DNA of 61,590 bases from Candidatus Micrarchaeota archaeon. GTDB lineage: Archaea; Micrarchaeota; Micrarchaeia; Anstonellales; Bilamarchaeaceae. How positions within the stretch are numbered: the stretch's first letter is position 1; the number at the start of each line of letters is the position of its first letter. Shown piece by piece: positions 1 through 61,590 of this stretch. The position numbers and the translations under genes are program-made. Under the pieces are notes generated by a model that was not told the DNA's origin, ran no database searches, and saw only the letters and a program-made list of their open reading frames with translations. The stretch spans positions 1 to 61,590 of the forward strand of contig JAUSHJ010000042.1 of the NCBI GenBank assembly GCA_030648615.1, in the 5' to 3' direction.

Positions 1-4
1 GAGG

Positions 5-559
5 ATGATGACTCACGCAGCACTTAACGAAGCCATTCGTCGTGATTGGAAAAATGTCAAAGAATTCTTACCTGCTAGAACTGCAACTTCTATAAGATAC
101 GAGAAAGGTGCAACCAAGGTAGTGGCATGGAACGAAGACGGAAGTGAAACAAAGATAGATATGCCTCTTAACAATGGTTGGTATGTGCCGGATGGAAACC
201 CATTTAGTATCCCAAATGGCAGGCCAAGTAGCAAAGAAGATTCAAATGCTCTTTACTTATATCGTTATCAAGACAGAAGTTTTAACGGCCCTGTTGGCCT
301 GGCCGACGACCCCGTCGGCGACAGCGGGCGTTTCGTCGGTGCCACCGACAATTGGTCTGATGTTGCTGGGGTGGCGTTGGTTGGTGGTTCAAAAGAACAA
401 GACCTCTCAGTAAACCTTTTAGTAAAAGGAGTTACTCTTGAGGCGTTTAGAGCCTTGGTCGGGGATGCTAATGCAAACTTGGCAGAACTTGCACAGACAT
501 TAAGTCCTGAAAAGCTCGAAGCTTTGACAAGGTTGGCCCAAGCGTTGAAACTTGAGTAG
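5..559 (+). CDS. hypothetical protein, possibly 5'-partial at the window edge
   Basis: Open frame from the window start. Contains a local GC-rich patch at 288-355 encoding a Gly/Asp-rich peptide. Its C-terminal ...KLE tail resembles that of the next ORF. Confidence 0.4.
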   Translation: MMTHAALNEAIRRDWKNVKEFLPARTATSIRYEKGATKVVAWNEDGSETKIDMPLNNGWYVPDGNPFSIPNGRPSSKEDSNALYLYRYQDRSFNGPVGLADDPVGDSGRFVGATDNWSDVAGVALVGGSKEQDLSVNLLVKGVTLEAFRALVGDANANLAELAQTLSPEKLEALTRLAQALKLE

Positions 560-641
560 AATAAATTTCAAAACGTTAGAAATAAGTTAGGACTAAAACT
601 AGCCTAAGACTCAATCATATTTACTAAGATGAGGTACATTT

Positions 642-1430
642 ATGAGTTTCGTAGCAGTTCAAAGTCCAGGGAATGTTCAAAGAATCAGAGGTCCTAATTT
701 AGCAGTATTCAGAACACGATTAAACGGTGCTCCTTTTGATAAAGTTTTGCCAGAAGTAGATGCACAACATTTAGTCCTAGCATCTACCGCAAGATTAAGC
801 AGAGCATTAGTAGGCAGTGAAGAATGGAGGGGCATAAGAGGTGTATTCAGATGCTGGTCTGGTACAATGACTGCTTATATAGAACCAGGACAAAGGCTAG
901 GTAAACAAGTCGTATATGTAGACCCTCAAACAAAAATTAGATGGGTTTTTCCTGTTCCTAAAGCACATCAATATAAAAGAAATGCAATTCTAGTTGCAGA
1001 ACATCCTGATTATATTTTAGAAGTAGATAAAAATAATCGAGTAGTTCATGCCAGTGCAGTTGATTTAGTTTCAGCGTTTCCAACAATGAGCGATTGGTAT
1101 TTAACAGATCCTAAACATTGCATTCCAACAGGAAAAATAGCAACATATTCTGAACAAGCCAGATATTTATGGAGAACATCTAGAAGAGTTGGTCCTGTTG
1201 TTATGGGCTTCAACGATGGTAGTAGGCAGGGTATAGATCTTGATGGTGCTCCTTCGGTCGGTTGCGGGGCGGCAGTGGAGAGTTCCGAGTTTCCAGTTTC
1301 GCGTCTTGTTGTTCCAACTGAAGTAAAACTTACAAGAGAAGGAGATAGAAAGTTAATTGTTGAAGGAACTAAAACGCAATTGGATGAATTAATTCGTTTG
1401 GTAGAAGCGGGAATAATAAAACTCGAATAA
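642..1430 (+). CDS. hypothetical protein, possible paralogue of the upstream ORF
   Basis: 262-aa ORF. GC-rich patch at 1245-1300 encodes 'GAPSVGCGAAVESSEF'. The C-terminus 'LVEAGIIKLE' resembles the ORF1 tail 'LAQALKLE'. Confidence 0.45.
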   Translation: MSFVAVQSPGNVQRIRGPNLAVFRTRLNGAPFDKVLPEVDAQHLVLASTARLSRALVGSEEWRGIRGVFRCWSGTMTAYIEPGQRLGKQVVYVDPQTKIRWVFPVPKAHQYKRNAILVAEHPDYILEVDKNNRVVHASAVDLVSAFPTMSDWYLTDPKHCIPTGKIATYSEQARYLWRTSRRVGPVVMGFNDGSRQGIDLDGAPSVGCGAAVESSEFPVSRLVVPTEVKLTREGDRKLIVEGTKTQLDELIRLVEAGIIKLE

Positions 1431-1452
1431 TCCTTTTTTAATCTTTATTTTT

Positions 1453-1785
1453 CTATCTGTTTTCTAACATTTCTATTAGTTCAGAAGTAGTATAAACTCT
1501 TATTTTATTTTGCTCTTTAAAATGAGGGTCGTTGCTCCAGATATCTATTCTCTTAGCAGTTGCAAGTGCCAATAATGGAAGATCATCTTCATCTGAAATC
1601 TCGTTTTTAACTTTATCTATAAAACCAAAGTATTCTTCTTTTGGTATTATCTCTATTTCAGATCTCAGAAAAACTAGAGTTTTCGCTATAAATTCTTTAT
1701 CTAATCTATATTTGTTAGCTACTTGACCTACATATTCTTCAAGTTCCTCTATTTGATATTCAGTAGTGAATAGATGATTTGCCCA
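1453..1785 (-). pseudogene. 5'-truncated PIN-domain (VapC-like) remnant, paralogue of the 10669-11106 gene
   Basis: The minus-strand frame translates to 'HLFTTEYQIEELEE...IIPKEEYFGFIDKVKNEISDEDDLPLLALATAKRIDIWSNDPHFKEQNKIRVYTTSELIEMLENR'. This is collinear with residues ~29-145 of the intact PIN protein at 10669-11106. There is no start codon: the frame opens immediately after a TAA, and the first ~28 residues, including the N-terminal catalytic Asp, are absent. Confidence 0.6.
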
Positions 1786-1790
1786 TTAGG

Positions 1791-1925
1791 CCACCACAGC
1801 CTAAAGGCTGTGGTTTCATTAGGGCCGACGCGAATGTCGCAAAAGCGACATTGCGCCCATTGTCCAAAGGACAATTGGGAGGGCAAAGTTGTGTAAATTC
1901 GGCACTTCCCCCCAAGGTTAAAACC
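1791..1925. repeat. hairpin-cluster element (family B), copy at the gatD 5' junction
   Basis: Consecutive stem-loops: ccacagcc-taaa-ggctgtgg, aatgtcgc-aaaa-gcgacatt, and cccattgtcc-aaa-ggacaattggg (the CATTG/CAATTG asymmetric stem). Confidence 0.5.
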
Positions 1926-3008
1926 ATGAGTTTCCGTGCCGAATTGACACATGAAATTGCCATACTTGGTTGTGGTGGAACAATTGTAAGTAAAATAGAG
2001 TATAAAACAGGTGCAGTATTCCCTGCGATAGACCCTGAAGAAATAAAAACAGCATTTCCAAAAATAGAAACACTGGCAAAAATAACTACAAAACAAATTT
2101 TTTCTCTTCTTTCTGAAGACATGAACTCTTCCCATTGGTCCATTGCTGGAAAAGCAGTCATGGATAAAATAAGAGAGGGTGTAGAGGGCGTAGTTCTTAT
2201 GCACGGTACCGACACGATGCACTATAGTTCTGCAGCAATGAGCTTTATGATTCAGAATTTACCTATACCGGTTATTTTTGTAGGTTCGCAAAGAAGCAGT
2301 GACAGACCAAGCAGTGATAATGAAACTAATCTGTTAAATGCAGTTTATGCTGCAAAACAAAATTTTGCTGAAGTTGCAATATGTATGCATGCGAATACTA
2401 ACGACGATTATTGTAACCTAATTAGAGGAGTTAATGCAAGAAAATTGCATACATCTAAGAGAGATGCGTTTAAATCGGTAAATTCTCCTCCGCTTGCAAA
2501 AGTCAATTATATCAGCAATACTTTTGAATCTTTAACAGATATGAAAAAACGTGAAAAGAGAACACCTAAAACAGATTTCAAATTCAATGACAATGTCGCC
2601 ATGATATATGTCCATCCAAATATCCAGCCTAAATTCATCTCTAAACTATCTTCTTTTGACGGTATAGTGCTAATGGGTACTGGACTAGGACACGTACCCA
2701 CAAATCCGTTTGGAGATAGAAATGCCAGCCCAGTTATAAAAGAAGTGAAAGAACTTATAAATTCAGATATTCCAGTAGTTATGACACCCCAAACAATATT
2801 CGGAAGAGTCAACATGAATGTTTATACTGCCGGCAGATTGTTGAAAGAAGCAGGAGTGATCGGTGACGGATGTGATTGGACTCCTGAAACAGCTTTTGTA
2901 AAATTAAGCTGGATACTTGGACACACAAAGAAAATAGCCAAGGTAAAGGAAGAAATGCTTACTAACATGATTGGAGAAATCAGTGAGAGGAGTATAGTGG
3001 TTGATTAA
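1926..3008 (+). CDS. gatD: Glu-tRNA(Gln) amidotransferase subunit D (GatD), apparently lacking the usual N-terminal domain
   Basis: Asparaginase-type motifs 'ILGCGGTIVS', 'HGTDTM', 'GSQRSSDRPSSD'. Overlaps the gatE start. The frame is open upstream to a TTG at 1779, but that part is the hairpin element. The first ATG is at 1926, which gives 361 aa. Confidence 0.8.
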   Translation: MSFRAELTHEIAILGCGGTIVSKIEYKTGAVFPAIDPEEIKTAFPKIETLAKITTKQIFSLLSEDMNSSHWSIAGKAVMDKIREGVEGVVLMHGTDTMHYSSAAMSFMIQNLPIPVIFVGSQRSSDRPSSDNETNLLNAVYAAKQNFAEVAICMHANTNDDYCNLIRGVNARKLHTSKRDAFKSVNSPPLAKVNYISNTFESLTDMKKREKRTPKTDFKFNDNVAMIYVHPNIQPKFISKLSSFDGIVLMGTGLGHVPTNPFGDRNASPVIKEVKELINSDIPVVMTPQTIFGRVNMNVYTAGRLLKEAGVIGDGCDWTPETAFVKLSWILGHTKKIAKVKEEMLTNMIGEISERSIVVD

Positions 3009-4794
3009 CATGGTAAAAATAGGAATAGAAATTCATCAACGTATTGATACGAACAAGCTATTCTGCAACTGTTCGTCTACGATTTCAGATAGTGCTATTC
3101 CCAATAGTATAATATCCAGGAAGCTTCACCCCGTACTCAGCGAACTCGGGGAATTCGATAAAGCCGCTCTTGCAGAATATCAAAAAAATAGGATTTACGA
3201 ATACCAGTTATTCGATAAAAACACCTGCTTGGTAGAAACAGATGAAGAACCCCCTCATTCAATGAACAGTGATGCACTCATGATTGCACTCCAGATATCT
3301 ATGCATCTGAACTGCAAACTAGTAGATGAAGTCCACATCATGAGAAAAATGGTCATAGACGGCAGCAATACGTCTGGTTTTCAGAGAACATCTGTAATTG
3401 CCATGGGCGGATATATCGAAACGTCTAAAGGCAAGGTAAGTATAACTCAAATTGCAATAGAAGAAGAAAGCTCAGGTATAGTAGAAAACAAAGAATCAAA
3501 AGTCATTTATCGACTCGATAGATTGGGCATTCCGCTTATAGAAATAACTACTGACCCAGACATAAAAGATGCTCAGCATTTAGTAGAAGTTGCAGAGAAA
3601 ATTGGTTTACTATTAAGAGCTACTGGAAAAGTCGCAAGAGGTTTAGGCACAATAAGACAGGACGTCAACATATCTACAGAAGATGGCGCAAGGGTTGAGA
3701 TAAAGGGAGCCCAAGACTTAAAACTTTTACCAACACTCATGGAAACTGAAGTCAAACGTCAAAAAGAACTAATAAAGATATCCGGTGAGTTGAAAACAAA
3801 ATTTAATGGCAAAATTACAATACAACGAATATTTGTCAATATCACAAATGTTTTTGTCAATACCCAGGCACCAATGGTAAAAAATGGAATAGCTAATGGT
3901 GAAGTAGTTTATGGACTTCGATTGCAGCATTTGAAAGGAATTCTAGGCAGAGAACTTCAACCAAACAAAAGATACGGAACGGAACTAAGTGATTATGCAA
4001 AGACAGCTGGAGTAAAAGGAATAATACATAGCGATGAAACGCTAGAAAAGTATGGATTCGCAGAACAAGAAACGAGCTCGCTTAGGAAAACTCTGAATAT
4101 TGGAGATAATGATGCATTCGTCCTGGTTATTGCGAAAGAAGACGTAGCTAAAAGAGCACTGGAAAACGTTGCAAAAAGATGCGAAATGGATTTCGTTCCT
4201 GAAGAAACCCGGAAAGCAAATCCGGATGGAACTACTAATTATATGAGACCGCTTGCCGGAAAAGCAAGGATGTATCCTGAAACGGATGTCCCCCCTATAG
4301 CAATTGATGCTAAATTACTAAAAGAAGTTAAAGAAAATAAAAGTGAATCGTTAGATGAGAAAAAAGAGAAGCTTGCAAAAATCCTAAACAAAGAAATGGC
4401 AGAATCAATGCTAAGATCGAAGAATTTACAATTATTTGAGAAACTACTTTCATTAGATGTTGATCCTGTACTTATTGCTAATACGCTTGAGAATACAGTG
4501 GTTTCTCTCAGACGGGAAGGCATAGTTATTTCAGATCTTGAAATGGTAATGATTGATTTGTTTACTAATTACAAAAAAGGATTATTTGTAAAAGCTGCAA
4601 TTATAGAAATATTGAAGCACGTAAGCAAAGGAATGCCGGTAGGTGAAGCAGTAGAGAAGAACAATCTCGGAAAACTTTCCGGTGCTGAACTACAGAAAAT
4701 TGCACAGGAAAATAATTTTGATATCGCCAAGATAATGCAGAAATACAGATTGAGAATTGAACCTAGTGATGTGGCAAAGCTGAAGAAAAACTAG
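3001..4794 (+). CDS. gatE: Glu-tRNA(Gln) amidotransferase subunit E (GatE)
   Basis: N-terminus 'MVKIGIEIHQRI' of the GatB/E family, 597 aa. 8-nt overlap with gatD, the classic gatDE operon arrangement. Confidence 0.88.
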   Translation: MINMVKIGIEIHQRIDTNKLFCNCSSTISDSAIPNSIISRKLHPVLSELGEFDKAALAEYQKNRIYEYQLFDKNTCLVETDEEPPHSMNSDALMIALQISMHLNCKLVDEVHIMRKMVIDGSNTSGFQRTSVIAMGGYIETSKGKVSITQIAIEEESSGIVENKESKVIYRLDRLGIPLIEITTDPDIKDAQHLVEVAEKIGLLLRATGKVARGLGTIRQDVNISTEDGARVEIKGAQDLKLLPTLMETEVKRQKELIKISGELKTKFNGKITIQRIFVNITNVFVNTQAPMVKNGIANGEVVYGLRLQHLKGILGRELQPNKRYGTELSDYAKTAGVKGIIHSDETLEKYGFAEQETSSLRKTLNIGDNDAFVLVIAKEDVAKRALENVAKRCEMDFVPEETRKANPDGTTNYMRPLAGKARMYPETDVPPIAIDAKLLKEVKENKSESLDEKKEKLAKILNKEMAESMLRSKNLQLFEKLLSLDVDPVLIANTLENTVVSLRREGIVISDLEMVMIDLFTNYKKGLFVKAAIIEILKHVSKGMPVGEAVEKNNLGKLSGAELQKIAQENNFDIAKIMQKYRLRIEPSDVAKLKKN

Positions 4795-6089
4795 AGAGTA
4801 ATCTGCTTTCCTTTCCCAGAATCTTTTTTAGTCACTTTTTTAACAGTCTCTTCATTTATTATTTTAGTTTCTTCCTTCACTTCTTTAGATTCTTCCTTAG
4901 GTTTTCCGATCTTTAAATTCTCAACGCTCGTCCCCATTATAAATGCCATTTCGTCTTCTGTAAATTTATAGTGAAGCATTACGCGTTCAGTATCTTTAAC
5001 TCCGAATTCTTTTATTATAGGAATAAATATCCTTGCATCTCTTGAATTAGTATGTGTTACTTCTCCTATTTTTTTACCTATAGATTTGAGGATTGCCCTA
5101 GTAGACACAGTGCTAGCCATTTGGCGAAGGTAATTTGGAAATGAATATTTGGTAAATTTCCTGTAAACGCTTTTTTTTGATAATGCTACACCTGCACTTA
5201 CAAAATCCAGAGAGTATTTCAAATAACCCCAATGAGAATTTCTAATGCGACCTTCTAACTGATCTGCACGAGAAAGATAGTAGTATGCCATCGCCCTATC
5301 ATCTAAATTTTCATATTCTAATGGAATATTTTCGTCTACCCAAAGCTTTAGAATACTATAATCGACATCTCCAGAAACTGCCTTTTTAGCATCCTCATAT
5401 TTATCTGATTTGAATATGGATCTTATCCTTTCAAAAATATCTTTATCCCTATCACGCTGAGATGTAGACATACCTTGTAAATCATTAATAGAAGAACAGA
5501 CATCTCCGTTGCAGTTTTCTGCAATTGCATCAATCCTAGCATCATCAACTACGAGTTTTTCTTTCTCAGCAATTTTTTTAAGCAATAATTTTATAGAAGA
5601 CTTATTAACTTTTTTAAATTCTAAAAGCTCTGATTCTACTCTTATTGGAGCAATTTTCTTATCCCACGCATTAGTAGCTGTAAGTATTATTGGTTGATTC
5701 GAATCTCTTAATAATTTTGCTATTGCTGGAATTCCCCCTGAATCACTCCTCTGAAATGCATCTATGTCGTCTATGAGAAATATTTTCTTTCTTCCACTTA
5801 AAGAACCTGCCAATGTAGCAGCAGTCAATATTTTTTCAACTCTATCTTTATTTCTAAGTTCATTTGCTCCCATTTCAATTAGTTCTAAATCAAATTCTTC
5901 TTTTAAAGCATGAGCAGTGGAACTCTTTCCTGTACCTACTGCACCATAGAGCAATAGAGACTTTTTCCTTACACCGTTCATCCAGTTTAATGCCCACTGA
6001 CGTATTCGTGTAAGCTGTTCATCATTGCCAATTATTTCACTAAGTTTTTTAGGTGAATATTTTTGTGTAAATAACGTTCTATTTTCCAT
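4791..6089 (-). CDS. rfcL: replication factor C large subunit
   Basis: 'KYSPKKLSEIIGN', Walker A 'GAVGTGKSS', 'FLIDDID'. AAA+ clamp-loader architecture, 432 aa. Confidence 0.8.
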   Translation of the reverse strand: MENRTLFTQKYSPKKLSEIIGNDEQLTRIRQWALNWMNGVRKKSLLLYGAVGTGKSSTAHALKEEFDLELIEMGANELRNKDRVEKILTAATLAGSLSGRKKIFLIDDIDAFQRSDSGGIPAIAKLLRDSNQPIILTATNAWDKKIAPIRVESELLEFKKVNKSSIKLLLKKIAEKEKLVVDDARIDAIAENCNGDVCSSINDLQGMSTSQRDRDKDIFERIRSIFKSDKYEDAKKAVSGDVDYSILKLWVDENIPLEYENLDDRAMAYYYLSRADQLEGRIRNSHWGYLKYSLDFVSAGVALSKKSVYRKFTKYSFPNYLRQMASTVSTRAILKSIGKKIGEVTHTNSRDARIFIPIIKEFGVKDTERVMLHYKFTEDEMAFIMGTSVENLKIGKPKEESKEVKEETKIINEETVKKVTKKDSGKGKQITL

Positions 6090-7932
6090 TCCAAAACCTC
6101 TCTACATACTGTTCTGGTTGATCAGTAACTATAAATCTTCTGCCATCCATGGCAGCACTGTAATTTTTCCATTTAAATCTTTCATCCATAAATATCAGTG
6201 CAGCACGATCACTTTCTTTTCTTATACATCTTCCAGCAGCCTGCAATGCTTTTGTAACACCAGGGTAGGTATAACCATATTCCCAGCCTTTGCCAAACTT
6301 CTCCTGATAATAATCAATGAGGGATTCTATTTCTAAATTCATCTCTTCCAGTGCTATGCCAATTATTATTGCAGTTTTTATCTCGCTATTAGCATAATCA
6401 ATGCCTTCTGAAAGACTACCTCCTTGAACTGCACAGAGTATGCTACTACCCCTTGAGAATTCTGCAATAAGGTCTGTTATTTCCTTCGGATCCATCTTTT
6501 CATCTTGCATGAGGAGACGCTTTGCCTTAATCAGTGGAGTAATGGAATTCATAACTACGTATGAAGGAAAGAAAAGTGCTACACCTGGAGGAGATAATGA
6601 AATCAGGTTGTCTATCTTCTCTGCAATCGTACGGTATTGTTCGAAATTACGTTTAGAATATTTTGTTGTCATACCATCTACGATTATATTTATAGTATTA
6701 GATTGTTCGAATGGAGAGGGATATTTTTTCATCACTGTTCTTTCCTTATCCAAACCAATGATATCTCTGTGCATTTCCAATGGCATCAATGTACCACTCA
6801 TTAGGATTGCAGAATGCATTTGATTGAGTGCATTGGTTGCAGGAGAAGAATCCAGAAATCGTTTTGATAATGAACTGTAAGTATCTTTTCTTTTCAGAAG
6901 TCTGATTGAGCCAGGTTCGTCTTCTCCCCATCTTTTAATGAAAGTAGCGATCTTCAAACATGCACTTTTTTTATTTGTACGCTCTATGAAATTAGCTCCT
7001 AAAACTTCTAGATAGGTTGCTAGGTCTTCTCGAGTCATATCAAATTTTGAAATTGCCTCATCAAATTCCCCTTTTAGAATTAGTAATTCTTCATTATCCC
7101 CTAGTTTTCTCCTTGCCCATGTCTCAAATACCTTACTAAGCCTGAGTGGTTCGACTCCGAGCACCTTCATTTCTTTTTCTGCACGAGAAAGCATGAATGA
7201 ATTTACAGTGGTAGAAAGCTGGTCACGAATACGTTTTGAAAGATTGTGCGCTTCGTCTATTATGACAATTGATTTATCCATAGATTTCTTGGTTTTTGCC
7301 AGGAATATATCACGAATGCCTGGAATCATAAGATGAAAATAGTCTGCAATAATAACATTTGACACTCCTGCCAATTTGATAAGCCACTCATAGGGGCATG
7401 CTAAATCTTGCTCTCCCTGCTTCAAAATTTCTCCATGAGTTTTAATTGCCCCATACGTTTCTAGCAATTTGGTGAATCTAGTGTTAGCCTTGGCTTCCCC
7501 TAATTTTTCATAGCCTTTTGAATTTCCATAAAAAGTACATTCTTCGTTTCTTCTTTTTTTTTCACAACTCTGATAGAAGCTTTCATGATCAAGTTCCCCA
7601 AGACTTTGGTCGATACACATGTATCTTCTGCCTACCAGATCCACGCCACGAATCTTGACATCGTATTTCTTTGCTATACCTCTGACAACATCCACGGCAA
7701 TTTTATGCTGGGATATTTTTGGGGTGAGGAAAAAGACTGTAAGGTCGTTTTCTAAGGCGTAAGTCAGGGATGCGCCTAAAACGCTATCTGTTTTTCCAAT
7801 TCCCGTTGGAGCGTGAGCTATCAGGTGCTTTTTATTGCTTACTACATCATAAACATCTGCTATAAGGTCTTTCTGATGCTCACGTAGTTTGTCGTGGCGA
7901 AAATATAGTTTAGAGAATTTGTCACTGTCCAT
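6079..7932 (-). CDS. xpd: XPD/Rad3-family 5'-3' DNA helicase (FeS)
   Basis: 'APTGIGKT', DEAH box 'IIDEAHN'. Four-Cys FeS cluster insert (C..C..C..C around 'CIDQ...CEKKRRNEEC'). Confidence 0.82.
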   Translation of the reverse strand: MDSDKFSKLYFRHDKLREHQKDLIADVYDVVSNKKHLIAHAPTGIGKTDSVLGASLTYALENDLTVFFLTPKISQHKIAVDVVRGIAKKYDVKIRGVDLVGRRYMCIDQSLGELDHESFYQSCEKKRRNEECTFYGNSKGYEKLGEAKANTRFTKLLETYGAIKTHGEILKQGEQDLACPYEWLIKLAGVSNVIIADYFHLMIPGIRDIFLAKTKKSMDKSIVIIDEAHNLSKRIRDQLSTTVNSFMLSRAEKEMKVLGVEPLRLSKVFETWARRKLGDNEELLILKGEFDEAISKFDMTREDLATYLEVLGANFIERTNKKSACLKIATFIKRWGEDEPGSIRLLKRKDTYSSLSKRFLDSSPATNALNQMHSAILMSGTLMPLEMHRDIIGLDKERTVMKKYPSPFEQSNTINIIVDGMTTKYSKRNFEQYRTIAEKIDNLISLSPPGVALFFPSYVVMNSITPLIKAKRLLMQDEKMDPKEITDLIAEFSRGSSILCAVQGGSLSEGIDYANSEIKTAIIIGIALEEMNLEIESLIDYYQEKFGKGWEYGYTYPGVTKALQAAGRCIRKESDRAALIFMDERFKWKNYSAAMDGRRFIVTDQPEQYVERFWNGK

Positions 7933-7970
7933 TCTAATCTCCCATTCTAGAAAGATTTAGCGGAGAAGAA

Positions 7971-8810
7971 TTAAAACTCTGTGTGATTACGACGAAGTAC
8001 CCATTCTGGAACAGTCCGTTCAAAAATACCAAATAGGGAAAATCTTCCAGATTGTATCCCATAATGAACGTCTTCTAATTCGTCAGTTCGCATGTCAACC
8101 ACACCATACCCAAGTCTTTTTGCATTTAGCTCTGGATTGTTGGTTTCTCCTGCGAAATGCCAGAACGGCATAATAATGCCACCACCGTTGCTCAAATGTT
8201 CTCGTGCTTCCTGTAAGAAAAAATGAATTAGTTCTCCTTGGTCTAACATCGTTCTAGATACGGATTGATCTGCATCAAAATTGATTGCAAAAAACGGGTG
8301 ATTAAAAATTATGAAATCGAATTTTCCAGAAACATTTTCAAACAGGTCTCCCTGAATAACAGTAGTCGTACATGGTTTTTCAAAAAGATCAGGTTGAGCT
8401 GACATTGATTTGCCCAACTTGCCAAATGTAGAAGCAAAATTCGCTATATTCTCCCTCGTATTTTCCACTGCAGCAAAAGAAACGTCTGAGAAAACCACGT
8501 CTTGGGCTCCGCATACTGCCATGACGATTCCTTGTAATCCGCTACCACAACCCATGTCAACAACACGGTTTCCCTTGTAGATGTTACGCATCCGATTGAG
8601 AAATCTCGCAAGGAAAAGCGAAGAGGTCATAATATCTGCGCGGAAAACGCCTTCGTTTATTTTGAAGCCATCTAAAGCATAATCTACTAACGGAATAGTT
8701 ACAACATAATTTTTGTGAGTGTGCGCTTGCAACTGTTTTCTTACCTGTTTAATCTGTTTACGCCGGTTTAGCATCTTTTTCACCATCTTGTTGAACAACA
8801 TCGTCAACAT
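7971..8810 (-). CDS. SAM-dependent methyltransferase (small-domain MTS type, N-PP-F/Y family)
   Basis: SAM motif 'VVDMGCGSGLQG'. Motif IV 'FIIFNHPFF' (NPPY-like). Confidence 0.55.
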   Translation of the reverse strand: MLTMLFNKMVKKMLNRRKQIKQVRKQLQAHTHKNYVVTIPLVDYALDGFKINEGVFRADIMTSSLFLARFLNRMRNIYKGNRVVDMGCGSGLQGIVMAVCGAQDVVFSDVSFAAVENTRENIANFASTFGKLGKSMSAQPDLFEKPCTTTVIQGDLFENVSGKFDFIIFNHPFFAINFDADQSVSRTMLDQGELIHFFLQEAREHLSNGGGIIMPFWHFAGETNNPELNAKRLGYGVVDMRTDELEDVHYGIQSGRFSLFGIFERTVPEWVLRRNHTEF

Positions 8811-9576
8811 AGGCTACTCCTGCAGGATAAGTTGGAGATGCATCCGCAACTATATCTCGTGAGTCGTAAGTTCCAGAAATACGACGCAGTATAGGCCTAA
8901 CACTGGTACCATCATTTCGAAATAACCATCTTTTTTGATTGACAGACAGCCCACCCCAATAATTATCATATGCTTTTTCTTTATCTAAATTTACAAAATT
9001 TTCCCAGTTATCAGGCACTAAATCGTAAGGAACTCTGTTAGAATCAAACATTCCCCCTCTTCCGCTGTTTTGAATAAATGAAAAACACATACAAACAGAT
9101 GAAGGATGTATGATAACTTTGGCACTGCTGACTTCGACATTTGCTGGATCAATAACCAAAGCCATCCTAAAACGGTTTACAACATAATTGGGAACATAAC
9201 ATGCAGGCAAAATCCATTGTCGTCCTTTTTCATCAGGTTCGGCATCAACAATATCCTCCCCTTTCAAGAATGACCTGTTTTTTTCTGGATAAACGATAAC
9301 TTCTTTTGCCCATGCAGGATAATAAGTAGATAAACCAGTTATTGGACTTGATGCTGGCAAGGCTTCGAAGTAATCGCAACTATCACTTGTGCTCCTCAGA
9401 TCAGCCAAAAGATAAATCGGCTTGTTAACACACGTCCGACGAGACATAACCAGGATATCATCGTGCAAGACATTTGATGGTAGACCTCCCTTAGTTCTAA
9501 CTGCTTCCCTTGCACCTAGCCAATCCAAATGTTGGCCTGTTGGAATGATAACCTGCTTTTTTTGAACTTCTGACAT
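8758..9576 (-). CDS. hypothetical protein, overlapping and co-oriented with the methyltransferase
   Basis: 272-aa ORF with a 53-nt overlap with the downstream MTase gene. No family recognised with confidence. Confidence 0.4.
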   Translation of the reverse strand: MSEVQKKQVIIPTGQHLDWLGAREAVRTKGGLPSNVLHDDILVMSRRTCVNKPIYLLADLRSTSDSCDYFEALPASSPITGLSTYYPAWAKEVIVYPEKNRSFLKGEDIVDAEPDEKGRQWILPACYVPNYVVNRFRMALVIDPANVEVSSAKVIIHPSSVCMCFSFIQNSGRGGMFDSNRVPYDLVPDNWENFVNLDKEKAYDNYWGGLSVNQKRWLFRNDGTSVRPILRRISGTYDSRDIVADASPTYPAGVAYVDDVVQQDGEKDAKPA

Positions 9577-9671
9577 GTTTTTATTTGTGAACTATTATGT
9601 ATTTAATATTTATCATCCCCCTAGGGGGTCGTAGAAGAAAGGTTAATAAAAGAAGACTCTGAATAACATTT

Positions 9672-10421
9672 ATGGATACCAAAATCCTTGAAGACATCGG
9701 ACTAACTAATGGAGAAGTAAAAGTTTACCTTGCACTACTTAAGTTAGGAACAACTAGAACAGGACAGTTAGCTAGAGTAGCAAGCGTTTCATCATCTAAA
9801 GTATACAAGATACTTGATAGACTCGAGAAAAAGGGCTTAGTTGGACATGTAATCAAAGGAAATACAAAATATTTCAATGCACTGGAACCAAAAAGAATTC
9901 TTGATTATATTAATAATAAGGAAGAGGAAATGAAAAATAGAAAACAGCAAATTATAGAAATATTACCAGAACTTGAACAGCAACTGTCATCTGCAGAAAA
10001 GTCTGAGGCTTCTATCTATGAAGGATTTGAAGGGACGACAAATTTCTTTAGGAATATCCTTGATGAACTAAAAACTGGGGAAACATATTATGTAATAGGA
10101 GGGGGATATGGTGAAGACACACCTGAACTAAGAAGATTCTTCCATAAACACCATCAGAAAAGGGCAGCCAGGAAAATCAAGGTAAAGATGCTTGCAAATC
10201 ACGATGTTAAAGGTAATATAGAGGAAACGACAAAAATTAATTCTGAAATAAAATACCTTCCACAATATTTAATTACTAAGATGGAGATAGTATTTTACAG
10301 AAATAAAGTTTTTCTGGTGTTCTGGACAAAGGAACCGAAAGGTTTCCTGATAGAAAGCAGTGAAGCAGTAAAAAGTTTCGAAGCATATTTCAAAGCACTA
10401 TGGAAAATTGCACGCACGTGA
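9672..10421 (+). CDS. TrmB-family transcriptional regulator
   Basis: N-terminal wHTH 'EVKVYLALLKLGTTRTGQLARVASVSSSKVYKILDRLEKKGLV'. A TrmB-like C-terminal domain follows. Confidence 0.65.
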   Translation: MDTKILEDIGLTNGEVKVYLALLKLGTTRTGQLARVASVSSSKVYKILDRLEKKGLVGHVIKGNTKYFNALEPKRILDYINNKEEEMKNRKQQIIEILPELEQQLSSAEKSEASIYEGFEGTTNFFRNILDELKTGETYYVIGGGYGEDTPELRRFFHKHHQKRAARKIKVKMLANHDVKGNIEETTKINSEIKYLPQYLITKMEIVFYRNKVFLVFWTKEPKGFLIESSEAVKSFEAYFKALWKIART

Positions 10422-10469
10422 GTTATGTATTTATAAGTATTTGCACATAATATACATGTAGGTGATAAA

Positions 10470-10694
10470 ATGACTACTATGACATTGGCTGTTCCTGCCG
10501 AACTTAAACATAAACTTGAGGGATTTCCTGAAATAAACTGGAGCGAAGTCGCAAGACAAGCATTCATACAAAAAATAAGAGATTTGGAATTTCTTAAGCA
10601 ATTCAAGTCTGAAAGCAAAATGACTGAAGACGATGCTTTAAGATTGGGTAGAGAAGTAAGAAAGGGAATTGCAAAGCGAGTCCGAGGAGAGTAA
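10470..10694 (+). CDS. putative antitoxin of the VapBC-like pair
   Basis: 74-aa ORF that overlaps the start of the PIN gene. Basic C-terminus. Confidence 0.45.
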   Translation: MTTMTLAVPAELKHKLEGFPEINWSEVARQAFIQKIRDLEFLKQFKSESKMTEDDALRLGREVRKGIAKRVRGE

Positions 10695-11106
10695 TATGGA
10701 TTTAGTGATAGATGCTAATATCCTATTTGCAATGATCATACGAAAGGGCATTACGGAAAGAATTTTATTTTCAGATAGTTTACATATATATGCACCTGAG
10801 TATATATTTCTGGAATTTAAAGAGCGCAAAGAGTATTTACTAAGCATTACAAGCAGACCAGAAGATGAATTTATAAAATTAATAGAAATTTTGGAACGAA
10901 GAATAGAGCTTATCCCTACTTCTGAATTTAAGCAATTTATAAAAGAAGCTGAGACACTGATATCAGACAAAGATGACGCAGTATATCTTGCAGTTTGTCT
11001 TGCTAAAAAAATGCCACTGTGGACAAATGATAATCATTTTTCTCATCAGAACAAAATAAAGATTTTCACCACACAAGAACTGATAAGATACCTTGAAATA
11101 GAATGA
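10669..11106 (+). CDS. PIN-domain ribonuclease (VapC-like toxin)
   Basis: 'MDLVIDANILF' (Asp4). Acidic residues in 'DDAVYLAVCL' and 'WTNDNHF' are typical of PIN. Confidence 0.65.
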   Translation: MQSESEESNMDLVIDANILFAMIIRKGITERILFSDSLHIYAPEYIFLEFKERKEYLLSITSRPEDEFIKLIEILERRIELIPTSEFKQFIKEAETLISDKDDAVYLAVCLAKKMPLWTNDNHFSHQNKIKIFTTQELIRYLEIE

Positions 11107-11118
11107 GATGTTTTTATC

Positions 11119-11862
11119 ATGCGTTTTATCACAAATGAGCCTGCGATATTTCACAAGAATGCACTAATTATAGGAGACACACACTTTGGTATTGAAGATA
11201 AGCTAAGACTGAAAGGAATTTATCAGAATAACTTTACTGATTTGATGGTGGATAGAATAAAAAAATTAATAAAAATGACCAAAGCAAAGAAACTAATTAT
11301 TCTAGGAGACGTAAAAGAAAATATTACAATTGTAGATGAGAAAACCAAACAAACGATAGAAGAACTGGAAAAAATAGTTGAGATAACTATAGTAAGAGGA
11401 AATCACGACGGTGGAATTGAAACTGTTTGCAAGGACGTAAAACCCAGCGAGGGTTACATCTACGAAAATCTAGGTTTAATCCATGGCCACAGCTGGCCTT
11501 CTGAAGAAATTATGAATTGCGACTACTTAATATCGGCACATCAACATCCACAAATAGAATTTATTGATAAATCAGGAAAGAGACACGTCGAAACTGCATG
11601 GTTGGTACTGCCAGCAAATAAAACAAATTTAAAAAAGTTTTATAAAAAATTTAATGAAAAAATGCAATTAATATTGTTACCATCATTCAATCCGCTTGCA
11701 GGAAAAACATTAAAATACGACGATAACGAACATCTTGGGCCACTTTTTAAGAATAAGCTATTTAAATACAACGACGCAATATCTTATCGTTTAGACGGAG
11801 TTTGCATAGGCAAACTAAAAAACCATATAATTTCCAGTAAAATATCATTAAACCGGAGTTGA
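11119..11862 (+). CDS. calcineurin-like metallophosphoesterase
   Basis: Motifs 'GDTHFG', 'ILGDV', 'GNHD', 'GHSW'. Confidence 0.65.
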   Translation: MRFITNEPAIFHKNALIIGDTHFGIEDKLRLKGIYQNNFTDLMVDRIKKLIKMTKAKKLIILGDVKENITIVDEKTKQTIEELEKIVEITIVRGNHDGGIETVCKDVKPSEGYIYENLGLIHGHSWPSEEIMNCDYLISAHQHPQIEFIDKSGKRHVETAWLVLPANKTNLKKFYKKFNEKMQLILLPSFNPLAGKTLKYDDNEHLGPLFKNKLFKYNDAISYRLDGVCIGKLKNHIISSKISLNRS

Positions 11863-11868
11863 TAGTGA

Positions 11869-12117
11869 ATGGGAAGCAAAAGAAGAGGAAGCGACCGAAT
11901 CGAACGTTGTGATTCCTGTGGAAGAACCGTTCCAAGAACAAAAGCAGTATCTTTCGTCAAAAAAAGTTACTTCACTACTGATTTGAGAACCAACGATAAT
12001 GTTTCTCTTGCTACAGAAATTGAAGTTTACTACTGCATAAGTTGCGGAAAGCATCGAAAGATCTTCGAAAAGAAAAAGAAACTACTGGAGCAACAAAAGA
12101 ACCGGGGTGCGTATTGA
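11869..12117 (+). CDS. rps26e: ribosomal protein S26e
   Basis: 'RCDSCGRTVPRTKAVSFV' and 'YYCISCGKHRKI' match the two S26e zinc-ribbon-like segments. Confidence 0.7.
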   Translation: MGSKRRGSDRIERCDSCGRTVPRTKAVSFVKKSYFTTDLRTNDNVSLATEIEVYYCISCGKHRKIFEKKKKLLEQQKNRGAY

Positions 12118-12413
12118 TGGAGGAAGTCCATTGTGATGGGAAAATTTACGTCGCAGTGAAACAGGAATTGGGAAACCTCCCATTGATTGTAGTAAAGGCA
12201 AAAAATGGATACATAGCATGTAGTTACATAGACAAAGAAACAGCTGAGAAAGTTGGCGACATAGCAGCATTTGTTTCTGGTGTCAAAAACATGGACGACT
12301 TCATGAAAGCAAAAATAAGAGAGACTACAACTTGGGCAGAGGACATGGGCATACGAGAAGGCATGAGTGTAAAAAAAGCTTTGGAAATTATGGATATGGA
12401 AACGAAGAAATAA
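12117..12413 (+). CDS. hypothetical protein
   Basis: ATG overlaps the S26e stop (tgATGg). About 98 aa. The ORF-track start at 12042 lies inside S26e and is unlikely. Confidence 0.4.
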   Translation: MEEVHCDGKIYVAVKQELGNLPLIVVKAKNGYIACSYIDKETAEKVGDIAAFVSGVKNMDDFMKAKIRETTTWAEDMGIREGMSVKKALEIMDMETKK

Positions 12414-12482
12414 CTGAAAACGTTTATTTCTTCTAATTTTATTTTTTTAATTAAGTAGTTTTTTTCTTCTTTTATTCTTTTT

Positions 12483-12592
12483 CTATTCTACTGTAAATTC
12501 TATCGATGTTAAAGATTTCTTCTTTAACAGTTGTAAATCATAAAGTAATTTGCTCGAATTTACAACAGGACAAATTCTTCGCAAATTTGTCC
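12483..12592 (+). repeat. MITE-like repeat, copy 1 (family A)
   Basis: Imperfect terminal inverted repeats ctgtaaattctatcga...tcgaatttacaacag. Central hairpin gttaaag-atttctt-ctttaac. Adjacent hairpin ggacaaatt-cttcgca-aatttgtcc. Near-identical copies at 30398 and 59688, and a short one at 22500. Confidence 0.6.
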
Positions 12593-12628
12593 TTTTTATT
12601 ATATTTTATTATTTTTATTTTATCTATT

Positions 12629-13141
12629 CTATTTCTTTTTTCTCAAAATAACCAGACTGACCATAAATGGAAAAATAAATACGATATTACATAAACTATC
12701 AGGACGACTAATAAGTTGTATCGGAGTTGCATGATTTAACGCAATAACTTTTGTATGACAGTCCAAATTAGTTATACGTGTACCCTGAAATAACTGCCCT
12801 GCACCTGCTGATACAATTGAATCGCATATGGATTCGTCTTTCGTTATTTTTGCAACATCAGCAAAACAAACATTTTTTTCTGTTTCAGCTATGGTTGCAG
12901 CGTCACCGCCAACACTTATGCCTGCGGTTTCAACTTGACTACATGCAGTTACTGCACTGGATTTAGCACCAGCATATGCCATGGTTATCGCAGCTTCATG
13001 GAAACAGTATATTTTCTCCCGATTCGAAGCAAGTGCATCACATTCTTGTGGAGTCTTGAGCCCTAGAGCCCCACTAAGAAATATAGCTAGAACTAACGTC
13101 AACACTAAAAATAACTTTGAACGTTCAGAAACACCCATCAA
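12629..13141 (-). CDS. secreted Cys-rich hypothetical protein
   Basis: N-terminal signal peptide 'LFLVLTLVLAIFLSGALG'. Multiple Cys. Confidence 0.45.
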   Translation of the reverse strand: MMGVSERSKLFLVLTLVLAIFLSGALGLKTPQECDALASNREKIYCFHEAAITMAYAGAKSSAVTACSQVETAGISVGGDAATIAETEKNVCFADVAKITKDESICDSIVSAGAGQLFQGTRITNLDCHTKVIALNHATPIQLISRPDSLCNIVFIFPFMVSLVILRKKK

Positions 13142-13173
13142 CTTACCTGTAATTTACACGTTTAAATGTATTA

Positions 13174-13737
13174 TTATTTCCTGGGTTTCTCTGCATAAGG
13201 CTTAAGTAATTTCTGAGCTTTATCAAGCACTATACGAATTTCTTTTTCACTTTTTGCCCCTGCACATATTACTTTTCCGTTCTTGAATAATAGTAGACTT
13301 GCTTTTGGTTCCTTAAACTTAAGGATTGCACCTGGAAACTGTTCTGGTTCGTATTCGACATCGCTAACCTTATAAGCAATTTTGTAAAGATCTAATTCCA
13401 TATCCAAACTTGCTGAAGCAACGATATTAGTTATCACGATGTCTGGTTTTTTCTTCTTAATAATGCGTTTTGCATAAGGTGTAAGAAGCTTAATAGTCTT
13501 TTCAATTGTTTTGTCAATCATGGATCGTTTTTTACAACCTACACAAACGACCTTACCATTCTTGAATAGCAACAAACTTGCTTTCGGATCCTTGAATTTA
13601 AGAATTGCACCTGGAAACTGTTCTGGTTCATATTCTATTTCCTTTATTTTCTGAGCAAGTGAGTATAAGTCTAATTCTAGACCGAGACTTGCAGAAGCTA
13701 CCATATTAGTTACAACAAACACTGGCTTTTTTGTCAA
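13174..13737 (-). CDS. tbp: TATA-box binding protein
   Basis: Two internal direct repeats ('NMVASASLGLELDLYSLA...EYEPEQFPGAILKF' twice). Canonical TBP fold signature. Confidence 0.9.
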   Translation of the reverse strand: MTKKPVFVVTNMVASASLGLELDLYSLAQKIKEIEYEPEQFPGAILKFKDPKASLLLFKNGKVVCVGCKKRSMIDKTIEKTIKLLTPYAKRIIKKKKPDIVITNIVASASLDMELDLYKIAYKVSDVEYEPEQFPGAILKFKEPKASLLLFKNGKVICAGAKSEKEIRIVLDKAQKLLKPYAEKPRK

Positions 13738-13881
13738 TAAATCACCTTTTTAAAAATTAACTCATAACATTTAATTTATTAATAATGTTTATAAATACAA
13801 TAAAGCAATTGTTTAAAAAGGCTAGTGCTTAAAAACAAACTATTCAACTATTCAAGCTTAGAAGTACATAGGTGATTAATT

Positions 13882-14157
13882 ATGGTAAAACGATCTCATG
13901 GCGCACTTGCAACCAGGACTAAGAAATTAAGAGTCAAAGAACCTGTAACAATATCTAAATTAGTGAAATCTTTCGAAATAGGAAATAAGGTAATAATACA
14001 CCCTAGAGCTTATCAGAGAGGAGTACCTGCACTACGATATATTAATAAACAGGGAATAATTATAGAAAAAAGAGGAGAGTGCTACGTGGTTGAAATAAAA
14101 GATATGAACAAGACAAAATACCTCGTATCTCATCCAGTACATTTACAACTTTCTTAG
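13882..14157 (+). CDS. rpl21e: ribosomal protein L21e
   Basis: 'MVKRSHGALATRTKKL' N-terminus, about 91 aa. Confidence 0.8.
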   Translation: MVKRSHGALATRTKKLRVKEPVTISKLVKSFEIGNKVIIHPRAYQRGVPALRYINKQGIIIEKRGECYVVEIKDMNKTKYLVSHPVHLQLS

Positions 14158-14165
14158 GTGATTTT

Positions 14166-14492
14166 ATGGATATTACATCAACAAAACCAGTTTCTCTTGC
14201 AGAAGTAAAGGAAATATTGGAAAAACGAGAAAAGGATGCTCCAGAAGGAAAATTAGAGTATGAGCAATCACAGGCATTGGAACATGCACGAAGATTTGCA
14301 AAATTCGATAGAGAAAAATCTGAAAAAATCGTTGCTTCGATAACTAAGAATTCAAGAATATCACTAGACCTTGCATTTAAAATAGTAGATGTAAAGCCAG
14401 TCAGTGCAGAAACGCTTAAGGCAATAGTACTTAAAGATAAGGTGGAACTCACCGAAGATGAGGTTAATGAGATATTTAAAGCATTACAGTGA
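14166..14492 (+). CDS. rpoF: RNA polymerase subunit Rpo4/RpoF
   Basis: 108 aa. Sits in the conserved archaeal L21e-RpoF-DUF655 arrangement. Confidence 0.65.
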   Translation: MDITSTKPVSLAEVKEILEKREKDAPEGKLEYEQSQALEHARRFAKFDREKSEKIVASITKNSRISLDLAFKIVDVKPVSAETLKAIVLKDKVELTEDEVNEIFKALQ

Positions 14493-14509
14493 TATATTAG
14501 CTGATCAAT

Positions 14510-15097
14510 ATGGAAGATTATGCATGGGTTATAGAGTATTTACCATCAGGACATTCGTCCCAACTCCGAAGGGAGCCAGTAGTCCAGCTAGTGGGTGCTA
14601 AATTTTTCACTATTCTTGAAGCCACAGTAAAACCAGAAGCAACTATTTCTATAGGACAAAAAATATGTGTTGGAAAAGAAGGAAGAAGTGAAGTTGATAG
14701 AATAAAAGGTCGAATGAAATATGTCGATATGACCAACGGTGCAAAGGAATTCTTACCAAATGTCTTGAGAAAAGCAGTTGAAGAAAGAGAGAAAGATTTC
14801 GTTGATTTTGTCAATAGATCAAAACCTATTTCGATACGCGTTCATACTTTAGATTTACTTCCAGGAATAGGGAAAAAAAATATGGAAGCACTTGTTGCAG
14901 AAAGGGAAAAGAAACCTTTTGAATCATTTGTTGACCTTAAAGCACGAGTTCCTACGTTGCCCGATCCAGTGATGATATTCGTTCATAGAATAATCAGTGA
15001 ACTAGAAGGTAATGAGAAATACTACTTATTTACTAAGCCTCCATTTGAGGCATTCCCGACACACAATAACTATGGTGGACAGGGACGAAGATACTGA
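14510..15097 (+). CDS. DUF655-family predicted RNA-binding protein (S1-like plus HhH)
   Basis: Position after rpoF. HhH-like 'LLPGIGKKNMEALV'. Confidence 0.6.
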   Translation: MEDYAWVIEYLPSGHSSQLRREPVVQLVGAKFFTILEATVKPEATISIGQKICVGKEGRSEVDRIKGRMKYVDMTNGAKEFLPNVLRKAVEEREKDFVDFVNRSKPISIRVHTLDLLPGIGKKNMEALVAEREKKPFESFVDLKARVPTLPDPVMIFVHRIISELEGNEKYYLFTKPPFEAFPTHNNYGGQGRRY

Positions 15098-15136
15098 TAG
15101 TAGCATTTATAAACATGTTTATACATAATTAATAAT

Positions 15137-15616
15137 ATGTCTACTCTTTATGCTCCACGGCCAATACGTTTTCTTGAAGTTATGAATGGAACTACTTCTC
15201 CAAATTTAAGAGTTAAATTATATGGCGTTAGTGCTAGAGATAGTGATAGACCACGTGAAGAATTAGTTAAAGCTGCTAAAACTGTTGCTTTTGACAGATT
15301 ACCAAAACCTTCAAAACCATCAATTCCTGAAAGTCCATTGTCGGTTGCAATTGCATGTGTTCATGAAGCCAGGGGAGCAGATTTTCTTCTTCTTGGTTCG
15401 TGGGATGACAACGTACTAATTACAAATGTTTTCAAAATAGACCCTAAAGTTCCTGGCCATACAGTTATGAGTTATCAGAGAGATTCCCCGTTGTGTACTT
15501 GGGACATTAAATTAATTGGATTTGAAAGAGATGCCTGGGTGGAAAAGGTTCTTAAAAGTCCTACAACTGCAGGAATAGAAGCTTATCTTTCTCTTGTTCT
15601 CAACGCAGTAGTATGA
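15137..15616 (+). CDS. hypothetical protein
   Basis: 159-aa ORF. No family recognised. Confidence 0.35.
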   Translation: MSTLYAPRPIRFLEVMNGTTSPNLRVKLYGVSARDSDRPREELVKAAKTVAFDRLPKPSKPSIPESPLSVAIACVHEARGADFLLLGSWDDNVLITNVFKIDPKVPGHTVMSYQRDSPLCTWDIKLIGFERDAWVEKVLKSPTTAGIEAYLSLVLNAVV

Positions 15617-15669
15617 CAGTGTTGCCCTATTACTATAAAAATATAATCATACTTAATTATTTTCTTACT

Positions 15670-15771
15670 GAGCCTATAGTCGAAACTATCTTTTATCCTA
15701 AAGATAGCGAAATTGGTTAAGACGTTGCTCTTACACAGCAAAGATTCGCAGTTCGATCCTGCGTGGGCTCA
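15670..15771 (+). tRNA. tRNA-Val(TAC) with a putative ~27-nt non-canonical intron in the D-loop region
   Basis: Acceptor gagccta/tgggctc (6 WC plus 1 GU). T-arm cgcag-TTCGATC-ctgcg. Anticodon stem ttgct/agcaa with loop cTTACac. The D-region is 37 nt and contains the perfect hairpin ctatctttt-atcc-taaagatag, so a ~27-nt intron is inferred rather than a tRNA with an impossible D-loop. Confidence 0.55.
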
Positions 15772-15816
15772 TATAGTATTTCCAGCAGCTGTGCCGAAGG
15801 CACCGGCTAAGATGTC

Positions 15817-16533
15817 TTGAGTTTCCAGTTTAGAGTTTTTGATCTGATAACCATGAAGCACATCGGCATTGTTGCAATAACTGCAGAAGGTGCAACTCTC
15901 TGTTATAGAACAATAGTTTCAGAAGCAGGGAAACTACTTGGACAGAATAAACATCCTGAAATAACTTTGAATAATGCTCCTTTTGATGAGATACTATCTG
16001 CACAGAATAAAGGAGATTGGTCAAAAGTTGCAAATGTAATTCTAAATTCAATAGCTAAATTACAGAAAGCAGGAACAGAATTTGCAGTTATACCTGCTAA
16101 TTCAGTACACTACTCTTTTGATGAAATAAAAAAGAAGTCTACCATTCCCGTTCTCAGCATAATCGAAATAACTGCTGAAGAGTGTAAAAAACTAGGTTAT
16201 AAAAAAGTTGGACTAGTTGGTACAAAACTAACAATGGAAAATAGTCTTTACCAAAAACCATTGCAAAAATATGATATAGAATTAGTTATTCCTGAGAAAA
16301 AAGATCGTGAAAAAATCAATTGTATAATTTTTAATGAGATCGTACTAAATAAGATCATATCAACAAATGAAATTGTTGAGATAATTAATAAATTAAAGCA
16401 AAATGGATGCGATGCTGTTATTCTTGGTTGTACTGAAATACCGATAGTAATAAATGAACAAAATTCGCCTTTGCCGTTTATAGATACAACGAGATTACTC
16501 GCAATAAAAGCATTAGAGTATAGTTTAAAATAA
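15817..16533 (+). CDS. Asp/Glu racemase family protein (aspartate racemase-like)
   Basis: 'KHIGIVAITAEGATLCY', 'AVIPANSVH', 'GCTEIP'. The true start is probably M at 15856. Confidence 0.65.
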   Translation: MSFQFRVFDLITMKHIGIVAITAEGATLCYRTIVSEAGKLLGQNKHPEITLNNAPFDEILSAQNKGDWSKVANVILNSIAKLQKAGTEFAVIPANSVHYSFDEIKKKSTIPVLSIIEITAEECKKLGYKKVGLVGTKLTMENSLYQKPLQKYDIELVIPEKKDREKINCIIFNEIVLNKIISTNEIVEIINKLKQNGCDAVILGCTEIPIVINEQNSPLPFIDTTRLLAIKALEYSLK

Positions 16534-16536
16534 TAG

Positions 16537-17058
16537 ATGATCTTTATGAAAAAATCTCTAATGTATGTCATCTGTCCAAGTGAAAATTATCAGGAGTTAG
16601 AAGATTTCTTAAAAACCAAATGCCCAAAAATTGAAATTCGATGTGCTCCTGTTGATTTTGTTCGTCTTTTCTGGATGTATGGAAATTTAAATGACTTGTG
16701 GGAAACGTATCGCAATATTACCACTTTTAAAAATTCAAGAAACCTTCAAATAACTACGTTAATAGAACATCTTCCAAAAAAACTCAACAAAAAAGAAAAA
16801 TATACCTTTTTTATATCGACCCCTACAAAGAAAAATAATCCACAATCTATTGAAATGACAAATATTATATTAGACATACTATCTTCACATCAAGATGGAA
16901 TCCAAGAACAAGAAATAATATCGAAAGTTATCGAATCTGATTCAACATTCGATACAGTAAAGATAAAAACTGAGATATCTAAGCTTTTTAGAGAAGGAAA
17001 AATATATATGTTTAAACAATGTTATAAACGAGTTAATTATAACGAAAATACGCACTAA
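16537..17058 (+). CDS. hypothetical protein with a possible C-terminal winged helix
   Basis: 173-aa ORF. No family recognised. Confidence 0.35.
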   Translation: MIFMKKSLMYVICPSENYQELEDFLKTKCPKIEIRCAPVDFVRLFWMYGNLNDLWETYRNITTFKNSRNLQITTLIEHLPKKLNKKEKYTFFISTPTKKNNPQSIEMTNIILDILSSHQDGIQEQEIISKVIESDSTFDTVKIKTEISKLFREGKIYMFKQCYKRVNYNENTH

Positions 17059-17068
17059 GGTTATATCT

Positions 17069-18262
17069 ATGTTAATCGGATTAGTCGGAAAACCATCATC
17101 AGGAAAAAGTACATTCTTCCAGGCACTTACAAGTGTACCTGTGGAACGTTCAGCTAGACCTTTCACTACAATCAAGCCAAACCGAGGCATTGGTTATGTA
17201 GAGATAGAATGCGTAGACAAGGAATTTGATGAAAAATGCAATCCTAGAACAGGTTTTTGTGTAAACTCAAGAAGATTCGTTCCTGTTGAAATTTTAGATG
17301 TTGCAGGACTAGTGCCAGGTGCCCATGAAGGCAAAGGTTTAGGAAACAAATTCTTAGATGATTTAAGACAGGCAGATGTACTTCTTCATATTATAGATGT
17401 ATCAGGTTCCACCAATGAAGTAGGTGAAGGAGTAGAAACTGGCAGTTACGATCCTGCAAACGATATAAAATTCCTAGAAGAAGAACTAAACTTTTGGATA
17501 AAAGGAATACTGGATGCTAACTGGACTAAACTCGTAAGAGAAAGTAACCAGGGTAAAAAGAATGAGGAGATAATGGGTCAGCAATTCTCTGGTTTAGGAA
17601 TGAAAAGAGATACTATAATAAAGACGCTAAATTCGCTAGAACTGCAGGACAAAAAACTTACTGACTGGAGCGATGAAGAACGATTCGCATTCTGTAAAAA
17701 AATAAGAGAGATTGGTAAACAAATAATCATTGCAGCAAATAAATGCGACATAAGCACCGGTTTTGCCAATTATGAAAGAATAAAAAAACAGTTTCCTAAT
17801 TATTTGATAATTCCATGTTCAGCAGAAGCAGAGATTACACTAAAGTCTGCATCAAAAGCTGGATTCATAGATTACATACAAGGAGATGGAGAATTCAAAG
17901 TTTTAAAGGAGCTAAATGAACAGCAGAAAAATGCGATGAATATACTCACAGATTTATTAAAGAAATACAGTTCTACAGGAGTTCAAAAATCATTGAACGT
18001 AGCAGTATTGGATTTCCTAAAATATATTGCCATATTCCCTGGCGGAGTTGGAAAACTAGAGGATAAAGATGGCAATGTTTTGCCAGACTGTTTCCTTTTG
18101 CCACCAAACTCGACAGCATTAGATTTCGCATTCTCGCTGCATACTGATATGGGTAAAGGTTTCATCAGGGCGGTGGATGTTAAGACACGATTGCCACATG
18201 GCAAAGAGCATCCGCTAAAGCATAGAGATGTAATAGAACTATTTTTCAAGAAACCACAGTAA
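17069..18262 (+). CDS. ychF: YchF/OLA1-type Obg-family ATPase/GTPase with a TGS-like C-terminus
   Basis: G1 'GLVGKPSSGKSTFF'. 'FTTIKPNRG', 'DVAGLVPGAHEGKGLGNKFL', 'HTDMGKGFIRA'. Confidence 0.75.
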   Translation: MLIGLVGKPSSGKSTFFQALTSVPVERSARPFTTIKPNRGIGYVEIECVDKEFDEKCNPRTGFCVNSRRFVPVEILDVAGLVPGAHEGKGLGNKFLDDLRQADVLLHIIDVSGSTNEVGEGVETGSYDPANDIKFLEEELNFWIKGILDANWTKLVRESNQGKKNEEIMGQQFSGLGMKRDTIIKTLNSLELQDKKLTDWSDEERFAFCKKIREIGKQIIIAANKCDISTGFANYERIKKQFPNYLIIPCSAEAEITLKSASKAGFIDYIQGDGEFKVLKELNEQQKNAMNILTDLLKKYSSTGVQKSLNVAVLDFLKYIAIFPGGVGKLEDKDGNVLPDCFLLPPNSTALDFAFSLHTDMGKGFIRAVDVKTRLPHGKEHPLKHRDVIELFFKKPQ

Positions 18263-18363
18263 TATTAGTTGATTAGAAAAAATAGATACTAAAATTGATA
18301 AAAACTAGAATTACTTGTTTCCAGTAGTTACTTCTAATCTAGAGATTCGAACCAGCCAATAAT

Positions 18364-18717
18364 TTACTTCTTCTGAACTGATTTCACTGAAGTTGGTTTT
18401 TCAACCGGAGTCTGAATTGTATTGCTTAACTTCTCAGCTTTCTTGGCTGGTCTGTAAACTACAAAGTAGTATATGATTGCTCCAATCCAACCTGTTAATG
18501 CAATTACCAAGATCCACATTACCTTATCATTATGAACCGGAAATTCTCTCTTTAAACAATCTACAAGTGCTAGTATCCATCCAATGAATCCTAGAAGTGC
18601 GAATATACCTATGACACAGTAAAATAATAGAATTCCGCCATAAACTCCTGCAAACAGAGCTGCAATCCCAGCACCGGCTGCTGAACTTCCTGAAGTAGTT
18701 GCTAGTTGAAAGACCAT
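18364..18717 (-). CDS. small membrane protein
   Basis: Two or three TM helices. 'WILVIALTGWIGAIIYY' resembles a PLDc_N-like segment. Confidence 0.45.
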   Translation of the reverse strand: MVFQLATTSGSSAAGAGIAALFAGVYGGILLFYCVIGIFALLGFIGWILALVDCLKREFPVHNDKVMWILVIALTGWIGAIIYYFVVYRPAKKAEKLSNTIQTPVEKPTSVKSVQKK

Positions 18718-18736
18718 AAAGGTATTATAACTTTAC

Positions 18737-19075
18737 ATGCTTTTAAAGGGTATGCTTGTAATGCTAACTACCTGCCCAGATAAGAAATCTGCTGAGAAAG
18801 TAGCCAAAACGCTAGTAGAGGAATGCTATGCTGCATGTGTAAACATTATAAACGTCGAAAATTCTATTTATATGTGGAAAGGAAAACTCAAACAGGATCC
18901 GGAATATATGCTCCTGATAAAAAGCAAAAAGGGATTTCGGGAAATGGAAAGTAAGATAAGAGAGATACACCCGTATAAGATACCAGAGTTAATATCCTTA
19001 AGCGTAGAAACTGAGAGCAGAGATTATTTATCATGGGTTATTGACTGTTGTCATTCTAAACAGGGAAAAAAATAA
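18737..19075 (+). CDS. cutA: CutA1 divalent-cation tolerance protein
   Basis: 'AACVN', 'HPYKIPE'. About 105 aa. Confidence 0.7.
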   Translation: MLLKGMLVMLTTCPDKKSAEKVAKTLVEECYAACVNIINVENSIYMWKGKLKQDPEYMLLIKSKKGFREMESKIREIHPYKIPELISLSVETESRDYLSWVIDCCHSKQGKK

Positions 19076-19085
19076 TTTGTATTCT

Positions 19086-19418
19086 TTAAGGAGAAATAGA
19101 TTTTGTAGTTTTCAGAGATTTTATCGTTCCGCTAGCTCTTTTTGCAATTGTTCTTGCTTTCTTCCCGTTTAGTGAATTAACTAGAGCCAGAAAACCCAAA
19201 ACATCTTTATAATGATCCCGAGCGCAACGGAAAATCGAAAGTTTTTTTACTGAATCGTAATCTATAAACTTAAGTGATATTTTCGATAAACCAAACTCAC
19301 CAAAGAATCTAAGTGCTTCGTTGTAAACACCGTGCTTAACGTCTTCCTCTTTTAGTTCGCTATCACTCTTGATTTCGAAAAGTATGTAACGTTTTTTCAA
19401 TGCTGATGCTCTTACCAT
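19086..19418 (-). CDS. RNase P protein subunit Pop5 (Rpp14-like)
   Basis: 'KKRYILFEI' N-terminus. About 110 aa, basic. Confidence 0.55.
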   Translation of the reverse strand: MVRASALKKRYILFEIKSDSELKEEDVKHGVYNEALRFFGEFGLSKISLKFIDYDSVKKLSIFRCARDHYKDVLGFLALVNSLNGKKARTIAKRASGTIKSLKTTKSISP

Positions 19419-19422
19419 AAAT

Positions 19423-19914
19423 TCACCTGATTTTTGATAATCTTAGAAGATAAACAAGGACTACTGATACTAGACCACAACCAGTAATTAAATATATCGA
19501 ATTGACTGAAATTAATCCTAGCAGTGGATTGACAGCTGTAAAAGGCCAGAAAGGTTTCATGTCTCCGTGCATAAATGAATCTAGAAAGATATGAGAGTAC
19601 GCTGCGAATATAGATGAAATATAAATAAATTTTTCAGTGATTTTAGTTTGATCTAGTTTGAACCGTGACATTAGAGAGTCTGTTGGTTTTCTTAATTTTA
19701 TAAGAACGAATGCAACTACTACGCCAATGATAGTAGCACCAACATAAGTATGAAAAAAACCATGGAGAGCACCAGTACCTGGAGATATGAACATGTAATA
19801 AAATGGTTCTATATCCATGATAGAACTGGAGATTATTAGAGCTGGAATATAGAAAAAGCTTAAGGATAATAACCCGAATATAAGGATACTCCAGTGAAAT
19901 GGTGTTAACGGCAT
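19423..19914 (-). CDS. membrane-bound metal-dependent hydrolase-like protein (DUF457/YdjM-like)
   Basis: His-rich motifs 'HGFFHTYVG' and 'HIFLDSFMHGD' within TM helices. Confidence 0.45.
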   Translation of the reverse strand: MPLTPFHWSILIFGLLSLSFFYIPALIISSSIMDIEPFYYMFISPGTGALHGFFHTYVGATIIGVVVAFVLIKLRKPTDSLMSRFKLDQTKITEKFIYISSIFAAYSHIFLDSFMHGDMKPFWPFTAVNPLLGLISVNSIYLITGCGLVSVVLVYLLRLSKIR

Positions 19915-19964
19915 AAGAGCATAACCAAGAACATGTTTTTAAACTTGTTAGACAGAATAATAGT

Positions 19965-20405
19965 ATGACCGAACGCGTATTAATTCTATCCGGTAGCTCA
20001 AGTGATAAGCCAATAATTGATAAAATTACTCAGGTACTAGATGCATTTGGCGTAATCTATAAGTATGAGGTAGCCAGTGCTCACAGAAATCCTGAGAAAG
20101 TAGATCAATTAATTGCAACAAGCACTGCTGATGTTTTCATAGGCGTTGCAGGAATGAGTGCTGCATTGCCTGGTGTTATCGCTGCAAGAACAATAAAACC
20201 GGTAATCGGCGTACCAGTAAATGCTTCGCTAGATGGTCTGGATGCTTTACTTTCAACAGTTCAAATGCCGCCTAACGTACCAGTGGCAGCAGTGGGCATT
20301 GATGCTGGAAAGAACGCAGGCATACTCGCAGTACAGATTCTTGCAATAAATGATGAAGTATTGAAGAAGAAATTAGTTGAGTTTAAGGAAAGTTTGAAAA
20401 AATAG
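19965..20405 (+). CDS. purE: N5-CAIR mutase / AIR carboxylase catalytic subunit (PurE)
   Basis: 'ILSGSSSD', 'ASAHRNPEK', '[25 protein letters not shown]'. Confidence 0.85.
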
Positions 20406-20567
20406 TTTTCAAGTTATTTGCTTTGAAAAAAGCAAACAGAATCTGAAGAAGTGATAATACGATTACCGACCCGGCAATATAATAACTAAAAACCGAGTCC
20501 TCCAAGTTTGTAATGAGAATGACCGCTTTAGATACGAGTGACGAGAATTACATGAGTTGATTACAGT

Positions 20568-21143
20568 ATGCAAAAACCTGATTTTAATTTTCCTCCTATT
20601 TTTAAGAAATTAAAAAGAGGCGGACCTGCTATCGTATTACCTAAAGACAGCGGAGCTATTATTGCCTATGCTGGCATTAGCAAAGAGAGTTTAGTTATTG
20701 AAGCAGGCGCTGGCACAGGATTCCTTACTGTTGCTCTGGCTTCCGTGGCAAAGGAAGTGATAAGCTACGAAATGAAAAAGGAGTTTGCTGATTTGGCTTC
20801 TGCCAATGTAAGAGCTGTAGGACTAACTAACGTTACTATAAAAAACAAAGATGTCACACTTGGTATTGATGAGAAAGACGTTGATGTGGTAATGCTAGAT
20901 ATGCAACATGCAGATAAGGCAGTTAAAATTGCTTTTGACGTTCTGAAGAAAGATGGTTGTGTTGTTGGCTATTTACCTAATGTTGAACAGGCTAAAGAAT
21001 TCTATCTGGAGTGCCAAAAGCAATTCAAGAAAGTTTTCATGATTGAAACTATTGTCAGAGAATATGAAGTTAGAGATTTCGGTGTTCGTCCTGCACACTG
21101 GGGATTGACACATAGCGCATTTCTTGTTTTTGGAAGGAAATAG
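20568..21143 (+). CDS. trmI: tRNA (adenine-N1)-methyltransferase TrmI
   Basis: 'RGGPAIVLPKDSGAI', 'VIEAGAGTGFLT', 'VISYE', 'VRPAHWGLTHSAFLVFGR'. Confidence 0.65.
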   Translation: MQKPDFNFPPIFKKLKRGGPAIVLPKDSGAIIAYAGISKESLVIEAGAGTGFLTVALASVAKEVISYEMKKEFADLASANVRAVGLTNVTIKNKDVTLGIDEKDVDVVMLDMQHADKAVKIAFDVLKKDGCVVGYLPNVEQAKEFYLECQKQFKKVFMIETIVREYEVRDFGVRPAHWGLTHSAFLVFGRK

Positions 21144-21293
21144 CGTTTATTTTTAAAAAGTTCCATTGAATAATTTCTAGTAATTAACTAGTTGTAATCT
21201 GCTGACACGTAACAAAGTGAAGTGTCTGAAAGGACGTCTCTTAGTTTTTCTAAGACTAGTCCGGCACATTGCATAAGCGTAGTATCAGTCAAT

Positions 21294-21473
21294 GCAGGGG
21301 TGGCGGAGCGGTCAAACGCGGCAGACTCAAGATCTCATAAGTTCCTTACTCGAATGTGAGAAAGGAAATCTGTTGGCCTAGCGCCTACACAGGTTCAAAG
21401 ACCACCTTTCTTTTTCCAAAAGAAAGCTAGTCGCACCAAAGAAAAAGGTGGTATGAAAATCCTGTCCCCTGCA
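21294..21473 (+). tRNA. tRNA-Leu(CAA), type II, with two putative introns (canonical 37/38 and one in the T-loop)
   Basis: Acceptor gcagggg/cccctgc (7 WC). Anticodon stem gcaga only pairs with tctgt about 36 nt downstream; loop ctCAAg gives anticodon CAA. T-stem acagg pairs with cctgt only after removing ~60 nt that follow 'ttcaaa'. Long variable arm. Confidence 0.55.
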
Positions 21474-21547
21474 ATTTATACTGATCAGAGGACGCTAACT
21501 TTTACTGAGGGACCAGTAAACCCACTTCCATTTATTTTGCAAAATCC

Positions 21548-22267
21548 TCATTTTACTAACAGCCTAACTGAGGCTTCAAGAAATGCAGCGTTCACTTTGT
21601 CATAATCTAGTCCCTGACCAAATCTATGTACTGGCCAGTAAGTACCTTCTCTATCTTCTATCAACGCTTTTGCTAATGTAAGATTAGTTATTTCATCAGT
21701 TACTACTGCACCTAAAACACGGCAACCAAATGATCTGAAAAGTTCCTTGGGAATATATTTTGAATGCATTCTTGAATGATTGGGTTCATGCATTTGCTCA
21801 GCATAATCTGGATCATCTTTGAGTAATTCAAGATGACTTCTTTCTAATTCCAACAATACCATCCCAAGACCATCTGACGATTGGCCAGCTCCAGCTGCTT
21901 TTTCTAAGCTTCCGGGTGTATAATGAAATATGGTTTTTAAGGTTGTATTAACGTGTCTACGGATATCATTTACTTTTATCCTTTCATCCCATCTACTTTC
22001 GAAATCAAACAATCTTCCTGAAAGTAGGTATAGAAAGAACCCGGTATTTGTTGATTCTGAATGCATATACGGTGGGGGTACGTAATCTATACCTTCCGTA
22101 AATGCATTAGCAACTAAAAGTCGCCTTACCTCTGCTGCAGTTGTCGCATGGACTCCACATAACGGTCTAACTTTGCTAATCAAAGGCGTTGGAAGAATGG
22201 CTCTAATATCTCTTGGTGATCTAGCAAGATCTGTCTGTGTTAGCACTTTTATTTTGGGGGATACCAC
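21548..22267 (-). CDS. conserved hypothetical protein
   Basis: 239-aa ORF. No family recognised with confidence. Confidence 0.4.
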   Translation of the reverse strand: MVSPKIKVLTQTDLARSPRDIRAILPTPLISKVRPLCGVHATTAAEVRRLLVANAFTEGIDYVPPPYMHSESTNTGFFLYLLSGRLFDFESRWDERIKVNDIRRHVNTTLKTIFHYTPGSLEKAAGAGQSSDGLGMVLLELERSHLELLKDDPDYAEQMHEPNHSRMHSKYIPKELFRSFGCRVLGAVVTDEITNLTLAKALIEDREGTYWPVHRFGQGLDYDKVNAAFLEASVRLLVK

Positions 22268-22499
22268 ATAATACTATCTCAGAAGTACTATATAAATGTT
22301 ACTATTGATGATGTTTTATGCAGATTTACGGTTATTGCCCCGCCAATAGCCTAACCTCGTTCAGGCCAGCATTTATATAGAACGAGTGTTGGATTTACCT
22401 CGACAAAGAGGGCAAAAAACAAGGTTGCGTCCTCAGAGCTGGTCAGGGGGTTTGCCCCCTGCAAATTTTGTTTACAAAATTGCGGTGCTTTGTTTGTAA

Positions 22500-22553
22500 G
22501 GACAAATTGATAAGAAATTTGTCCTGTTGTAAATTCGATAGAATTTACTATAG
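22500..22553 (-). repeat. MITE-like repeat, short copy (TIRs joined, central part deleted)
   Basis: The reverse complement reads ctatagtaaattctatcgaatttacaacaggacaaatttcttatcaatttgtcc, i.e. the family-A termini without the core. Confidence 0.5.
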
Positions 22554-22670
22554 AAAAACAAATGCCACCTGCAATTTCTTTTTATCAATATAATCTAACA
22601 ATACCCCAGACTCACGACCGAAAACGTTCTAGTGACAACTATTTATTAATTTTCCCATCGTATAACCCTC

Positions 22671-22973
22671 ATGTACATGAAGATCCATAGTGATGCCCAT
22701 GGAGTTATTGTTGCAGCCTGCGACAAAGATTTGATAGGTAAAAAACTTGAGCAGGGAGCGGTTTTCCTTGACCTTGAAAAATATAAAAGTTTTTACGTTG
22801 GAGAACTTGTTGATGAGAAAACACTGGAAACACTATTAAAAGCTAATAAATTCAATTCAGCAAATTTAGTAGGAAAGAAAGTAATAGCCATTGCAATTAA
22901 GGTTGGTCTTTTGAGTAAATCAGATATTCTAACTGTGAACAAAATACCGTACGCCCAGGCATATAAACTCTGA
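22671..22973 (+). CDS. DUF424-family protein
   Basis: 'MYMKIHSDAHGVIVAACDKDLIGKK', about 100 aa. Confidence 0.55.
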   Translation: MYMKIHSDAHGVIVAACDKDLIGKKLEQGAVFLDLEKYKSFYVGELVDEKTLETLLKANKFNSANLVGKKVIAIAIKVGLLSKSDILTVNKIPYAQAYKL

Positions 22974-23015
22974 TATTGGTAAACCACACATAACCAATAA
23001 CATTGAGGTGGAAAC

Positions 23016-23432
23016 ATGAAATCTATAACAGTAATTGCAGATGACAGAGTAGGTCTTTTAGCAGATATATCATACCTTCTTGGAAAAGCAAAAATAAACA
23101 TTGAATCGATTGGACTGGAAGTCGTTGCCGGCAAAGCAGTAATGTCTCTTACTTTGAAAGATCCTGAAAAAGCTAAGACTGTCCTAGAACATGCTGGATA
23201 TGAGGTCACTGAAACGAACATGATAGTAGTAAAACTAAATGACCAACCAGGAGAACTTGGAAAAATTACAAGTATGATGGCTCAGGAAAAAATAAATATT
23301 GAGAATATACATATGCTATCAAAAGATGGTAAAGCTACGATTATAGCTATTAAAGTGGATAAACCAAAAAGAGCATTAAAACTTCTAGAACCATACCTTG
23401 TAAATAGAGAAGAATTAACTGGTGTAAATTAA
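23016..23432 (+). CDS. tandem ACT-domain protein
   Basis: Two ~65-aa repeats with 'DRVGLLADIS' / 'DQPGELGKITS' ACT signatures. Confidence 0.65.
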   Translation: MKSITVIADDRVGLLADISYLLGKAKINIESIGLEVVAGKAVMSLTLKDPEKAKTVLEHAGYEVTETNMIVVKLNDQPGELGKITSMMAQEKINIENIHMLSKDGKATIIAIKVDKPKRALKLLEPYLVNREELTGVN

Positions 23433-24484
23433 TCCAACTCCAGTTCAATCTCTTTTTCTTTTTTATTTATTTTAGCATTAGGCAATTTATTCTCAAGATC
23501 ATTTATATTTGTTTTTTCAGCCATTGCTAGCAATGATTCTACTTTCTCGTAATTTGAATAAATAAAATCGCCTTTTGCCTTAAGTTCTTTTTCTTCCTCG
23601 TTCAGAGTAACCAAACGAGCTTCCTGCTCTTCTAACCTTTTTTGCAATTTATCCAGTTCAACATTACGCTCCTCTTTTGCATTTAGATAAAATAAATCTG
23701 CAACTTCGCTAAGTGTTTCAAATGACTTAGTTTCAAAATCAGAATATTTGGAGAATTTTATTAAACCATAGTCAACTATTTGGCTATCTTTGTAGAAACC
23801 TACTGGAGCAAGATGTTTTCTTATAATATCTAATTGAGAAGTTATAGACCCTAGTTCTGATTTTGTCACCGTATTACCAGGCTTCTTCTCTTCTATTTTA
23901 CAAATAGACAATATTTCCTTCGCGTATTCTTTTCCAAGTGGCATCTGAAGAAGTGCACTTATTATATATTTCTCAGATAATGCATCTTCTAGTTTTTCCT
24001 TAACGTTTGATTTTGGATAATTGTATTCAACACCACGTTTTATTTTTCTGTCTTTCCATTCCTCATCCTTAACTGCAAATAAGGTTTTTCCATCTCGCAC
24101 CAGTACAAGATTACCTTTGGCAAATCCTTCATAAACTAAAGTTCCTCCGTCAAACTCAAATGCAATTATCCTATCATTGTTTATCTGTTTTACTGATATT
24201 AGTTTACTGCCTTCTAATTCTTTTCTTAACCCTTGAACGAAACCGTCTCCTTCTTCACCTTCTTCCATGAATTTTGAGGCATTAATTCGCATGCCTAGAT
24301 CTATGGATAGAGAAATATCTCCAAGTTTTATTCTGTACCTGCCTTCGGCTATGAAGTATATCTTATTGAACCTTCTGCCTAGCAGATTATCAAGTTCTTT
24401 TAGTATGAACTGATATTCTATGTTTTCCATCGGTCTGCCCTGTGGGGCAGATCTGTCGACCCTTCGGTTCTCCATCGCACGCAT
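23429..24484 (-). CDS. NFACT-N domain protein (N-terminal half of a NEMF/RqcH/FbpA-type ribosome quality-control factor)
   Basis: 'FILKELDNLLGRRFNKIYFIAEGRYRIKL' with a coiled-coil C-terminus. The partner NFACT-R gene is at 36817-37599. Confidence 0.65.
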   Translation of the reverse strand: MRAMENRRVDRSAPQGRPMENIEYQFILKELDNLLGRRFNKIYFIAEGRYRIKLGDISLSIDLGMRINASKFMEEGEEGDGFVQGLRKELEGSKLISVKQINNDRIIAFEFDGGTLVYEGFAKGNLVLVRDGKTLFAVKDEEWKDRKIKRGVEYNYPKSNVKEKLEDALSEKYIISALLQMPLGKEYAKEILSICKIEEKKPGNTVTKSELGSITSQLDIIRKHLAPVGFYKDSQIVDYGLIKFSKYSDFETKSFETLSEVADLFYLNAKEERNVELDKLQKRLEEQEARLVTLNEEEKELKAKGDFIYSNYEKVESLLAMAEKTNINDLENKLPNAKINKKEKEIELELD

Positions 24485-24527
24485 ATAAAAATTGTTAGAT
24501 GATAGAATATTTATATAGATTGAATTT

Positions 24528-25535
24528 ATGAAAAAACCAATGTCTCGAAATATAATTTCTCGATCAGTTTGTCACGAGGGCAAAAAAATCGTGACAAATC
24601 TCTCGAGATCAAAACGTGATCTCTCAATGGATGCCGAAACAGCGTTATTAGCAATAATGGATAAAGAATCCCTGGAAAAACTAGTAGAGGAAAAAATAGA
24701 TGAATTTCATGGTTTCCTGAGCAAGGAAGTTGCCACTAAGTTAATAGCTAAAGAGAAAGGACTCTTGAAAAATGAAGAAAAGATAGTAACTATAAAAGAA
24801 ATTGCAGCAGGAGATAAAAACATCTCACTTGTGGCAAAGATAACAAAAGTATTCCCAATAATAGAATATGAAAGTGGCAAAAGGTCAAGAAAAATAATGA
24901 TTAATGATGGAGCTACAATTGCTATAAAACTATGGAACGAAGATGTAGAAATTGTAAAAAGGCTCAAGGTAGGAGATGAAGTGAACATACGCAGAGCCTA
25001 TGAGAAAAACGATGAACTAGCACTCAGTTATTCAGGAGAGTTTAAACTTTCTAAAAGTGCACCATTTTCTAAAATCAGTGAATTAGAGGATAATGCAATT
25101 GTAAACCTAAGAGGCACAGTCATAAGCAATCCTACGATTGGTATGCGTGAACTAGAATTCCAAATTTCTGATGGTGAAAATTCAGTTAAATGCATAACTC
25201 CAATAGACCTAGAAGTAGGAAAACACTTGACTAAAGATGATGAAGTGATAGTTGAGAATGCAGTATTCTCTAAAGGCGCCATAAGACTTCTCGGAGAAAG
25301 TAGATTACTAGTAAGAAAAACTAAAGGTATTATTGCTGGCAATGTAACTACTATGAATATTGTCAACGAAGTAATAGAACTGATTATAGGTGAACAAAAA
25401 GTCAAACTTAACAGAAACGAGTTTCTTTCGCTGATAAAAGTAAAAGTTGCCGAAGATATATCACTAGAGGCAATTGCAAGTCTTAAAAAGGATTCTCTGT
25501 TAAATACTTACGTCCGGATATCCGGACTTAACTAA
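24528..25535 (+). CDS. RPA-like ssDNA-binding protein with multiple OB folds
   Basis: Repeated OB-fold-like segments ('ISLVAKITKVF...GDEVNIRRAY', 'IVNLRGTVIS...'). The true start is likely M at 24627, downstream of the IR element. Confidence 0.45.
   Translation: MKKPMSRNIISRSVCHEGKKIVTNLSRSKRDLSMDAETALLAIMDKESLEKLVEEKIDEFHGFLSKEVATKLIAKEKGLLKNEEKIVTIKEIAAGDKNISLVAKITKVFPIIEYESGKRSRKIMINDGATIAIKLWNEDVEIVKRLKVGDEVNIRRAYEKNDELALSYSGEFKLSKSAPFSKISELEDNAIVNLRGTVISNPTIGMRELEFQISDGENSVKCITPIDLEVGKHLTKDDEVIVENAVFSKGAIRLLGESRLLVRKTKGIIAGNVTTMNIVNEVIELIIGEQKVKLNRNEFLSLIKVKVAEDISLEAIASLKKDSLLNTYVRISGLN
24568..24598. repeat. 29-bp inverted-repeat element, copy 1 (tttgtcacga-gggcaaaaaaa-tcgtgacaaa)
   Basis: Exact reverse complement of the copy at 29958-29987. 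Confidence 0.55.
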
Positions 25536-25551
25536 TCCAACTATGCTCTAG

Positions 25552-27720
25552 TTGGTCTTCCGAGGTAAAACGATGGCAAAAAACATCACTCTTAAAGTTG
25601 CTGAAGCATTCCAAAACGATATAGGTCGTGGAATCATAAGAGTAGACTCCAAAGCAAAAAATGAATTGGGAGTCTCCACTGGAGATATAATAAAACTTAC
25701 CGGCAAAAAAGCTGCTTTAGCTATAGTTTGGCAAGCTCATCCTGATGATGAAGGACTAGATATGGTTCGGACGGATGGAATCCTTAGACAAAATGCCGGC
25801 ATAGGTTTAGGCGATAAAGTACAATTAGAGCAGGTAGAAGTAAAAGAAGCAAAAAAACTAGTTTTAGCTCCAAAAGAACCAATGAGATACTCTGTAGGTT
25901 TTGACCAATATGTAAAAAAGAGACTTATCGGAAAACCAGTATTAAAAGGTAATTTATTACCTGTAGGTATATTCGGCACTTCTATTCCACTGGTAGTTGC
26001 ACAGGTAATTCCCCAGGGAGCAGTTATCATAACTGAAGAGACAGATGTAAAGATAAAAAATGAACCGATGAAGGATCTAACAAATATCCCCACAGTAACT
26101 TACGATGATGTGGGCGGCCTCAAGGATACACTACAAAAAGTAAGAGAAATGATTGAACTACCACTAAGACATCCTGAAATTTTTGAGAGATTGGGTATAG
26201 ACCCACCAAAAGGAGTTCTACTTTACGGCTCACCAGGTACTGGAAAAACATTATTGGCAAAAGCAGTTGCCAATGAAAGTGATGCTAATTTCTCATATAT
26301 AGGTGGACCAGAAGTTATCAGCAAATACGTTGGTGAAAGCGAAGAGCGACTTAGAAAACTATTCAAGGAAGCTGAAGAAAACGCACCTAGCATAATATTT
26401 CTAGATGAGATAGATGCCATTGCACCGAAACGCGAGGAAGTGTTCGGAGAAGTAGAAAAAAGGATCGTTTCCCAACTTTTGACATTAATGGATGGACTTA
26501 AAGCTCGTGGCGAAGTTATAGTTATAGGAGCTACTAATAGACCGGATTCTCTTGACCCCGCATTGCGAAGACCAGGAAGGTTTGACAGAGAAATTGAAAT
26601 CGGAATTCCTGATAGAACAGGTAGAAACGAAATATTGAATATTCACGTAAGAAACATGCCTTTGGAGCCAGACGTTAACATAAGCGAACTAGCTGCAATA
26701 ACTTATGGTTATACTGGTGCAGATCTTTCACTATTGACAAAAGAAGCTGCGCTTAAGGCACTACGAAGAATTTTACCTGAGATAAATATCGAAGACGAAT
26801 CCATACCTGCGAGTGTACTTGACAAACTAAAAGTCAGCAGAGATGATTTTTTCAATGGATTACGCGAAGTACAGCCAAGTGCACTTAGAGAAGTATTCGT
26901 TGAAAAACCAAATGTCAAGTGGGAAGACATTGGTGGCATGGAAAACGTAAAAAGCGAAATACAGGAAGCTGTAGAATTGCCACTCAATACACCTGAAGTA
27001 TTTGAAAAGATGGGCATACGACCCCTTAAGGGAATATTGCTCTACGGACCTCCTGGTACCGGAAAGACACTATTGGCAAAAGCAGTTGCAAACGAAAGCA
27101 ATGCAAATTTCATAGGCATAAGCGGTACACAAATACTTAGTAAATACGTTGGTGAAAGTGAAAAAGCAGTACGTGAATTATTCAAAAAAGCCAGGATGGC
27201 AGCACCTTGCATATTATTTATAGATGAAATAGATTCCATAGCACCAATACGTTCAGGTACTAACGAAGGTCACCATACCTTAGAAAGAGTAGTAGACACT
27301 TTGTTAACTGAAATAGATGGATTGAGAAGTCTGAAAAGTGTCGTAGTAATTGGAGCTACAAACAGGCCGGACATGCTAGATCCCGCACTTATGAGAGGCG
27401 GCAGATTCGACAGAGCAATTGAAATAGGAATACCTAACGATGCTGGCAGACTTAAAATACTTGAAATACATACTAAAAAAATGCCACTTGATAAATCAGT
27501 TGATCTGAAAGAATTATCACAGATAACTGAGGGCTACACTGGAGCTGATTTGGAAAATCTTTGTAGAGAATCCGGTATGGCAGCAATAAGAGAAGGTGGA
27601 AAGAAAGTAACTAAAGATAATTTTGCGTTTGCACTAAAAGCAATAATTCCAAATGTGAGGAAATCTGATATTGAAAGTGTACAAAAATTCAAAAATGCCA
27701 CAACGGCAATGTATCGATAA
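25552..27720 (+). CDS. cdc48: Cdc48/VCP-like AAA+ ATPase
   Basis: Two AAA modules (Walker A 'GSPGTGKT' and 'GPPGTGKT'; 'IIFLDEIDA' and 'ILFIDEIDS'). N-domain present. Confidence 0.9.
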
Positions 27721-27736
27721 ATGCTGGTAAATGCTA

Positions 27737-27794
27737 GACAAGCTTGTCGCTCAGAGCGACAAGATGTCCATTGTTCGATATGTCGAACAATTGG
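27737..27794. repeat. hairpin element (family B), intergenic copy
   Basis: cttgtcgc-tcaga-gcgacaag, then ccattgttcga-tatg-tcgaacaattgg (asymmetric stem). About 85% identical over 40 nt to the copy inside argS. Confidence 0.55.
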
Positions 27795-27814
27795 AAGGTA
27801 GAGGCTAGAACGTT

Positions 27815-28201
27815 ATGACGACAAAAATAGCAATATTTGGAAAACTATTACTAGTTTCACTTGCCATTGCGTTAGTAACATTTGCACTTTTGCCTGAAGC
27901 GGGATTTTTATTTCTTACAAAAATAATTGCATTTGGAATTGCAATTTCCATTGCTAGTTCTTTGATTTACCCTGAATTAAGAGGCGTGAAAAAGGGAGAT
28001 CCTGTTTCCGTAGTCACAAGTTCTTCGATACCTGCATTGATTGGCAGAGTAGGAAGAGCACTGTCAAACGGGAAAAAAAGCAGCGAAATAAGAGTGCGTT
28101 TTGATAATGGTGAAGAAGCTATGGGAATCATAGAAGGTTATGCAGGTTTTATCTCTCCACCTAAAGTTAGAATTTTATATGAAGAAAGAATAAACGAGTA
28201 G
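27815..28201 (+). CDS. membrane protein, hypothetical
   Basis: Two N-terminal TM helices. Immediately upstream of the M50 protease gene. Confidence 0.4.
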   Translation: MTTKIAIFGKLLLVSLAIALVTFALLPEAGFLFLTKIIAFGIAISIASSLIYPELRGVKKGDPVSVVTSSSIPALIGRVGRALSNGKKSSEIRVRFDNGEEAMGIIEGYAGFISPPKVRILYEERINE

Positions 28202-28206
28202 ATTTC

Positions 28207-28986
28207 ATGGATTTAAGTGCGCACATTGAGAAAGATGAATTGTCCCGTGGGACAAATATCTCGACAATAAGTCTCGATGAGGCTAAGCATATAATAATAT
28301 CAGTGCTTGCCATTTCCATAGCATTTTCCATAGCGTACTTGAATACAGAAAACCAAAATGGCATAAGTGTTTTCCTTAAATATCCTGCTAGCTTTTTGTT
28401 ATTTTGTTTCTTTTCACTTGTAGGAGTAGGAAGCGGTTTTATACTTCACGAACTTGGACATAAAATTGTTGCAATCCACTATGGAGCATATGCAAAATTC
28501 AACATGTGGACTAAGGGACTCATTTTCATGTTCATCACATCTATTTTTGGAATGTTATTTGCAGCACCTGGTGCAGTTTATATTTATTCGAGCACCATAA
28601 CGAAGAAACAGAATGGTATAATTTCTGCTGTTGGTCCAATAATAAATTTAGTAATAGCATTGGTATTTGTATTTCTTATGAGAGTAAAACCGCTCTACAT
28701 TCCATTTCCATTTGAAATCCCAGTACTCGTAAGCACGAATAATATGCTTGATGTTTGGCTGCTTGGAGCACAAATGAATGTTGTTCTATCACTATTCAAT
28801 ATGATACCTGCATTTCCTCTTGATGGTAGCAAGGTATTTATGTGGAACAAATTTGCCTGGGTTGGAATTGTTTTAGTATGTATGATTATAGCAGTAAAAA
28901 TATTCTCTTCCATAGATATAGTGATAACATGGCTCGTATTAATGGCGATTGCACTTGTCTTCTCTAAACTTGTTTTCAGGTCTTGA
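28207..28986 (+). CDS. site-2-protease-like zinc metalloprotease (peptidase M50)
   Basis: 'HELGH' in a TM helix plus the downstream 'NMIPAFPLDGSKV' (LDG) motif. Confidence 0.7.
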   Translation: MDLSAHIEKDELSRGTNISTISLDEAKHIIISVLAISIAFSIAYLNTENQNGISVFLKYPASFLLFCFFSLVGVGSGFILHELGHKIVAIHYGAYAKFNMWTKGLIFMFITSIFGMLFAAPGAVYIYSSTITKKQNGIISAVGPIINLVIALVFVFLMRVKPLYIPFPFEIPVLVSTNNMLDVWLLGAQMNVVLSLFNMIPAFPLDGSKVFMWNKFAWVGIVLVCMIIAVKIFSSIDIVITWLVLMAIALVFSKLVFRS

Positions 28987-29552
28987 TTATGGCAAATAAA
29001 CTAAAGGGCGCTGAAGCAGTTTTGACAAAAACAAAAATTATCGGAATTTCTGCACTTATTAAAGATAGAATACCGAAGAGCTATCGAGCAAACGAATTGG
29101 ATAATAAATTAAGAAGAGAACGAACACGTGTAGAAGCAAGACTTTTACATAAAGCCAAGTTAGCTGGTGTACTCTGTCCGACAGTGCTTGAAGTAAGAGA
29201 ATTTCAACTGGTCATTGAATTTTTGAATGGTAAACGACCGAAGATGAATGAGCGTATTGCGCTGGAAGCAGGCAAACTACTTGCAAAACTTCACTCCGCG
29301 GGAATAATTCATGGAGATTTTACTCCAGCTAATCTAATGGAAACTAAGAATGAATTGTGCGTAATTGATTTTGGTCTTGGTTTTTTCTCATCAGACATTG
29401 AAGATATGGCAATTGATGTCTTGACTATGCTGAAGAGTGTAAATACCCAGGTTCATACTGATTTTCTTAAAGGTTACTCCATCGCTAAAGATTATTCAAA
29501 AGTAATGCAGAGGCTGGAAGTTGTAAAAAAAAGAGTTAGATATGCGTTCTGA
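28983..29552 (+). CDS. bud32: Bud32/PRPK-type small kinase (KEOPS component)
   Basis: 'GAEAVL', 'HGDFTPANLM', 'IDFGLGFFS'. 189 aa. Confidence 0.7.
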   Translation: MIMANKLKGAEAVLTKTKIIGISALIKDRIPKSYRANELDNKLRRERTRVEARLLHKAKLAGVLCPTVLEVREFQLVIEFLNGKRPKMNERIALEAGKLLAKLHSAGIIHGDFTPANLMETKNELCVIDFGLGFFSSDIEDMAIDVLTMLKSVNTQVHTDFLKGYSIAKDYSKVMQRLEVVKKRVRYAF

Positions 29553-29559
29553 GAGGAAA

Positions 29560-30150
29560 AACGAGTAATTAAAAGCTTCTGAATACTAAGCATATATGGG
29601 CTAGATTGGGGCCAGGGGTCCCAGCACCGTACATCCCCTTTAGACGGGTCGAAGACCCGGGGCGTTATATAATTCTAAGATGCCTTCTGTTTTAAGCGTC
29701 GATGCTCTGCCTCATATGGCAGTCTTTACGCATCAACCGAGCCAGATCGAAAGAAGCAACTCTAAATGCATAAAACTGTGCTTGTGAGATACAGAGTGGA
29801 GCTGATGGCAGAAGCTCCTTCTTAGTGTTACTATGGCCAACCGGGATGCCCATTTTGAAACAAAATGGGCTGAATTTACTAACAAGTAAATCGGATGCCC
29901 ACTCTACTTATGATAAACTAAGGTTCGTGGACCTTTGACGTGTATTCACGTCAAAATTTGTCACGATTTTTTTGCCCTCGTGACAACCCTTCCTAGTCTT
30001 CAGTTTCGCTTATAGACGGAATTCCAGTCAGTTTGCCCTAAAGGCAAATCCCTCGAGCATAGCTCTCGGTCACTCCGCTATCGCTACGTGACAGCCAACA
30101 CGTATCTGTTCTTTCTTGTAAATCGTCAACTGTCGAAAAAAACTACATAA
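29560..30150. other. ORF-free, hairpin-rich ~600-bp region; candidate structured ncRNA or degraded gene
   Basis: No ORF of 60 aa or more on either strand. GC-rich core at 29595-29660 (ggggccaggggtccc..., cgggtc-gaa-gacccg). Downstream hairpins ttgacgtg-tattc-acgtcaaa, tttgcc-ctaaa-ggcaaa, and the 29-bp IR element. Confidence 0.25.
29958..29987. repeat. 29-bp inverted-repeat element, copy 2 (inverted relative to copy 1)
   Basis: tttgtcacga-tttttttgccc-tcgtgacaa, the exact reverse complement of 24568-24598. Confidence 0.55.
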
Positions 30151-30157
30151 AAAGCAA

Positions 30158-30382
30158 ATGTTTTTAAACGACCTCTTAGTCGTTATCTCGGTGATCAATA
30201 TGTGTAATGGAACATGTGGAATAATAAGCGGACTTGTAGTTTTAGTATCAGGTCTATCGTTTACAGGTTTAGTTGGAGCATTAACACCAATGATAGGTGG
30301 ATGGTTGCTATTATTATATGGTTTAATGACAGTAGTACATGGACTTAAATTATGCCCACAATGTGCTGCTGGTAAAAAGTAG
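30158..30382 (+). CDS. small hydrophobic protein, hypothetical
   Basis: 74 aa with two predicted TM helices and a C-terminal 'CPQCAAGKK'. Confidence 0.3.
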   Translation: MFLNDLLVVISVINMCNGTCGIISGLVVLVSGLSFTGLVGALTPMIGGWLLLLYGLMTVVHGLKLCPQCAAGKK

Positions 30383-30397
30383 TTTTTTTAATTTTTT

Positions 30398-30490
30398 TTA
30401 TTCTACTATAAATTCTATCGATGTTAAAGAATTCTTCTTTAACAGTTGTAAATCGCAAATAGATTTACTCGAATTTACAACAGGACAAAA
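30398..30490 (+). repeat. MITE-like repeat, copy 3 (family A)
   Basis: About 90% identical to 12483-12592 over ~95 nt. Confidence 0.6.
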
Positions 30491-30499
30491 TTTCCCGAC

Positions 30500-30585
30500 A
30501 CGATTGTTGCTCGTGGCAACAATTGCGTGGGCACAATTATTTTCCGCAGAAAATAATGTGCATTGACGCGTTTTCGCGTCAATTG
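30500..30585. repeat. hairpin element (family B-like) appended to MITE copy 3
   Basis: cgattgttgc-tcgt-ggcaacaattgcg, gcacaattatttt-ccgcag-aaaataatgtgc, and cattgacgcg-tttt-cgcgtcaattg. All three show the CATTG/CAATTG one-nt asymmetry. Confidence 0.5.
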
Positions 30586-30645
30586 TATCTTTTTCCTAAT
30601 TGGAAAAAGTTTGTTATCATTTTGTCCTTTTATTATCTTTTTATA

Positions 30646-31374
30646 TTAAACAATAGAAATGCCATTGGGCCCTAATTTTATTGGTAATGATAACCCTAGT
30701 GATTGCAATTCTAATTCGAAGGAACCGCCTTTGTCGTGAATAGTCATTTTATCATCCATTCCGTGCTCAACCATACCTAGAAATTGTTTATCATGCACAC
30801 CTTCTTCTACTAGGAATAATGTAGTAGCTTCTGCATTCTTAAGCCGTCCTCCAACTACCTGAAGAAATTTAACCAGAGATTCCTTAGGATTGTACAACAT
30901 TAACGAAGAAAGAGAGTAAAATACTACACGTAGTTTCTTGCCAGCAGTACGATTGATTACCTCTTTTATTGCTACAGACATATCTTCCAGCGCACTTGGC
31001 CCAGGAACATAGATCAGTTGTTTAGTTGCATCTGGAACAGGCATACCTAAAGTAGAAGAATAGCAATCTATGAAAAAAATATTTTCATCAGTTAAGTCTA
31101 TTCCTATAGAAGAAGATTTATCTTTTAGCGATTGTGGAGCGCCATCAATAAGAAGTACTAAAATTGCGTCTTTCTTTGATTTTAGACCATCACCAAGAAA
31201 ATGAAATGCTAAAGCATTTTTTTCCATACCAGTGGGACCCATGAGAAGCATATTAGATGGATTTTGATAACCACCTTCTAGGATAATATCCAGTTCCCTT
31301 ATTCCTGTACTGAGCCTATTTTTCCTTAGAATAGGCATGTCCTTGTCTACACCTAGAGGAGGTAATTCTTGCAT
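30646..31374 (-). CDS. KaiC/RadA-like RecA-superfamily ATPase with a degenerate Walker A
   Basis: 'TGIRELDIILEGGYQNPSNMLLMGPTGMEKN'. The P-loop GPTGMEKN lacks the canonical GK[ST]. Confidence 0.6.
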   Translation of the reverse strand: MQELPPLGVDKDMPILRKNRLSTGIRELDIILEGGYQNPSNMLLMGPTGMEKNALAFHFLGDGLKSKKDAILVLLIDGAPQSLKDKSSSIGIDLTDENIFFIDCYSSTLGMPVPDATKQLIYVPGPSALEDMSVAIKEVINRTAGKKLRVVFYSLSSLMLYNPKESLVKFLQVVGGRLKNAEATTLFLVEEGVHDKQFLGMVEHGMDDKMTIHDKGGSFELELQSLGLSLPIKLGPNGISIV

Positions 31375-31647
31375 GAATTTAATTAGTGTGGAAAATTTAT
31401 AAATAAGTGCTTAGAACTAGAGGTTGAAGCTAGATAGTAGAGGGTTGAAGATGAAACTACTTTCCAGACTAACTACTAGCCGTAATCGACATTTTGATAA
31501 AAATATTTACCGAAAAGTATAACATTTTAGTAAATGGAGTTACCAAAATGCGCATATATTCTACGCTTTGGTAAAATTATTTGACGAAATGCCCAACATT
31601 TTGGTAAAAGTATTTGCCGGAATGCAGAAAACAGAAGAATTACTGCC

Positions 31648-32643
31648 CTATGGTTGCTTAGAAGTTAAATTTTTATGAGTTTTTAGAATTAGCCCTAATT
31701 TATCTATTGCAAATGAAATTAGTACAAACAAAACTAGTAAAAGAAAACTAACCAGTATGGCTGTTGACCAATCAAAAATTTTTATTGAAAACATTTGAAT
31801 CTCATATAATGAAACTGGTATTAAGAATAAAGTAAACATTAGTATCCAGTATCGAAGTGAATTTCTACCTAAATATTCAAGAATAGAACTGAGTTTAGAT
31901 ACACGTTTTACGCGATCGAAAGCAGCGTAACATAACACCCCAAAAACTGCAGAAAGTTGAATGAATGATGGCGAAACCCGCATCTTATCTATAGAAAATA
32001 TCAACAAGGTTATTAAAAAAATCGCCAGTGATGATACAAAAACCTCTTTGAAGGAGCTTTTATCATTTTTAACTAGTCCTTTGCCGATTACTAACCCTGC
32101 AAGTGAAAGCGGTAGATAAAACAGTGCTCCATTATACCCACCTATATAAGCTGAATCAAATATGGCAACTCCGAATTTAGAAACTAAAATATAGTAAACA
32201 AAAGTTAGTAGTACCGAAACTATGACATTTAGATAACTGGAAAAATAAAAAAATAATGAGGATAGAATAAACATTAATGCGATCAGCATCACTTCATCCA
32301 TGCCAAAGAATGCTCCGCTTGAGAACAGAGATAACATAATAGATATTCCTGCAAGCATGGCAAATCTTTCGATAATATCTAAAACGAGAGTTGAATTTTT
32401 TATTCGTTTAGACATAAAAAAAGCAGTTGAAATGCCACTAGCAAAAACAAAAATGGAAAGAACAAAATCACCCATGTGCACTGCTCCGGCAACATTGTGT
32501 GTGAGAAAATCCGGCAACTCTTTGGTGATCCTCAAGAGTATGGAAAAGAATACCATACCTAGAATAGCAAAACCTTTAAGTTGGTCTAGTGTACGATTTC
32601 TAGTAATTAGCTCAGATGGCATAGAATCAGAACTATTTCCCAA
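31648..32643 (-). CDS. polytopic membrane protein (DUF1624/acyltransferase-3-like?)
   Basis: Eight or more TM helices. N-terminal 'LDQLKGFAILGMVF'. Confidence 0.45.
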   Translation of the reverse strand: MGNSSDSMPSELITRNRTLDQLKGFAILGMVFFSILLRITKELPDFLTHNVAGAVHMGDFVLSIFVFASGISTAFFMSKRIKNSTLVLDIIERFAMLAGISIMLSLFSSGAFFGMDEVMLIALMFILSSLFFYFSSYLNVIVSVLLTFVYYILVSKFGVAIFDSAYIGGYNGALFYLPLSLAGLVIGKGLVKNDKSSFKEVFVSSLAIFLITLLIFSIDKMRVSPSFIQLSAVFGVLCYAAFDRVKRVSKLSSILEYLGRNSLRYWILMFTLFLIPVSLYEIQMFSIKIFDWSTAILVSFLLLVLFVLISFAIDKLGLILKTHKNLTSKQP

Positions 32644-33073
32644 GAGTAGTACATTTGAGCGTCGGCTCAGCCCTACAACATTCCCTTACCCAGCTAGTAT
32701 CTGAATTACCAGTAAGCATTAATGCTATTACTACAGGCACAACGATATAAATTAAAATTCCGATTAAAGCACCAGTAAACATTGCAGTTGCCCAGACTGT
32801 CGCCCTTGCCCTTGTTTCTGCACCTAAGACTTGACCTAAAGAGTAGACAATGGCAGATAAAACAGCTAAGAGAATGGTAACTAGTACAATAAGACCTTGA
32901 GCACTAACACACAGTGTTCCCATTGCTCTTTGGATGTTAACTAAGCCGCCCGTACCACCACCGCTATTATGCCCTACAGTGTGGTTTGCAAATGTAATGG
33001 AAATTAGATTAACTAGTATGAATGAGAGTAGAAGATATTGACGAATCTTAAGAAAATTATTGAGTGTGAACAT
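32633..33073 (-). CDS. small membrane protein, VirB2/TrbC-like topology (paralogue A)
   Basis: Signal peptide plus two hydrophobic helices. The C-terminal 60 aa are near-identical to the neighbouring gene ('LGAETRARATVWATAMFTGALIGILIYIVVPVVI'). Confidence 0.45.
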   Translation of the reverse strand: MFTLNNFLKIRQYLLLSFILVNLISITFANHTVGHNSGGGTGGLVNIQRAMGTLCVSAQGLIVLVTILLAVLSAIVYSLGQVLGAETRARATVWATAMFTGALIGILIYIVVPVVIALMLTGNSDTSWVRECCRAEPTLKCTTLGK

Positions 33074-33133
33074 GATTGTTTACCTTTAGATGAAATAAAT
33101 TAAAAAGAAAAATAAAAAAAATAAAAGATAAAA

Positions 33134-33529
33134 TTATCTGACATAATAACCGCATGGGTCACCTGTACCCAGTGGTCTACCAGAAAGCATTCCGATTACA
33201 ACTGGTACAACGATATATATCAAAATGCCTATTACTGCGCCTATAAACATGTTGGTTGCCCATACGCTTGCACGTGCTCTTGTTTCAGCACCAAGCATTT
33301 GACCAGCTGCGTAAGTAACTGCACCTAGAATTATCATTAAGATAGCTGCAACACCTAAAAGGCTTTGTGCATCTCTACATAATGAAGTTAACGCGGTTTT
33401 AATATTACTACCACCCGTAGTTGATGCCGCTCCTGCAAAAATCATGCTCGCAAAACTCAATAGCATAACTAAAGTAACAAATATTTTTCCGAATTGATTT
33501 ATCCTGTTCATCATCTTAAATACGTCCAT
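33134..33529 (-). CDS. small membrane protein, VirB2/TrbC-like topology (paralogue B)
   Basis: Sec-type signal peptide ending 'IFAGAAS', then two hydrophobic helices separated by 'GQMLGAETRARASVWAT'. Confidence 0.45.
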   Translation of the reverse strand: MDVFKMMNRINQFGKIFVTLVMLLSFASMIFAGAASTTGGSNIKTALTSLCRDAQSLLGVAAILMIILGAVTYAAGQMLGAETRARASVWATNMFIGAVIGILIYIVVPVVIGMLSGRPLGTGDPCGYYVR

Positions 33530-33625
33530 AAATTTTCACCTTTTAACCCTCAATGGGAAGTTATTAAAGTTATTAAGAAATAGATAAACATTAAGGTTTA
33601 AAAAGGTTATATATAAGAAAAATTA

Positions 33626-35188
33626 GTGAAATTACCTATTAATATTAAGAACACTAAACAAATGATTTTTTTACTTCTAATAGTATATACTATTACAAGA
33701 CTTTTTATTGTATCTTATGTACCGCTCGTTAAAGATGAAACGATCTATGCCATGATGATAGAAGAACAGGCAGAAAAACCAACGTTAATTACAACATTTT
33801 TAGGCTACGATGTAGGCTGGAAACCACCAGTGTTCTTTTGGATTTATGCTTCTTTTATTAAAATTCTAAAAGTGTTGCCACTACCTCTAGAGCATATTTA
33901 TAGACTACCAACAGTATTTTTTGGAGCTGTAAATGTAGTTCTAGTTTATTTTTTTATAAAAAAATTACATACACCAGAAATTGCTTTTTTGACTGCATTA
34001 ATTTATGAATGCTTATTTCTTACAATTTATACCGATAATTCAGTCTTGACAGATACACTAAACATGACATTTGTTTTTATTAGTCTTTTATTTTACATAA
34101 ACAAGAAACCTACGATGAAAAATTTTATCATCGGCGCAACATTTGCATTTCTAGCGTTCTATGTCAAATTTGCACTTGCATTTATAGTTCCCGTTTTAGT
34201 TATCAGTTATTACTTTTTTAATGATGAAAAATTTGATAAGAAAATTTTTCAGAATTGTAAATTATCAAATTTACAATATGATAAAAAAATATTAAAAAAT
34301 CCAATATTATGGTACTCTTTTATCGCCATACTTTTAGCTCCAGTTATATATTATTCTTTATTTTCTGATAAAAGTTTGACAGAGAACGTATACAATAAAG
34401 ACATTTTGGATAGATTTCTAAGCATACTAGAACCCATAAAAAATATCGACATCGCCAAAAGTTCTTTAATAGGTCTTTTTTTCCTTGTGAGTGTATTTTT
34501 GGTCATTGGAATTGCAGGATTGAAGAACAATTGGAAAAAATATTTATTCTTTGCTTCCTGGTTAAGCCTAATAGCATTTCCAATATTCTCAGGAAATTAT
34601 CTGCCTTGGCATTTCTTACCAATAGCATTGCCATTGGCATTTTTTTCTGCCATAGAATTAAGCTATTATAAAGAAAAATATTTATTCGATAGATTCAGCG
34701 CATTTATTTTAATTTTAATAATAATAGTTAATCTAGCTTTAGGAATGATGTTCTATGATGACCTAAAAAATGGGATTATGCCTGAAAAAAGTGCCGGAGA
34801 ATTCCTTGCGTTTAAACAGAACGTAGCAATAATTGGAGATTATCCCCCCACAATAATAGCATACAAAACACTGAAAGAAAAAAGAAAATTAGGACATATA
34901 CTTGATTATGGCTGGATATTAGGATCTGGACAACAGGATAATGAAAGCTATCAGAAATTAGGCCAAAAATATTTTGAAAATATTAACAATATTGAAAATG
35001 GATCTTTTGCCAAAATGTTTTACGTAGACAATAAAATATTTAGAAAGGATACTAACATCAGCAAATTCGATTACCTGGTGGCCATAGGCTGGAAAAGTAA
35101 AAATGGAAAACTTATTTGGAACAGTACGAACATAAATATTTATGATATTAGTTCAGGAATAAATAAATCAGTTGTATCTTCTCAATAA
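33626..35188 (+). CDS. GT-C fold glycosyltransferase (PMT_2/ArnT-like)
   Basis: More than 11 TM helices. 'LVKDETIYAMM' acidic motif in the first loop. Confidence 0.55.
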   Translation: MKLPINIKNTKQMIFLLLIVYTITRLFIVSYVPLVKDETIYAMMIEEQAEKPTLITTFLGYDVGWKPPVFFWIYASFIKILKVLPLPLEHIYRLPTVFFGAVNVVLVYFFIKKLHTPEIAFLTALIYECLFLTIYTDNSVLTDTLNMTFVFISLLFYINKKPTMKNFIIGATFAFLAFYVKFALAFIVPVLVISYYFFNDEKFDKKIFQNCKLSNLQYDKKILKNPILWYSFIAILLAPVIYYSLFSDKSLTENVYNKDILDRFLSILEPIKNIDIAKSSLIGLFFLVSVFLVIGIAGLKNNWKKYLFFASWLSLIAFPIFSGNYLPWHFLPIALPLAFFSAIELSYYKEKYLFDRFSAFILILIIIVNLALGMMFYDDLKNGIMPEKSAGEFLAFKQNVAIIGDYPPTIIAYKTLKEKRKLGHILDYGWILGSGQQDNESYQKLGQKYFENINNIENGSFAKMFYVDNKIFRKDTNISKFDYLVAIGWKSKNGKLIWNSTNINIYDISSGINKSVVSSQ

Positions 35189-35366
35189 TTAATATGACTG
35201 GATTAGCTGAAAACGTTTTAATTCTAGCATTATTTTAATAACCGTATTAAAATCACCCTAAAACTAGGAAAAATCGTCCACGAAAATATTTTTCTCAATA
35301 ACCTTATAATGCCTACGTTTTTCAGACAAACTTAGAGTTTAGTAGGCACTACGGAAAATTACTTTG

Positions 35367-35458
35367 AATATACCTTAGTTATCAAAATTGATAATTAAAG
35401 TAAAAACAAAGCTTAATATACCTTAGTTATCAAAATTGATAATTATGGTAAAAACAAA
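35367..35458 (+). promoter_or_regulatory. 44-nt tandem direct repeat (x2, period 48 nt) containing the ttatcaaaattgataa palindrome; candidate AbiEi operator
   Basis: Copy 1 is at 35367-35410 and copy 2 at 35415-35458, identical except 'taaag' versus 'tatgg'. Copy 2 overlaps the AbiEi start codon. Confidence 0.5.
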
Positions 35459-36056
35459 TAAGATTATGATTTTGAAAGAATTACAAAAATACCCAGTATT
35501 CACTGCCAAAACTATTAGAGATATTACAGGCAAAGAAAGGCAGTATGGCAATCTGATACTTCATAGATTAAAAAAAGCAGGTCTGATTTTTAAACTCGAG
35601 AGAGATAAATATACTGTACATGAAGATTCTTGGATAGTAGCTTCAAATATTCTATGGCCATCATATATATCTGGTTGGGCAGCCCTCCAGTATTATCATT
35701 TAACTGAACAACTCCCGTGGCGCATAGATATAATAACCACCGGGCAAAAGAAGAAAAGAGAAATAACTTTTGGAAATTCAAGAATACGTTTCATTAAAAC
35801 AAAACCAGAATATATGTTCGGATTTAGAAAAGAGCATTATCACGGTTTTGAGATATTCATAGCAGAAAAAGAAAAGTGTATTGCAGATAGTTTTGTTTTT
35901 AAGAAAGTTTCGGACGAAGAATTATTAGACATCGTATCCAAACATAAAGAAGAGTTAGACATAAGATTAATAACTAAATATATAAAAAAAATGGTTCGTC
36001 GTCCATGGGCGAAGAACGCCGAATATTTTTTAGAGAGGCTCAATACACATGCTTAG
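35436..36056 (+). CDS. AbiEi-like antitoxin / transcriptional regulator (type IV TA, abortive infection)
   Basis: N-terminal wHTH 'ILKELQKYPVFTAKTIRDITGKERQYGNLILHRLKKAGLI'. 8-nt overlap with the downstream DUF1814 gene. The true start is possibly M at 35445. Confidence 0.6.
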   Translation: MIIMVKTNKIMILKELQKYPVFTAKTIRDITGKERQYGNLILHRLKKAGLIFKLERDKYTVHEDSWIVASNILWPSYISGWAALQYYHLTEQLPWRIDIITTGQKKKREITFGNSRIRFIKTKPEYMFGFRKEHYHGFEIFIAEKEKCIADSFVFKKVSDEELLDIVSKHKEELDIRLITKYIKKMVRRPWAKNAEYFLERLNTHA

Positions 36057-36807
36057 CAGAAATGAATTGGAAACAATGATGCAACTGAAACGACTCAGTA
36101 TTGTCCAGACTGAAAAAGATTATCTTCAAAACATTCTCCTTTATACGATATATTCGGTTGCTGGTAGAGAACTGATTTTCAAAGGGGGCACATGCTTATA
36201 CAAGGTATATGGCCTGAATAGATTTAGCGAAGACCTTGATTTTTCCTTAACTAAATATTTTGACTTTGAAAAGTTAGTGAAAAAGATATTATTTATGACA
36301 GGACAAACTGGATTATATGGAAAGGTAAAAACATTTGAAAAATATCAGAATCAGTTTAATATAAATATGGAATTCAAAGGACCACTATATTCAGGAAATC
36401 CAAAAAGTCTATGCTTTATAGGTCTTGACATCAGTATGCGTGAAAAACCATTTTTATCACCGGAGAAGCAAACTTTGAATCAGTTCTACAAAGATATACC
36501 GGCATTTGATATATTTACAATGGATTTAAGAGAAATTCTTGTAGAAAAAATTGCGGCAACACATGACAGAAAAAAACCAAGAGATGTTTATGATATTTGG
36601 TTTCTTTTAAAATTTAAAAATGTCCAAATTGATTATGAGCTTCTGCAAAAAAAATTGAAAAAACGTAAAATATCTTTTGAAAAAGACACATTTCTTCATA
36701 AGATACAGGAAAAAGAACCGATGTGGAAAGGAGATTTGACACCATTGATTGCATCAGAATTACCCCCATTCGATCAGGTAAAAAAGGAGATTGAAGAAAG
36801 ATTATGA
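36049..36807 (+). CDS. AbiEii/AbiGii-family nucleotidyltransferase toxin (DUF1814)
   Basis: 'GGTCLYKVYGLNRFSEDLDFS' hallmark motif. Confidence 0.7.
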   Translation: MLSRNELETMMQLKRLSIVQTEKDYLQNILLYTIYSVAGRELIFKGGTCLYKVYGLNRFSEDLDFSLTKYFDFEKLVKKILFMTGQTGLYGKVKTFEKYQNQFNINMEFKGPLYSGNPKSLCFIGLDISMREKPFLSPEKQTLNQFYKDIPAFDIFTMDLREILVEKIAATHDRKKPRDVYDIWFLLKFKNVQIDYELLQKKLKKRKISFEKDTFLHKIQEKEPMWKGDLTPLIASELPPFDQVKKEIEERL

Positions 36808-36816
36808 GGTTAAATT

Positions 36817-37599
36817 ATGAACATTAAACTCAAAATAGGTAAAACCGTCCACGAGAACGCTGCACGTTACTACGAACAGGCAAAAGAAGCCAGGAAAAAG
36901 ATGGACGGGCTTAAGCAAGCAATAGAAGAAACAAAAAAGGAAATGATTAAATCAGAAAAGAAAGCTAAAGAAAATAAAAAACTAATAAAGACTAAAAAAG
37001 AAAAAAAATGGTTCGAAAAACTGCACTGGTTTTACACTTCAAAAGGAAAAATGGCTATAGGAGGAAGAAATGCACAGCAAAATGATCAGGTAGTTTCAAA
37101 ATACATGGAAGACAGAGACTTGTTTTTCCATGCTGATATCCAGGGAGCTACAGTGGTTATATTGAAGGATGGCATAGATGCAGAAGACAGTGAATTGTTA
37201 GAAACAGCACAGTTTGCAGCCAGCTTTAGCAATGCATGGAAAAACGGTAATGCATCTGTGGATGTCTATGCGGTAAAAAAGGATCAGCTTGCAAAACATA
37301 CAAGTGGCGGTTATATCCCAACAGGGGCTTTTGCCATAACTGGAGAAAGAAAATGGTTCAAGAAAATGAAGATGGCTCTAAGACTTGGTAGAAGCCCTAT
37401 GGTAGAGGGTGGAGGCATACTGATTGTACCTGAGAATTGTACTAAAAAGCTTGAAAATGAAGTTACACTTTTTCCTGCTGCTGCCGGAAAAGACAAGGGA
37501 GAGTTAACAAAAACTCTTGCGAAAAGATTTGCTGTACATCCTGATGAATTAATGGAAGTACTGCCTAATGGGAAAACTAAGATGGTGTACAAGGATTAA
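36817..37599 (+). CDS. NFACT-R (DUF814) domain protein, the C-terminal half of a NEMF/RqcH-type factor
   Basis: 'LHWFYTSKGKMAIGGRNAQQNDQVVSKYMEDRDLFFHADIQGATVVIL'. Confidence 0.65.
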   Translation: MNIKLKIGKTVHENAARYYEQAKEARKKMDGLKQAIEETKKEMIKSEKKAKENKKLIKTKKEKKWFEKLHWFYTSKGKMAIGGRNAQQNDQVVSKYMEDRDLFFHADIQGATVVILKDGIDAEDSELLETAQFAASFSNAWKNGNASVDVYAVKKDQLAKHTSGGYIPTGAFAITGERKWFKKMKMALRLGRSPMVEGGGILIVPENCTKKLENEVTLFPAAAGKDKGELTKTLAKRFAVHPDELMEVLPNGKTKMVYKD

Positions 37600-37693
37600 A
37601 CTCGAATAGAAAAGTATATTATTATTAGTTGTAATATAAGTCCAATTATTAGTAAGGGTAACCGAGACTAAAGACTCGAAACAGGAAACACAT

Positions 37694-40651
37694 ATGGCAC
37701 AAAGACTTGAAGTAAATATTAAGAGCAACATTAAGGATGTTGTAGGCGACGGAGTACTGGCCAGAGTTAAAAATGAATTGAATATTACACTTTCTTCAGT
37801 TAATTTCGTAGAAGCGTATAACATAGATGCCGATCGAGAAGTTCGAGGAACTTCGAAAGATGTGACCGAAGGTCACACTGAGTTATCAGAAGAAGAACTT
37901 GATAAACTTGGCAGAGAAGTTTTTGCAGATATTATAATTCAGGATTGTAACTACAAACAAACTACTTTTTCAGATAAATGGAGAATTGAAATCGGTTACT
38001 TGCCAGGTGTAACTGACAACGTAGGAAATACCGCAAGAGAAGCGATTTACGATGCTCTGGGAAAAAATGTAGATGTTTACTACTCACGAGTTTTTGCAAT
38101 TGAAGGAAAGGAAATTGAAGAACATGACTGCCAAAAAATCGCTGCGTTGCTCCATAATCAGCTTATTGAAAAGGCAATGATCAATAAACCAAATGATTTG
38201 ATAGTCCCATATATTCCAAAAGTAATCCTCAAGCATGAACCACACATAGAAAAAATAATGTTGCCAGTATCAGAAGCAAAACTCAGACTACTTGCAAAAG
38301 AACGGCTACTCGCTTTAAGCATAGATGAATTTAAAACAATAAAAATATATTTAAAAGAGCCACAAGTAATTGAGGAAAGAAAAAGAGTAGGTCTAGACCA
38401 TAGACTTACTGATGTAGAATTAGAAGCGATAGCACAGACATGGAGTGAACATTGCAAACATAAAATATTCAACGCTGAAATAAATTATATTGAAAATGGA
38501 GAACCTCATGCAATAAACTCTATATTTTCAACATTCATAAGAGGAGCAACAGAAACAGTAAAAAAACCGTATATAGTGAGCGTATTCAAGGATAATGGAG
38601 GAATAATAAAATTCAACCATGATTATGATATCTCTGTAAAAGTAGAAACACATAATGCACCAAGTGCTCTGGATCCTTACGGAGGAGCATTAACTGGAAT
38701 ACTAGGTGTACAGAGAGACATTCTTGGGACCGGTATTGGATCTTTACCAATAGCTAACCTAGATGTATTGTGTTTTGGATATCCTAACGAAACCCATGTG
38801 CCAAAAGGAATAATACACCCAAAAAGAATCTACCAAGGAGTAACAAAAGGAATTGAACATGGTGGAAATAAAATGGGTATTCCTACGGTTAATGGATCAA
38901 TAACGTTTGAACACGGATTTACTGCACGACCATTGGTTTATTGTGGGACAATCGGAATCATGCCATCTAAAATAGGCGATAAAAAAACCTGTGAAAAACA
39001 CATAAAACCTGGATACCTCGCAGTAATGGTCGGTGGAAGAATAGGCAAAGACGGCATTCATGGTGCAACTTTTTCTTCTCAGCAAATAGATGAAACCGTC
39101 CCACAAAGTGTTGTTCAGATAGGAGATCCGATAACTCAAAAGAAAGTTCTTGATTTTGTAATAGAAGCACGAGATTTACAATTGTATGAAGCTATAACAG
39201 ACAATGGTGCAGGCGGCATATCTTCAAGCATTGGAGAACTTGCACAACTTAGCAATGGTTGTGAAATATATCTGGAAAAATGCCCATTAAAATATGTGGG
39301 ATTAAATCCTTGGGAAATATTAGTTAGTGAATCGCAAGAGAGAATGACGCTCGCAGTGCCTATGGAAAAATTAGCAGAATTACAAAAAATAGCCAGGAAA
39401 CATGCTACCGAAGTAACAGTAGTTGGTAAATTTACTAACAGTGGAAAATTCCACGTAATGTTTAGAGATATTACAGCTGCTTATCTTGATCTTAGATTCC
39501 TTCACGAAGGTTTACCACAATTAAAACTCAGTGCAGAATGGAAAAGAAAGGTATTTCCTGAACCTTCAATAATTGAAACTGATCTTGGGATAATATTAGA
39601 AAGATTATTGGCATCTCCAAACATCGCATCGAAAGAAGAAGTTATTCGTAGATATGATCATGAAGTGAAAGGCATGAGCGTCATAAAACCATTGATGCGA
39701 GGACCTAATGACGCTGGCGTAATAAAACCGGTATACTCAAGTGACGAAGGACTCGTAATAGCGCATGGGATTTGTCCCAAATATATCCAAGACAGCTATG
39801 ACATGAGTTGCATGGCATTTGATGAAGCTGTACGGAATGCGATTGCAGTAGGAGCAAAATTCGGTTACATGGCTTGTTTGGATAATTTCTCCTGGCCAGA
39901 CCCAGTTAAATCTGATAAAAATCCAGATGGAGAATATAAATTAGCTCAGCTTATTAGATCATGTATTGCAATTTATGAAATGGCAACAGATTATGGTGTT
40001 CCGATAATTTCTGGAAAAGACAGCATGAAAAATGATTACTTTTACGGAGATGTGAAATACTCCATACCTCCAACACTTCTAATCACTGTTGTCGGAAAGA
40101 TAGATGATGTAAAAAAAGCAGTGAGTGCTGATTTAAAACAAGCTGGAGATTACATTTACGTTCTTGGAAAAACCAGGGATGAATTGGGCGGTAGCGAGTA
40201 TTACAAATTATTCAATGGACTAGGAGATAAAAATCCCAAAGTACACAGAGAAGAATGCATACCACTCTATCGTGCTCTTGGAAAGACAATGGAAGATGGA
40301 TTGGTTTCCAGTTGCCACGATGTAAGTGATGGTGGTTTAGCAATTGCACTTGCAGAATGCACATTTGGCACCGGACTTGGTGCAGATTTAGACATTTCAC
40401 TTATACCCAGAGAAAACGAGAAAGAAGATGTACTTTTATTCTCCGAAAGCGCAGGAAGATTTGTTGTTTCGGTTAATGAAAAGAATGTTTCTGCTTTTGA
40501 GAAAGCGATGCATGGAACTAATTTTGCAAAGGCTGGCAGAGTTCGAGGAGATAAAAGATACATAATAAGAAGCGGGGAGAGACTTGTAATAAACAAAGAA
40601 GTGGAAACACTTAGGAACGAGTGGCTAAGCTTAGGGAAGAGGGTTTCTTGA
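37694..40651 (+). CDS. purL: FGAM synthase II (PurL) with an N-terminal tandem PurS-like extension
   Basis: 'WSEHCKHKIF' and AIRS-like domains. The first ~160 aa form two PurS-like modules ('RLEVNIKSNIKDVVGDGVLARV...', 'RIEIGYLPGVTDNVGNTAREAIYDALG...'). 985 aa. Confidence 0.8.
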   Translation: MAQRLEVNIKSNIKDVVGDGVLARVKNELNITLSSVNFVEAYNIDADREVRGTSKDVTEGHTELSEEELDKLGREVFADIIIQDCNYKQTTFSDKWRIEIGYLPGVTDNVGNTAREAIYDALGKNVDVYYSRVFAIEGKEIEEHDCQKIAALLHNQLIEKAMINKPNDLIVPYIPKVILKHEPHIEKIMLPVSEAKLRLLAKERLLALSIDEFKTIKIYLKEPQVIEERKRVGLDHRLTDVELEAIAQTWSEHCKHKIFNAEINYIENGEPHAINSIFSTFIRGATETVKKPYIVSVFKDNGGIIKFNHDYDISVKVETHNAPSALDPYGGALTGILGVQRDILGTGIGSLPIANLDVLCFGYPNETHVPKGIIHPKRIYQGVTKGIEHGGNKMGIPTVNGSITFEHGFTARPLVYCGTIGIMPSKIGDKKTCEKHIKPGYLAVMVGGRIGKDGIHGATFSSQQIDETVPQSVVQIGDPITQKKVLDFVIEARDLQLYEAITDNGAGGISSSIGELAQLSNGCEIYLEKCPLKYVGLNPWEILVSESQERMTLAVPMEKLAELQKIARKHATEVTVVGKFTNSGKFHVMFRDITAAYLDLRFLHEGLPQLKLSAEWKRKVFPEPSIIETDLGIILERLLASPNIASKEEVIRRYDHEVKGMSVIKPLMRGPNDAGVIKPVYSSDEGLVIAHGICPKYIQDSYDMSCMAFDEAVRNAIAVGAKFGYMACLDNFSWPDPVKSDKNPDGEYKLAQLIRSCIAIYEMATDYGVPIISGKDSMKNDYFYGDVKYSIPPTLLITVVGKIDDVKKAVSADLKQAGDYIYVLGKTRDELGGSEYYKLFNGLGDKNPKVHREECIPLYRALGKTMEDGLVSSCHDVSDGGLAIALAECTFGTGLGADLDISLIPRENEKEDVLLFSESAGRFVVSVNEKNVSAFEKAMHGTNFAKAGRVRGDKRYIIRSGERLVINKEVETLRNEWLSLGKRVS

Positions 40652-40890
40652 CACTGTCTTGAGTTGAGGTCTATGAGTTTTGAGTCTTAAGATATTATTT
40701 TGCAAATACAAATTTATACCATCTTACCATGGAGGTACCTTCTTATATAAAACTCAGATGATTTTTCATCTTGTGAGTTATTCCAATTTATATCTATTGT
40801 TGACTGATTAGGATTTTCTGTAATCAATTTTTTCATACATATAAAGATTATACAAAACCTCTATAAATGTAATCAACTAATTCTTATTTC

Positions 40891-42747
40891 ATGCTAACCA
40901 AAATCAAACACCACATAGCTAAAATGCTGGCAGATGCTGCAGATATTAGTGAAGAGAAAACTTTTTCTAGCCTTGAATTACCTAAGAACGAGTTTGGAGA
41001 CCTGACTAGCAAGATTGCATTTGTGCTTGCAAGTGAGCAAAAAAAGAATCCGATGGAGATTGCTAACAGTATCGTTGTGAAACTTCCCAAAGACGAATAC
41101 GTTGCCAAGGTCGAAACTAAAGGTCCATACATAAACTTCTATTTATCTGATAAATTTTACTCTGAACAGGCAAACGAAATAGTAAAATTGAAGGATAAAT
41201 TTGGTATAGGTAAAAAAACAAATAAAAAAGTTATGATAGAATATTTCCATGCAAATACTCACAAGGGCGTGCATATAGGTCACATACGAAACATCTCAAT
41301 AGGAGAAGCATTGGCAAGAACGCTTGAATTTGCAGGTAACAAAGTGATAAGAGCTAATTTTCAAGGAGACATAGGCATGCATGTTGCCAAATGTCTCTGG
41401 GGTTTCATTAATATTTACCATGAAAAAGCTCCAGAAGAAAACCGCGGTGTTTGGTTAGGTAAAGTTTATTCTGAAGCTTCCGGAATGACAAAAGGAAACG
41501 AAGAACTAGAAACCCAGGTCAAAGATATTAACGTCAAGCTTTATACAGGAGATAAGAAACTTACAGCCCTATTGAAAAAAACAAGACAATGGTGTCTTGA
41601 TGATTTTAAAGAATTTTACAAAGAATTTGGAGTAACGTTTGATGAACTTTATTTCGAGAGTGAAACTGAAAAAATAGGGACAAAAATAGTTATGGAAGCA
41701 CTCAAGAAAGGAATAGCAAAGGAAGACCAAGGTGCGATAATAATGGACCTTAAAGATGATGGTCTCGGAGTATACGTACTAATTACTAAAGAAGGCTACC
41801 CGCTCTATTCAACCAAAGATATCGGTCTTGCAAAAATAAAGTTCGACAAATATAAACTTGACAGAAGCATTCATCTCGTTGGAAAAGAACAGGAATTCCA
41901 TTTCATGCAGCTCTTCAAGGCTTTCGAAAAATTAGGCATGGAAAAAGCTGCCAAAGTTTCCTACCACCTCATTTATGATTTAGTTATGCTTCCGGAAGGT
42001 AAAATGTCCTCACGGGAAGGAACGATGGTGCTTTACGAGGATTTGAAGACTAAACTAATGGAACTAACTCGCGTTGAAGTAAAGAAAAGACATGAAGACT
42101 GGGATGCGAAACAAGTAGAAGAAACCGCAAGAAAAATAGCTTTTGCTGCATTGAAGTTTTCCATGGTAAGGAAAGAGAATAACAGGATTATAGTATTTGA
42201 CTGGAATGAAGCATTAAATCTTGAAGGAGATTCTGGACCATACTTACAGTATGCATATGTACGTACTAACGGCATTCTTGAAGGTTATAAAACTTCAAGA
42301 GATGTGGCCAACAAGCTTGTTGTTCAGAGCAACAAGATGTCCACGCAATTGTCGAGCGCGACAATGCGCACATTGTTCGAAACATCGAACAATTGTGTTG
42401 TTGCATTGCAACAATCGGAAGGCCACACCGATATAGAGAAAGCTGGGAAAAAAGAAATAAACGTTAAAGGATATAGTTACACTAATGAAGAGAAAAAACT
42501 CGTTAAACTGCTTTCTGAATTCCCGGAGGTTATTGAGAGGACTGCCAGCCACCTCAGTACAAACACTTTGGCGCAGTATTTGTTAGAAGTAGCATCATTT
42601 TTCAATAAGTTTTATGCATCTTCCCCAGTGCTAAATGCTGAAAAAGAAGATGAAAGAAATGCTAGACTAGAAATAGTAAAGGCAACCAATACCGTATTGA
42701 AGAGTGGACTGAGTTTACTCGGAATAGAATGTCCAGAAAAAATGTAA
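40891..42747 (+). CDS. argS: arginyl-tRNA synthetase, carrying an in-frame hairpin-element insertion
   Basis: HIGH-like 'HANTHKGVHIGHIRN', 'GKMSSREG' (KMSKS), DALR-type C-terminus. 618 aa. Confidence 0.88.
   Translation: MLTKIKHHIAKMLADAADISEEKTFSSLELPKNEFGDLTSKIAFVLASEQKKNPMEIANSIVVKLPKDEYVAKVETKGPYINFYLSDKFYSEQANEIVKLKDKFGIGKKTNKKVMIEYFHANTHKGVHIGHIRNISIGEALARTLEFAGNKVIRANFQGDIGMHVAKCLWGFINIYHEKAPEENRGVWLGKVYSEASGMTKGNEELETQVKDINVKLYTGDKKLTALLKKTRQWCLDDFKEFYKEFGVTFDELYFESETEKIGTKIVMEALKKGIAKEDQGAIIMDLKDDGLGVYVLITKEGYPLYSTKDIGLAKIKFDKYKLDRSIHLVGKEQEFHFMQLFKAFEKLGMEKAAKVSYHLIYDLVMLPEGKMSSREGTMVLYEDLKTKLMELTRVEVKKRHEDWDAKQVEETARKIAFAALKFSMVRKENNRIIVFDWNEALNLEGDSGPYLQYAYVRTNGILEGYKTSRDVANKLVVQSNKMSTQLSSATMRTLFETSNNCVVALQQSEGHTDIEKAGKKEINVKGYSYTNEEKKLVKLLSEFPEVIERTASHLSTNTLAQYLLEVASFFNKFYASSPVLNAEKEDERNARLEIVKATNTVLKSGLSLLGIECPEKM
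42309..42416. repeat. hairpin element (family B) lying in-frame inside argS
   Basis: cttgttgttcagagcaacaag, cgcaattgtcg-agcg-cgacaatgcg, cacattgttcga-aaca-tcgaacaattgtg, and ttgttgcattgcaacaa. Possible TIR-like flanks gatgtggcc / ggccacacc. Confidence 0.5.
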
Positions 42748-42761
42748 GTTAGTGAAATGCT

Positions 42762-43844
42762 ATGGCAAACTTAGCAATAAGACATAAAAAAACAAGGATA
42801 AAACTACCAGACTCCAGAATGCCAAAGCATACTGATCCGCTCCAGGAAGCATTGACAAACTCAAATCATGTTTCTAGAAATACCATTGAAAATAGAAAAT
42901 TCCATAGAGCACTTGCCAAAATAGATGAAACCGTAAGACAGATAGAAAACAGAGAAGCGTGGATAGAAATAATTGAAACCGCAAAAAAATCTGATAAACC
43001 TGGCTCTTACCTAATTATGATTTTGAATGTCAGCGGATGCAATTATAAAAGAGCTGAAGAGTTTCTAAAAGTTCTAGAGCAGATAGCAAAAAGAATAAAA
43101 CTTAATAGCGCATTACCTTTTGATAAAAATTCAGATAGAAAAGAAAAGGAAGATACCACAACTGTAAGAGATACAATAAATGAATTATTGAATATGAGAA
43201 CACCTCAAGATGCAGATAATATCTTACAAAACCTAAGTCTACGAGCAAAGAATATGCTACAAGATAATGGCCTAACTGTGATTAGAAAAAGAACGAACAG
43301 AAGAATAATTACAGCGTGCGTTAATCTTGAAATGCAAATACCACTTGAAACTGGAGGAAACGTTTATATCACATATAATATGCCTGAGACATTATCAGAA
43401 CTTGCAGGCTGGGTGAGTAAAAATAGAAGAGACGTGTATGTGGTAGACAGAGCTCTTGGAGAAGGAAATGGTGAATCAAAACTTTCCATGCGTTCTAGGG
43501 TAAGCTCAACCCTACAACATGAGTTACAGCACTTATTCAATGCATTTTTTGGATTTTCCCGTGTTAATGATGAATATTGTGCTTATTTAGCCGGATTTTC
43601 ATTTGGAAGAATAAGAAGTAAACACATGACTATGCTAAAAAAACCGGAAAAACGTAGCAATGACGCTGCAAAACAAGCAATGTCAAGAATAAGTGAGGAA
43701 CTTAGACAAATTAACGTTGATATAAAATTAAGGAATAGAGGGCATATCGCAGAAGTTTGCAAAGAATTATTAGAAAAATTTTATCTGGAAAAAACAGGAT
43801 TGTGCTACGGTGAACTTATTGCTCCTTTTGTTGCTCAATTATAA
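42762..43844 (+). CDS. hypothetical protein with an HExxH motif (possible zincin)
   Basis: 'HELQHLFNAFFGFSRVNDEY' (HExxH then E). No family recognised. Confidence 0.4.
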   Translation: MANLAIRHKKTRIKLPDSRMPKHTDPLQEALTNSNHVSRNTIENRKFHRALAKIDETVRQIENREAWIEIIETAKKSDKPGSYLIMILNVSGCNYKRAEEFLKVLEQIAKRIKLNSALPFDKNSDRKEKEDTTTVRDTINELLNMRTPQDADNILQNLSLRAKNMLQDNGLTVIRKRTNRRIITACVNLEMQIPLETGGNVYITYNMPETLSELAGWVSKNRRDVYVVDRALGEGNGESKLSMRSRVSSTLQHELQHLFNAFFGFSRVNDEYCAYLAGFSFGRIRSKHMTMLKKPEKRSNDAAKQAMSRISEELRQINVDIKLRNRGHIAEVCKELLEKFYLEKTGLCYGELIAPFVAQL

Positions 43845-44556
43845 ATTTCACAACCTGATCAAAATCTTTTTTATATCCAAATTTAGCAAAGTAATGAAGT
43901 ATGTTTCTAACATCTCTTTCTAAAAATTCCTTTGCTCGCGGATGACGAATAACGACAGCCTGTCCGAAATCTATGAGGTATGGAGCATCCTTAGCAAGAA
44001 GTATATTGTACTCACTTAAATCAGTATGAACAAGACCTGCAGAATACATTTTTTTCATGTCAGAAATTATGGAATCCAGTTCTGCTTCACTAGTTGGACC
44101 AAGAATATTCATTGTAGGATATGGTAACTCCCCTTCTCCGATAAAAGTCATTACCATTACATTCTTATCAACAAAAATAGGTTTTGGTGAATGAACATTT
44201 GCTTGTTCGCATATTTGCAGATTCTTGAATTCCTTTCTGGCAAATGCTATGGCAATGTCAAATTCATTATTTTTTATCTTCTTAAATCTTGGATCTCCTT
44301 CAAGATATTCTGAACGCCTAAAAAAGAACGAGGTTTCAATTTTGTATATCTTTACTGCAAGATAACCGCCTTCTGGAGTAGTTGCACGAAATACGTTTGC
44401 TTCTTTACCAGTGGAAATAGGAAAATCTACAGATTGAAGTATACCTTTTTTTATAAGTTTGGAAAGGATTTGTAAAGTAGCCCTATCAAATACTTCGCTC
44501 TCTACCTTACGTTCTGCTTTTAGAACTCGGCTATCTTTGGAACGTTTTTTTGTCAT
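43816..44556 (-). CDS. rio1: RIO1-type atypical protein kinase
   Basis: 'STGKEANVF', 'LVHTDLSEYN', 'IDFGQAV'. Confidence 0.78.
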   Translation of the reverse strand: MTKKRSKDSRVLKAERKVESEVFDRATLQILSKLIKKGILQSVDFPISTGKEANVFRATTPEGGYLAVKIYKIETSFFFRRSEYLEGDPRFKKIKNNEFDIAIAFARKEFKNLQICEQANVHSPKPIFVDKNVMVMTFIGEGELPYPTMNILGPTSEAELDSIISDMKKMYSAGLVHTDLSEYNILLAKDAPYLIDFGQAVVIRHPRAKEFLERDVRNILHYFAKFGYKKDFDQVVKFIIEQQKEQ

Positions 44557-44582
44557 GTTATCTAACTAGAGAATATGATTGA

Positions 44583-44903
44583 TTATATATAACCTTTCTC
44601 TTTCAGAATTCGTGCCTGCAGTGGATTATATCTCCAAACGATATCTCCTTTTATGTCCCCCTGTATTTCCCAAGGTTTCATGATTACGACATCGCCTTCC
44701 TTAACCCAAATAGTATTTTTCATTCTACCAGGTATCCTGCACATGCGTTCCTTACCATCTTTGCAGGCTACTTTCATCCTTGAAGCTCCCATCATACCTG
44801 AAACTACCCCTAGCATTTCCCTATCTTCTTGTCTAGGTAATCGCATCCTTCTTTGTTGTTCTTCTGGAGTTAGTTCTGGTCTTTTTCTGTTATCCATAAT
44901 CAA
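44583..44903 (-). CDS. eif1a: translation initiation factor aIF-1A
   Basis: '[42 protein letters not shown]'. Confidence 0.85.
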
Positions 44904-45343
44904 CCTCTAATAGAATTCCTTGCACCGCATGCTTCACAGATTAACTGCTTAATGCCATGTCCAAGCTCTTGAATATGAGTATCTGGCTTTTTGCATTCTT
45001 TACAAACAACATACCTAGTTACAAAGTCTTCGAGTTTTTTATTAACAATATCTGCGTTTATTTTTCTTTGTAAGATTAATCGTTCACCCTGAAGATCAGT
45101 AGGAACTGCCAACTCCTTGGAAAGATATTTCATCAGCAAAGTTTTGTCTCTTCTGATCTTATCGCAGACTACCTGGAAGTTTTTTAGGAAAGTTTTATTT
45201 CCTTCTGCGAATAACTCGAATTTAGGTATTTCGAATCTTTCACCAGTACCGTGTGCCTGTTTTGGAAGGTTAGCATAGATATTGTCAAGTGACTGCTCGT
45301 AAGTTTCATCAGTAGTGTTAGTCATATTAGTCATATTAGACAC
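44900..45343 (-). CDS. eif2b: translation initiation factor aIF-2 beta subunit
   Basis: C-terminal zinc ribbon '[12 protein letters not shown]...CEACG'. Confidence 0.82.
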
Positions 45344-45434
45344 TTTATAGAGAGAAGTTTATAAAGAGTGAATATTTAGGGTTAGACCTAAGGAAAGCAG
45401 GGTCTACTTAATTGCAGGAGTATATAACTATATT

Positions 45435-46214
45435 ATGAAGATTAAACTTTTATTCGCTGGATTGTTTGTGGGAATTTTATTGTTAGTTTCTGGATGTTTG
45501 CAGGAACTGCAGAGACCACCTAGCATGGAACCTCAGGGATTTGGATTACCACTGCCAAATAATGCCAGCGAAGTGCCTCAGAAAATCAAGGATATTTATC
45601 TTGAAACACTGAAAGATCACCCTAAAGCCGAACTTTCTGCCTGCATTGGCAAAGGTGAAACTTACGGTTTAGCATTGATATATTCGATTTCAGAGAGTTA
45701 TGGGTTCTCTGCCTGGTACGCATACTATACGATTAATGGTAATTTGATAACAAATGGATCATTTTCTGATGTTCAGACGTACACAGTAGATGGAAAACCA
45801 AGCTTTAGCTCAACAAAGATTCCTGAGACAGGGGAATGTAAAAATATAGATATGACAAATACTTCTGAAGTTCGAACAAATACTAACGATTTGCCTAAAA
45901 ATGTTTCAGATAAATTTGACAGTCTCAAAAATGAATATGGAACACGAGAAACCTTTCGTGGCATTATATTGAATAGTTGCAATAGGAACAACGAAACACT
46001 TTATGTAGTAGCTGCAAGCGATAAATTCTCTGGGGATTTTGTTTACTATGATAAAGATGGAAAACTAGTTTCTAGTGAGTATTATAGCGATATGGGATAT
46101 GGTAATGACAGTAGACCAAATAGGATATATTTAACGAATCATACTTGTACGACTATAAAGGAAGAATTAGGAACGTTTGGAAATCCGTTTACAGAACCAC
46201 CAGTAGCTAATTAG
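45435..46214 (+). CDS. lipoprotein, hypothetical (tandem paralogue 1)
   Basis: Signal peptide plus lipobox 'LLVSGC'. Shares 'ELSACIGKGET' and 'TNHTCTTIKEE' with the next gene. Confidence 0.5.
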   Translation: MKIKLLFAGLFVGILLLVSGCLQELQRPPSMEPQGFGLPLPNNASEVPQKIKDIYLETLKDHPKAELSACIGKGETYGLALIYSISESYGFSAWYAYYTINGNLITNGSFSDVQTYTVDGKPSFSSTKIPETGECKNIDMTNTSEVRTNTNDLPKNVSDKFDSLKNEYGTRETFRGIILNSCNRNNETLYVVAASDKFSGDFVYYDKDGKLVSSEYYSDMGYGNDSRPNRIYLTNHTCTTIKEELGTFGNPFTEPPVAN

Positions 46215-46272
46215 ATTAAGTTCCTTCTTCCCAGCTAGGTTTTACTATTCTAATTCTAATAAGGAAAACAAT

Positions 46273-46677
46273 ATGAACTTAATCATTGGAAGAGATAGTG
46301 ATACTATGAAAAACATTATTGTTATCTTGCTAATCGGATTTTCCCTGCTTATTGCAGGATGTGCACAAAAACAAGAAGTACCGAAAACGGTTTTAGATAA
46401 GTACGAAAATTTAGTAAATAGGTATAGCACTAAGTATTATCTAGGAACAGAACTTTCAGCGTGTACAAACGGCAATGAAACAAACAAGCAGATTTACTAT
46501 ATTCGAGCAGGCGAAAAATCCAATGGGGAAACACATTACTATGGTGAAGATGGATCATATGTAGGAAACTACACTTGGATAGATGAGATAACCCCGAATG
46601 ATCCGAAACCGCCGATTGACATAACAAACTATGATTGCAAATTAATCAAAAAATTAGATGCAATGATCGAGGGTTAG
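46273..46677 (+). CDS. lipoprotein, hypothetical (tandem paralogue 2)
   Basis: Lipobox 'LLIAGC'. 'ELSACTNGNET'. 'TNYDCKLIKK'. Confidence 0.5.
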   Translation: MNLIIGRDSDTMKNIIVILLIGFSLLIAGCAQKQEVPKTVLDKYENLVNRYSTKYYLGTELSACTNGNETNKQIYYIRAGEKSNGETHYYGEDGSYVGNYTWIDEITPNDPKPPIDITNYDCKLIKKLDAMIEG

Positions 46678-46683
46678 CTAAGT

Positions 46684-46775
46684 ATGTTTGTCTGCAAAAT
46701 CCTTGACGCAATTGTCATGCTTGACAATGCACCCATTGTTCGTTGCAACGAACAATTGGGAGTTGCCGCAACTTC
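46684..46775. repeat. hairpin element (family B) apparently inserted into the 3' flank of the lipoprotein paralogue, flanked by AAGT direct repeats
   Basis: gcaattgtca-tgct-tgacaatgc, cccattgttcgttg|caacgaacaattggg, and agttgc-cgcaact. AAGT at 46680-83 and 46776-79. The downstream 'cccttcttcccagct' matches the 3' flank of paralogue 1 at 46222-46236. Confidence 0.55.
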
Positions 46776-48024
46776 AAGTCCCTTCTTCCCAGCTTGCAAG
46801 ATACTTCTTCTGTGCTTCAGTTAATGTATCAATCTTTACAGACATTGAATTAAGTTGCAACAACGCAATATCATTATCTATTGATTCTGGTAAAGTAATT
46901 ACACTTGATTTTAATTTTCCTTTATTCTTCACCAGATATTCACAGGCCAAAGCTTGACCACAAAAAGAAGTTGACATTACTTCTGAAGGATGACCTTCTG
47001 CTGCACCAAGGTTAACTAGACGACCTTCGGCACACAAGTAAATACTCTTGTTACCTACCTTGTATTCTTCCAAAGAAGGACGCATCCTTCTCTTTTTATA
47101 AGCTTTATTTAGTGCTGCAACATCAATTTCATTATCAAAATGACCGGAATTAGCCAAAATTGCACTATCTTTCATTTCTTTTACATGATCTAGAGTAATA
47201 ACGTCTCTATCTCCAGTAACAGTAATGAAAATATCTCCAACTTTAGCAGCATCGTTCATCTGCATAACTCTGAATCCATCTAACACTGCTTGTAGTGCTC
47301 TGAAAGGATTTACTTCTGTAACGATTACGTTTGCACCCATGGCACTCGCACGCAGTGCAACCCCTTTGCCACAGTCACCATAACCAGCAACCACTACAGT
47401 CTTACCAGAAAACAGAACATTAGATGCTCTAATTATACCATCAAGAGTAGATTGACCAGTACCGTAATAATTATCTAGAAGATGTTTGGTGTTATTGTCG
47501 TTCACTGCAATTATCGGATATTTTAATGCGTTGTCCTTCACCATTGCATGTAAACGAATAATCCCAGTTGTAGTTTCTTCACAACCGCCAATTAGCTTTG
47601 GCAATAATTCCTTATGCTTCGTATGGATTAATGAGATGAGATCGCAGCCATCATCTATAGTAAGATCAGGCTTATGAGAAAGGACGAGTTCTAGAAATTT
47701 ATAGTAATCTTCTTTATTTTCTCCCTTATGACCGTAAACATTCACTCCTTCTTTCGCTAACGCAGCAGCAACATCATCTTGAGTAGAGAGTGGATTACAA
47801 CCAGAAATAGCAACTTTTGCGCCTCCTGCAATCAGTGTTCTAACTAGCACTGCAGTTTCTTTAGTGACGTGCAATGCCATACCAATCGTCAAACCTTTGA
47901 ATGGTTGTTCCTTCTTGAAACGTTCCTTTATCGAGAGTAATGCGGGCATCCTCTTCTCTGCCAATTCAATGTTAAGCATTCCTTGTTCTGCCAGTAAAAT
48001 ATCTTTTATCTGATAAGATGTCAT
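46774..48024 (-). CDS. ahcY: adenosylhomocysteinase
   Basis: NAD-binding 'VVVAGYGDCGKGVA', 'HFDNEID'. 416 aa. Confidence 0.9.
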   Translation of the reverse strand: MTSYQIKDILLAEQGMLNIELAEKRMPALLSIKERFKKEQPFKGLTIGMALHVTKETAVLVRTLIAGGAKVAISGCNPLSTQDDVAAALAKEGVNVYGHKGENKEDYYKFLELVLSHKPDLTIDDGCDLISLIHTKHKELLPKLIGGCEETTTGIIRLHAMVKDNALKYPIIAVNDNNTKHLLDNYYGTGQSTLDGIIRASNVLFSGKTVVVAGYGDCGKGVALRASAMGANVIVTEVNPFRALQAVLDGFRVMQMNDAAKVGDIFITVTGDRDVITLDHVKEMKDSAILANSGHFDNEIDVAALNKAYKKRRMRPSLEEYKVGNKSIYLCAEGRLVNLGAAEGHPSEVMSTSFCGQALACEYLVKNKGKLKSSVITLPESIDNDIALLQLNSMSVKIDTLTEAQKKYLASWEEGT

Positions 48025-48220
48025 AGTATTACCTCTTCGATTTGTTTCAAATAACTTTTATTTTTACCACATTATTTTTAAGTTCAAAAATATTTTAATT
48101 TAATAATAAAATTCGTACCAATATCTTAAAAACCTGTTTATACGGACAAAAATAGTAACTTGTGTCTAATTATTCATGATAATGCCAAATTAAAAGACTT
48201 TCGTTATAATATATAGAAAT

Positions 48221-49114
48221 ATGAGGAGAGTTGTAGATAAACAAACGGAGTTTACTCAAAGAGTATATGAGGTTGCAAAAGATCCATCACTGAGCAATAG
48301 ACAGGCAAAAAAACGACTTATTGAATTAGCAAGAGCTCATTTATCGCAACTTGAATCAGATGGTTTTTTATTTGATAATGGCTGGTCAAAAAAAGGAAGA
48401 GTCATTGGAAATGTAAAAATAAATCCGGGATTGGTAGGAGTTGTAATCGCAGCCGGGAAAATACAATCTCGTGCACGATTACCTGGAAGACATTTTGTTT
48501 TTCCACTATGGGAAATAAAAACTCTTAATACAACTATCCAAGGTTTTAATGATTCCTATGAATTGCCATGCAAATCCGGGCTATTAACAACTATTTCAAT
48601 AAAATTAAGATATTCGCTTTTACCTGAAAAGGCTCCGTGGATTTATGAAAGAACAATGGGAAATTATAGTGAATTACTTATTGAACCGATAATACTTCAG
48701 GTAGCCAGAGAGATTTTATCTCAAACCGAAGAAACAAAGGTTATAGGAGAGGCGATTCGCTCAAACATCGCACAGACGCTAATAATTGTGCTTGAAAAAA
48801 TTGGGTTCCGTATGAATCAAGTAGCTATCCAGACAAGATTACCAGAACCAGTAGAAAAAATAGTTTATGCTAACAGACAAGCAGAGGTAAAAAGAGCTAA
48901 AGCCCATGGAACCGCAGATGCTACTAGAATTAATGCAGGTGCTAATGCTTATGCTGCAGGTCTGATGAATTCGCCCGAAGTTATAACTCCAGAGTTATTG
49001 AGAAGAATATCTCTAGAACACCCTGGATCGTTAAATGCGATGGCAGCATCACGAATTGCTGATAAAGTAATAGACTTAGCTGGAATTTACTTGAAAAGAC
49101 AAGGTCGCATATGA
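48221..49114 (+). CDS. SPFH/band-7 (stomatin/prohibitin-like) protein
   Basis: 'PGRHFVFPLWEI', 'LPEPVEKIVYANRQAEVKRAKAHGTADATRINAGA'. Confidence 0.65.
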   Translation: MRRVVDKQTEFTQRVYEVAKDPSLSNRQAKKRLIELARAHLSQLESDGFLFDNGWSKKGRVIGNVKINPGLVGVVIAAGKIQSRARLPGRHFVFPLWEIKTLNTTIQGFNDSYELPCKSGLLTTISIKLRYSLLPEKAPWIYERTMGNYSELLIEPIILQVAREILSQTEETKVIGEAIRSNIAQTLIIVLEKIGFRMNQVAIQTRLPEPVEKIVYANRQAEVKRAKAHGTADATRINAGANAYAAGLMNSPEVITPELLRRISLEHPGSLNAMAASRIADKVIDLAGIYLKRQGRI

Positions 49115-50283
49115 GGTTTTTTATGACAACGTTAAGACAAAGAACACTAGGCGCGATAAAACAACGAAGAACTGGAGATGGCCTAGCTAAATTTATTATG
49201 AATGAAGCACGAAAGGAAAAAATGAAGACTTTTTTAACCTGGTTCGGTGCAGCAGCTATTTTAAGTACATCTTTAGTTTTTGCTTACCGCAAAGAGCTTG
49301 GTTTTGTAGCAGAACCTGAAAAAGCTGATGGTGGCACAACAGAAATCTCTGAAGTTGTAAAACCAAGTTTAGAACTAACGAAAGAAAATGTAATTTGGAG
49401 ATATGTTTTTCGTGATAGATTTGATACACCTGAAGCAATAGATATAAAGGAAAATGCAATTAGAATAATAATAGAGCTTCACGCACCTTATCCTAATGTA
49501 AGTTTGGCTATAGTTAAAGGAGAATTAGATAAGTATACTGGAACGTTTAAAAGAATGCCTTTCCCTGATAATGCTAAATTATTAGAACAAATACCTGGCG
49601 ACCCAGATGAATTTAAAATAGGTAATATAAAACCTGCTCAAGAAGTAATTTATCGCTATAAATGCAGTAAACCGCCTTGCGATGACTCTATACGAAACAT
49701 GAAAATACGTTGTGAATCTGGTATGCTAAGGGCAATTGAAGACAATAAAATAGTGTGGAGTTTTGATACGCATTTGTGTGAAGAGGTTGGAGGTATTATC
49801 GATATTTCTACTATTGGAATACGAACAACACGTGTTATGCAGTCTGGCTCAGATAGGATATACTACCAGCCCGGAGGAAACTTTCTAATATTAGTTAGTG
49901 GAGATAAAATAGAATTGAGATCTTTAGATGATGGTTCCGTATTCTGGAGTTATGATTACAGAAACAAGGATCACCCTGAAAATTACCCTGAAGATATAAT
50001 AAAACCATATGTACCACGTATTTATGGAAACAAGTTAGTATTAGGATTGCCAAGTGAAGAATATGACTTGGTTGTGCTCAACATCGTTAATGGAAAGAAA
50101 ATATTTACAGCTAACACTAGAAACCTAATTAGTCGTGATAGCCAGTATGCAGTTGGACCGAACAGAGATCTAGCGTATGTAGTCGGAATGGAAGGAGATA
50201 TAATTTATCTTGCATCGAGTAAAGAAATTGCAGCTTTCAGAATTCCCACCGCTAAACAACCAGATGCGAAACCAGATGAATAA
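49111..50283 (+). CDS. membrane-anchored beta-propeller-like protein (PQQ/WD-like repeats), co-transcribed with the SPFH gene
   Basis: N-terminal TM helix. Repeated 'IVWSFD' / 'VFWSYDY' blades. ATGA overlap with the upstream gene. Confidence 0.4.
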   Translation: MRFFMTTLRQRTLGAIKQRRTGDGLAKFIMNEARKEKMKTFLTWFGAAAILSTSLVFAYRKELGFVAEPEKADGGTTEISEVVKPSLELTKENVIWRYVFRDRFDTPEAIDIKENAIRIIIELHAPYPNVSLAIVKGELDKYTGTFKRMPFPDNAKLLEQIPGDPDEFKIGNIKPAQEVIYRYKCSKPPCDDSIRNMKIRCESGMLRAIEDNKIVWSFDTHLCEEVGGIIDISTIGIRTTRVMQSGSDRIYYQPGGNFLILVSGDKIELRSLDDGSVFWSYDYRNKDHPENYPEDIIKPYVPRIYGNKLVLGLPSEEYDLVVLNIVNGKKIFTANTRNLISRDSQYAVGPNRDLAYVVGMEGDIIYLASSKEIAAFRIPTAKQPDAKPDE

Positions 50284-50401
50284 TGAATATTTTTATTTTA
50301 TATAATAGAACCAACAACTGCTCAAACGTAACCTCTCCCATTTTTAATGTTTCCATTACTAAGTTTGGAATATCAACTTTTAACTTAGAGAAGGTCAAAT
50401 C

Positions 50402-52471
50402 ATGGCAGATATAGAACTAATCGTCGCAGAAAAACCAAAAGTAGCACAAAAGATAGCTGAAGCTATAGGTGAAGGAATAACTCAGAAAAAACTCGGAAAA
50501 ATAAGCTACTACGAAGGTAAAGCAAATGGAAAACATATATTAGTTGCACCTGCAGTTGGACATATTTACTCATTAGCACAGAAAGAAAAAACTAATGATT
50601 ATCCTGTTTTTGACATAGAATGGAAGCCAGCATACGAGGTAGACAAAGGCGCAGATTATACTAAACAATATATAGACCTATTAGAAAAACTATCAAAAAA
50701 AGCAACTTCTTTCGTGAGCGCATGCGACTACGATATAGAAGGCAGCACCATAGCATGGAATGTCTATAGATTCACATCAGCCAACGGAAAAGAAGCTTCG
50801 AGAATGAAATTTTCGGCAGTTACAACTGCGGATTTGAAAGATGCCTATGAAACCAGAGGAGAAATGGACTATAATAATGCACATGCTGGTGAAGCAAGGC
50901 ATATCCTCGATTGGTATTATGGTATTAATCTATCTAGGGCATTAATGGCAGCAGTAAAAAGCGTGGATCGCTGGAAAGTTATGAGTATAGGAAGAGTACA
51001 GGGACCGTCATTAGGGTTACTTACAGAATTAGAAAGAAAAATTGCAGCATTTGTTCCTACACCCTATTGGGAGTTAAGTATCTGGATAAAGGATATAGAG
51101 TTCAAACACGCTAAAGGCAAATTCCTTGATGAAAAAGAAGCGAAGAAAGCATCTGATAATACTAAAGATAAAGGGACAGTTACAAAAGTAGAAAAGAAAG
51201 AAAATTTACTCTATCAATACCCTCCTTTTGATTTGACGAGTTTGCAAGTGGAAGCATACAAAGTATTTGGTTATGTGCCAACTAGAACTTTAGATATTGC
51301 ACAGAAATTGTATGAAGGATCTCTAATAACATATCCAAGAACAAGTTCACAACAATTTCCCCCAACCATAAAACTTACGCCAATAATAAAAAAACTTGCA
51401 GCACAGGAAAAATATGCTGATTCTGCAAAATATCTTATAGATAATAGTTTATTCAAACCACTGCAAGGCAAAAAAACTGACCCTGCTCACCCTGCAATTC
51501 ACCCAACTGGCTCTGCACCAAGCGGCATAAGCGAACAGGAAATGAGATTATATGATTTAATAGTAAAAAGATTCCTGGCATTATTTGCACCACCAGCAAA
51601 ACGAGAAAAAACTAATCTGGAAGTAACTGGCGGAGAAATTTACGTCGCAGATGGCATGAGAATTGTGGAAAAAGGATGGATTAACTTTTACGCTCCTTAC
51701 TATAAAGGCGAAGATATTGAATTGCCTAAGTTTGAACAGAACGAAACAGTAACATTGGAAAAGAAAAAGAAAACTAAAAAGGAAACAAAACCACCAAACC
51801 GTTATACCGAAGCAAGTGTAATAAGTGAACTGGAAGACAGACACCTTGGTACCAAAGCTACTCGGGCAACAATTGTTGAAACGCTTTTCAAAAGACAATA
51901 CGTAGAAGGAAAAAGCATAAAGGTCACTGATTTTGGACTCAAAGTAATTGACGTGCTTCAGAAATATGCTCCAGAAATATTAGATGAAAATCTTACAAGA
52001 AGAATAGAAGACAATATGGAAAAGATACAAGACGGAAGCATGGCAAAAGAAGCCGTAATAAAAGAAGGGAAGGAAATTTTAGTACAGATACTTGATAAGT
52101 GGAAGAAAAACGAGCACAAAATAGGCACAGACCTCATGGGTGCATTGCAAGCAAGTCAAGAAAAACAAAGTTTTATTGGTAAGTGCGACAAATGCCCAGA
52201 TGGAAATCTCAAAATAATAAGAATGAAAATGGGTAAACAATTCATAGGATGCAGCAGCTACCCTAATTGCAGAAATGCTTACCCTCTACCTGGAAGTGCA
52301 TTTATTACAGTAATGGAGAAACCGTGTGAAGCTTGCAAAAAACCAGTAATTAACGTAGTGAGAAAAGGATTGCGACCTTTCAGCATGTGCATTGACCCTC
52401 AATGTCCTTCAAAGGCTAACTGGGGAAAGCCAAAAGAACAGAAAAAAGATGAACCAAAAAAGATCGAATAA
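50402..52471 (+). CDS. topA: DNA topoisomerase I (type IA) with C-terminal zinc ribbons
   Basis: TOPRIM 'ELIVAEKP'. Active-site 'ITYPRTSSQQ'. C-terminal CxxC pairs. Confidence 0.85.
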   Translation: MADIELIVAEKPKVAQKIAEAIGEGITQKKLGKISYYEGKANGKHILVAPAVGHIYSLAQKEKTNDYPVFDIEWKPAYEVDKGADYTKQYIDLLEKLSKKATSFVSACDYDIEGSTIAWNVYRFTSANGKEASRMKFSAVTTADLKDAYETRGEMDYNNAHAGEARHILDWYYGINLSRALMAAVKSVDRWKVMSIGRVQGPSLGLLTELERKIAAFVPTPYWELSIWIKDIEFKHAKGKFLDEKEAKKASDNTKDKGTVTKVEKKENLLYQYPPFDLTSLQVEAYKVFGYVPTRTLDIAQKLYEGSLITYPRTSSQQFPPTIKLTPIIKKLAAQEKYADSAKYLIDNSLFKPLQGKKTDPAHPAIHPTGSAPSGISEQEMRLYDLIVKRFLALFAPPAKREKTNLEVTGGEIYVADGMRIVEKGWINFYAPYYKGEDIELPKFEQNETVTLEKKKKTKKETKPPNRYTEASVISELEDRHLGTKATRATIVETLFKRQYVEGKSIKVTDFGLKVIDVLQKYAPEILDENLTRRIEDNMEKIQDGSMAKEAVIKEGKEILVQILDKWKKNEHKIGTDLMGALQASQEKQSFIGKCDKCPDGNLKIIRMKMGKQFIGCSSYPNCRNAYPLPGSAFITVMEKPCEACKKPVINVVRKGLRPFSMCIDPQCPSKANWGKPKEQKKDEPKKIE

Positions 52472-52486
52472 TACCAAGGGACACAT

Positions 52487-53680
52487 ATGAGAAAGATTAG
52501 TGAAATAAACGTAAAAGGAAAAAAACTAATTGTCCGAGTAGACCTCAACTCACCAATAGAAGGTGGAGAAATTCAGGTAAATCCTAGAATGCACGCTCAT
52601 GCAGCCACGATTGCAAAACTTAGCAATGCTGGTGCCAAGGTCATAGTAATTGCTCACCAGGGAAGAAGGGGAGATGATGATTTTACTCACTTGCATAGGC
52701 ACACTGAATTACTAAAGGAAATAACAGGAAAACATCAGATGAGCTTCATCGATGACGTGATTGGTGAAAAAGCTAAATCTGCTTTAGCAACTATGAAAGA
52801 TGGAGATATTGTAATACTAGATAATGTGAGAATGCTTAACGATGAAACCAAGGAAAAATGTAATGGACAAATAGTTAAAGAACTTACACCACTTGCTGAT
52901 TATTTTGTACTTGATGCATTATCCATTGCACATCGTGGACATGCGAGCGTAGTAGGTTTTGCAGAGGTTTTGCCTAGTTTTATGGGATATGTTCTCGCAG
53001 CAGAAGTAAGTGCAATTGAAAAAGTAAAAAATAGTAAAAATGTAACATTTTTCTTTGGTGGATCTAAAGTAGAAGAATCATTTGACATTCTTAGGCACTG
53101 GTTGAATGAAGAAAAAGTGAATAAAGTACTGGTTGGCGGGGCACTTTCTATTCTTTTAATTTATTCTGCAGGATATGGTGTTGCAGATTCCTATGAATTT
53201 CTTGAAGAAGGTGGATTGCTAAAATTCGTCGATGAAGCAAGAGAAATACTAAATAAGTTTGCAGATAAAATTGTTTTGCCGATTGATTTTGGAATTAGCA
53301 TTGGTGAAGAAAGAAGGGAAGTTGATTTTGACAAAGTAACCCATGGACAGATATTTGACATTGGTGAAAAAACGATTGCTAATTATGCGAAAATAATTTC
53401 AGAAGCACAGACAATAGTTGCCAATGGCCCTGCTGGAGTTTACGAGTTAGAGAAGTTTGGCAAAGGAACTAAAGGAATTCTTAGTGCAATAGCAAATAGC
53501 AAAGGATTTTCACTCCTTGGTGGAGGACACACTATTACTGCAATAGAGAAGTTCAAATTGCCTAAGGAGAAGTTTGGTTATGTTAGCTTGTCAGGCAAAG
53601 CACTTATTGAATATCTGTCTGGAAAAGAGATTGCTGGATTGAAAGCACTTGAAGAGAGTGAGAAGAAGTTTAAGGTTTAA
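52487..53680 (+). CDS. pgk: phosphoglycerate kinase
   Basis: 'LIVRVDLNSP', 'ILDNVRM', 'GGGHT'. 397 aa. Confidence 0.85.
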   Translation: MRKISEINVKGKKLIVRVDLNSPIEGGEIQVNPRMHAHAATIAKLSNAGAKVIVIAHQGRRGDDDFTHLHRHTELLKEITGKHQMSFIDDVIGEKAKSALATMKDGDIVILDNVRMLNDETKEKCNGQIVKELTPLADYFVLDALSIAHRGHASVVGFAEVLPSFMGYVLAAEVSAIEKVKNSKNVTFFFGGSKVEESFDILRHWLNEEKVNKVLVGGALSILLIYSAGYGVADSYEFLEEGGLLKFVDEAREILNKFADKIVLPIDFGISIGEERREVDFDKVTHGQIFDIGEKTIANYAKIISEAQTIVANGPAGVYELEKFGKGTKGILSAIANSKGFSLLGGGHTITAIEKFKLPKEKFGYVSLSGKALIEYLSGKEIAGLKALEESEKKFKV

Positions 53681-53763
53681 TCACTGATTGCTAGATAGTA
53701 GATGTAGAAGCTTGAAACTATAGGTAGTAAACAAAACTCCGGACTGAAACATTTATATTTTTG

Positions 53764-53772
53764 CCCCCCCCC
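53764..53772. repeat. C9 homopolymer tract upstream of a small ORF
   Basis: 'ttgCCCCCCCCCtaatt', read directly. Unusual in an AT-rich genome. Confidence 0.6.
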
Positions 53773-53793
53773 TAATTATCTTGGTGATATAAT

Positions 53794-54054
53794 ATGCCAA
53801 GTCCAATACCAAGACCAGTAAAACAAGGAGTAGAAGAATTTTTTCAATCAGTTAACGTTGAATTTGGACACAATACTTTTGATTACCAACGGAATGGACA
53901 AACCACAACTTCTACTGCAACCGGAGACTTCGTATTCCTAATTCGTGGAGAAGATATGAAAGTAAGATTTGGATTGAGAGAAGTAACTAGCAAAGAAATA
54001 AGGTATGATATGTCCGATAAAACATATTATGCAAAGCTTCCTAATGGGAAATGA
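53794..54054 (+). CDS. small hypothetical protein
   Basis: 86 aa. 'FDYQRNGQTTTST' resembles 'FDYIKYGQVNQTTVSS' of the next ORF. Confidence 0.35.
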   Translation: MPSPIPRPVKQGVEEFFQSVNVEFGHNTFDYQRNGQTTTSTATGDFVFLIRGEDMKVRFGLREVTSKEIRYDMSDKTYYAKLPNGK

Positions 54055-54135
54055 GATGTATTCCAAAGCACAAATGATTTTCTTGACTTCAGTTGTAAAG
54101 GATCAGATAATTCTTGGGTCAATGTCAAATTAAAA

Positions 54136-54450
54136 TTGGAGTCTAATGAAGGTAGTTTTGATTATATAAAATACGGTCAAGTAAACCAGACTACTGTAAG
54201 TTCTAATAAGTTTATAGACATAAAAACTGACGAACGTTCTGGAAATCAGATAGAAATAGGCGCAGTTTACATCGCTAACCTTGGCAGAACCGTAAGATAT
54301 ACTGACCAGCAAGAACCTGCAATTCTAGTGGAAATGCCAAATAGAAAATGGTTAGGTGGATCTGATAGCTCTGGGAACTTCTTAAGTCAAATAATTTATA
54401 GACAACATGAAACTGGAAAAAGTGTGAAACTGAATCTTCAGAGACCATAA
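54136..54450 (+). CDS. small hypothetical protein, weak paralogue of the preceding ORF
   Basis: 104-aa ORF. Confidence 0.35.
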   Translation: MESNEGSFDYIKYGQVNQTTVSSNKFIDIKTDERSGNQIEIGAVYIANLGRTVRYTDQQEPAILVEMPNRKWLGGSDSSGNFLSQIIYRQHETGKSVKLNLQRP

Positions 54451-54529
54451 ATTGTCGACAAAAGATAGTTTTATATACTTTTTCTACTAATCATACTTAG
54501 TATACAAAATATACTAAGACGGTGAAACT

Positions 54530-54799
54530 ATGACAGAGTACATTTCAAAGAAAATACCTCGAGAAACAGATGTTGTATTGAAATATGTTCAGGCACACTA
54601 CCAACTTGAGAAAGGTGCAAAAGCAACTGAAGCAGAAGTACTGGATTATGCAATAAAGCATGTCGCAGAAGAACAGTATGGTTATGCAACTAAGAAAAAA
54701 GTCAGAAATGGTTTAGGTTTATTGGGCGGTGCGGGAATTATAAAAGGAGGCAAAAAAAGCTCTTCTGAAGATATAGACACGATAGTCTATGGGATTTGA
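54530..54799 (+). CDS. putative antitoxin of the second VapBC-like pair
   Basis: 89-aa ORF. Its stop abuts the PIN gene start (tgaATG). Confidence 0.4.
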   Translation: MTEYISKKIPRETDVVLKYVQAHYQLEKGAKATEAEVLDYAIKHVAEEQYGYATKKKVRNGLGLLGGAGIIKGGKKSSSEDIDTIVYGI

Positions 54800-55183
54800 A
54801 TGATACTACTTGATGCAGATTTCTTGATTGCTTATTTCAGAGAAAATGACCAACAACACAACAGAGCAGTAGAGATAATGAAGAGCGTAAATGAAACTAC
54901 TTTTGTCACTACATCAATTATCAATGAGATTTTTACATATATAAAGGCTAGAGATGGCGGTAAGAAAACCAGAGAAGTTTGGGAATGGATAAAAAATTCA
55001 GACATAGAAATAATTGAAATAAACAGGATAATTGAAGAGATAATATATTATGTAGAAAAATTCGATGGCTTGAGTTTCGGAGATGCGAGCAATATTGCCA
55101 TTATGAAACAACTTGGTATTGAAAGAATTGTTTCCTTCGATTCTGATTTTGATATTATACCTGGAATTCGTAGGATTTACTGA
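54800..55183 (+). CDS. PIN-domain ribonuclease (VapC-like toxin)
   Basis: 'ILLDADFLIAY' (Asp5), 'FGDASNIAI', 'SFDSDF'. Confidence 0.6.
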   Translation: MILLDADFLIAYFRENDQQHNRAVEIMKSVNETTFVTTSIINEIFTYIKARDGGKKTREVWEWIKNSDIEIIEINRIIEEIIYYVEKFDGLSFGDASNIAIMKQLGIERIVSFDSDFDIIPGIRRIY

Positions 55184-57141
55184 GGCTCGTAAGTACATGT
55201 AGTTTCATCAGTGCTAAATGTAAACTGCGCCTTACCTACACGATTTGCAATTAATTGCTGAATGCTTCTAGTATATACTGCTTGCAGAATTGACCCCCTC
55301 TCATTTATGTAACCAGCGTCTATTCCTACAAGATCTAGAGAGGAATCGACTGCACCGTCATTATATGCGAATACAGCTACAAAAGTCTTAGTTGCATCAT
55401 CAGCAATTATTTTTGTAAACGAATATCTGCCAGGATTATTACCACGATGAATAAATCTAGGATCCACATTTGTCGGAACTGTGTTTCCTCCTGATGGCTC
55501 TATGAAAAGAATTTGAAGCATTTGCTGATCGTGGGACAGGAAAATTGCTCCTTCGCCACCACCATTAAGTGAAGCTACAAAAGTATTCGGATTGCTTGGA
55601 AATATTTCTCTGAAAGTGTTATTTCCATCTGCACCAAGTTCTGCAAAAAGACGAAATTCCATGGGCGCATATATCAGATAGTTAGACACTGTTCCGTCAG
55701 GGAAACTTAGGAAATCCCTTGTAATAGAACGTATGCGAACATTGTAGGGAGTCACTATAGTTGTATTAATCGAATTTCCTTCTAACATAATACCAAATGA
55801 ACCATCTTCTATACTACTAGTGACATGGGTATAATCTCCAATATTTTCAGGATTAATATCTAGACCTTCGTAAGTAAAAGAATAACCTTTTCCGTTTCCT
55901 GATTGATCATAACCAACCCATCCGACAAGTGAGCCTGGAAGAAAATCATGTATTGTTGGAGGAGCTACATCTCTTCCGATTGCAACTATTTCTCCATTTT
56001 CATCTATAACAGTCTTGAGACCACTATCACCTGGATTGATGGCAAGTTGATCGATATGAGAAATAATAGCTATGTCTGCTGATTCCACATAAGGAAGAAA
56101 CGTAGTTTGTCCCACATAGTATTGCACTGTTCTTCCGTCTAAAGTAACTACGCTATTAACAGTGTACTCGGGAACTGTAGTTTCTCTTAGCAACTCCCCA
56201 CAACTATCAAATATTTTTAATGCAACTTCCCAATCAGCTCTAACATATTCAAGACTAATGGTAATACCAGTATTTGCACCGTCGTAATTTCCGTCAAGTA
56301 CCTCACTTGAATTTAATTTTCCAGAAACGACTATTTTAGCAAGCATATATGATCGATAATTGGAATCGTAAAGTATTTTTCTATTTTCTCCCATCCATTC
56401 TATTTCTGGTGCTTCTTCTATTTCTGTTTCCGGATGAATAAGTAGAGGTGGCAAAACAATTGCAGAATATGCAAACTGAGCACCTTGTTTCAAAACAATA
56501 GTATCATTTGCATCAGAATAGGCAGTTTCACCTTTCAAAAGCAAATGTTGGTATTCCGTATGAGTAACTCCTGTGGAGGTAGTAAAAGTATAATCAGCAA
56601 ATTCCGGAAGATTATTAACCAAGATAAATGGCGAATCCACACCTAGCAAACCTGAGAGGACTTCAATTTCGCTTCCGTCTTCATAATTACTGCTTCTCAG
56701 TGGAACTCCTATGTAATCGCTTGTTTCAGCAGTGCCAGTAGTAGTTGTATCACATCTTGTAGGTGAATTATAAGAAGTACATAAAATACCACCATCAGCA
56801 GTTGACCCACCGTCTTGTGATGATCCCCCGTCTCGTATCTCATGTCCTGCATCGTTATTGCAGATCGCTTCGCGACAGCCGATGCCACCATCTAATCTTT
56901 CAGAAGGTTCTACTGAAAAAACAGAATTGCGATTTGACAATGTGGTTACAGTTCTTATTGTATCATTGATAGTGCTATTATTTCTAGTTCCAGAATTACT
57001 GTTTTGAACACTAGAATCACCTAGAACGTCAGACTTATCTGTAAGCACGCATCCGTGACTAAAAAAAGCGGTTACCGTAAGTGTTACGGCAGCAATCGTT
57101 CTTCCGACTGTAGTTATTGGTTTAAAATGTAAAGTTTTCAT
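55177..57141 (-). CDS. large secreted or surface lipoprotein (paralogue 1)
   Basis: Signal peptide plus lipobox-like 'FFSHGC'. Low-complexity 'DGGSSQDGGSTADGG'. Many N-x-S/T sequons. Confidence 0.55.
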   Translation of the reverse strand: MKTLHFKPITTVGRTIAAVTLTVTAFFSHGCVLTDKSDVLGDSSVQNSNSGTRNNSTINDTIRTVTTLSNRNSVFSVEPSERLDGGIGCREAICNNDAGHEIRDGGSSQDGGSTADGGILCTSYNSPTRCDTTTTGTAETSDYIGVPLRSSNYEDGSEIEVLSGLLGVDSPFILVNNLPEFADYTFTTSTGVTHTEYQHLLLKGETAYSDANDTIVLKQGAQFAYSAIVLPPLLIHPETEIEEAPEIEWMGENRKILYDSNYRSYMLAKIVVSGKLNSSEVLDGNYDGANTGITISLEYVRADWEVALKIFDSCGELLRETTVPEYTVNSVVTLDGRTVQYYVGQTTFLPYVESADIAIISHIDQLAINPGDSGLKTVIDENGEIVAIGRDVAPPTIHDFLPGSLVGWVGYDQSGNGKGYSFTYEGLDINPENIGDYTHVTSSIEDGSFGIMLEGNSINTTIVTPYNVRIRSITRDFLSFPDGTVSNYLIYAPMEFRLFAELGADGNNTFREIFPSNPNTFVASLNGGGEGAIFLSHDQQMLQILFIEPSGGNTVPTNVDPRFIHRGNNPGRYSFTKIIADDATKTFVAVFAYNDGAVDSSLDLVGIDAGYINERGSILQAVYTRSIQQLIANRVGKAQFTFSTDETTCTYEPQ

Positions 57142-57268
57142 TTTAATCTCTTCAAATTAGTTATAATTAATGTTAATATATAGAAACGTGTTTATAAAGG
57201 AGTATATTGTAAAAAACACAAAAAGAATTGAATTTTTAAGAAGATTACAAAGAAATTTAAAATTAAAA

Positions 57269-59593
57269 TTACCTGCAAATGGGTTCAGTAAGAACCATTT
57301 CTACTTCAGCAGGTCGTCTTGCAACGTGTACAGTGAAACTTGATTCTCCCTTACTAGCTAGTATCGATCCACGATCTGTTACGAAGTTTATTTCTCGCGT
57401 ACCAGAAGAATCCATGAAACTAAGTTCCGGAAGCCCAGAAAATGTTGACACTGGAACATAGTATGCTTTATCTTGAGCATATCTTCCATTGGGACTATCA
57501 CGATTAAGACTTGCATTTGCGATATCATAATTGAATGCTAGAACATCTGCATTTCCTGCTGACAGTCCTTTTCCTGCATCTTCTGAAATAAGAACTACGA
57601 ATGAATTACTTGTCTGTACTTCATTGGTTGCTGAAAAATCAAAACCAATAACATTGTTTAGACCTTGATCACCATAACCAAAAGCGATTACTCCCCCATA
57701 TTCTATAGTGCCACCTTCTCCAGCAGTGAAATAATCTACAGAACCTAATCCGCCTTGATTTACAGAACCTACGTAAGAGTATCTGCCACTATCAAGTTGC
57801 AATAGGACTGTACCTGGTTTAAGTTGAGGACTCTCTGGGAAACCGCTATCTAAAGGATTAGTTTCGAGTGGCACATTTCTATCCTGTCCATTATCAAACA
57901 GTATAACTAATTTACTACCAGTACCTGCCAAAGAAGAAAATGCATCATGGACAGAAGAACGGATTGTAAGATAACTGGATGCATTAACAAATGTAGATAT
58001 TACTGAGCCGTCTGGTCTAAAATTAAACCCACCATGTTCCGAAGTTACGCTTAAAGTATCGTAATCATTAGAATTTGATCTGTCCAAAGTGGTACCAAGA
58101 TAGGTTAAACTGAAGTCAAAAGGATTGCTTAGAATATTGACACCTGAACCAGGAACCATCCAGTCTGTACTAACATTTCTGTAAACTAATATTGATTTTA
58201 GATGATCAACTAAATCTGAACCGAGATCTTTGTTTCTCCAACCAAGAGTAACTATCCAATCCTGATTGTGCTCTCTTTCACCATTAACTTCGATAGTACT
58301 ATCACCATCTCTTAGAGTTATTTGATCGCTTAGAATAGACAGGTCTGCCCATGCCGTAGCTGGATCACCTGGAGAAATTTTGAATGTTCTTATAAGTATC
58401 TGTGTACCGCCATTGTCTAGTGTCAGATTTTGAGTTGAACCTGTTGCAATAGTACTCTGAGCTACTACAACATTAATTGCATCAATCAAGCTAATCGTTG
58501 CACGTATTTCTGAGATTACATCATCTAATCTAACTTTGAAACCGTTACCTGCATCTATTGAACCACCGACATTTACTCTTCCACCTGTGAATTCTTTGGA
58601 CAATTCAACAGAACCACCTGATTTAACCTGTGTTTCGTTATCAACAGTTCCAACTCCAGAAATATCCATTCCGGTAATAAGCCACTTTTCCCCGAGAAAT
58701 ATTACGCCCGCCCTATGATTAGAAGTTGCATTATCGCCAAATGATTCACAATTTGCCCAGCTACCGTTTGCAGAGTTATCACAAACTGGAATACCAAAAG
58801 CATCTGAAGTAAATTTTAATTGATAAATAATATCCCTAAAACGAACAGTTATTTGATCATCAGCATCACGATATGCCGATTCTGCACTAACCCACAAGTT
58901 TTGTTCTTCCTGATATGCGTGTCCTGAAGCATTATCCACAAGAATTACTGAACTAAATGGGACAAAAGAATCTCCAGATATTTTGTATAATGTAGTTGTA
59001 TTCTGTCCGATGTAACCGCCTTGACCATCGCTGAAAGGATTTGCAGTACTACTTGTTTCTGGTGTGGATAGATAATATTCTGACTCTCCGATACCTCGAT
59101 CTTCTAAAGTCCTGTCAACAGTTTCTCCGATGAGGCTTTTTATGCTTACATAACACGTAGGTTGAGGAATACCACCATCAGCAGTTGACCCGCCATCAGT
59201 AATTGGTCCGGCGTCTCCGGTTTCCTGTCCCGCATCTTGTATTGAGCCTGCATCGACAGCTCCACCATCTCGAGTCTCAGGCCCAGAATCTCGCGCTGGT
59301 CCAACATCACTACCACCATCAGTTCCACCGTCTTGAGTTTCGGGTCTTGTGTCTTGAGTCCTGAATCCTGAAAATGGAGCATCGGTAGATGAAGCAATTG
59401 CAACTCCCGCAGAATTATTATTAGTATGATTATTTCCGATCCCCGAATTCCTATCACTAACTTTAGTACCATTAAAATCATCCGGTTTATCATGCAACAC
59501 ACATGCCTGACTAAAAAATACTGTTGCTACTGTGGTTGCGGCAGCGACTGCTCGTTTAACTACGGTGATTGATTTTGAATGTAAAGTTTGCAT
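57269..59593 (-). CDS. large secreted or surface lipoprotein (paralogue 2)
   Basis: N-terminus 'MQTLHSKSITVVKRAVAAATTVATVFFSQAC', homologous to paralogue 1. Tandem 'xETxDGG' repeats. Shared 'GSTADGGI'. Confidence 0.55.
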   Translation of the reverse strand: MQTLHSKSITVVKRAVAAATTVATVFFSQACVLHDKPDDFNGTKVSDRNSGIGNNHTNNNSAGVAIASSTDAPFSGFRTQDTRPETQDGGTDGGSDVGPARDSGPETRDGGAVDAGSIQDAGQETGDAGPITDGGSTADGGIPQPTCYVSIKSLIGETVDRTLEDRGIGESEYYLSTPETSSTANPFSDGQGGYIGQNTTTLYKISGDSFVPFSSVILVDNASGHAYQEEQNLWVSAESAYRDADDQITVRFRDIIYQLKFTSDAFGIPVCDNSANGSWANCESFGDNATSNHRAGVIFLGEKWLITGMDISGVGTVDNETQVKSGGSVELSKEFTGGRVNVGGSIDAGNGFKVRLDDVISEIRATISLIDAINVVVAQSTIATGSTQNLTLDNGGTQILIRTFKISPGDPATAWADLSILSDQITLRDGDSTIEVNGEREHNQDWIVTLGWRNKDLGSDLVDHLKSILVYRNVSTDWMVPGSGVNILSNPFDFSLTYLGTTLDRSNSNDYDTLSVTSEHGGFNFRPDGSVISTFVNASSYLTIRSSVHDAFSSLAGTGSKLVILFDNGQDRNVPLETNPLDSGFPESPQLKPGTVLLQLDSGRYSYVGSVNQGGLGSVDYFTAGEGGTIEYGGVIAFGYGDQGLNNVIGFDFSATNEVQTSNSFVVLISEDAGKGLSAGNADVLAFNYDIANASLNRDSPNGRYAQDKAYYVPVSTFSGLPELSFMDSSGTREINFVTDRGSILASKGESSFTVHVARRPAEVEMVLTEPICR

Positions 59594-59687
59594 TAATTAT
59601 TCCCCTCATATTAGTTATAATTAATGTTATTATGTAGCAATTTATTTATAAATGTACCTATGGATAAGTATAAAAGGATAGTAGGAG

Positions 59688-59790
59688 GACAAATTGATAC
59701 AGAATTTGTACTGTTGTAAATTCGAGTAAATCTATTTTAGATTTACAACTGTTAAAAAAACAAATTTTTTAACATCGATAGAATTTACAG
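59688..59790 (-). repeat. MITE-like repeat, copy 4 (family A, inverted orientation)
   Basis: The reverse complement matches 12483-12592, including the TIRs and central hairpin. Confidence 0.6.
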
Positions 59791-59832
59791 TACAATTAAA
59801 AAATAAAATCAGCCTTCACGCAAGGGACTAAA

Positions 59833-60933
59833 ATGACTAGCACGACAACCAAGTTAAATGTGAAACCTCCGAATGGACAGGTTATCTTAGCATTGGAAGA
59901 ACGTGGATTCTGTGTTGGTCTTTCTTCAGATGGAAAAACAGTTAAAAAAGAATCTAGAGTTATCTCTGAACTACAAGATATCATTAATTCTTCTACAGTA
60001 ACATGGATAGACTACGTGGTCGAAGATTTCAAAAAAGACACTTTGAAAGTTGCAACTGAATTAGGATTTAGTGAATCTCTTATCAATAGTCTATTAAAAG
60101 CAGACAGAGGGGCGTATGAAGATTTAGATAGTGAAATGGGAATGATAATACCTGCAATAATAGTTGAAGGATTTGATGTAAAAGTAGATCCGCTCATGGT
60201 TCTCATAGGCAAAAATTTAGTCATTACTCTCCATACTACAGAGGTAAAGAGATTTTTCCGATTAAGAAGGTATGCAGAAACATTCATGAGAAAAATAAAA
60301 ATTACAATACCACTCAGAGATAAAATAACCTCCGTTCTAATAAGAATTATAGGTGAAAATAACAGTAGGAACTTTGACCATTTAAGAGAAATCGAAGAAA
60401 ACTCTGATAGATTGAGCAAAAAACTTTCAGATCCTAAAACTCCCAGAGAGGTAATTGGTAAAGAAATACACGAAATGAAACACGCATTAATCACTTACCT
60501 TACAGGACTATGGGAAACGGTGGATGTACTTAACACATTGAGATATGGAGATCCGGAATTACTAAGCGACGATCCTAAAATAATAGGAAGACTCGGAGCA
60601 CTTGTAACAGAAGTAAATAACCACATTGGATTAGCAGAGCATTTAAGCGAAGTATTAGCAAGCGGATTAGAGGTTGTACAAAGTATTTACAATAACCAGT
60701 TACAAATTCTTAACAACAAAATGGCATTGCTTGTAGCTTATCTTACTATCCTAGGTACTGCAGTTTTAGTTCCGAACACGTTAGCTACAGTTTTAAGCAA
60801 TCCTGTATATGGACTTACAATTGCTGATGAGGGATGGTTTACGGCACTAATTGTTATCTCTACAATAATCTCAATAATAGGATCATATTGGTGGGTAAAA
60901 AACAAGGGACTACTGCCTGAAAGAACAGATTGA
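59833..60933 (+). CDS. CorA-superfamily (MIT) divalent-cation transporter-like protein lacking the canonical GMN motif
   Basis: Cytoplasmic N-domain plus two C-terminal TM helices. The loop reads 'LSNPVYG' where YGMNF is expected. Confidence 0.5.
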   Translation: MTSTTTKLNVKPPNGQVILALEERGFCVGLSSDGKTVKKESRVISELQDIINSSTVTWIDYVVEDFKKDTLKVATELGFSESLINSLLKADRGAYEDLDSEMGMIIPAIIVEGFDVKVDPLMVLIGKNLVITLHTTEVKRFFRLRRYAETFMRKIKITIPLRDKITSVLIRIIGENNSRNFDHLREIEENSDRLSKKLSDPKTPREVIGKEIHEMKHALITYLTGLWETVDVLNTLRYGDPELLSDDPKIIGRLGALVTEVNNHIGLAEHLSEVLASGLEVVQSIYNNQLQILNNKMALLVAYLTILGTAVLVPNTLATVLSNPVYGLTIADEGWFTALIVISTIISIIGSYWWVKNKGLLPERTD

Positions 60934-60996
60934 AATTATTACAAATTTATTTAAGTTCTGTGTGAACGATCCGTTCACATCTATAAAACGAGCGTC

Positions 60997-61491
60997 TCAT
61001 TTTACATCCCTTAGCTCATCCACAATTCTAATCATATTTATCTTGCCATATTTCTCAATGTGAATTATGCCGGAATCTTCAAGCTTCTTTACTACCCTAT
61101 GTGCCTTAAGCCTGGACATGCCAGGCAATTTTGCAATTTCACTTTGAGTAGTCATACCATCTTTTTCTGTGAGCAGGTGCACTATTTCACGATCTTGGGG
61201 ACTGAGAAATTTCATTATTATACTGATATTAGTTTGTACAACTTTCTTTTGTTTTTCCAAAGTTGAGTTTAGAATGCTATAAACAACAAGACCAGATAAA
61301 ACTCCGAAGACTCCCATAATTACCATAAAGTGTAAATGATACATAAGAAAAGGTTCAAAGATAGATGGAACAGATTCCCCTGTGGATGAAAGTGCATATA
61401 CAAAAACCAGCACTGTAACTAGAAATATAAAGATAGATATTACCAATATACCAATTACCAACTTTTTCCTGACATCCATTTTATTCCCCAT
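60997..61491 (-). CDS. membrane-anchored winged-HTH transcriptional regulator
   Basis: Two N-terminal TM helices. C-terminal 'GMTTQSEIAKLPGMSRLKAHRVVKKLEDSGII'. Confidence 0.45.
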   Translation of the reverse strand: MGNKMDVRKKLVIGILVISIFIFLVTVLVFVYALSSTGESVPSIFEPFLMYHLHFMVIMGVFGVLSGLVVYSILNSTLEKQKKVVQTNISIIMKFLSPQDREIVHLLTEKDGMTTQSEIAKLPGMSRLKAHRVVKKLEDSGIIHIEKYGKINMIRIVDELRDVK

Positions 61492-61590
61492 TTGTTGTAC
61501 GTTGTTTCACTATTTTGTAACTTCTATTTAGACTTAAAAACGATTGTTTCACAAGTTAATATATATTGTTTCAGATAAATGATACATTAA

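Follow-up and report, generated by a model that had tools for sequence, protein, structure and literature searches.

An in-frame, hairpin-rich insert in argS

The window analysed here, a stretch of 61,590 nucleotides from a Candidatus Micrarchaeota archaeon, carries an argS gene whose product is a 100% match to an NCBI protein from a metagenome-assembled genome (Table 1). Pfam divides this arginyl-tRNA synthetase (ArgRS) into an N-terminal domain (residues 4-85), a catalytic domain (97-438) and a DALR domain (517-618). A hairpin-rich insert occupies the linker that joins the catalytic domain to the DALR domain, in agreement with the original prediction, which had set it between the catalytic core and the anticodon-binding domain. 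The same prediction gave its extent as 42309-42416; the hairpins do lie there, but the inserted DNA is larger (Table 1) and compound. The frame passes through the hairpins without a stop codon or a frameshift, and the peptide first quoted for this segment was correct.

At this linker, approximately 43-50 residues were missing from all 24 aligned orthologues (48-74% identity), exactly where such a gap had been anticipated. The ArgRS of P. horikoshii (2zue) has 23 residues across the insert region vs. 66 here. AlphaFold modelled the insert peptide as disordered and with low confidence: pLDDT values over residues 471-530 were 79, 64, 48, 30, 27 and 59, compared with a mean of ~90 for the remainder of the protein and >90 for the domains flanking the insert. 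No match was returned when 1.84 billion representative proteins were searched by HMMER with the insert peptide (57 aa), whose shortness and modularity make this result uninformative.

Table 1 Features of the argS insert and related elements in the window (all positions refer to the window).
Feature	Position	Strand	Description
argS ORF, host gene	40891-42747	+	618 aa; MDO8554137.1, Candidatus Micrarchaeota archaeon
Whole argS insert	42277-42432	+	156 nt, 52 codons, residues 463-514 (LEGYKTSRDVA...SEGHTD)
Hairpin a of 48-nt 'a+b' piece	42280-42296	+	GAAGGTT-ATAA-AACTTC, one bulge; aligns without gaps with purL hairpin a, GAAGTTC-GAG-GAACTTC
Hairpin b, 5' arm (outer stem)	42303-42309	+	TGTGGCC; pairs with 42421-42427 in RNA and DNA folds
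Four-hairpin cluster nested in hairpin b	42310-42417	+	108 nt, 36 codons; encodes NKLVVQSNKMSTQLSSATMRTLFETSNNCVVALQQS
Hairpin M1, 'type B' hairpin 1	42316-42336	+	CTTGTTGT-TCAGA-GCAACAAG; perfect 7-bp stem
Hairpin M2	42345-42367	+	GC-A-ATTGTCG-AGCG-CGACAAT-GC; M3-type, opposite orientation
Hairpin M3, conserved hairpin 2 of family	42371-42395	+	C-ATTGTTCGA-AACA-TCGAACAAT-TG
Hairpin M4, variant hairpin 2	42398-42414	+	TTGTTGC-ATT-GCAACAA
GAA loop remnant and hairpin b 3' arm	42418-42427	+	3' arm GGCCACA; from RNA/DNA folds and purL comparison
48-nt 'a+b' piece in purS-purL	37835-37882	+	In frame; adds REVRGTSKDVTEGHTE, residues 48-63
Intergenic unit (M1 + M3 type)	27729-27799	+	77.8 bits; between CDC48 gene and next ORF
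Intergenic unit	46697-46764	+	62.7 bits; between two convergent genes, the downstream one encoding AdoHcy hydrolase
Unit in ~150-nt composite repeat	1819-1883	+	52.3 bits; repeat overlaps gatD start
Unit in three- to four-hairpin cluster (30499-30609)	30522-30591	+	39.7 bits; cluster nested in terminal hairpin of family-2 repeat

The four consecutive stem-loops reported earlier are all perfect (42316-42336, 42348-42365, 42372-42393 and 42398-42414), and a 7-bp outer stem encloses them. RNA folding of the 136-nt hairpin region gave -53.4 kcal/mol (z = -5.3), a value equalled by 0 of 200 shuffles, and DNA folding gave z = -7.0 against shuffles. The insert is a compound nest of elements rather than a single element. 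Its split hairpin b is homologous to an unsplit purL hairpin, TGTGACC-GAA-GGTCACA, from which it differs by one compensatory pair, and five of the six reading frames of the 108-nt cluster within it lack stop codons.

The modules of the cluster recur elsewhere. M1 is also present at 27743-27763 and in three other loci (L014/L087 and L062), and the proposed search for the hairpin cttgtYgYtcagagcRacaag (cttgtYgY...Racaag) recovered it at 27738 and in the same three loci. M2 reads CATTGTCG..CGACAATTG on the minus strand, and M2 and M3 together form a covariance-model match (42334-42401, 56.3 bits). The exact stem of M3 was found at 12 Micrarchaeota genome loci and on ~25 metagenome contigs. A hairpin 2 variant of the M4 type (CATTGTTGC-AGA-GCAACAATTG) immediately follows an M1-type hairpin in L014 (4767-4834).

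In-frame copies in purS-purL and hydE

Further in-frame inserts were identified in at least two unrelated enzyme genes. The piece in the purS-purL gene of the window forms two hairpins (37838-37854 and 37861-37877) and is missing from all 13 aligned homologues. Once the 108-nt cluster is removed, the argS insert matches it at 34 of 48 positions in the same codon phase. By this comparison, the purS-purL piece may represent the argS site in its uninvaded state. The pattern AACTTCRARAGATGTGRCC was found solely in these two pieces, and the a+b piece had no match among 102 further loci. A single viral contig (L103, n = 1) matched the a+b pattern; the hairpin is missing there, and we set this match aside as probably due to chance.

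The clearest filled and empty sites lie in hydE. In the locus L095, this gene carries 57 additional nucleotides (11448-11504) encoding QLFDESNNGPLVASADQLD, and the codons they separate are directly adjacent in the closest relatives, P0243 (82% identity) and P0242 (85%). The DNA flanks of L095 and L104 (P0243) are identical at 82 of 88 and 69 of 75 positions. The insert is a complete family unit in the form of an inverted pair, with CCAATTG/CAATTGG ends by construction. GGAC flanks the insert on both sides at this one site, where the second copy may belong to the end of the element itself. In terms of neighbours, the hydE insert lies 3' of GGAC and ends in GGAC, and the argS cluster lies 3' of GGCC (two sites only). 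With one clean filled/empty site at the DNA level, a target rule such as insertion 3' of GGAC or a 4-nt duplication would rest on that one case.

Nesting was also found in a family-2 repeat (30399-30645), which contains a hairpin cluster inside a hairpin that is intact in its paralogues at 12486-12606 and 59680-59800. Mobility of the family is thus supported by the filled and empty hydE sites, by a hairpin cluster that sits inside another repeat's loop and, from sequence comparison, by the apparent relation of argS to purL. The original prediction had spoken of an in-frame palindromic mobile element, and the inserts in argS, purS-purL and hydE are all missing from relatives.

The inserts might instead leave the transcript before translation. 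The argS insert would then be a bulge-helix-bulge (BHB) intron, cut out by the archaeal splicing endonuclease and never present in the protein. The lineage does have non-canonical introns. As a positive control, the tRNA-Leu(CAA) gene in the window contains a T-loop intron (21400-21459) with a near-canonical hBHBh' motif, and its in-silico splicing restores a tRNA. In L023, a double-hairpin unit lies within the intervening sequence of a tRNA D-loop, with an inner helix (UGUGCC/GGCGCA) that resembles the argS outer stem, and endonucleases of the ARMAN type reportedly have broad specificity. Against this, hand inspection of the flanks and folds showed that the argS outer stem is 7 continuous bp, and the BHB motif (two 3-nt bulges and a 4-bp helix) was found in neither geometry at the argS or purL inserts. 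Moreover, all the gene inserts are stop-free and multiples of three in length (argS, 156 = 48 + 108 nt; purS-purL, 48 nt; hydE, 57 nt), a property that selection on translation predicts and that splicing does not need. We therefore regard splicing as highly improbable and infer that the argS insert is translated rather than removed.

ARAGORN called no tRNA in the window or in L023. The idea that the hairpin clusters are tRNA-like was dropped on this result. Separately, intron-split tRNA genes were located by hand where ARAGORN had called none.

A family of double-hairpin repeats in Micrarchaeota

The family is built from a basic double-hairpin module, the unit, which is ~60-65 nt long. The stem of hairpin 1 (~9 bp) is free in sequence but always Watson-Crick paired, whereas that of hairpin 2, CATTGTTCG...CGAACAATTG, is strongly conserved. 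The linker that precedes hairpin 2 reads GACC..GGTC or ACRMRC..GYGCC and the one that follows it GG(A/G)(G/A); both are short and conserved. Some units stand alone, whereas others form tandem arrays or inverted pairs (L009, L085, L095 and L098, and M2/M3 in argS, which alternate in orientation) or are stacked with other small hairpins. New copies are frequently found within, or next to, an older hairpin's loop, which gives rise to the 'outer stems'.

We built a covariance model of the unit (R1), which found exactly five significant loci in the window (40-78 bits); the next-best match at any other window locus scored 13.5 bits. These are the argS cluster, the intergenic copy at 27737-27794 and the three places at which the family had been predicted (1791-1925, 30500-30585 and 46684-46775), including the unit at 1819-1883, which was left out of the training set. 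The ~150-nt composite repeat that contains this last unit recurs in L098 beside different genes. Outside the window, R1 identified 40+ units. M1 and M3 of argS are identical to the unit at 27729-27799 at 52 of 62 positions (84%, against the ~85% first estimated), with one compensatory pair change.

The proposed motif search was equally productive. The CATTGTTCG...CGAACAATTG hairpin has three exact copies in the window (27769, 42371 and 46734), and variant stems of CATTG...CAATTG form at 1858 and 30561. Among 51 genome matches to hairpin 2, 12 were from Micrarchaeota or Bilamarchaeaceae (GC 40-60%) and the rest were scattered over bacteria at about chance level. Identical two-hairpin anatomy was seen on the ~25 metagenome contigs, giving ~37 copies outside the window in all. 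The hairpin-2 pattern had no matches in viral contigs.

Over 40 units, 88% of cells were paired vs. 69% in shuffles, and the covariation score was 0.453 vs. 0.129 in shuffles and ≤0.129 in slid controls. Both sides changed in 11 of 13 hairpin-1 pairs, with G-T pairs in ~1% of cells. The invariance of hairpin 2 in this alignment is partly circular because the loci were fetched by its exact sequence; hairpin 2 variants with compensatory changes do occur (CATTGAACG.., CATTGTCC.., CATTGACGCG.. and CAGTGGACG..). The family is depleted in stop codons, with 4.45 of 6 frames open per unit vs. 2.07 in shuffled sequences. The window as a whole is rich in perfect hairpins, with 62 having stems ≥7 bp (34 ± 6 expected) and 20 having stems ≥9 bp (2.5 expected). 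Of the five units in the window, four are extragenic, as are most of 36 copies at other loci, and ~5-10% of the sampled copies lie in genes. A repeat family with a defined structure is therefore present, and the suggestion that it had not been described before agrees with our searches: Rfam, run on the whole window at gathering thresholds and on L023 at permissive E-values, reported nothing at the hairpins and only the SRP RNA, and we found no publication on hairpin or palindromic repeats in Micrarchaeota. Our best reading is that this hairpin repeat family is new for archaea.

These copies bear on whether the argS segment arose as an ordinary protein insertion of this lineage that was selected for the function of ArgRS, its hairpin potential being incidental. 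The linker is variable, and the ArgRS orthologues P0002 and P0007 carry short additional segments at the insert site, as such a history would allow. Yet the DNA modules of the argS segment are also found between genes, within an intervening sequence of a tRNA and in unrelated genes, its folds have extreme z-scores, and its peptide is modelled as disordered. The intergenic copies effectively refute this explanation, which we consider scarcely credible.

The hairpins might also have been made in place, by template switching at quasi-palindromes during replication, and have accumulated in permissive linkers. Such an origin would fit stems that are perfect and purely Watson-Crick, and young hairpins within the loops of old ones. 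It would also fit the nearest argS relative, L052 (69% identity), which has different small hairpins of its own, tandemly duplicated, at the same linker; the family unit is absent there, and hence L052 offers no clean empty site for argS. However, copies at unrelated loci, in genomes of 36-65% GC, share linkers and stems beyond what pairing needs. The 84% identity between argS and the unit at 27729-27799, and the insertion of a whole family unit between adjacent hydE codons, likewise speak against local origin, which we judge very unlikely.

A role at the RNA level deserves somewhat more weight. The units could be transcript-end or stability elements, such as stem-loops that bind proteins or resemble terminators, with the argS copy being a cis-regulatory mRNA structure. 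The five window units are all on the + strand, the four intergenic ones each follow a + strand gene, and the conserved structure covaries and folds very stably as RNA. The 36 copies elsewhere, however, show no clear preference for one orientation with respect to the upstream gene (~19 same to ~12 opposite), G-U pairs at ~1% of cells are unusual for helices selected as RNA, and Rfam holds no matching family. In L010, L021 and L033, the units follow oligo-T tracts and stand just before a TATA-like box, and so probably lie between transcription units; in hydE, copies occur within the ORF in both orientations. We consider an RNA-level role unlikely as the explanation of the family, although it would be compatible with a mobile origin. 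A small-RNA role of the hairpin loci was not supported.

Origin and consequences of the repeats

Taken together, we interpret the elements as REP/BIME- or RPE-like non-autonomous hairpin DNA repeats that are widespread in Micrarchaeota, nested in argS, and tolerated and translated in permissive loops, a reading to which we assign a probability of roughly three in four. Under this reading, the argS insert would have formed in two steps. A 48-nt two-hairpin piece, the same as that in purS-purL, would first have entered the inter-domain linker, and 108 nt comprising two units would later have entered the loop of its second hairpin (b). This order was reconstructed from paralogues because no argS relative is closer than 69% identity. 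Pieces in genes would sit in surface linkers, with stop-free lengths divisible by three, and the host gene would therefore stay functional. In ArgRS, the insert would be read through as a flexible loop of ~52 residues.

Our best guess for the copying activity is a trans-acting HUH/Y1 transposase, of the IS200/IS605 or RAYT type, that recognises single-stranded DNA hairpins. No transposase was found among nine window ORFs flanking the units, and no transposase family was among the 25 most frequent of 151 Pfam families (150 ORFs near units at 29 other loci). Nor was a parent element with matching ends seen in the window or the loci. A bolder picture, which we put forward tentatively and hold to be rather doubtful, is that Micrarchaeota maintain a phylum-wide, long-lived system of single-stranded DNA hairpin repeats similar to REPIN/RAYT. 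Its stop-free units would become recurrent translated loops in essential enzymes, and it would inflate, and perhaps seed, multi-intron tRNA genes by settling in the inner hairpins of BHB introns.

Until now, protein-coding palindromic repeats have mostly been seen as a curiosity of Rickettsia. Similar behaviour in ultra-small, host-dependent archaea suggests a recurrent outcome of genome reduction and would provide a second independent system for how selfish DNA turns into protein sequence. The family also offers a handle on possible hairpin-based transposition in archaea, from which, to our knowledge, no REP/RAYT-like systems are known. In practical terms, the repeats point to places in ArgRS, PurSL and HydE that are permissive for insertion, and they lengthen annotated proteins. 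Similar hairpins lie inside tRNA introns, and standard tRNA finders overlook tRNA genes so rich in introns. The repeats are also likely to hinder the assembly and binning of DPANN genomes.

Comparison with known systems

Archaeal MITEs (from Sulfolobus, Halobacterium, Haloquadratum and DPANN censuses) are likewise short, non-autonomous repeats. However, they derive from known IS and are defined by terminal inverted repeats (TIRs) and target duplications, whereas single units here appear to have no TIRs; their ends differ (GACC.. vs. ..TTGGAG), and inverted pairs have matching ends by construction. A TIR-based MITE census would therefore probably miss the family. Mitochondrial double-hairpin elements, GC clusters and related hairpin repeats are small, mobile two-hairpin units that invade spacers, introns and sometimes coding regions of compact genomes. 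They resemble the units here in their two-hairpin form but belong to an organellar, eukaryotic context.

REP/BIME/REPIN repeats are closer. They too are palindromes of 20-40 nt, mostly extragenic, clustered, alternating in orientation and persistent in a lineage, with a conserved stem sequence and a free loop. The units here differ in their perfect stems and in an obligatory partner hairpin of free sequence. The unit alignment contains no column for the GTAG/CGTC tetranucleotide of REP; units start with GACC or ACRMRC, and hairpin 2 starts with C-ATTG. In a published survey, RAYT-type genes came only from bacteria, and RAYT subclasses were not observed in archaea (PMC6006769). We found no RAYT gene in the 61.6-kb contig or among the recurrent Pfam families of the 8-kb loci.

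IS200-type TnpA is present in archaea, and IS200/IS605 TnpA recognises subterminal single-stranded DNA hairpins of 20-25 nt (PMC6006769). The hairpins here are 21-25 nt long with strictly Watson-Crick pairing. IS200/IS605 and PATE-like elements need no TIRs and insert beside a specific tetranucleotide; here, single units appear to lack TIRs, and the one clean insert, in hydE, lies 3' of GGAC. The common strand of all five window units is no more than suggestive of the replication-linked orientation bias of such elements. The difference is that neither linked tnpA/tnpB nor a full-length parent was seen here.

The likeness to the RPEs of Rickettsia raised by the original prediction holds as an analogy of behaviour, not as membership. 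The host here is archaeal, and the sequence is presumably unrelated. RPEs are ~100-150 bp long with one long imperfect palindrome, whereas the hairpins here are perfect, 21-25 nt, modular and nested. Nearly half of RPE copies lie in genes for 3 of 10 families (PMC10969869), vs. ~5-10% here. In both cases, nonetheless, short palindromic repeats have spread through a reduced, host-dependent genome, between genes and in frame within unrelated housekeeping genes, and the same element enters different genes in the same frame (here purSL and argS). The argS family is a stably folding repeat with recurrent in-frame insertion, in argS, purS-purL and hydE, and, as has been reviewed for RPEs (PMC10969869), its inserts occupy sites compatible with the protein fold.

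A multi-hairpin insert in argS

The contig of 61,590 bp (GC 36%) is complete in the window, and NCBI protein MDO8554137.1, from a 'Candidatus Micrarchaeota archaeon' MAG, matches its arginyl-tRNA synthetase (ArgRS) at 100% identity. The neighbouring genes are housekeeping genes (purS-purL, argS, RIO kinase, aIF genes, CDC48, gatD and AdoHcy hydrolase). The original prediction placed four consecutive stem-loops within argS without loss of frame. These were recovered as perfect hairpins, M1 to M4 (42316-42414), and the ORF (40891-42747) runs uninterrupted through all four. In both RNA and DNA folds they are enclosed by a 7-bp outer stem (TGTGGCC 42303-42309 / GGCCACA 42421-42427), and the region is far more stable than its shuffles (z = -5.3 for RNA and -7.0 for DNA). 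The insert spans 156 nt (residues 463-514) and separates the catalytic domain (Pfam, residues 97-438) from the anticodon-binding DALR domain (517-618), as had been proposed. When the protein was aligned with 24 orthologues (48-74% identity), only the window ArgRS carried a long additional segment between '...YVRTNGIL' and 'Y.F..EEKKL', and 23 residues of the solved P. horikoshii ArgRS (2zue) stand opposite 66 of its residues. AlphaFold2, supplied with the 24-orthologue alignment, gave a mean pLDDT of 87.5, with values of 79, 64, 48, 30, 27 and 59 across residues 471-530 and high confidence again from residue 532, the first DALR helix. Taken together, the fold z-scores, the open frame, the orthologue and 2zue comparisons and the AlphaFold2 profile establish that the argS observation is real and far from chance. 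Perfect hairpins are abundant throughout the window (62 of at least 7 bp vs. 34 ± 6 expected; 20 of at least 9 bp vs. 2.5 expected).

The nearest argS relative (69% identity) lies in a syntenic purL-argS-RIO locus (L052, GCA_023247775.1), which has its own extra segments around 3159 and 4269. In the same linker its argS has a 27-nt stretch of small hairpins (GTCG..CGAC / GTCAC..GTGAC) repeated in tandem, and near residue 110 it has 18 inserted residues, EGRTTVKNKTQNSRPKTQ.

Coordinates of the hairpins, repeats and introns described (window positions unless a locus is named).
Feature	Position	Strand	Remarks
Hairpin M1	42316-42336	+	perfect stem
Hairpin M2	42348-42365	+	perfect stem
Hairpin M3	42372-42393	+	perfect stem
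Hairpin M4	42398-42414	+	perfect stem
In-frame 'a+b' segment of purS-purL	37835-37882	+	48 nt; hairpins a + b; paralogous to argS insert base
R1 match	27729-27799	+	covariance model
R1 match	46697-46764	+	covariance model
R1 match	42334-42401	+	covariance model; argS
R1 match	1819-1883	+	covariance model; outside R1 training set
R1 match	30522-30591	+	covariance model
hydE insert, in frame	L095 11448-11504		57 nt, inverted unit pair; filled vs. empty site (L104, L105)
Second repeat family	12486-12606		~110 nt; three or four AT-rich hairpins
Second repeat family	30399-30645		last hairpin holds family-1 hairpin cluster
Second repeat family	59680-59800	reverse	~110 nt
Second repeat family, partial copy	22499-22550
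tRNA-Leu(CAA) intron 1	21332-21367	+	36 nt; canonical position 37/38
tRNA-Leu(CAA) intron 2	21400-21459	+	60 nt; T-loop 59/60; near-canonical bulge-helix-bulge motif

A double-hairpin repeat family

We searched for relatives with the exact pattern of the M3 hairpin, CATTGTTCG-N-CGAACAATTG. Among one genome per GTDB species, 51 loci matched, 12 of them in Micrarchaeota or Bilamarchaeaceae MAGs (GC 40-60%); the other 39 were scattered over bacteria, in about the number that we estimate for chance matches. JGI metagenomes yielded 49 contigs, about 25 with Micrarchaeota anatomy and the others singletons or three unrelated conserved bacterial loci. Every Micrarchaeota-type copy has another hairpin (~9 bp) at a fixed distance upstream of M3 and GG(A/G)(G/A) 3' of it. 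These units (hairpin 1 plus hairpin 2, the latter corresponding to M3) are mostly intergenic, with linkers of two flavours, GACC-(stem)-GGTC and ACRMRC-(stem)-GYGCC.

Pair counting on an alignment of 40 units supported the two-hairpin structure: 88% of cells were paired vs. 69% in shuffles, and the covariation score of 0.453 compares with 0.129 for shuffles and no more than 0.129 for slid partners. In hairpin 1, 11 of 13 pairs changed on both sides. G-T/G-U pairs made up ~1% of cells, a frequency not above that of other mismatches. That hairpin 2 hardly varies in this set is partly an effect of the way loci were retrieved; when the search was relaxed, variants with compensatory changes appeared (CATTGAACG.., CATTGTCC.., CATTGACGCG.. 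and CAGTGGACG..). R1, a covariance model of the unit, was scanned over the window with filters off and matched exactly five loci, whose best scores (40-78 bits) are all on the + strand; any sixth locus reached 13.5 bits at best. The five are the places originally listed, including those at 1791-1925, 30500-30585 and 46684-46775.

M1 and M3 of argS align with two-hairpin units at 27729-27799 and in two other loci (L014 4767-4834 and L062 4876-4946). Identity to the intergenic window copy is 52/62 (84%), in agreement with the ~85% first noted for 27737-27794. M2 is of the M3 type but inverted, M4 is a hairpin-2 variant found directly after M1 in L014, and the outer stem is a family hairpin in its own right.

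Insertions, nesting and evidence of movement

In purS-purL, hairpins a (GAAGTTC-GAG-GAACTTC) and b (TGTGACC-GAA-GGTCACA) add residues REVRGTSKDVTEGHTE, absent in 13 of 13 aligned homologues. With 42310-42417 (108 nt, 36 codons) removed, the remaining 48 nt of the argS insert match this segment gap-free (34/48 identical) and in equal codon phase (LEGYKTSRDVA/EGHTD), and within the window the junction motif AACTTCRARAGATGTGRCC occurs at these two sites only. By this alignment the argS insert has two layers: an 'a+b' piece at its base, and 108 nt, comprising two double-hairpin units, that probably broke into hairpin b later, at its 5' stem-loop border.

A metagenome locus, L095, carries an inverted pair of units within a HypC-HydE fusion gene. 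Its closest relatives are P0242 (85% identity) and P0243 (82%). P0243 reads ...YPGKTQD/IKTQDTIRETL... where L095 has 19 more residues, QLFDESNNGPLVASADQLD; P0242 differs slightly there, and eleven further homologues also lack them. At the DNA level, the flanks match the empty site of L104 at 82/88 and 69/75 positions, and GGAC stands on both sides of the insert. L095 and L104/L105 form a clean filled/empty site.

Nesting was seen in a second repeat family, with hairpins TGTTAAAGA.., GTAAATC.. and AGGACAAATT... Two copies keep the terminal hairpin AGGACAAATT..AATTTGTCCT whole; at 30478-30628 it is interrupted by a family-1 hairpin cluster. Furthermore, a ~150-nt composite repeat (outer stem TTTGCCC/GGGCAAA, one unit, and hairpin GTGTAAATTCGG..CCGAATTGACAC) is common to window 1779-1960 and L098 1640-1790, where the neighbouring genes differ and the copies are distinguished by hairpin-sized indels; the window copy contains the gatD start codon (1926) and first ~10 codons. 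The hydE site, the nested cluster, the argS-purL comparison and the composite repeat all support mobility of the units.

The three gene inserts measure 156 (48 + 108), 48 and 57 nt, all multiples of three, and lie in the ArgRS inter-domain linker, a loop of the PurS-like domain and the HydE BATS domain near its C-terminal end. The 62-nt cores of the 40 units have 4.45 of six frames open over both strands, vs. 2.07 in shuffled cores and 2.27 in random window 62-mers; the argS 108-nt cluster has five. Units are intrinsically stop-codon-poor, and this property, with the insert lengths, would explain why gene copies survive. Two further in-ORF copies may exist, in a 302-aa ORF without Pfam match (L087 9584-10489, - strand / L014; ..ANVAAATLRPLTDKLVASSDKVPIVAEQQLGG..) and in an open frame upstream of an Hsp20 domain (L090 4394-5089, - strand).

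Splicing and tRNA introns

Could the argS insert instead be spliced out of the transcript? Non-canonical introns do occur in this organism: a tRNA-Leu(CAA) gene (21294-21473, +), located by hand, has two, and the inner helix of the second harbours a nested, perfect 9-bp hairpin. On the whole window ARAGORN called no tRNA; on the in-silico spliced 84-mer it called tRNA-Leu(caa). Moreover, a 375-nt tRNA gene (L023 4760-5135; GGGCCCG...CGGGCCC, then a T-tract) is interrupted by three or more long intervening sequences. The one in the D-loop holds a double-hairpin unit, and its geometry is bulge-helix-bulge-like (helix GCUC/GAGU, bulges AGU and ACC, inner helix UGUGCC/GGCGCA). However, the argS and purL inserts contain no two bulges with a 4-bp helix between them in either geometry, and both are frame-preserving and stop-free, as translation predicts. 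On these grounds of sequence, splicing of the argS insert seems very improbable.

Possible mechanism and relation to known repeats

Purely Watson-Crick covariation, perfect stems, free loops and conserved nucleotides at the hairpin feet suggest a DNA-level element that would be recognised as a folded single strand, like REP/RAYT and IS200/IS605 systems. In those systems TnpA, bound to subterminal hairpins of 20-25 nt, makes its cut beside a target tetranucleotide (PMC6006769). The hydE insert, 3' of GGAC and GGAC-ended, fits this scheme as a single case. We saw no transposase beside the window copies, and transposase families were absent among the 25 most frequent of 151 Pfam families in 150 ORFs neighbouring units in other loci; for a trans-acting, single-copy enzyme this would be uninformative. 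The intergenic copies might also have a role at the RNA level. The orientation data, the lack of G-U pairs and the placement between terminator-like T-tracts and TATA boxes argue against such a role as the main explanation.

At 29596-29853 (+), an SRP RNA is hit at 75.9 bits by the bacterial large SRP model, though the contig is archaeal; the 800 nt downstream are hairpin-dense with one small ORF.

As had been suggested, the family appears undescribed: Rfam holds no family for it, and a literature search found no account of such repeats in Micrarchaeota. Archaeal MITEs have been surveyed by their TIRs, and the DPANN lineages named in that census are other ones. The repeat family is real, supported and moderately surprising. 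Unlike MITEs, single units lack terminal repeats, and unlike REPs they have neither a GTAG nor a CGTC tag. By analogy, their architecture is closest to REP/BIME/REPIN clusters, and their behaviour, as originally proposed, to Rickettsia RPEs, which likewise insert in frame, are read in one frame across different genes and inhabit a reduced genome (PMC10969869).

Follow-up and report, generated by a model that had tools for sequence, protein, structure and literature searches.

A non-coding hairpin element inserted at the P2/ahcY gene junction of a Candidatus Micrarchaeota archaeon and the family of hairpin repeats to which it belongs

We analyzed a 61.6-kb stretch of DNA (the window) that constitutes a whole contig of a Candidatus Micrarchaeota MAG. 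Two ORFs on the forward strand encode the lipoprotein paralogues P1 (45435-46214), which has a signal peptide, a lipobox Cys, and then a domain present twice, and P2 (46273-46677), whose true start is likely the ATG at 46309 (MKNIIV...). They are true paralogues, with 36% identity across 95 aa (E = 1e-13); P1 matched no family in a Pfam search and is 33% identical to a 348-aa homologue at L083. The P1-P2 spacer is bracketed by a 10-bp inverted repeat, identified as a minus-strand blastn match (GATTAAGTTC at 46214-46223 and GAACTTAATC at 46275-46284). On the reverse strand, ahcY (46774-48024) encodes an S-adenosylhomocysteine hydrolase with the native C-terminus SWEEGT, and AhcY chains of the archaeal type with solved structures terminate precisely at W-x-x-G-T. 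An exact-protein look-up of this AhcY returned solely a second assembly of identical sequence (L001).

The P1 3' end reads TAG-ATTAAGT-TCCTTCTTCCCAGCT, and the P2 3' end reads TAG-CTAAGT, followed by 92 nt (46684-46775), AAGT (46776-46779), and then CCCTTCTTCCCAGCT. These gene ends, the 92-nt element, and the AAGT on both of its sides are all present as the first-pass annotation had described them, and we retained its boundaries for the element. On the forward strand, the element has a left arm, ATGTTTGTCTGCAAAATCCTTGAC, which the RNA fold pairs with the 3' end of P2, a variable hairpin, H2 (46708-46730; GCAATTGTCA-tgct-TGACAATGC, its 5' arm containing a single bulged A), a constant hairpin, H3, that is the family signature (46733-46759; CCATTGTTCGt-tgca-aCGAACAATTGG, its 3' arm containing a single bulged T), and a small accessory hairpin adjoining the ahcY stop codon (46761-46773; AGTTG-ccg-CAACT). 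The left copy of the duplicated target, TAGCTAAGT (46675-46683, forward strand), matches the empty-site sequence TACTTAAGT at 7 of 9 positions, its last four bases being AAGT; the right copy, ACTTCAAGT (46771-46779, forward strand), includes the ahcY stop (TCA, 46774-46776) and the Thr codon (AGT, 46777-46779). The ACTT in the right copy is able to pair with the left AAGT. Rfam 15 gave nothing at E <= 1 for positions 46600-46860, and a scan for bacterial-type promoters and terminators at the element found nothing.

The sequence on the 3' side of the element is the reverse complement of AGC TGG GAA GAA GGG ACT TGA, the SWEEGT-stop codons of ahcY, so the right AAGT is made up of the Thr codon and the first stop base. 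The same gene end recurs on the reverse strand 1 nt past the P1 stop, where positions 46216-46236 hold the last 7 codons of ahcY as AGC TGG GAA GAA GGA ACT TAA. The two flanks (46216-46236 and 46774-46794) match over 19 nt with 1 mismatch, or over 21 nt with 2, with the right limit of the homology at AGCT, and the exact flank 14-mer occurs at these two sites only in the window. With 57 pairs of maximal direct repeats reaching 14 nt or more in the window, the chance of one falling in both small regions is about 2e-4, and the flank match to which attention had been drawn is not coincidental. The P1-side copy is a relic of the ahcY 3' end, more than a shared flank, and keeps the ancestral unfilled junction. 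Two other accounts of this stretch were rejected: CCTTCTTCCCAGCT as a word of a repeat family, its other near-matches having 2 mismatches and lying in unrelated contexts, and a simple tandem duplication of the lipoprotein gene with its flank, because an identity of 19-20/21 is too high for neutral DNA as old as paralogues that are 36% identical.

A word-indexed homologue search with P2 returned only the self match, and the empty site was therefore reached via AhcY homologues. In the closest relative (L080), AhcY is 94% identical at the aa level and the ahcY DNA 85% identical. The L080/L079 junction reads ...GGATCCGCTGGTTACTTAAGTTCCCTCTTCCCAGCTTGC in the P2 sense; the stops of the P2 orthologue and of ahcY overlap there in ACTTAAGT, the hairpin element is absent, and the window junction is about 96 nt longer. 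A 7-nt indel between P2 and its L080 orthologue alters the C-terminal codons. A second relative, L083, also lacks the element; there, the lipoprotein homologue and the end of ahcY share 23 nt. With L080/L079 and L083 all without it, the element is an insertion in the lineage of the window. AAGT occurs once at the empty site and twice at the filled one, exactly at the junctions, which with fixed boundaries would occur by chance in 1/256 of cases. These comparisons show that a non-coding element of 92-96 bases entered the 8-bp palindrome ACTTAAGT once the window lineage had separated from its closest sequenced relative, and that the target is present on both sides of the element for at least 4 bp, and up to 9 (TACTTAAGT) if divergence is allowed, which bears out the AAGT target duplication proposed at first pass. 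The empty-site evidence comes from one metagenome project. The P1 flank, which had been offered as the empty site, is 20/21 identical to the true one in L080, but it is a relic copy and not an allele. Contrary to what had been suggested, the event is not very recent; the filled and empty genomes agree at only 65% of third codon positions in ahcY.

An alternative is that the element was ancestral at the P2/ahcY junction and then lost by precise deletion in the relatives. Hairpin clusters are prone to deletion, the clean empty site comes from one lineage only, and one copy at L075 (copy b) resembles a partly deleted version of the window copy at 1.8 kb. Against such a history, which we consider very improbable, two relatives (L080 and L083) lack the element, their gene overlap would have to be recreated exactly, including the 8-bp perfect palindrome common to two stops, and the relic beside P1 keeps an unfilled junction (20/21).

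A covariance model trained on 27738-27800, 42340-42402, and 46703-46765 identified four copies of this hairpin family (family B) in the window, all on the forward strand and in sense to the neighboring gene, with the copy at 1828-1884 outside the training set (E = 7.5e-8); the family posited from the sequence alone is thus real. The 27.7-kb copy (27738-27800) has H1 and H3, lies in a 94-nt spacer after a CDC48-like gene, and has flanks AATGCTAGA ... GAGGCTAGA that match at 7/9. In ArgRS (40891-42747), a 108-nt block with four hairpins, H1-H2-H3-H4 (42310-42417, forward strand), lies in frame, closed by GTGGCC/GGCCAC and preceded by a further hairpin at 42276-42300. The fourth copy is part of a composite, ATGATTTGCCC ... 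GACACATGAA (1776-1957, forward strand), upstream of and overlapping the gatD start (ATG 1927). This composite occurs twice in L075, at other loci; orthology between the window copy and L075 was rejected, as the neighbor genes differ. The window copies are 66-81% alike over 53 nt, with the similarity limited to the stems, and a sister family (family A) includes a pair that is 91% alike over 97 nt. Across the whole window, SRP RNA was the sole Rfam match; Rfam 15 at 42230-42470 gave only a chance miRNA match (17.9 vs 95 bits).

The family core consists of a variable perfect hairpin and then the constant H3, CCATTGTTCG-N4-8-CGAACAATTGG. All 28 non-redundant copies (28/28) have, 3-5 nt ahead of H3, a perfect hairpin of 7-11 bp; 25 different arm sequences occur among them, and only 0.6% of shuffled controls reached a 7-bp hairpin. 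The eleventh pair of H3 covaries (A-T in 11 copies, T-A in 8, G-C in 8, and broken in 1), and there is a strand asymmetry of 55 vs 24 bits. The two-hairpin pair spans genomes of 36-60% GC. With the hairpin conserved exactly over 21 nt across that range, it has the look of a host-recognized motif rather than of decaying selfish DNA. A scan with the exact H3 pattern gave 51 genome matches, including 12 Micrarchaeota stretches, where our own arithmetic leads us to expect about 20 chance matches; the same pattern was found in 25 metagenome stretches and in none of the viral contigs searched. Copies at non-orthologous sites are alike, the window copies at 46.7 and 42.3 kb resembling L010, and an exact 12-mer, ACTTCAAGAGAT, notable among the terminus words, is common to L010 and the ArgRS copy. 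L010 alone has a 10-bp outer inverted repeat, TCTTGAAGTA/TACTTCAAGA; as termini of the family these words were rejected, being too common with one mismatch. In the L053 group, seven homologous metagenome loci carry H3 within a conserved non-coding region that matched no Rfam family and contains no ORF. Overall, the sites occupied by the family comprise gene spacers, bulge-helix-bulge introns (tRNA-Arg and 16S rRNA), and the ArgRS reading frame.

The 108-nt ArgRS block (36 aa) is missing from all 35 aligned homologues (35/35) and from the DNA of the closest relative (L078), and a family-A block of 57 nt (19 aa), in frame in a 520-aa membrane glycosyltransferase-like protein, is absent from 27 homologues. 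We also identified introns carrying H3 in tRNA-Arg (L024 and L056) and in 16S rRNA (L070), whose bulge-helix-bulge excision gives canonical exon joins, with canonical D-loops and a 16S helix of consensus length. One might regard the window copies too as intron-like, excised from RNA by a splicing endonuclease of broad specificity, a reading suggested by the location and canonical excision of the H3 clusters at these three loci, by the richness of Micrarchaeota in non-canonical introns and the relaxed motifs accepted by the epsilon2 endonuclease (PMC3239211), and by the intron-split tRNAs of the window itself. When the 3-4-3 motif was sought under the strict condition that all central-helix pairs form (4/4), which the positive controls pass (L024, L056, and two L070 introns), no bulge-helix-bulge was found to enclose the ArgRS block or the 46.7-kb copy, and the sole candidate spanning the whole ArgRS block would shift the frame. 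The window tRNA-Val intron, checked by hand, has a central helix with only 3/4 pairs, below that strict threshold, and ARAGORN found no tRNAs in the window or at the key loci, where the introns first have to be removed by hand. Further, the ArgRS block measures exactly 108 nt and has an open frame, and the 57-nt family-A block is likewise in frame, which fits translation, and an intergenic copy has no need of splicing; we regard excision of the window copies from RNA as highly unlikely.

Target duplications recur at a second junction. Between eIF2-beta and eIF1A, L083 is empty with one ATAAGGTGA, L082 reads ATAAGGTGA[31 nt hairpin]ATAAGGTGA (duplication 9/9), and L081 has the 9-mer three times around inserts of 42 and 95 nt (duplication 8-9/9); the three mapped insertion events (46.7 kb, L082, and L081) are all compatible with a 9-nt duplication. 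No duplication marks the limits of similarity of the ArgRS and 1.8 kb/L075 copies, and the direct repeats for which the first-pass annotation proposed to examine other family-B copies were encountered in the window at 27.7 kb (7/9, a site for which there is no empty counterpart) and not at ArgRS or 1.8 kb. Apparent repeats at two copies hold palindromes (CTAG and GGCC) and are possibly just closing stems. Over 34 clusters, the longest flanking direct repeat averaged 3.41 nt vs 3.22 +/- 0.14, no excess in a test of low power with fuzzy boundaries. This flank test had suggested that AAGT is a mere closing-stem remnant without target duplication, an idea overturned by the orthologous empty site. 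The inserts lacked terminal inverted repeats at their mapped ends (46684/46770 at 46.7 kb, L081, and L082), and about 50 window ORFs searched with Pfam contained no transposase, integrase, HUH/Y1_Tnp, or reverse-transcriptase domain.

Taken as a whole, these results are probably best explained if 46684-46775 belongs to a family of non-coding insertion elements defined by their structure and spread widely through Micrarchaeota. The family core would be two adjacent perfect stem-loops, the first with a copy-specific yet compensated stem and the second with the constant CCATTGTTCG-loop-CGAACAATTGG, surrounded by accessory hairpins and often by a short closing stem. As the element encodes nothing, it would either have been moved by a trans-acting, staggered-cutting enzyme whose gene lies elsewhere, or have been copied in through replication template switching. 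The target duplication would let both genes keep a stop codon, and hence the insertion would survive, with the three stem-loops forming the 3' untranslated end of both convergent transcripts, P2 and ahcY. Copies may last only where a stable hairpin cluster is harmless, in 3' spacers, gene junctions, protein surface loops, and introns; those in protein loops would be translated in frame, and those in tRNA and rRNA introns removed by the splicing endonuclease. A benefit at this site, for instance insulation or protection of 3' ends, is speculative. Against this explanation, the modest similarity of the window copies (66-81%) reveals no recent burst. Mobility of family B, as put forward in the first pass, is supported by the non-orthologous copies, the ArgRS insertion, and two further hairpin insertions in relatives, with 9-nt duplications and a known empty site; this does not extend to transposition itself, a word to be used with caution because terminal inverted repeats and a window transposase are lacking and the copies are so unlike.

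The insertion could also be real and AAGT a matter of microhomology or structure, the outcome of template switching or break repair with a duplication length that varies by event. The apparent duplications do vary in length, from 4-9 nt here and 9 nt at L081/L082 to none at ArgRS and 1.8 kb, and repeats surround the insertions: a 21-nt direct repeat brackets P2 and the element, and a pair of tandem units of about 27 nt brackets the ArgRS block, where L078 has a 21-nt tandem repeat. Arms of the element are complementary to adjoining native sequence (TCTTGAAG/CTTCAAGA at ArgRS, and the left arm that pairs with the P2 3' end), the 46214/46275 inverted repeat lies nearby, AAGT and ACTT could make a 4-bp closing stem, and neither inverted terminal repeats nor a transposase were found. 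Set against this, the same H2-H3 core recurs at unrelated loci in different genomes, which is beyond local fold-back, and all three mapped events fit 9 nt. We consider this course of events unlikely; since it still requires an ectopic template, it would be a mechanism for the same mobile family and no separate entity.

A different origin of the likeness would be function, if the hairpins are host-selected RNA or DNA structures (a 3' stabilizer, a terminator or insulator, or a protein-binding site). The strong compensatory variation and exact H3 conservation across 36-60% GC, the usual position of copies at gene 3' ends and upstream of promoters, the sense orientation of all four window copies, and the presence of different hairpins at seemingly the same promoter-upstream position (window, about 22.3-22.6 kb, vs L022/L034) are consistent with it. 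A terminator or stabilizer would be senseless, however, within the ArgRS frame, the glycosyltransferase (family A), tRNA D-loops, or 16S rRNA; the closest relative has no element at the P2/ahcY junction; and neither an oligo-T terminator signature nor an Rfam family was found. Functional selection as the source of the family is in our view improbable; a function gained after insertion is possible.

DPANN archaea have tiny genomes and are usually described as poor in mobile DNA. Yet the 61.6 kb of the present contig contain one hairpin family in at least 4 copies, along with several members of a sister family, located at gene junctions, within two proteins, and beside start and stop codons. The filled/empty pair is a concrete case of an element landing on overlapping stops with neither gene killed, and the constant hairpin in spliced tRNA and 16S rRNA introns of other Micrarchaeota ties small repeats to intron content and to protein insertions within a single lineage. 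More tentatively, and with considerable doubt, the two-hairpin module may be a phylum-wide mobile unit recognized by a conserved putative Micrarchaeota enzyme, seeding or enlarging the bulge-helix-bulge introns that are unusually numerous in their tRNA and rRNA genes. If so, it would be an archaeal counterpart of the eukaryotic "introner" elements, would remodel gene ends (the ahcY/P2 stops, the gatD start, and the gcvH stop), and would add peptide segments to proteins; the mobilizing activity, if found, would represent a new small-element system in archaea. In practice, tRNA genes are missed here by standard finders, proteins contain segments derived from the repeats, and assemblies may break at the repeats.

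The element acts like miniature inverted-repeat elements (MITEs), REP sequences, and Rickettsia palindromic elements (RPEs), yet is a member of none of them. It shares with MITEs, as reviewed in PMC10969869, a length of about 50-200 nt, a non-coding and multi-copy nature, stable hairpins, a mainly intergenic location, often in 3' untranslated regions, and a short target duplication at the mapped sites. Unlike them, family B lacks terminal inverted repeats at its mapped ends, the window shows neither a related insertion sequence nor a transposase, and the family-B copies share hairpin stems only, with a module combination that varies per copy; in place of many near-identical copies there are four in 61.6 kb. 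The literature that we searched contained no earlier report of such elements in DPANN archaea.

REPs, BIMEs, and REPINs are bacterial, are moved by RAYT (Y1, HUH) transposases, and comprise imperfect palindromes of 20-40 nt with a bulged base, in variable clusters mostly at gene 3' ends and with compensatory change; REPs are extragenic and species-specific, share a conserved tetranucleotide at the 5' end, and produce no target duplication on insertion. The family hairpins are likewise short imperfect palindromes with an extrahelical base (the bulged T of H3 and the bulged A of H2). They differ in having copies within ArgRS, tRNA, and rRNA genes, target duplications at mapped sites, one hairpin identical across the phylum, and no RAYT-like gene in the window. 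The small dispersed repeats of cyanobacteria are very short nested hairpin units that appear in otherwise conserved sequences; the nested units are alike, but they belong to another domain of life and the sequences differ.

RPEs, palindromic repeats of 100-150 nt in a reduced genome, lie in frame in unrelated housekeeping genes, where they are tolerated as added peptide, and also in non-coding regions (PMC10969869), and the ArgRS (36 aa) and glycosyltransferase (19 aa) blocks resemble them in being in frame and absent from orthologues. RPEs are bacterial, probably unrelated in sequence, and encode a conserved peptide, whereas family B conserves nucleic-acid hairpins only, and RPEs have not been described inside bulge-helix-bulge introns. 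Archaeal bulge-helix-bulge introns, for the non-canonical forms of which Micrarchaeota are known (PMC3239211), have been proposed to transpose between tRNA genes, and related copies of the family form the intron interior in tRNA-Arg D-loops and 16S rRNA. The window copies differ in that they lack the motif in the strict search and are either located in a spacer or translated in frame. Within the introns, the hairpin module is cargo and not the defining motif.

The hairpin cluster at 46684-46775 lies between the second of two tandem lipoprotein paralogues (P1, 45435-46214, and P2, 46273-46677, both on the plus strand) and the convergent S-adenosylhomocysteine hydrolase gene ahcY (46774-48024, minus strand), which is followed by eIF2-beta, eIF1A, and RIO1, all on the minus strand. 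The window spans the entire contig of 61,590 bp, from a MAG listed at NCBI as Candidatus Micrarchaeota archaeon. All strings quoted in the first-pass annotation, which had read the sequence behind P1 as an empty version of the site behind P2, were found in the sequence. The shared 14-nt flank is not coincidental: the exact 14-mer occurred only twice within the window, the probability of 1 of its 57 maximal repeats (≥14 nt) falling at both flank places was ~2e-4, and the P1-side and ahcY-side match extended to 19 nt with 1 mismatch or 21 nt with 2. Besides weak coding similarity, nothing but this flank linked the P1 and P2 regions significantly at the DNA level; P1 and P2 are genuine but old paralogues, with 36% identity over 95 aa. 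Minus-strand translation of the flank gives SWEEGT-stop (AGC TGG GAA GAA GGG ACT TGA), the AhcY C-terminus. Since W-x-x-G-T is the exact chain end in solved archaeal-type AhcY, the flank is the native ahcY end, and the right-hand AAGT is thus the Thr codon plus the first stop-codon base.

The copy 1 nt past the P1 stop (AGC TGG GAA GAA GGA ACT TAA) is a 21-nt relic of the ahcY end. It was 19-20/21 identical to that end, yet the paralogues themselves are so divergent that the relic must be much younger than they are, or under constraint. Using the P1 flank as an empty site was effectively correct, as the relic matched the empty junction of the closest relative at 20/21 positions. Relic and ahcY end bracket a 537-nt segment (46237-46773) comprising P2 and the element, and a 10-bp inverted repeat (46214-46223 and 46275-46284) overlaps the relic.

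Contigs of relatives were reached through AhcY homologues. Compared with that of the window, the ahcY gene of the closest relative (contigs L079/L080) showed 94% protein identity, 85% DNA identity, and 65% identity at third codon positions. In L080, the P2 orthologue ends in CKLIKKLDPLVT-stop, and its TAA overlaps the ahcY TAA in a perfect palindrome, ACTTAAGT, within GGTTACTTAAGTTCCCTCTTCCCAGC, with no hairpin element at this junction. A further relative, L083, encodes a 348-aa P1/P2 homologue; the 3' end of its gene runs 23 nt into ahcY, also with no element at the junction. As L080, L079, and L083 have the junction without the element, parsimony points to an insertion in the lineage of the window. 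Compared with L080, the window carries ~96 nt extra, and its P2 end differs internally by an indel of 7 nt; the left junction, after GGTTAGCTAAGT, matched L080 at 10/12 positions, and the right junction falls between AACTTcAAGT and CCC. The AAGT target duplication proposed earlier was borne out, with 1 AAGT in the empty site and 2 in the filled site. On these alignments, the element inserted at overlapping stop codons and at least 4 nt of the target were duplicated; allowing divergence, the duplication reaches up to 9 bases (TACTTAAGT; left 7/9, right 8/9 plus 1 inserted base).

The surroundings of ahcY differ further among these genomes. In the more distant L081, L082 (Ca. Bilamarchaeum dharawalense), and L084, ahcY directly adjoins eIF2-beta, so the lipoprotein genes were themselves inserted in a sub-clade; this insertion (45344-46773 with P1 and P2, and the 348-aa homologue in L083) has the opposite orientation. 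A topoisomerase gene adjoins ahcY in L079, relative to which the window has 2 extra genes at 48221-50283, one for a Band_7 protein and the other for an uncharacterized protein of 390 aa.

A comparable series was identified at the eIF2-beta/eIF1A junction, where L083 (5785-5787) reads GCAATAAGGTGATATGTTG with no hairpin insertion, L082 (4696-4736) has 2 copies of ATAAGGTGA around 31 nt containing the hairpin AAAAATGT-tcgc-ACATTTTT, and L081 (4732-4888) reads ATAAGGTAA, 42 nt, ATAAGGTGA, 95 nt with 3 hairpins, and ACAAGGTGA. The 3 contigs thus have 0, 1, and 2 insertions, respectively, each flanked by a copy of ATAAGGTGA, and hairpin insertions in this clade do bring 9-nt duplications. ATAAGGTGA carries the stop codon of one gene together with a ribosome-binding site; these insertions, too, hit overlapping signals, and the duplication kept them intact for both genes. 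The expectation that other family-B copies (a variable hairpin followed by a constant one, H3) have flanking direct repeats held in part: the 27.7 kb copy (27738-27800) is flanked by AATGCTAGA and GAGGCTAGA (7/9), no such repeat was found at the arginyl-tRNA synthetase (ArgRS) and 1.8 kb (1776-1957) copies, and a bulk flank test, in which element boundaries are fuzzy, was negative.

At the 46.7 kb site, duplication would have left both genes with a stop codon, and the convergent P2 and ahcY transcripts would now both end in the hairpin cluster. The element may have been moved in trans by a staggered-cut enzyme, as the 3 mapped events fit 9 bp, or it could have been copied in by template switching; in favour of the latter are longer direct repeats at hairpin sites, complementarity of element arms to adjacent native sequence, and the absence of inverted termini.

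These results support family B as a mobile element, as had been suggested, in that it is inserted where relatives have an empty site and its structurally constrained two-hairpin core is dispersed. A covariance model found 4 copies in the window, all on the plus strand. The pattern CATTGTTCG-N4-8-CGAACAATTG was identified in 51 genome stretches, 12 of them in Micrarchaeota records, the others being about the chance number (~20 by our own estimate); a tighter pattern was present in 25 metagenome stretches and in no viral contigs. A perfect 7-11 bp hairpin stands 3-5 nt ahead of the constant hairpin in 28/28 non-redundant copies, with 25 different arm sequences, and only 0.6% of shuffles reached a hairpin of 7 bp. 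In the constant hairpin, the eleventh pair shows covariation (A-T 11, T-A 8, G-C 8, 1 broken), accessory hairpins and closing stems vary between copies, and the GC content of host loci spans 36-60%. Family A, which is AT-rich, is built likewise: its constant hairpin (ATTGTAAATT-atca-AATTTACAAT) does not differ between the window and the contig L010, and the hairpin next to it is compensated. Two family-A composites at unrelated loci (12478-12574 and 30393-30489), 91% identical over 97 nt, look like the youngest duplication in the window; each starts at AAGTAGTTTTTTT, directly past a stop codon, and 4 more hairpins (30503-30609) follow the second. Seven homologous metagenome loci (L053, L057, L058, L062, L064, L071, and L074) share a conserved ~200-nt non-coding region, with no ORF and no Rfam match, in which H3 is embedded and varies only in its loop; this region may represent an undescribed gene for a structured RNA.

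Copies persist at permissive sites. Those at 27.7 kb, at 46.7 kb, and in L010 (between convergent genes) lie in spacers at gene 3' ends, the gatD start ATG (1927) is inside the composite family-B copy, and a copy in L067 supplies the gcvH stop codon. The ArgRS copy (108 nt, 42310-42417) is in frame, encodes 36 aa, and was missing from 35 homologues and from the DNA of the closest relative (L078). At this site, L078 (4270-4330, about 42285-42430 of the window) carries a direct repeat of 21 nt in tandem (18/21), which could be a footprint or precursor; its units are both mini-hairpins and jointly encode GAGRSATVA GAGHSVTVN. A family-A hairpin pair (34222-34290) adds 57 nt in frame, or 19 aa (DEKFDKKIFQNCKLSNLQY), to a 520-aa membrane glycosyltransferase-like protein (ORF 33626-35188); this insertion was missing from 27 homologues, and its 61-nt unit recurs in L010 (4756-4816, 82% identical). 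Hairpin clusters also precede a promoter-like stretch (22300-22600, minus strand), TATATAAA then GCTGGCCTGAACGAGGTTAGGC, conserved in the window (family A), L022, and L034 (both H3-type); in L034, 1 hairpin is replaced relative to L022.

Other Micrarchaeota carry copies in introns, in the D-loops of tRNA-Arg(CCT) (L024, a gene with 3 introns) and tRNA-Arg(TCT) (L056) and in a 139-nt intron of the L070 16S rRNA. In a search for 3-4-3 bulge-helix-bulge motifs, exon joins restored a canonical D-loop in L024 and L056 (AGCUUGGAUA / AGCUUGGACA) and a consensus-length helix in L070; the ArgRS block and the 46.7 kb copy yielded no such motif in the identical search. As the ArgRS and glycosyltransferase-like copies are exact multiples of 3 and open, translation seems the simpler reading than splicing. 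Numerous non-canonical tRNA introns are already known from Micrarchaeota, as is an epsilon2 endonuclease of broad specificity (PMC3239211). In the window, tRNA-Val(TAC) (15670-15771) is interrupted in its D-loop by a hairpin intron of 28 nt, with 3/4 central helix pairs in the splice motif, and was found by ARAGORN only after in silico intron removal. A class II tRNA (21294-21473) with introns of ~36 nt (anticodon loop) and 59 nt (T-loop), missed by ARAGORN unless the latter was removed, is Leu-CAA with a canonical 37/38 intron or, in an ARAGORN alternative, Ser-CGA. T-loop introns of 2 tRNA genes (L024 ~4980-5125, L046 ~5174-5310) and a 42-nt L070 16S intron in the 790 loop, within the universally conserved GGATTAGATACCC, all start with GGCTTTTTGAC and may form a second intron-borne repeat family.

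Elsewhere in the window, the NFACT (Rqc2-like) protein appears to be split in 2, the parts being encoded on opposite strands at a distance of 12 kb (23429-24484, minus, and 36817-37599, plus), one with N-terminal and middle domains and the other with the end of NFACT_N and an RNA-binding domain. The SRP RNA (29596-29853) scored best with the bacterial large SRP model (75.9 bits), not an archaeal one, and is followed by 2 more hairpins (29848-29955). An AbiEi/AbiEii toxin-antitoxin pair (35436-36807) is immediately preceded by a 48-nt tandem duplication (35367-35458, 95% identical).

The element had no Rfam match, no bacterial-type terminator signature, and no terminal inverted repeats, and no transposase, integrase, HUH, or reverse-transcriptase domain was found in the ~50 window ORFs. 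Together with the 66-81% likeness of its window copies, this speaks against both a MITE and a REP/REPIN. We found no description of this hairpin family in the papers searched. Unrelated to Rickettsia palindromic elements, the element nevertheless behaves like MITEs, REP/REPINs, and Rickettsia palindromic elements alike (PMC10969869).
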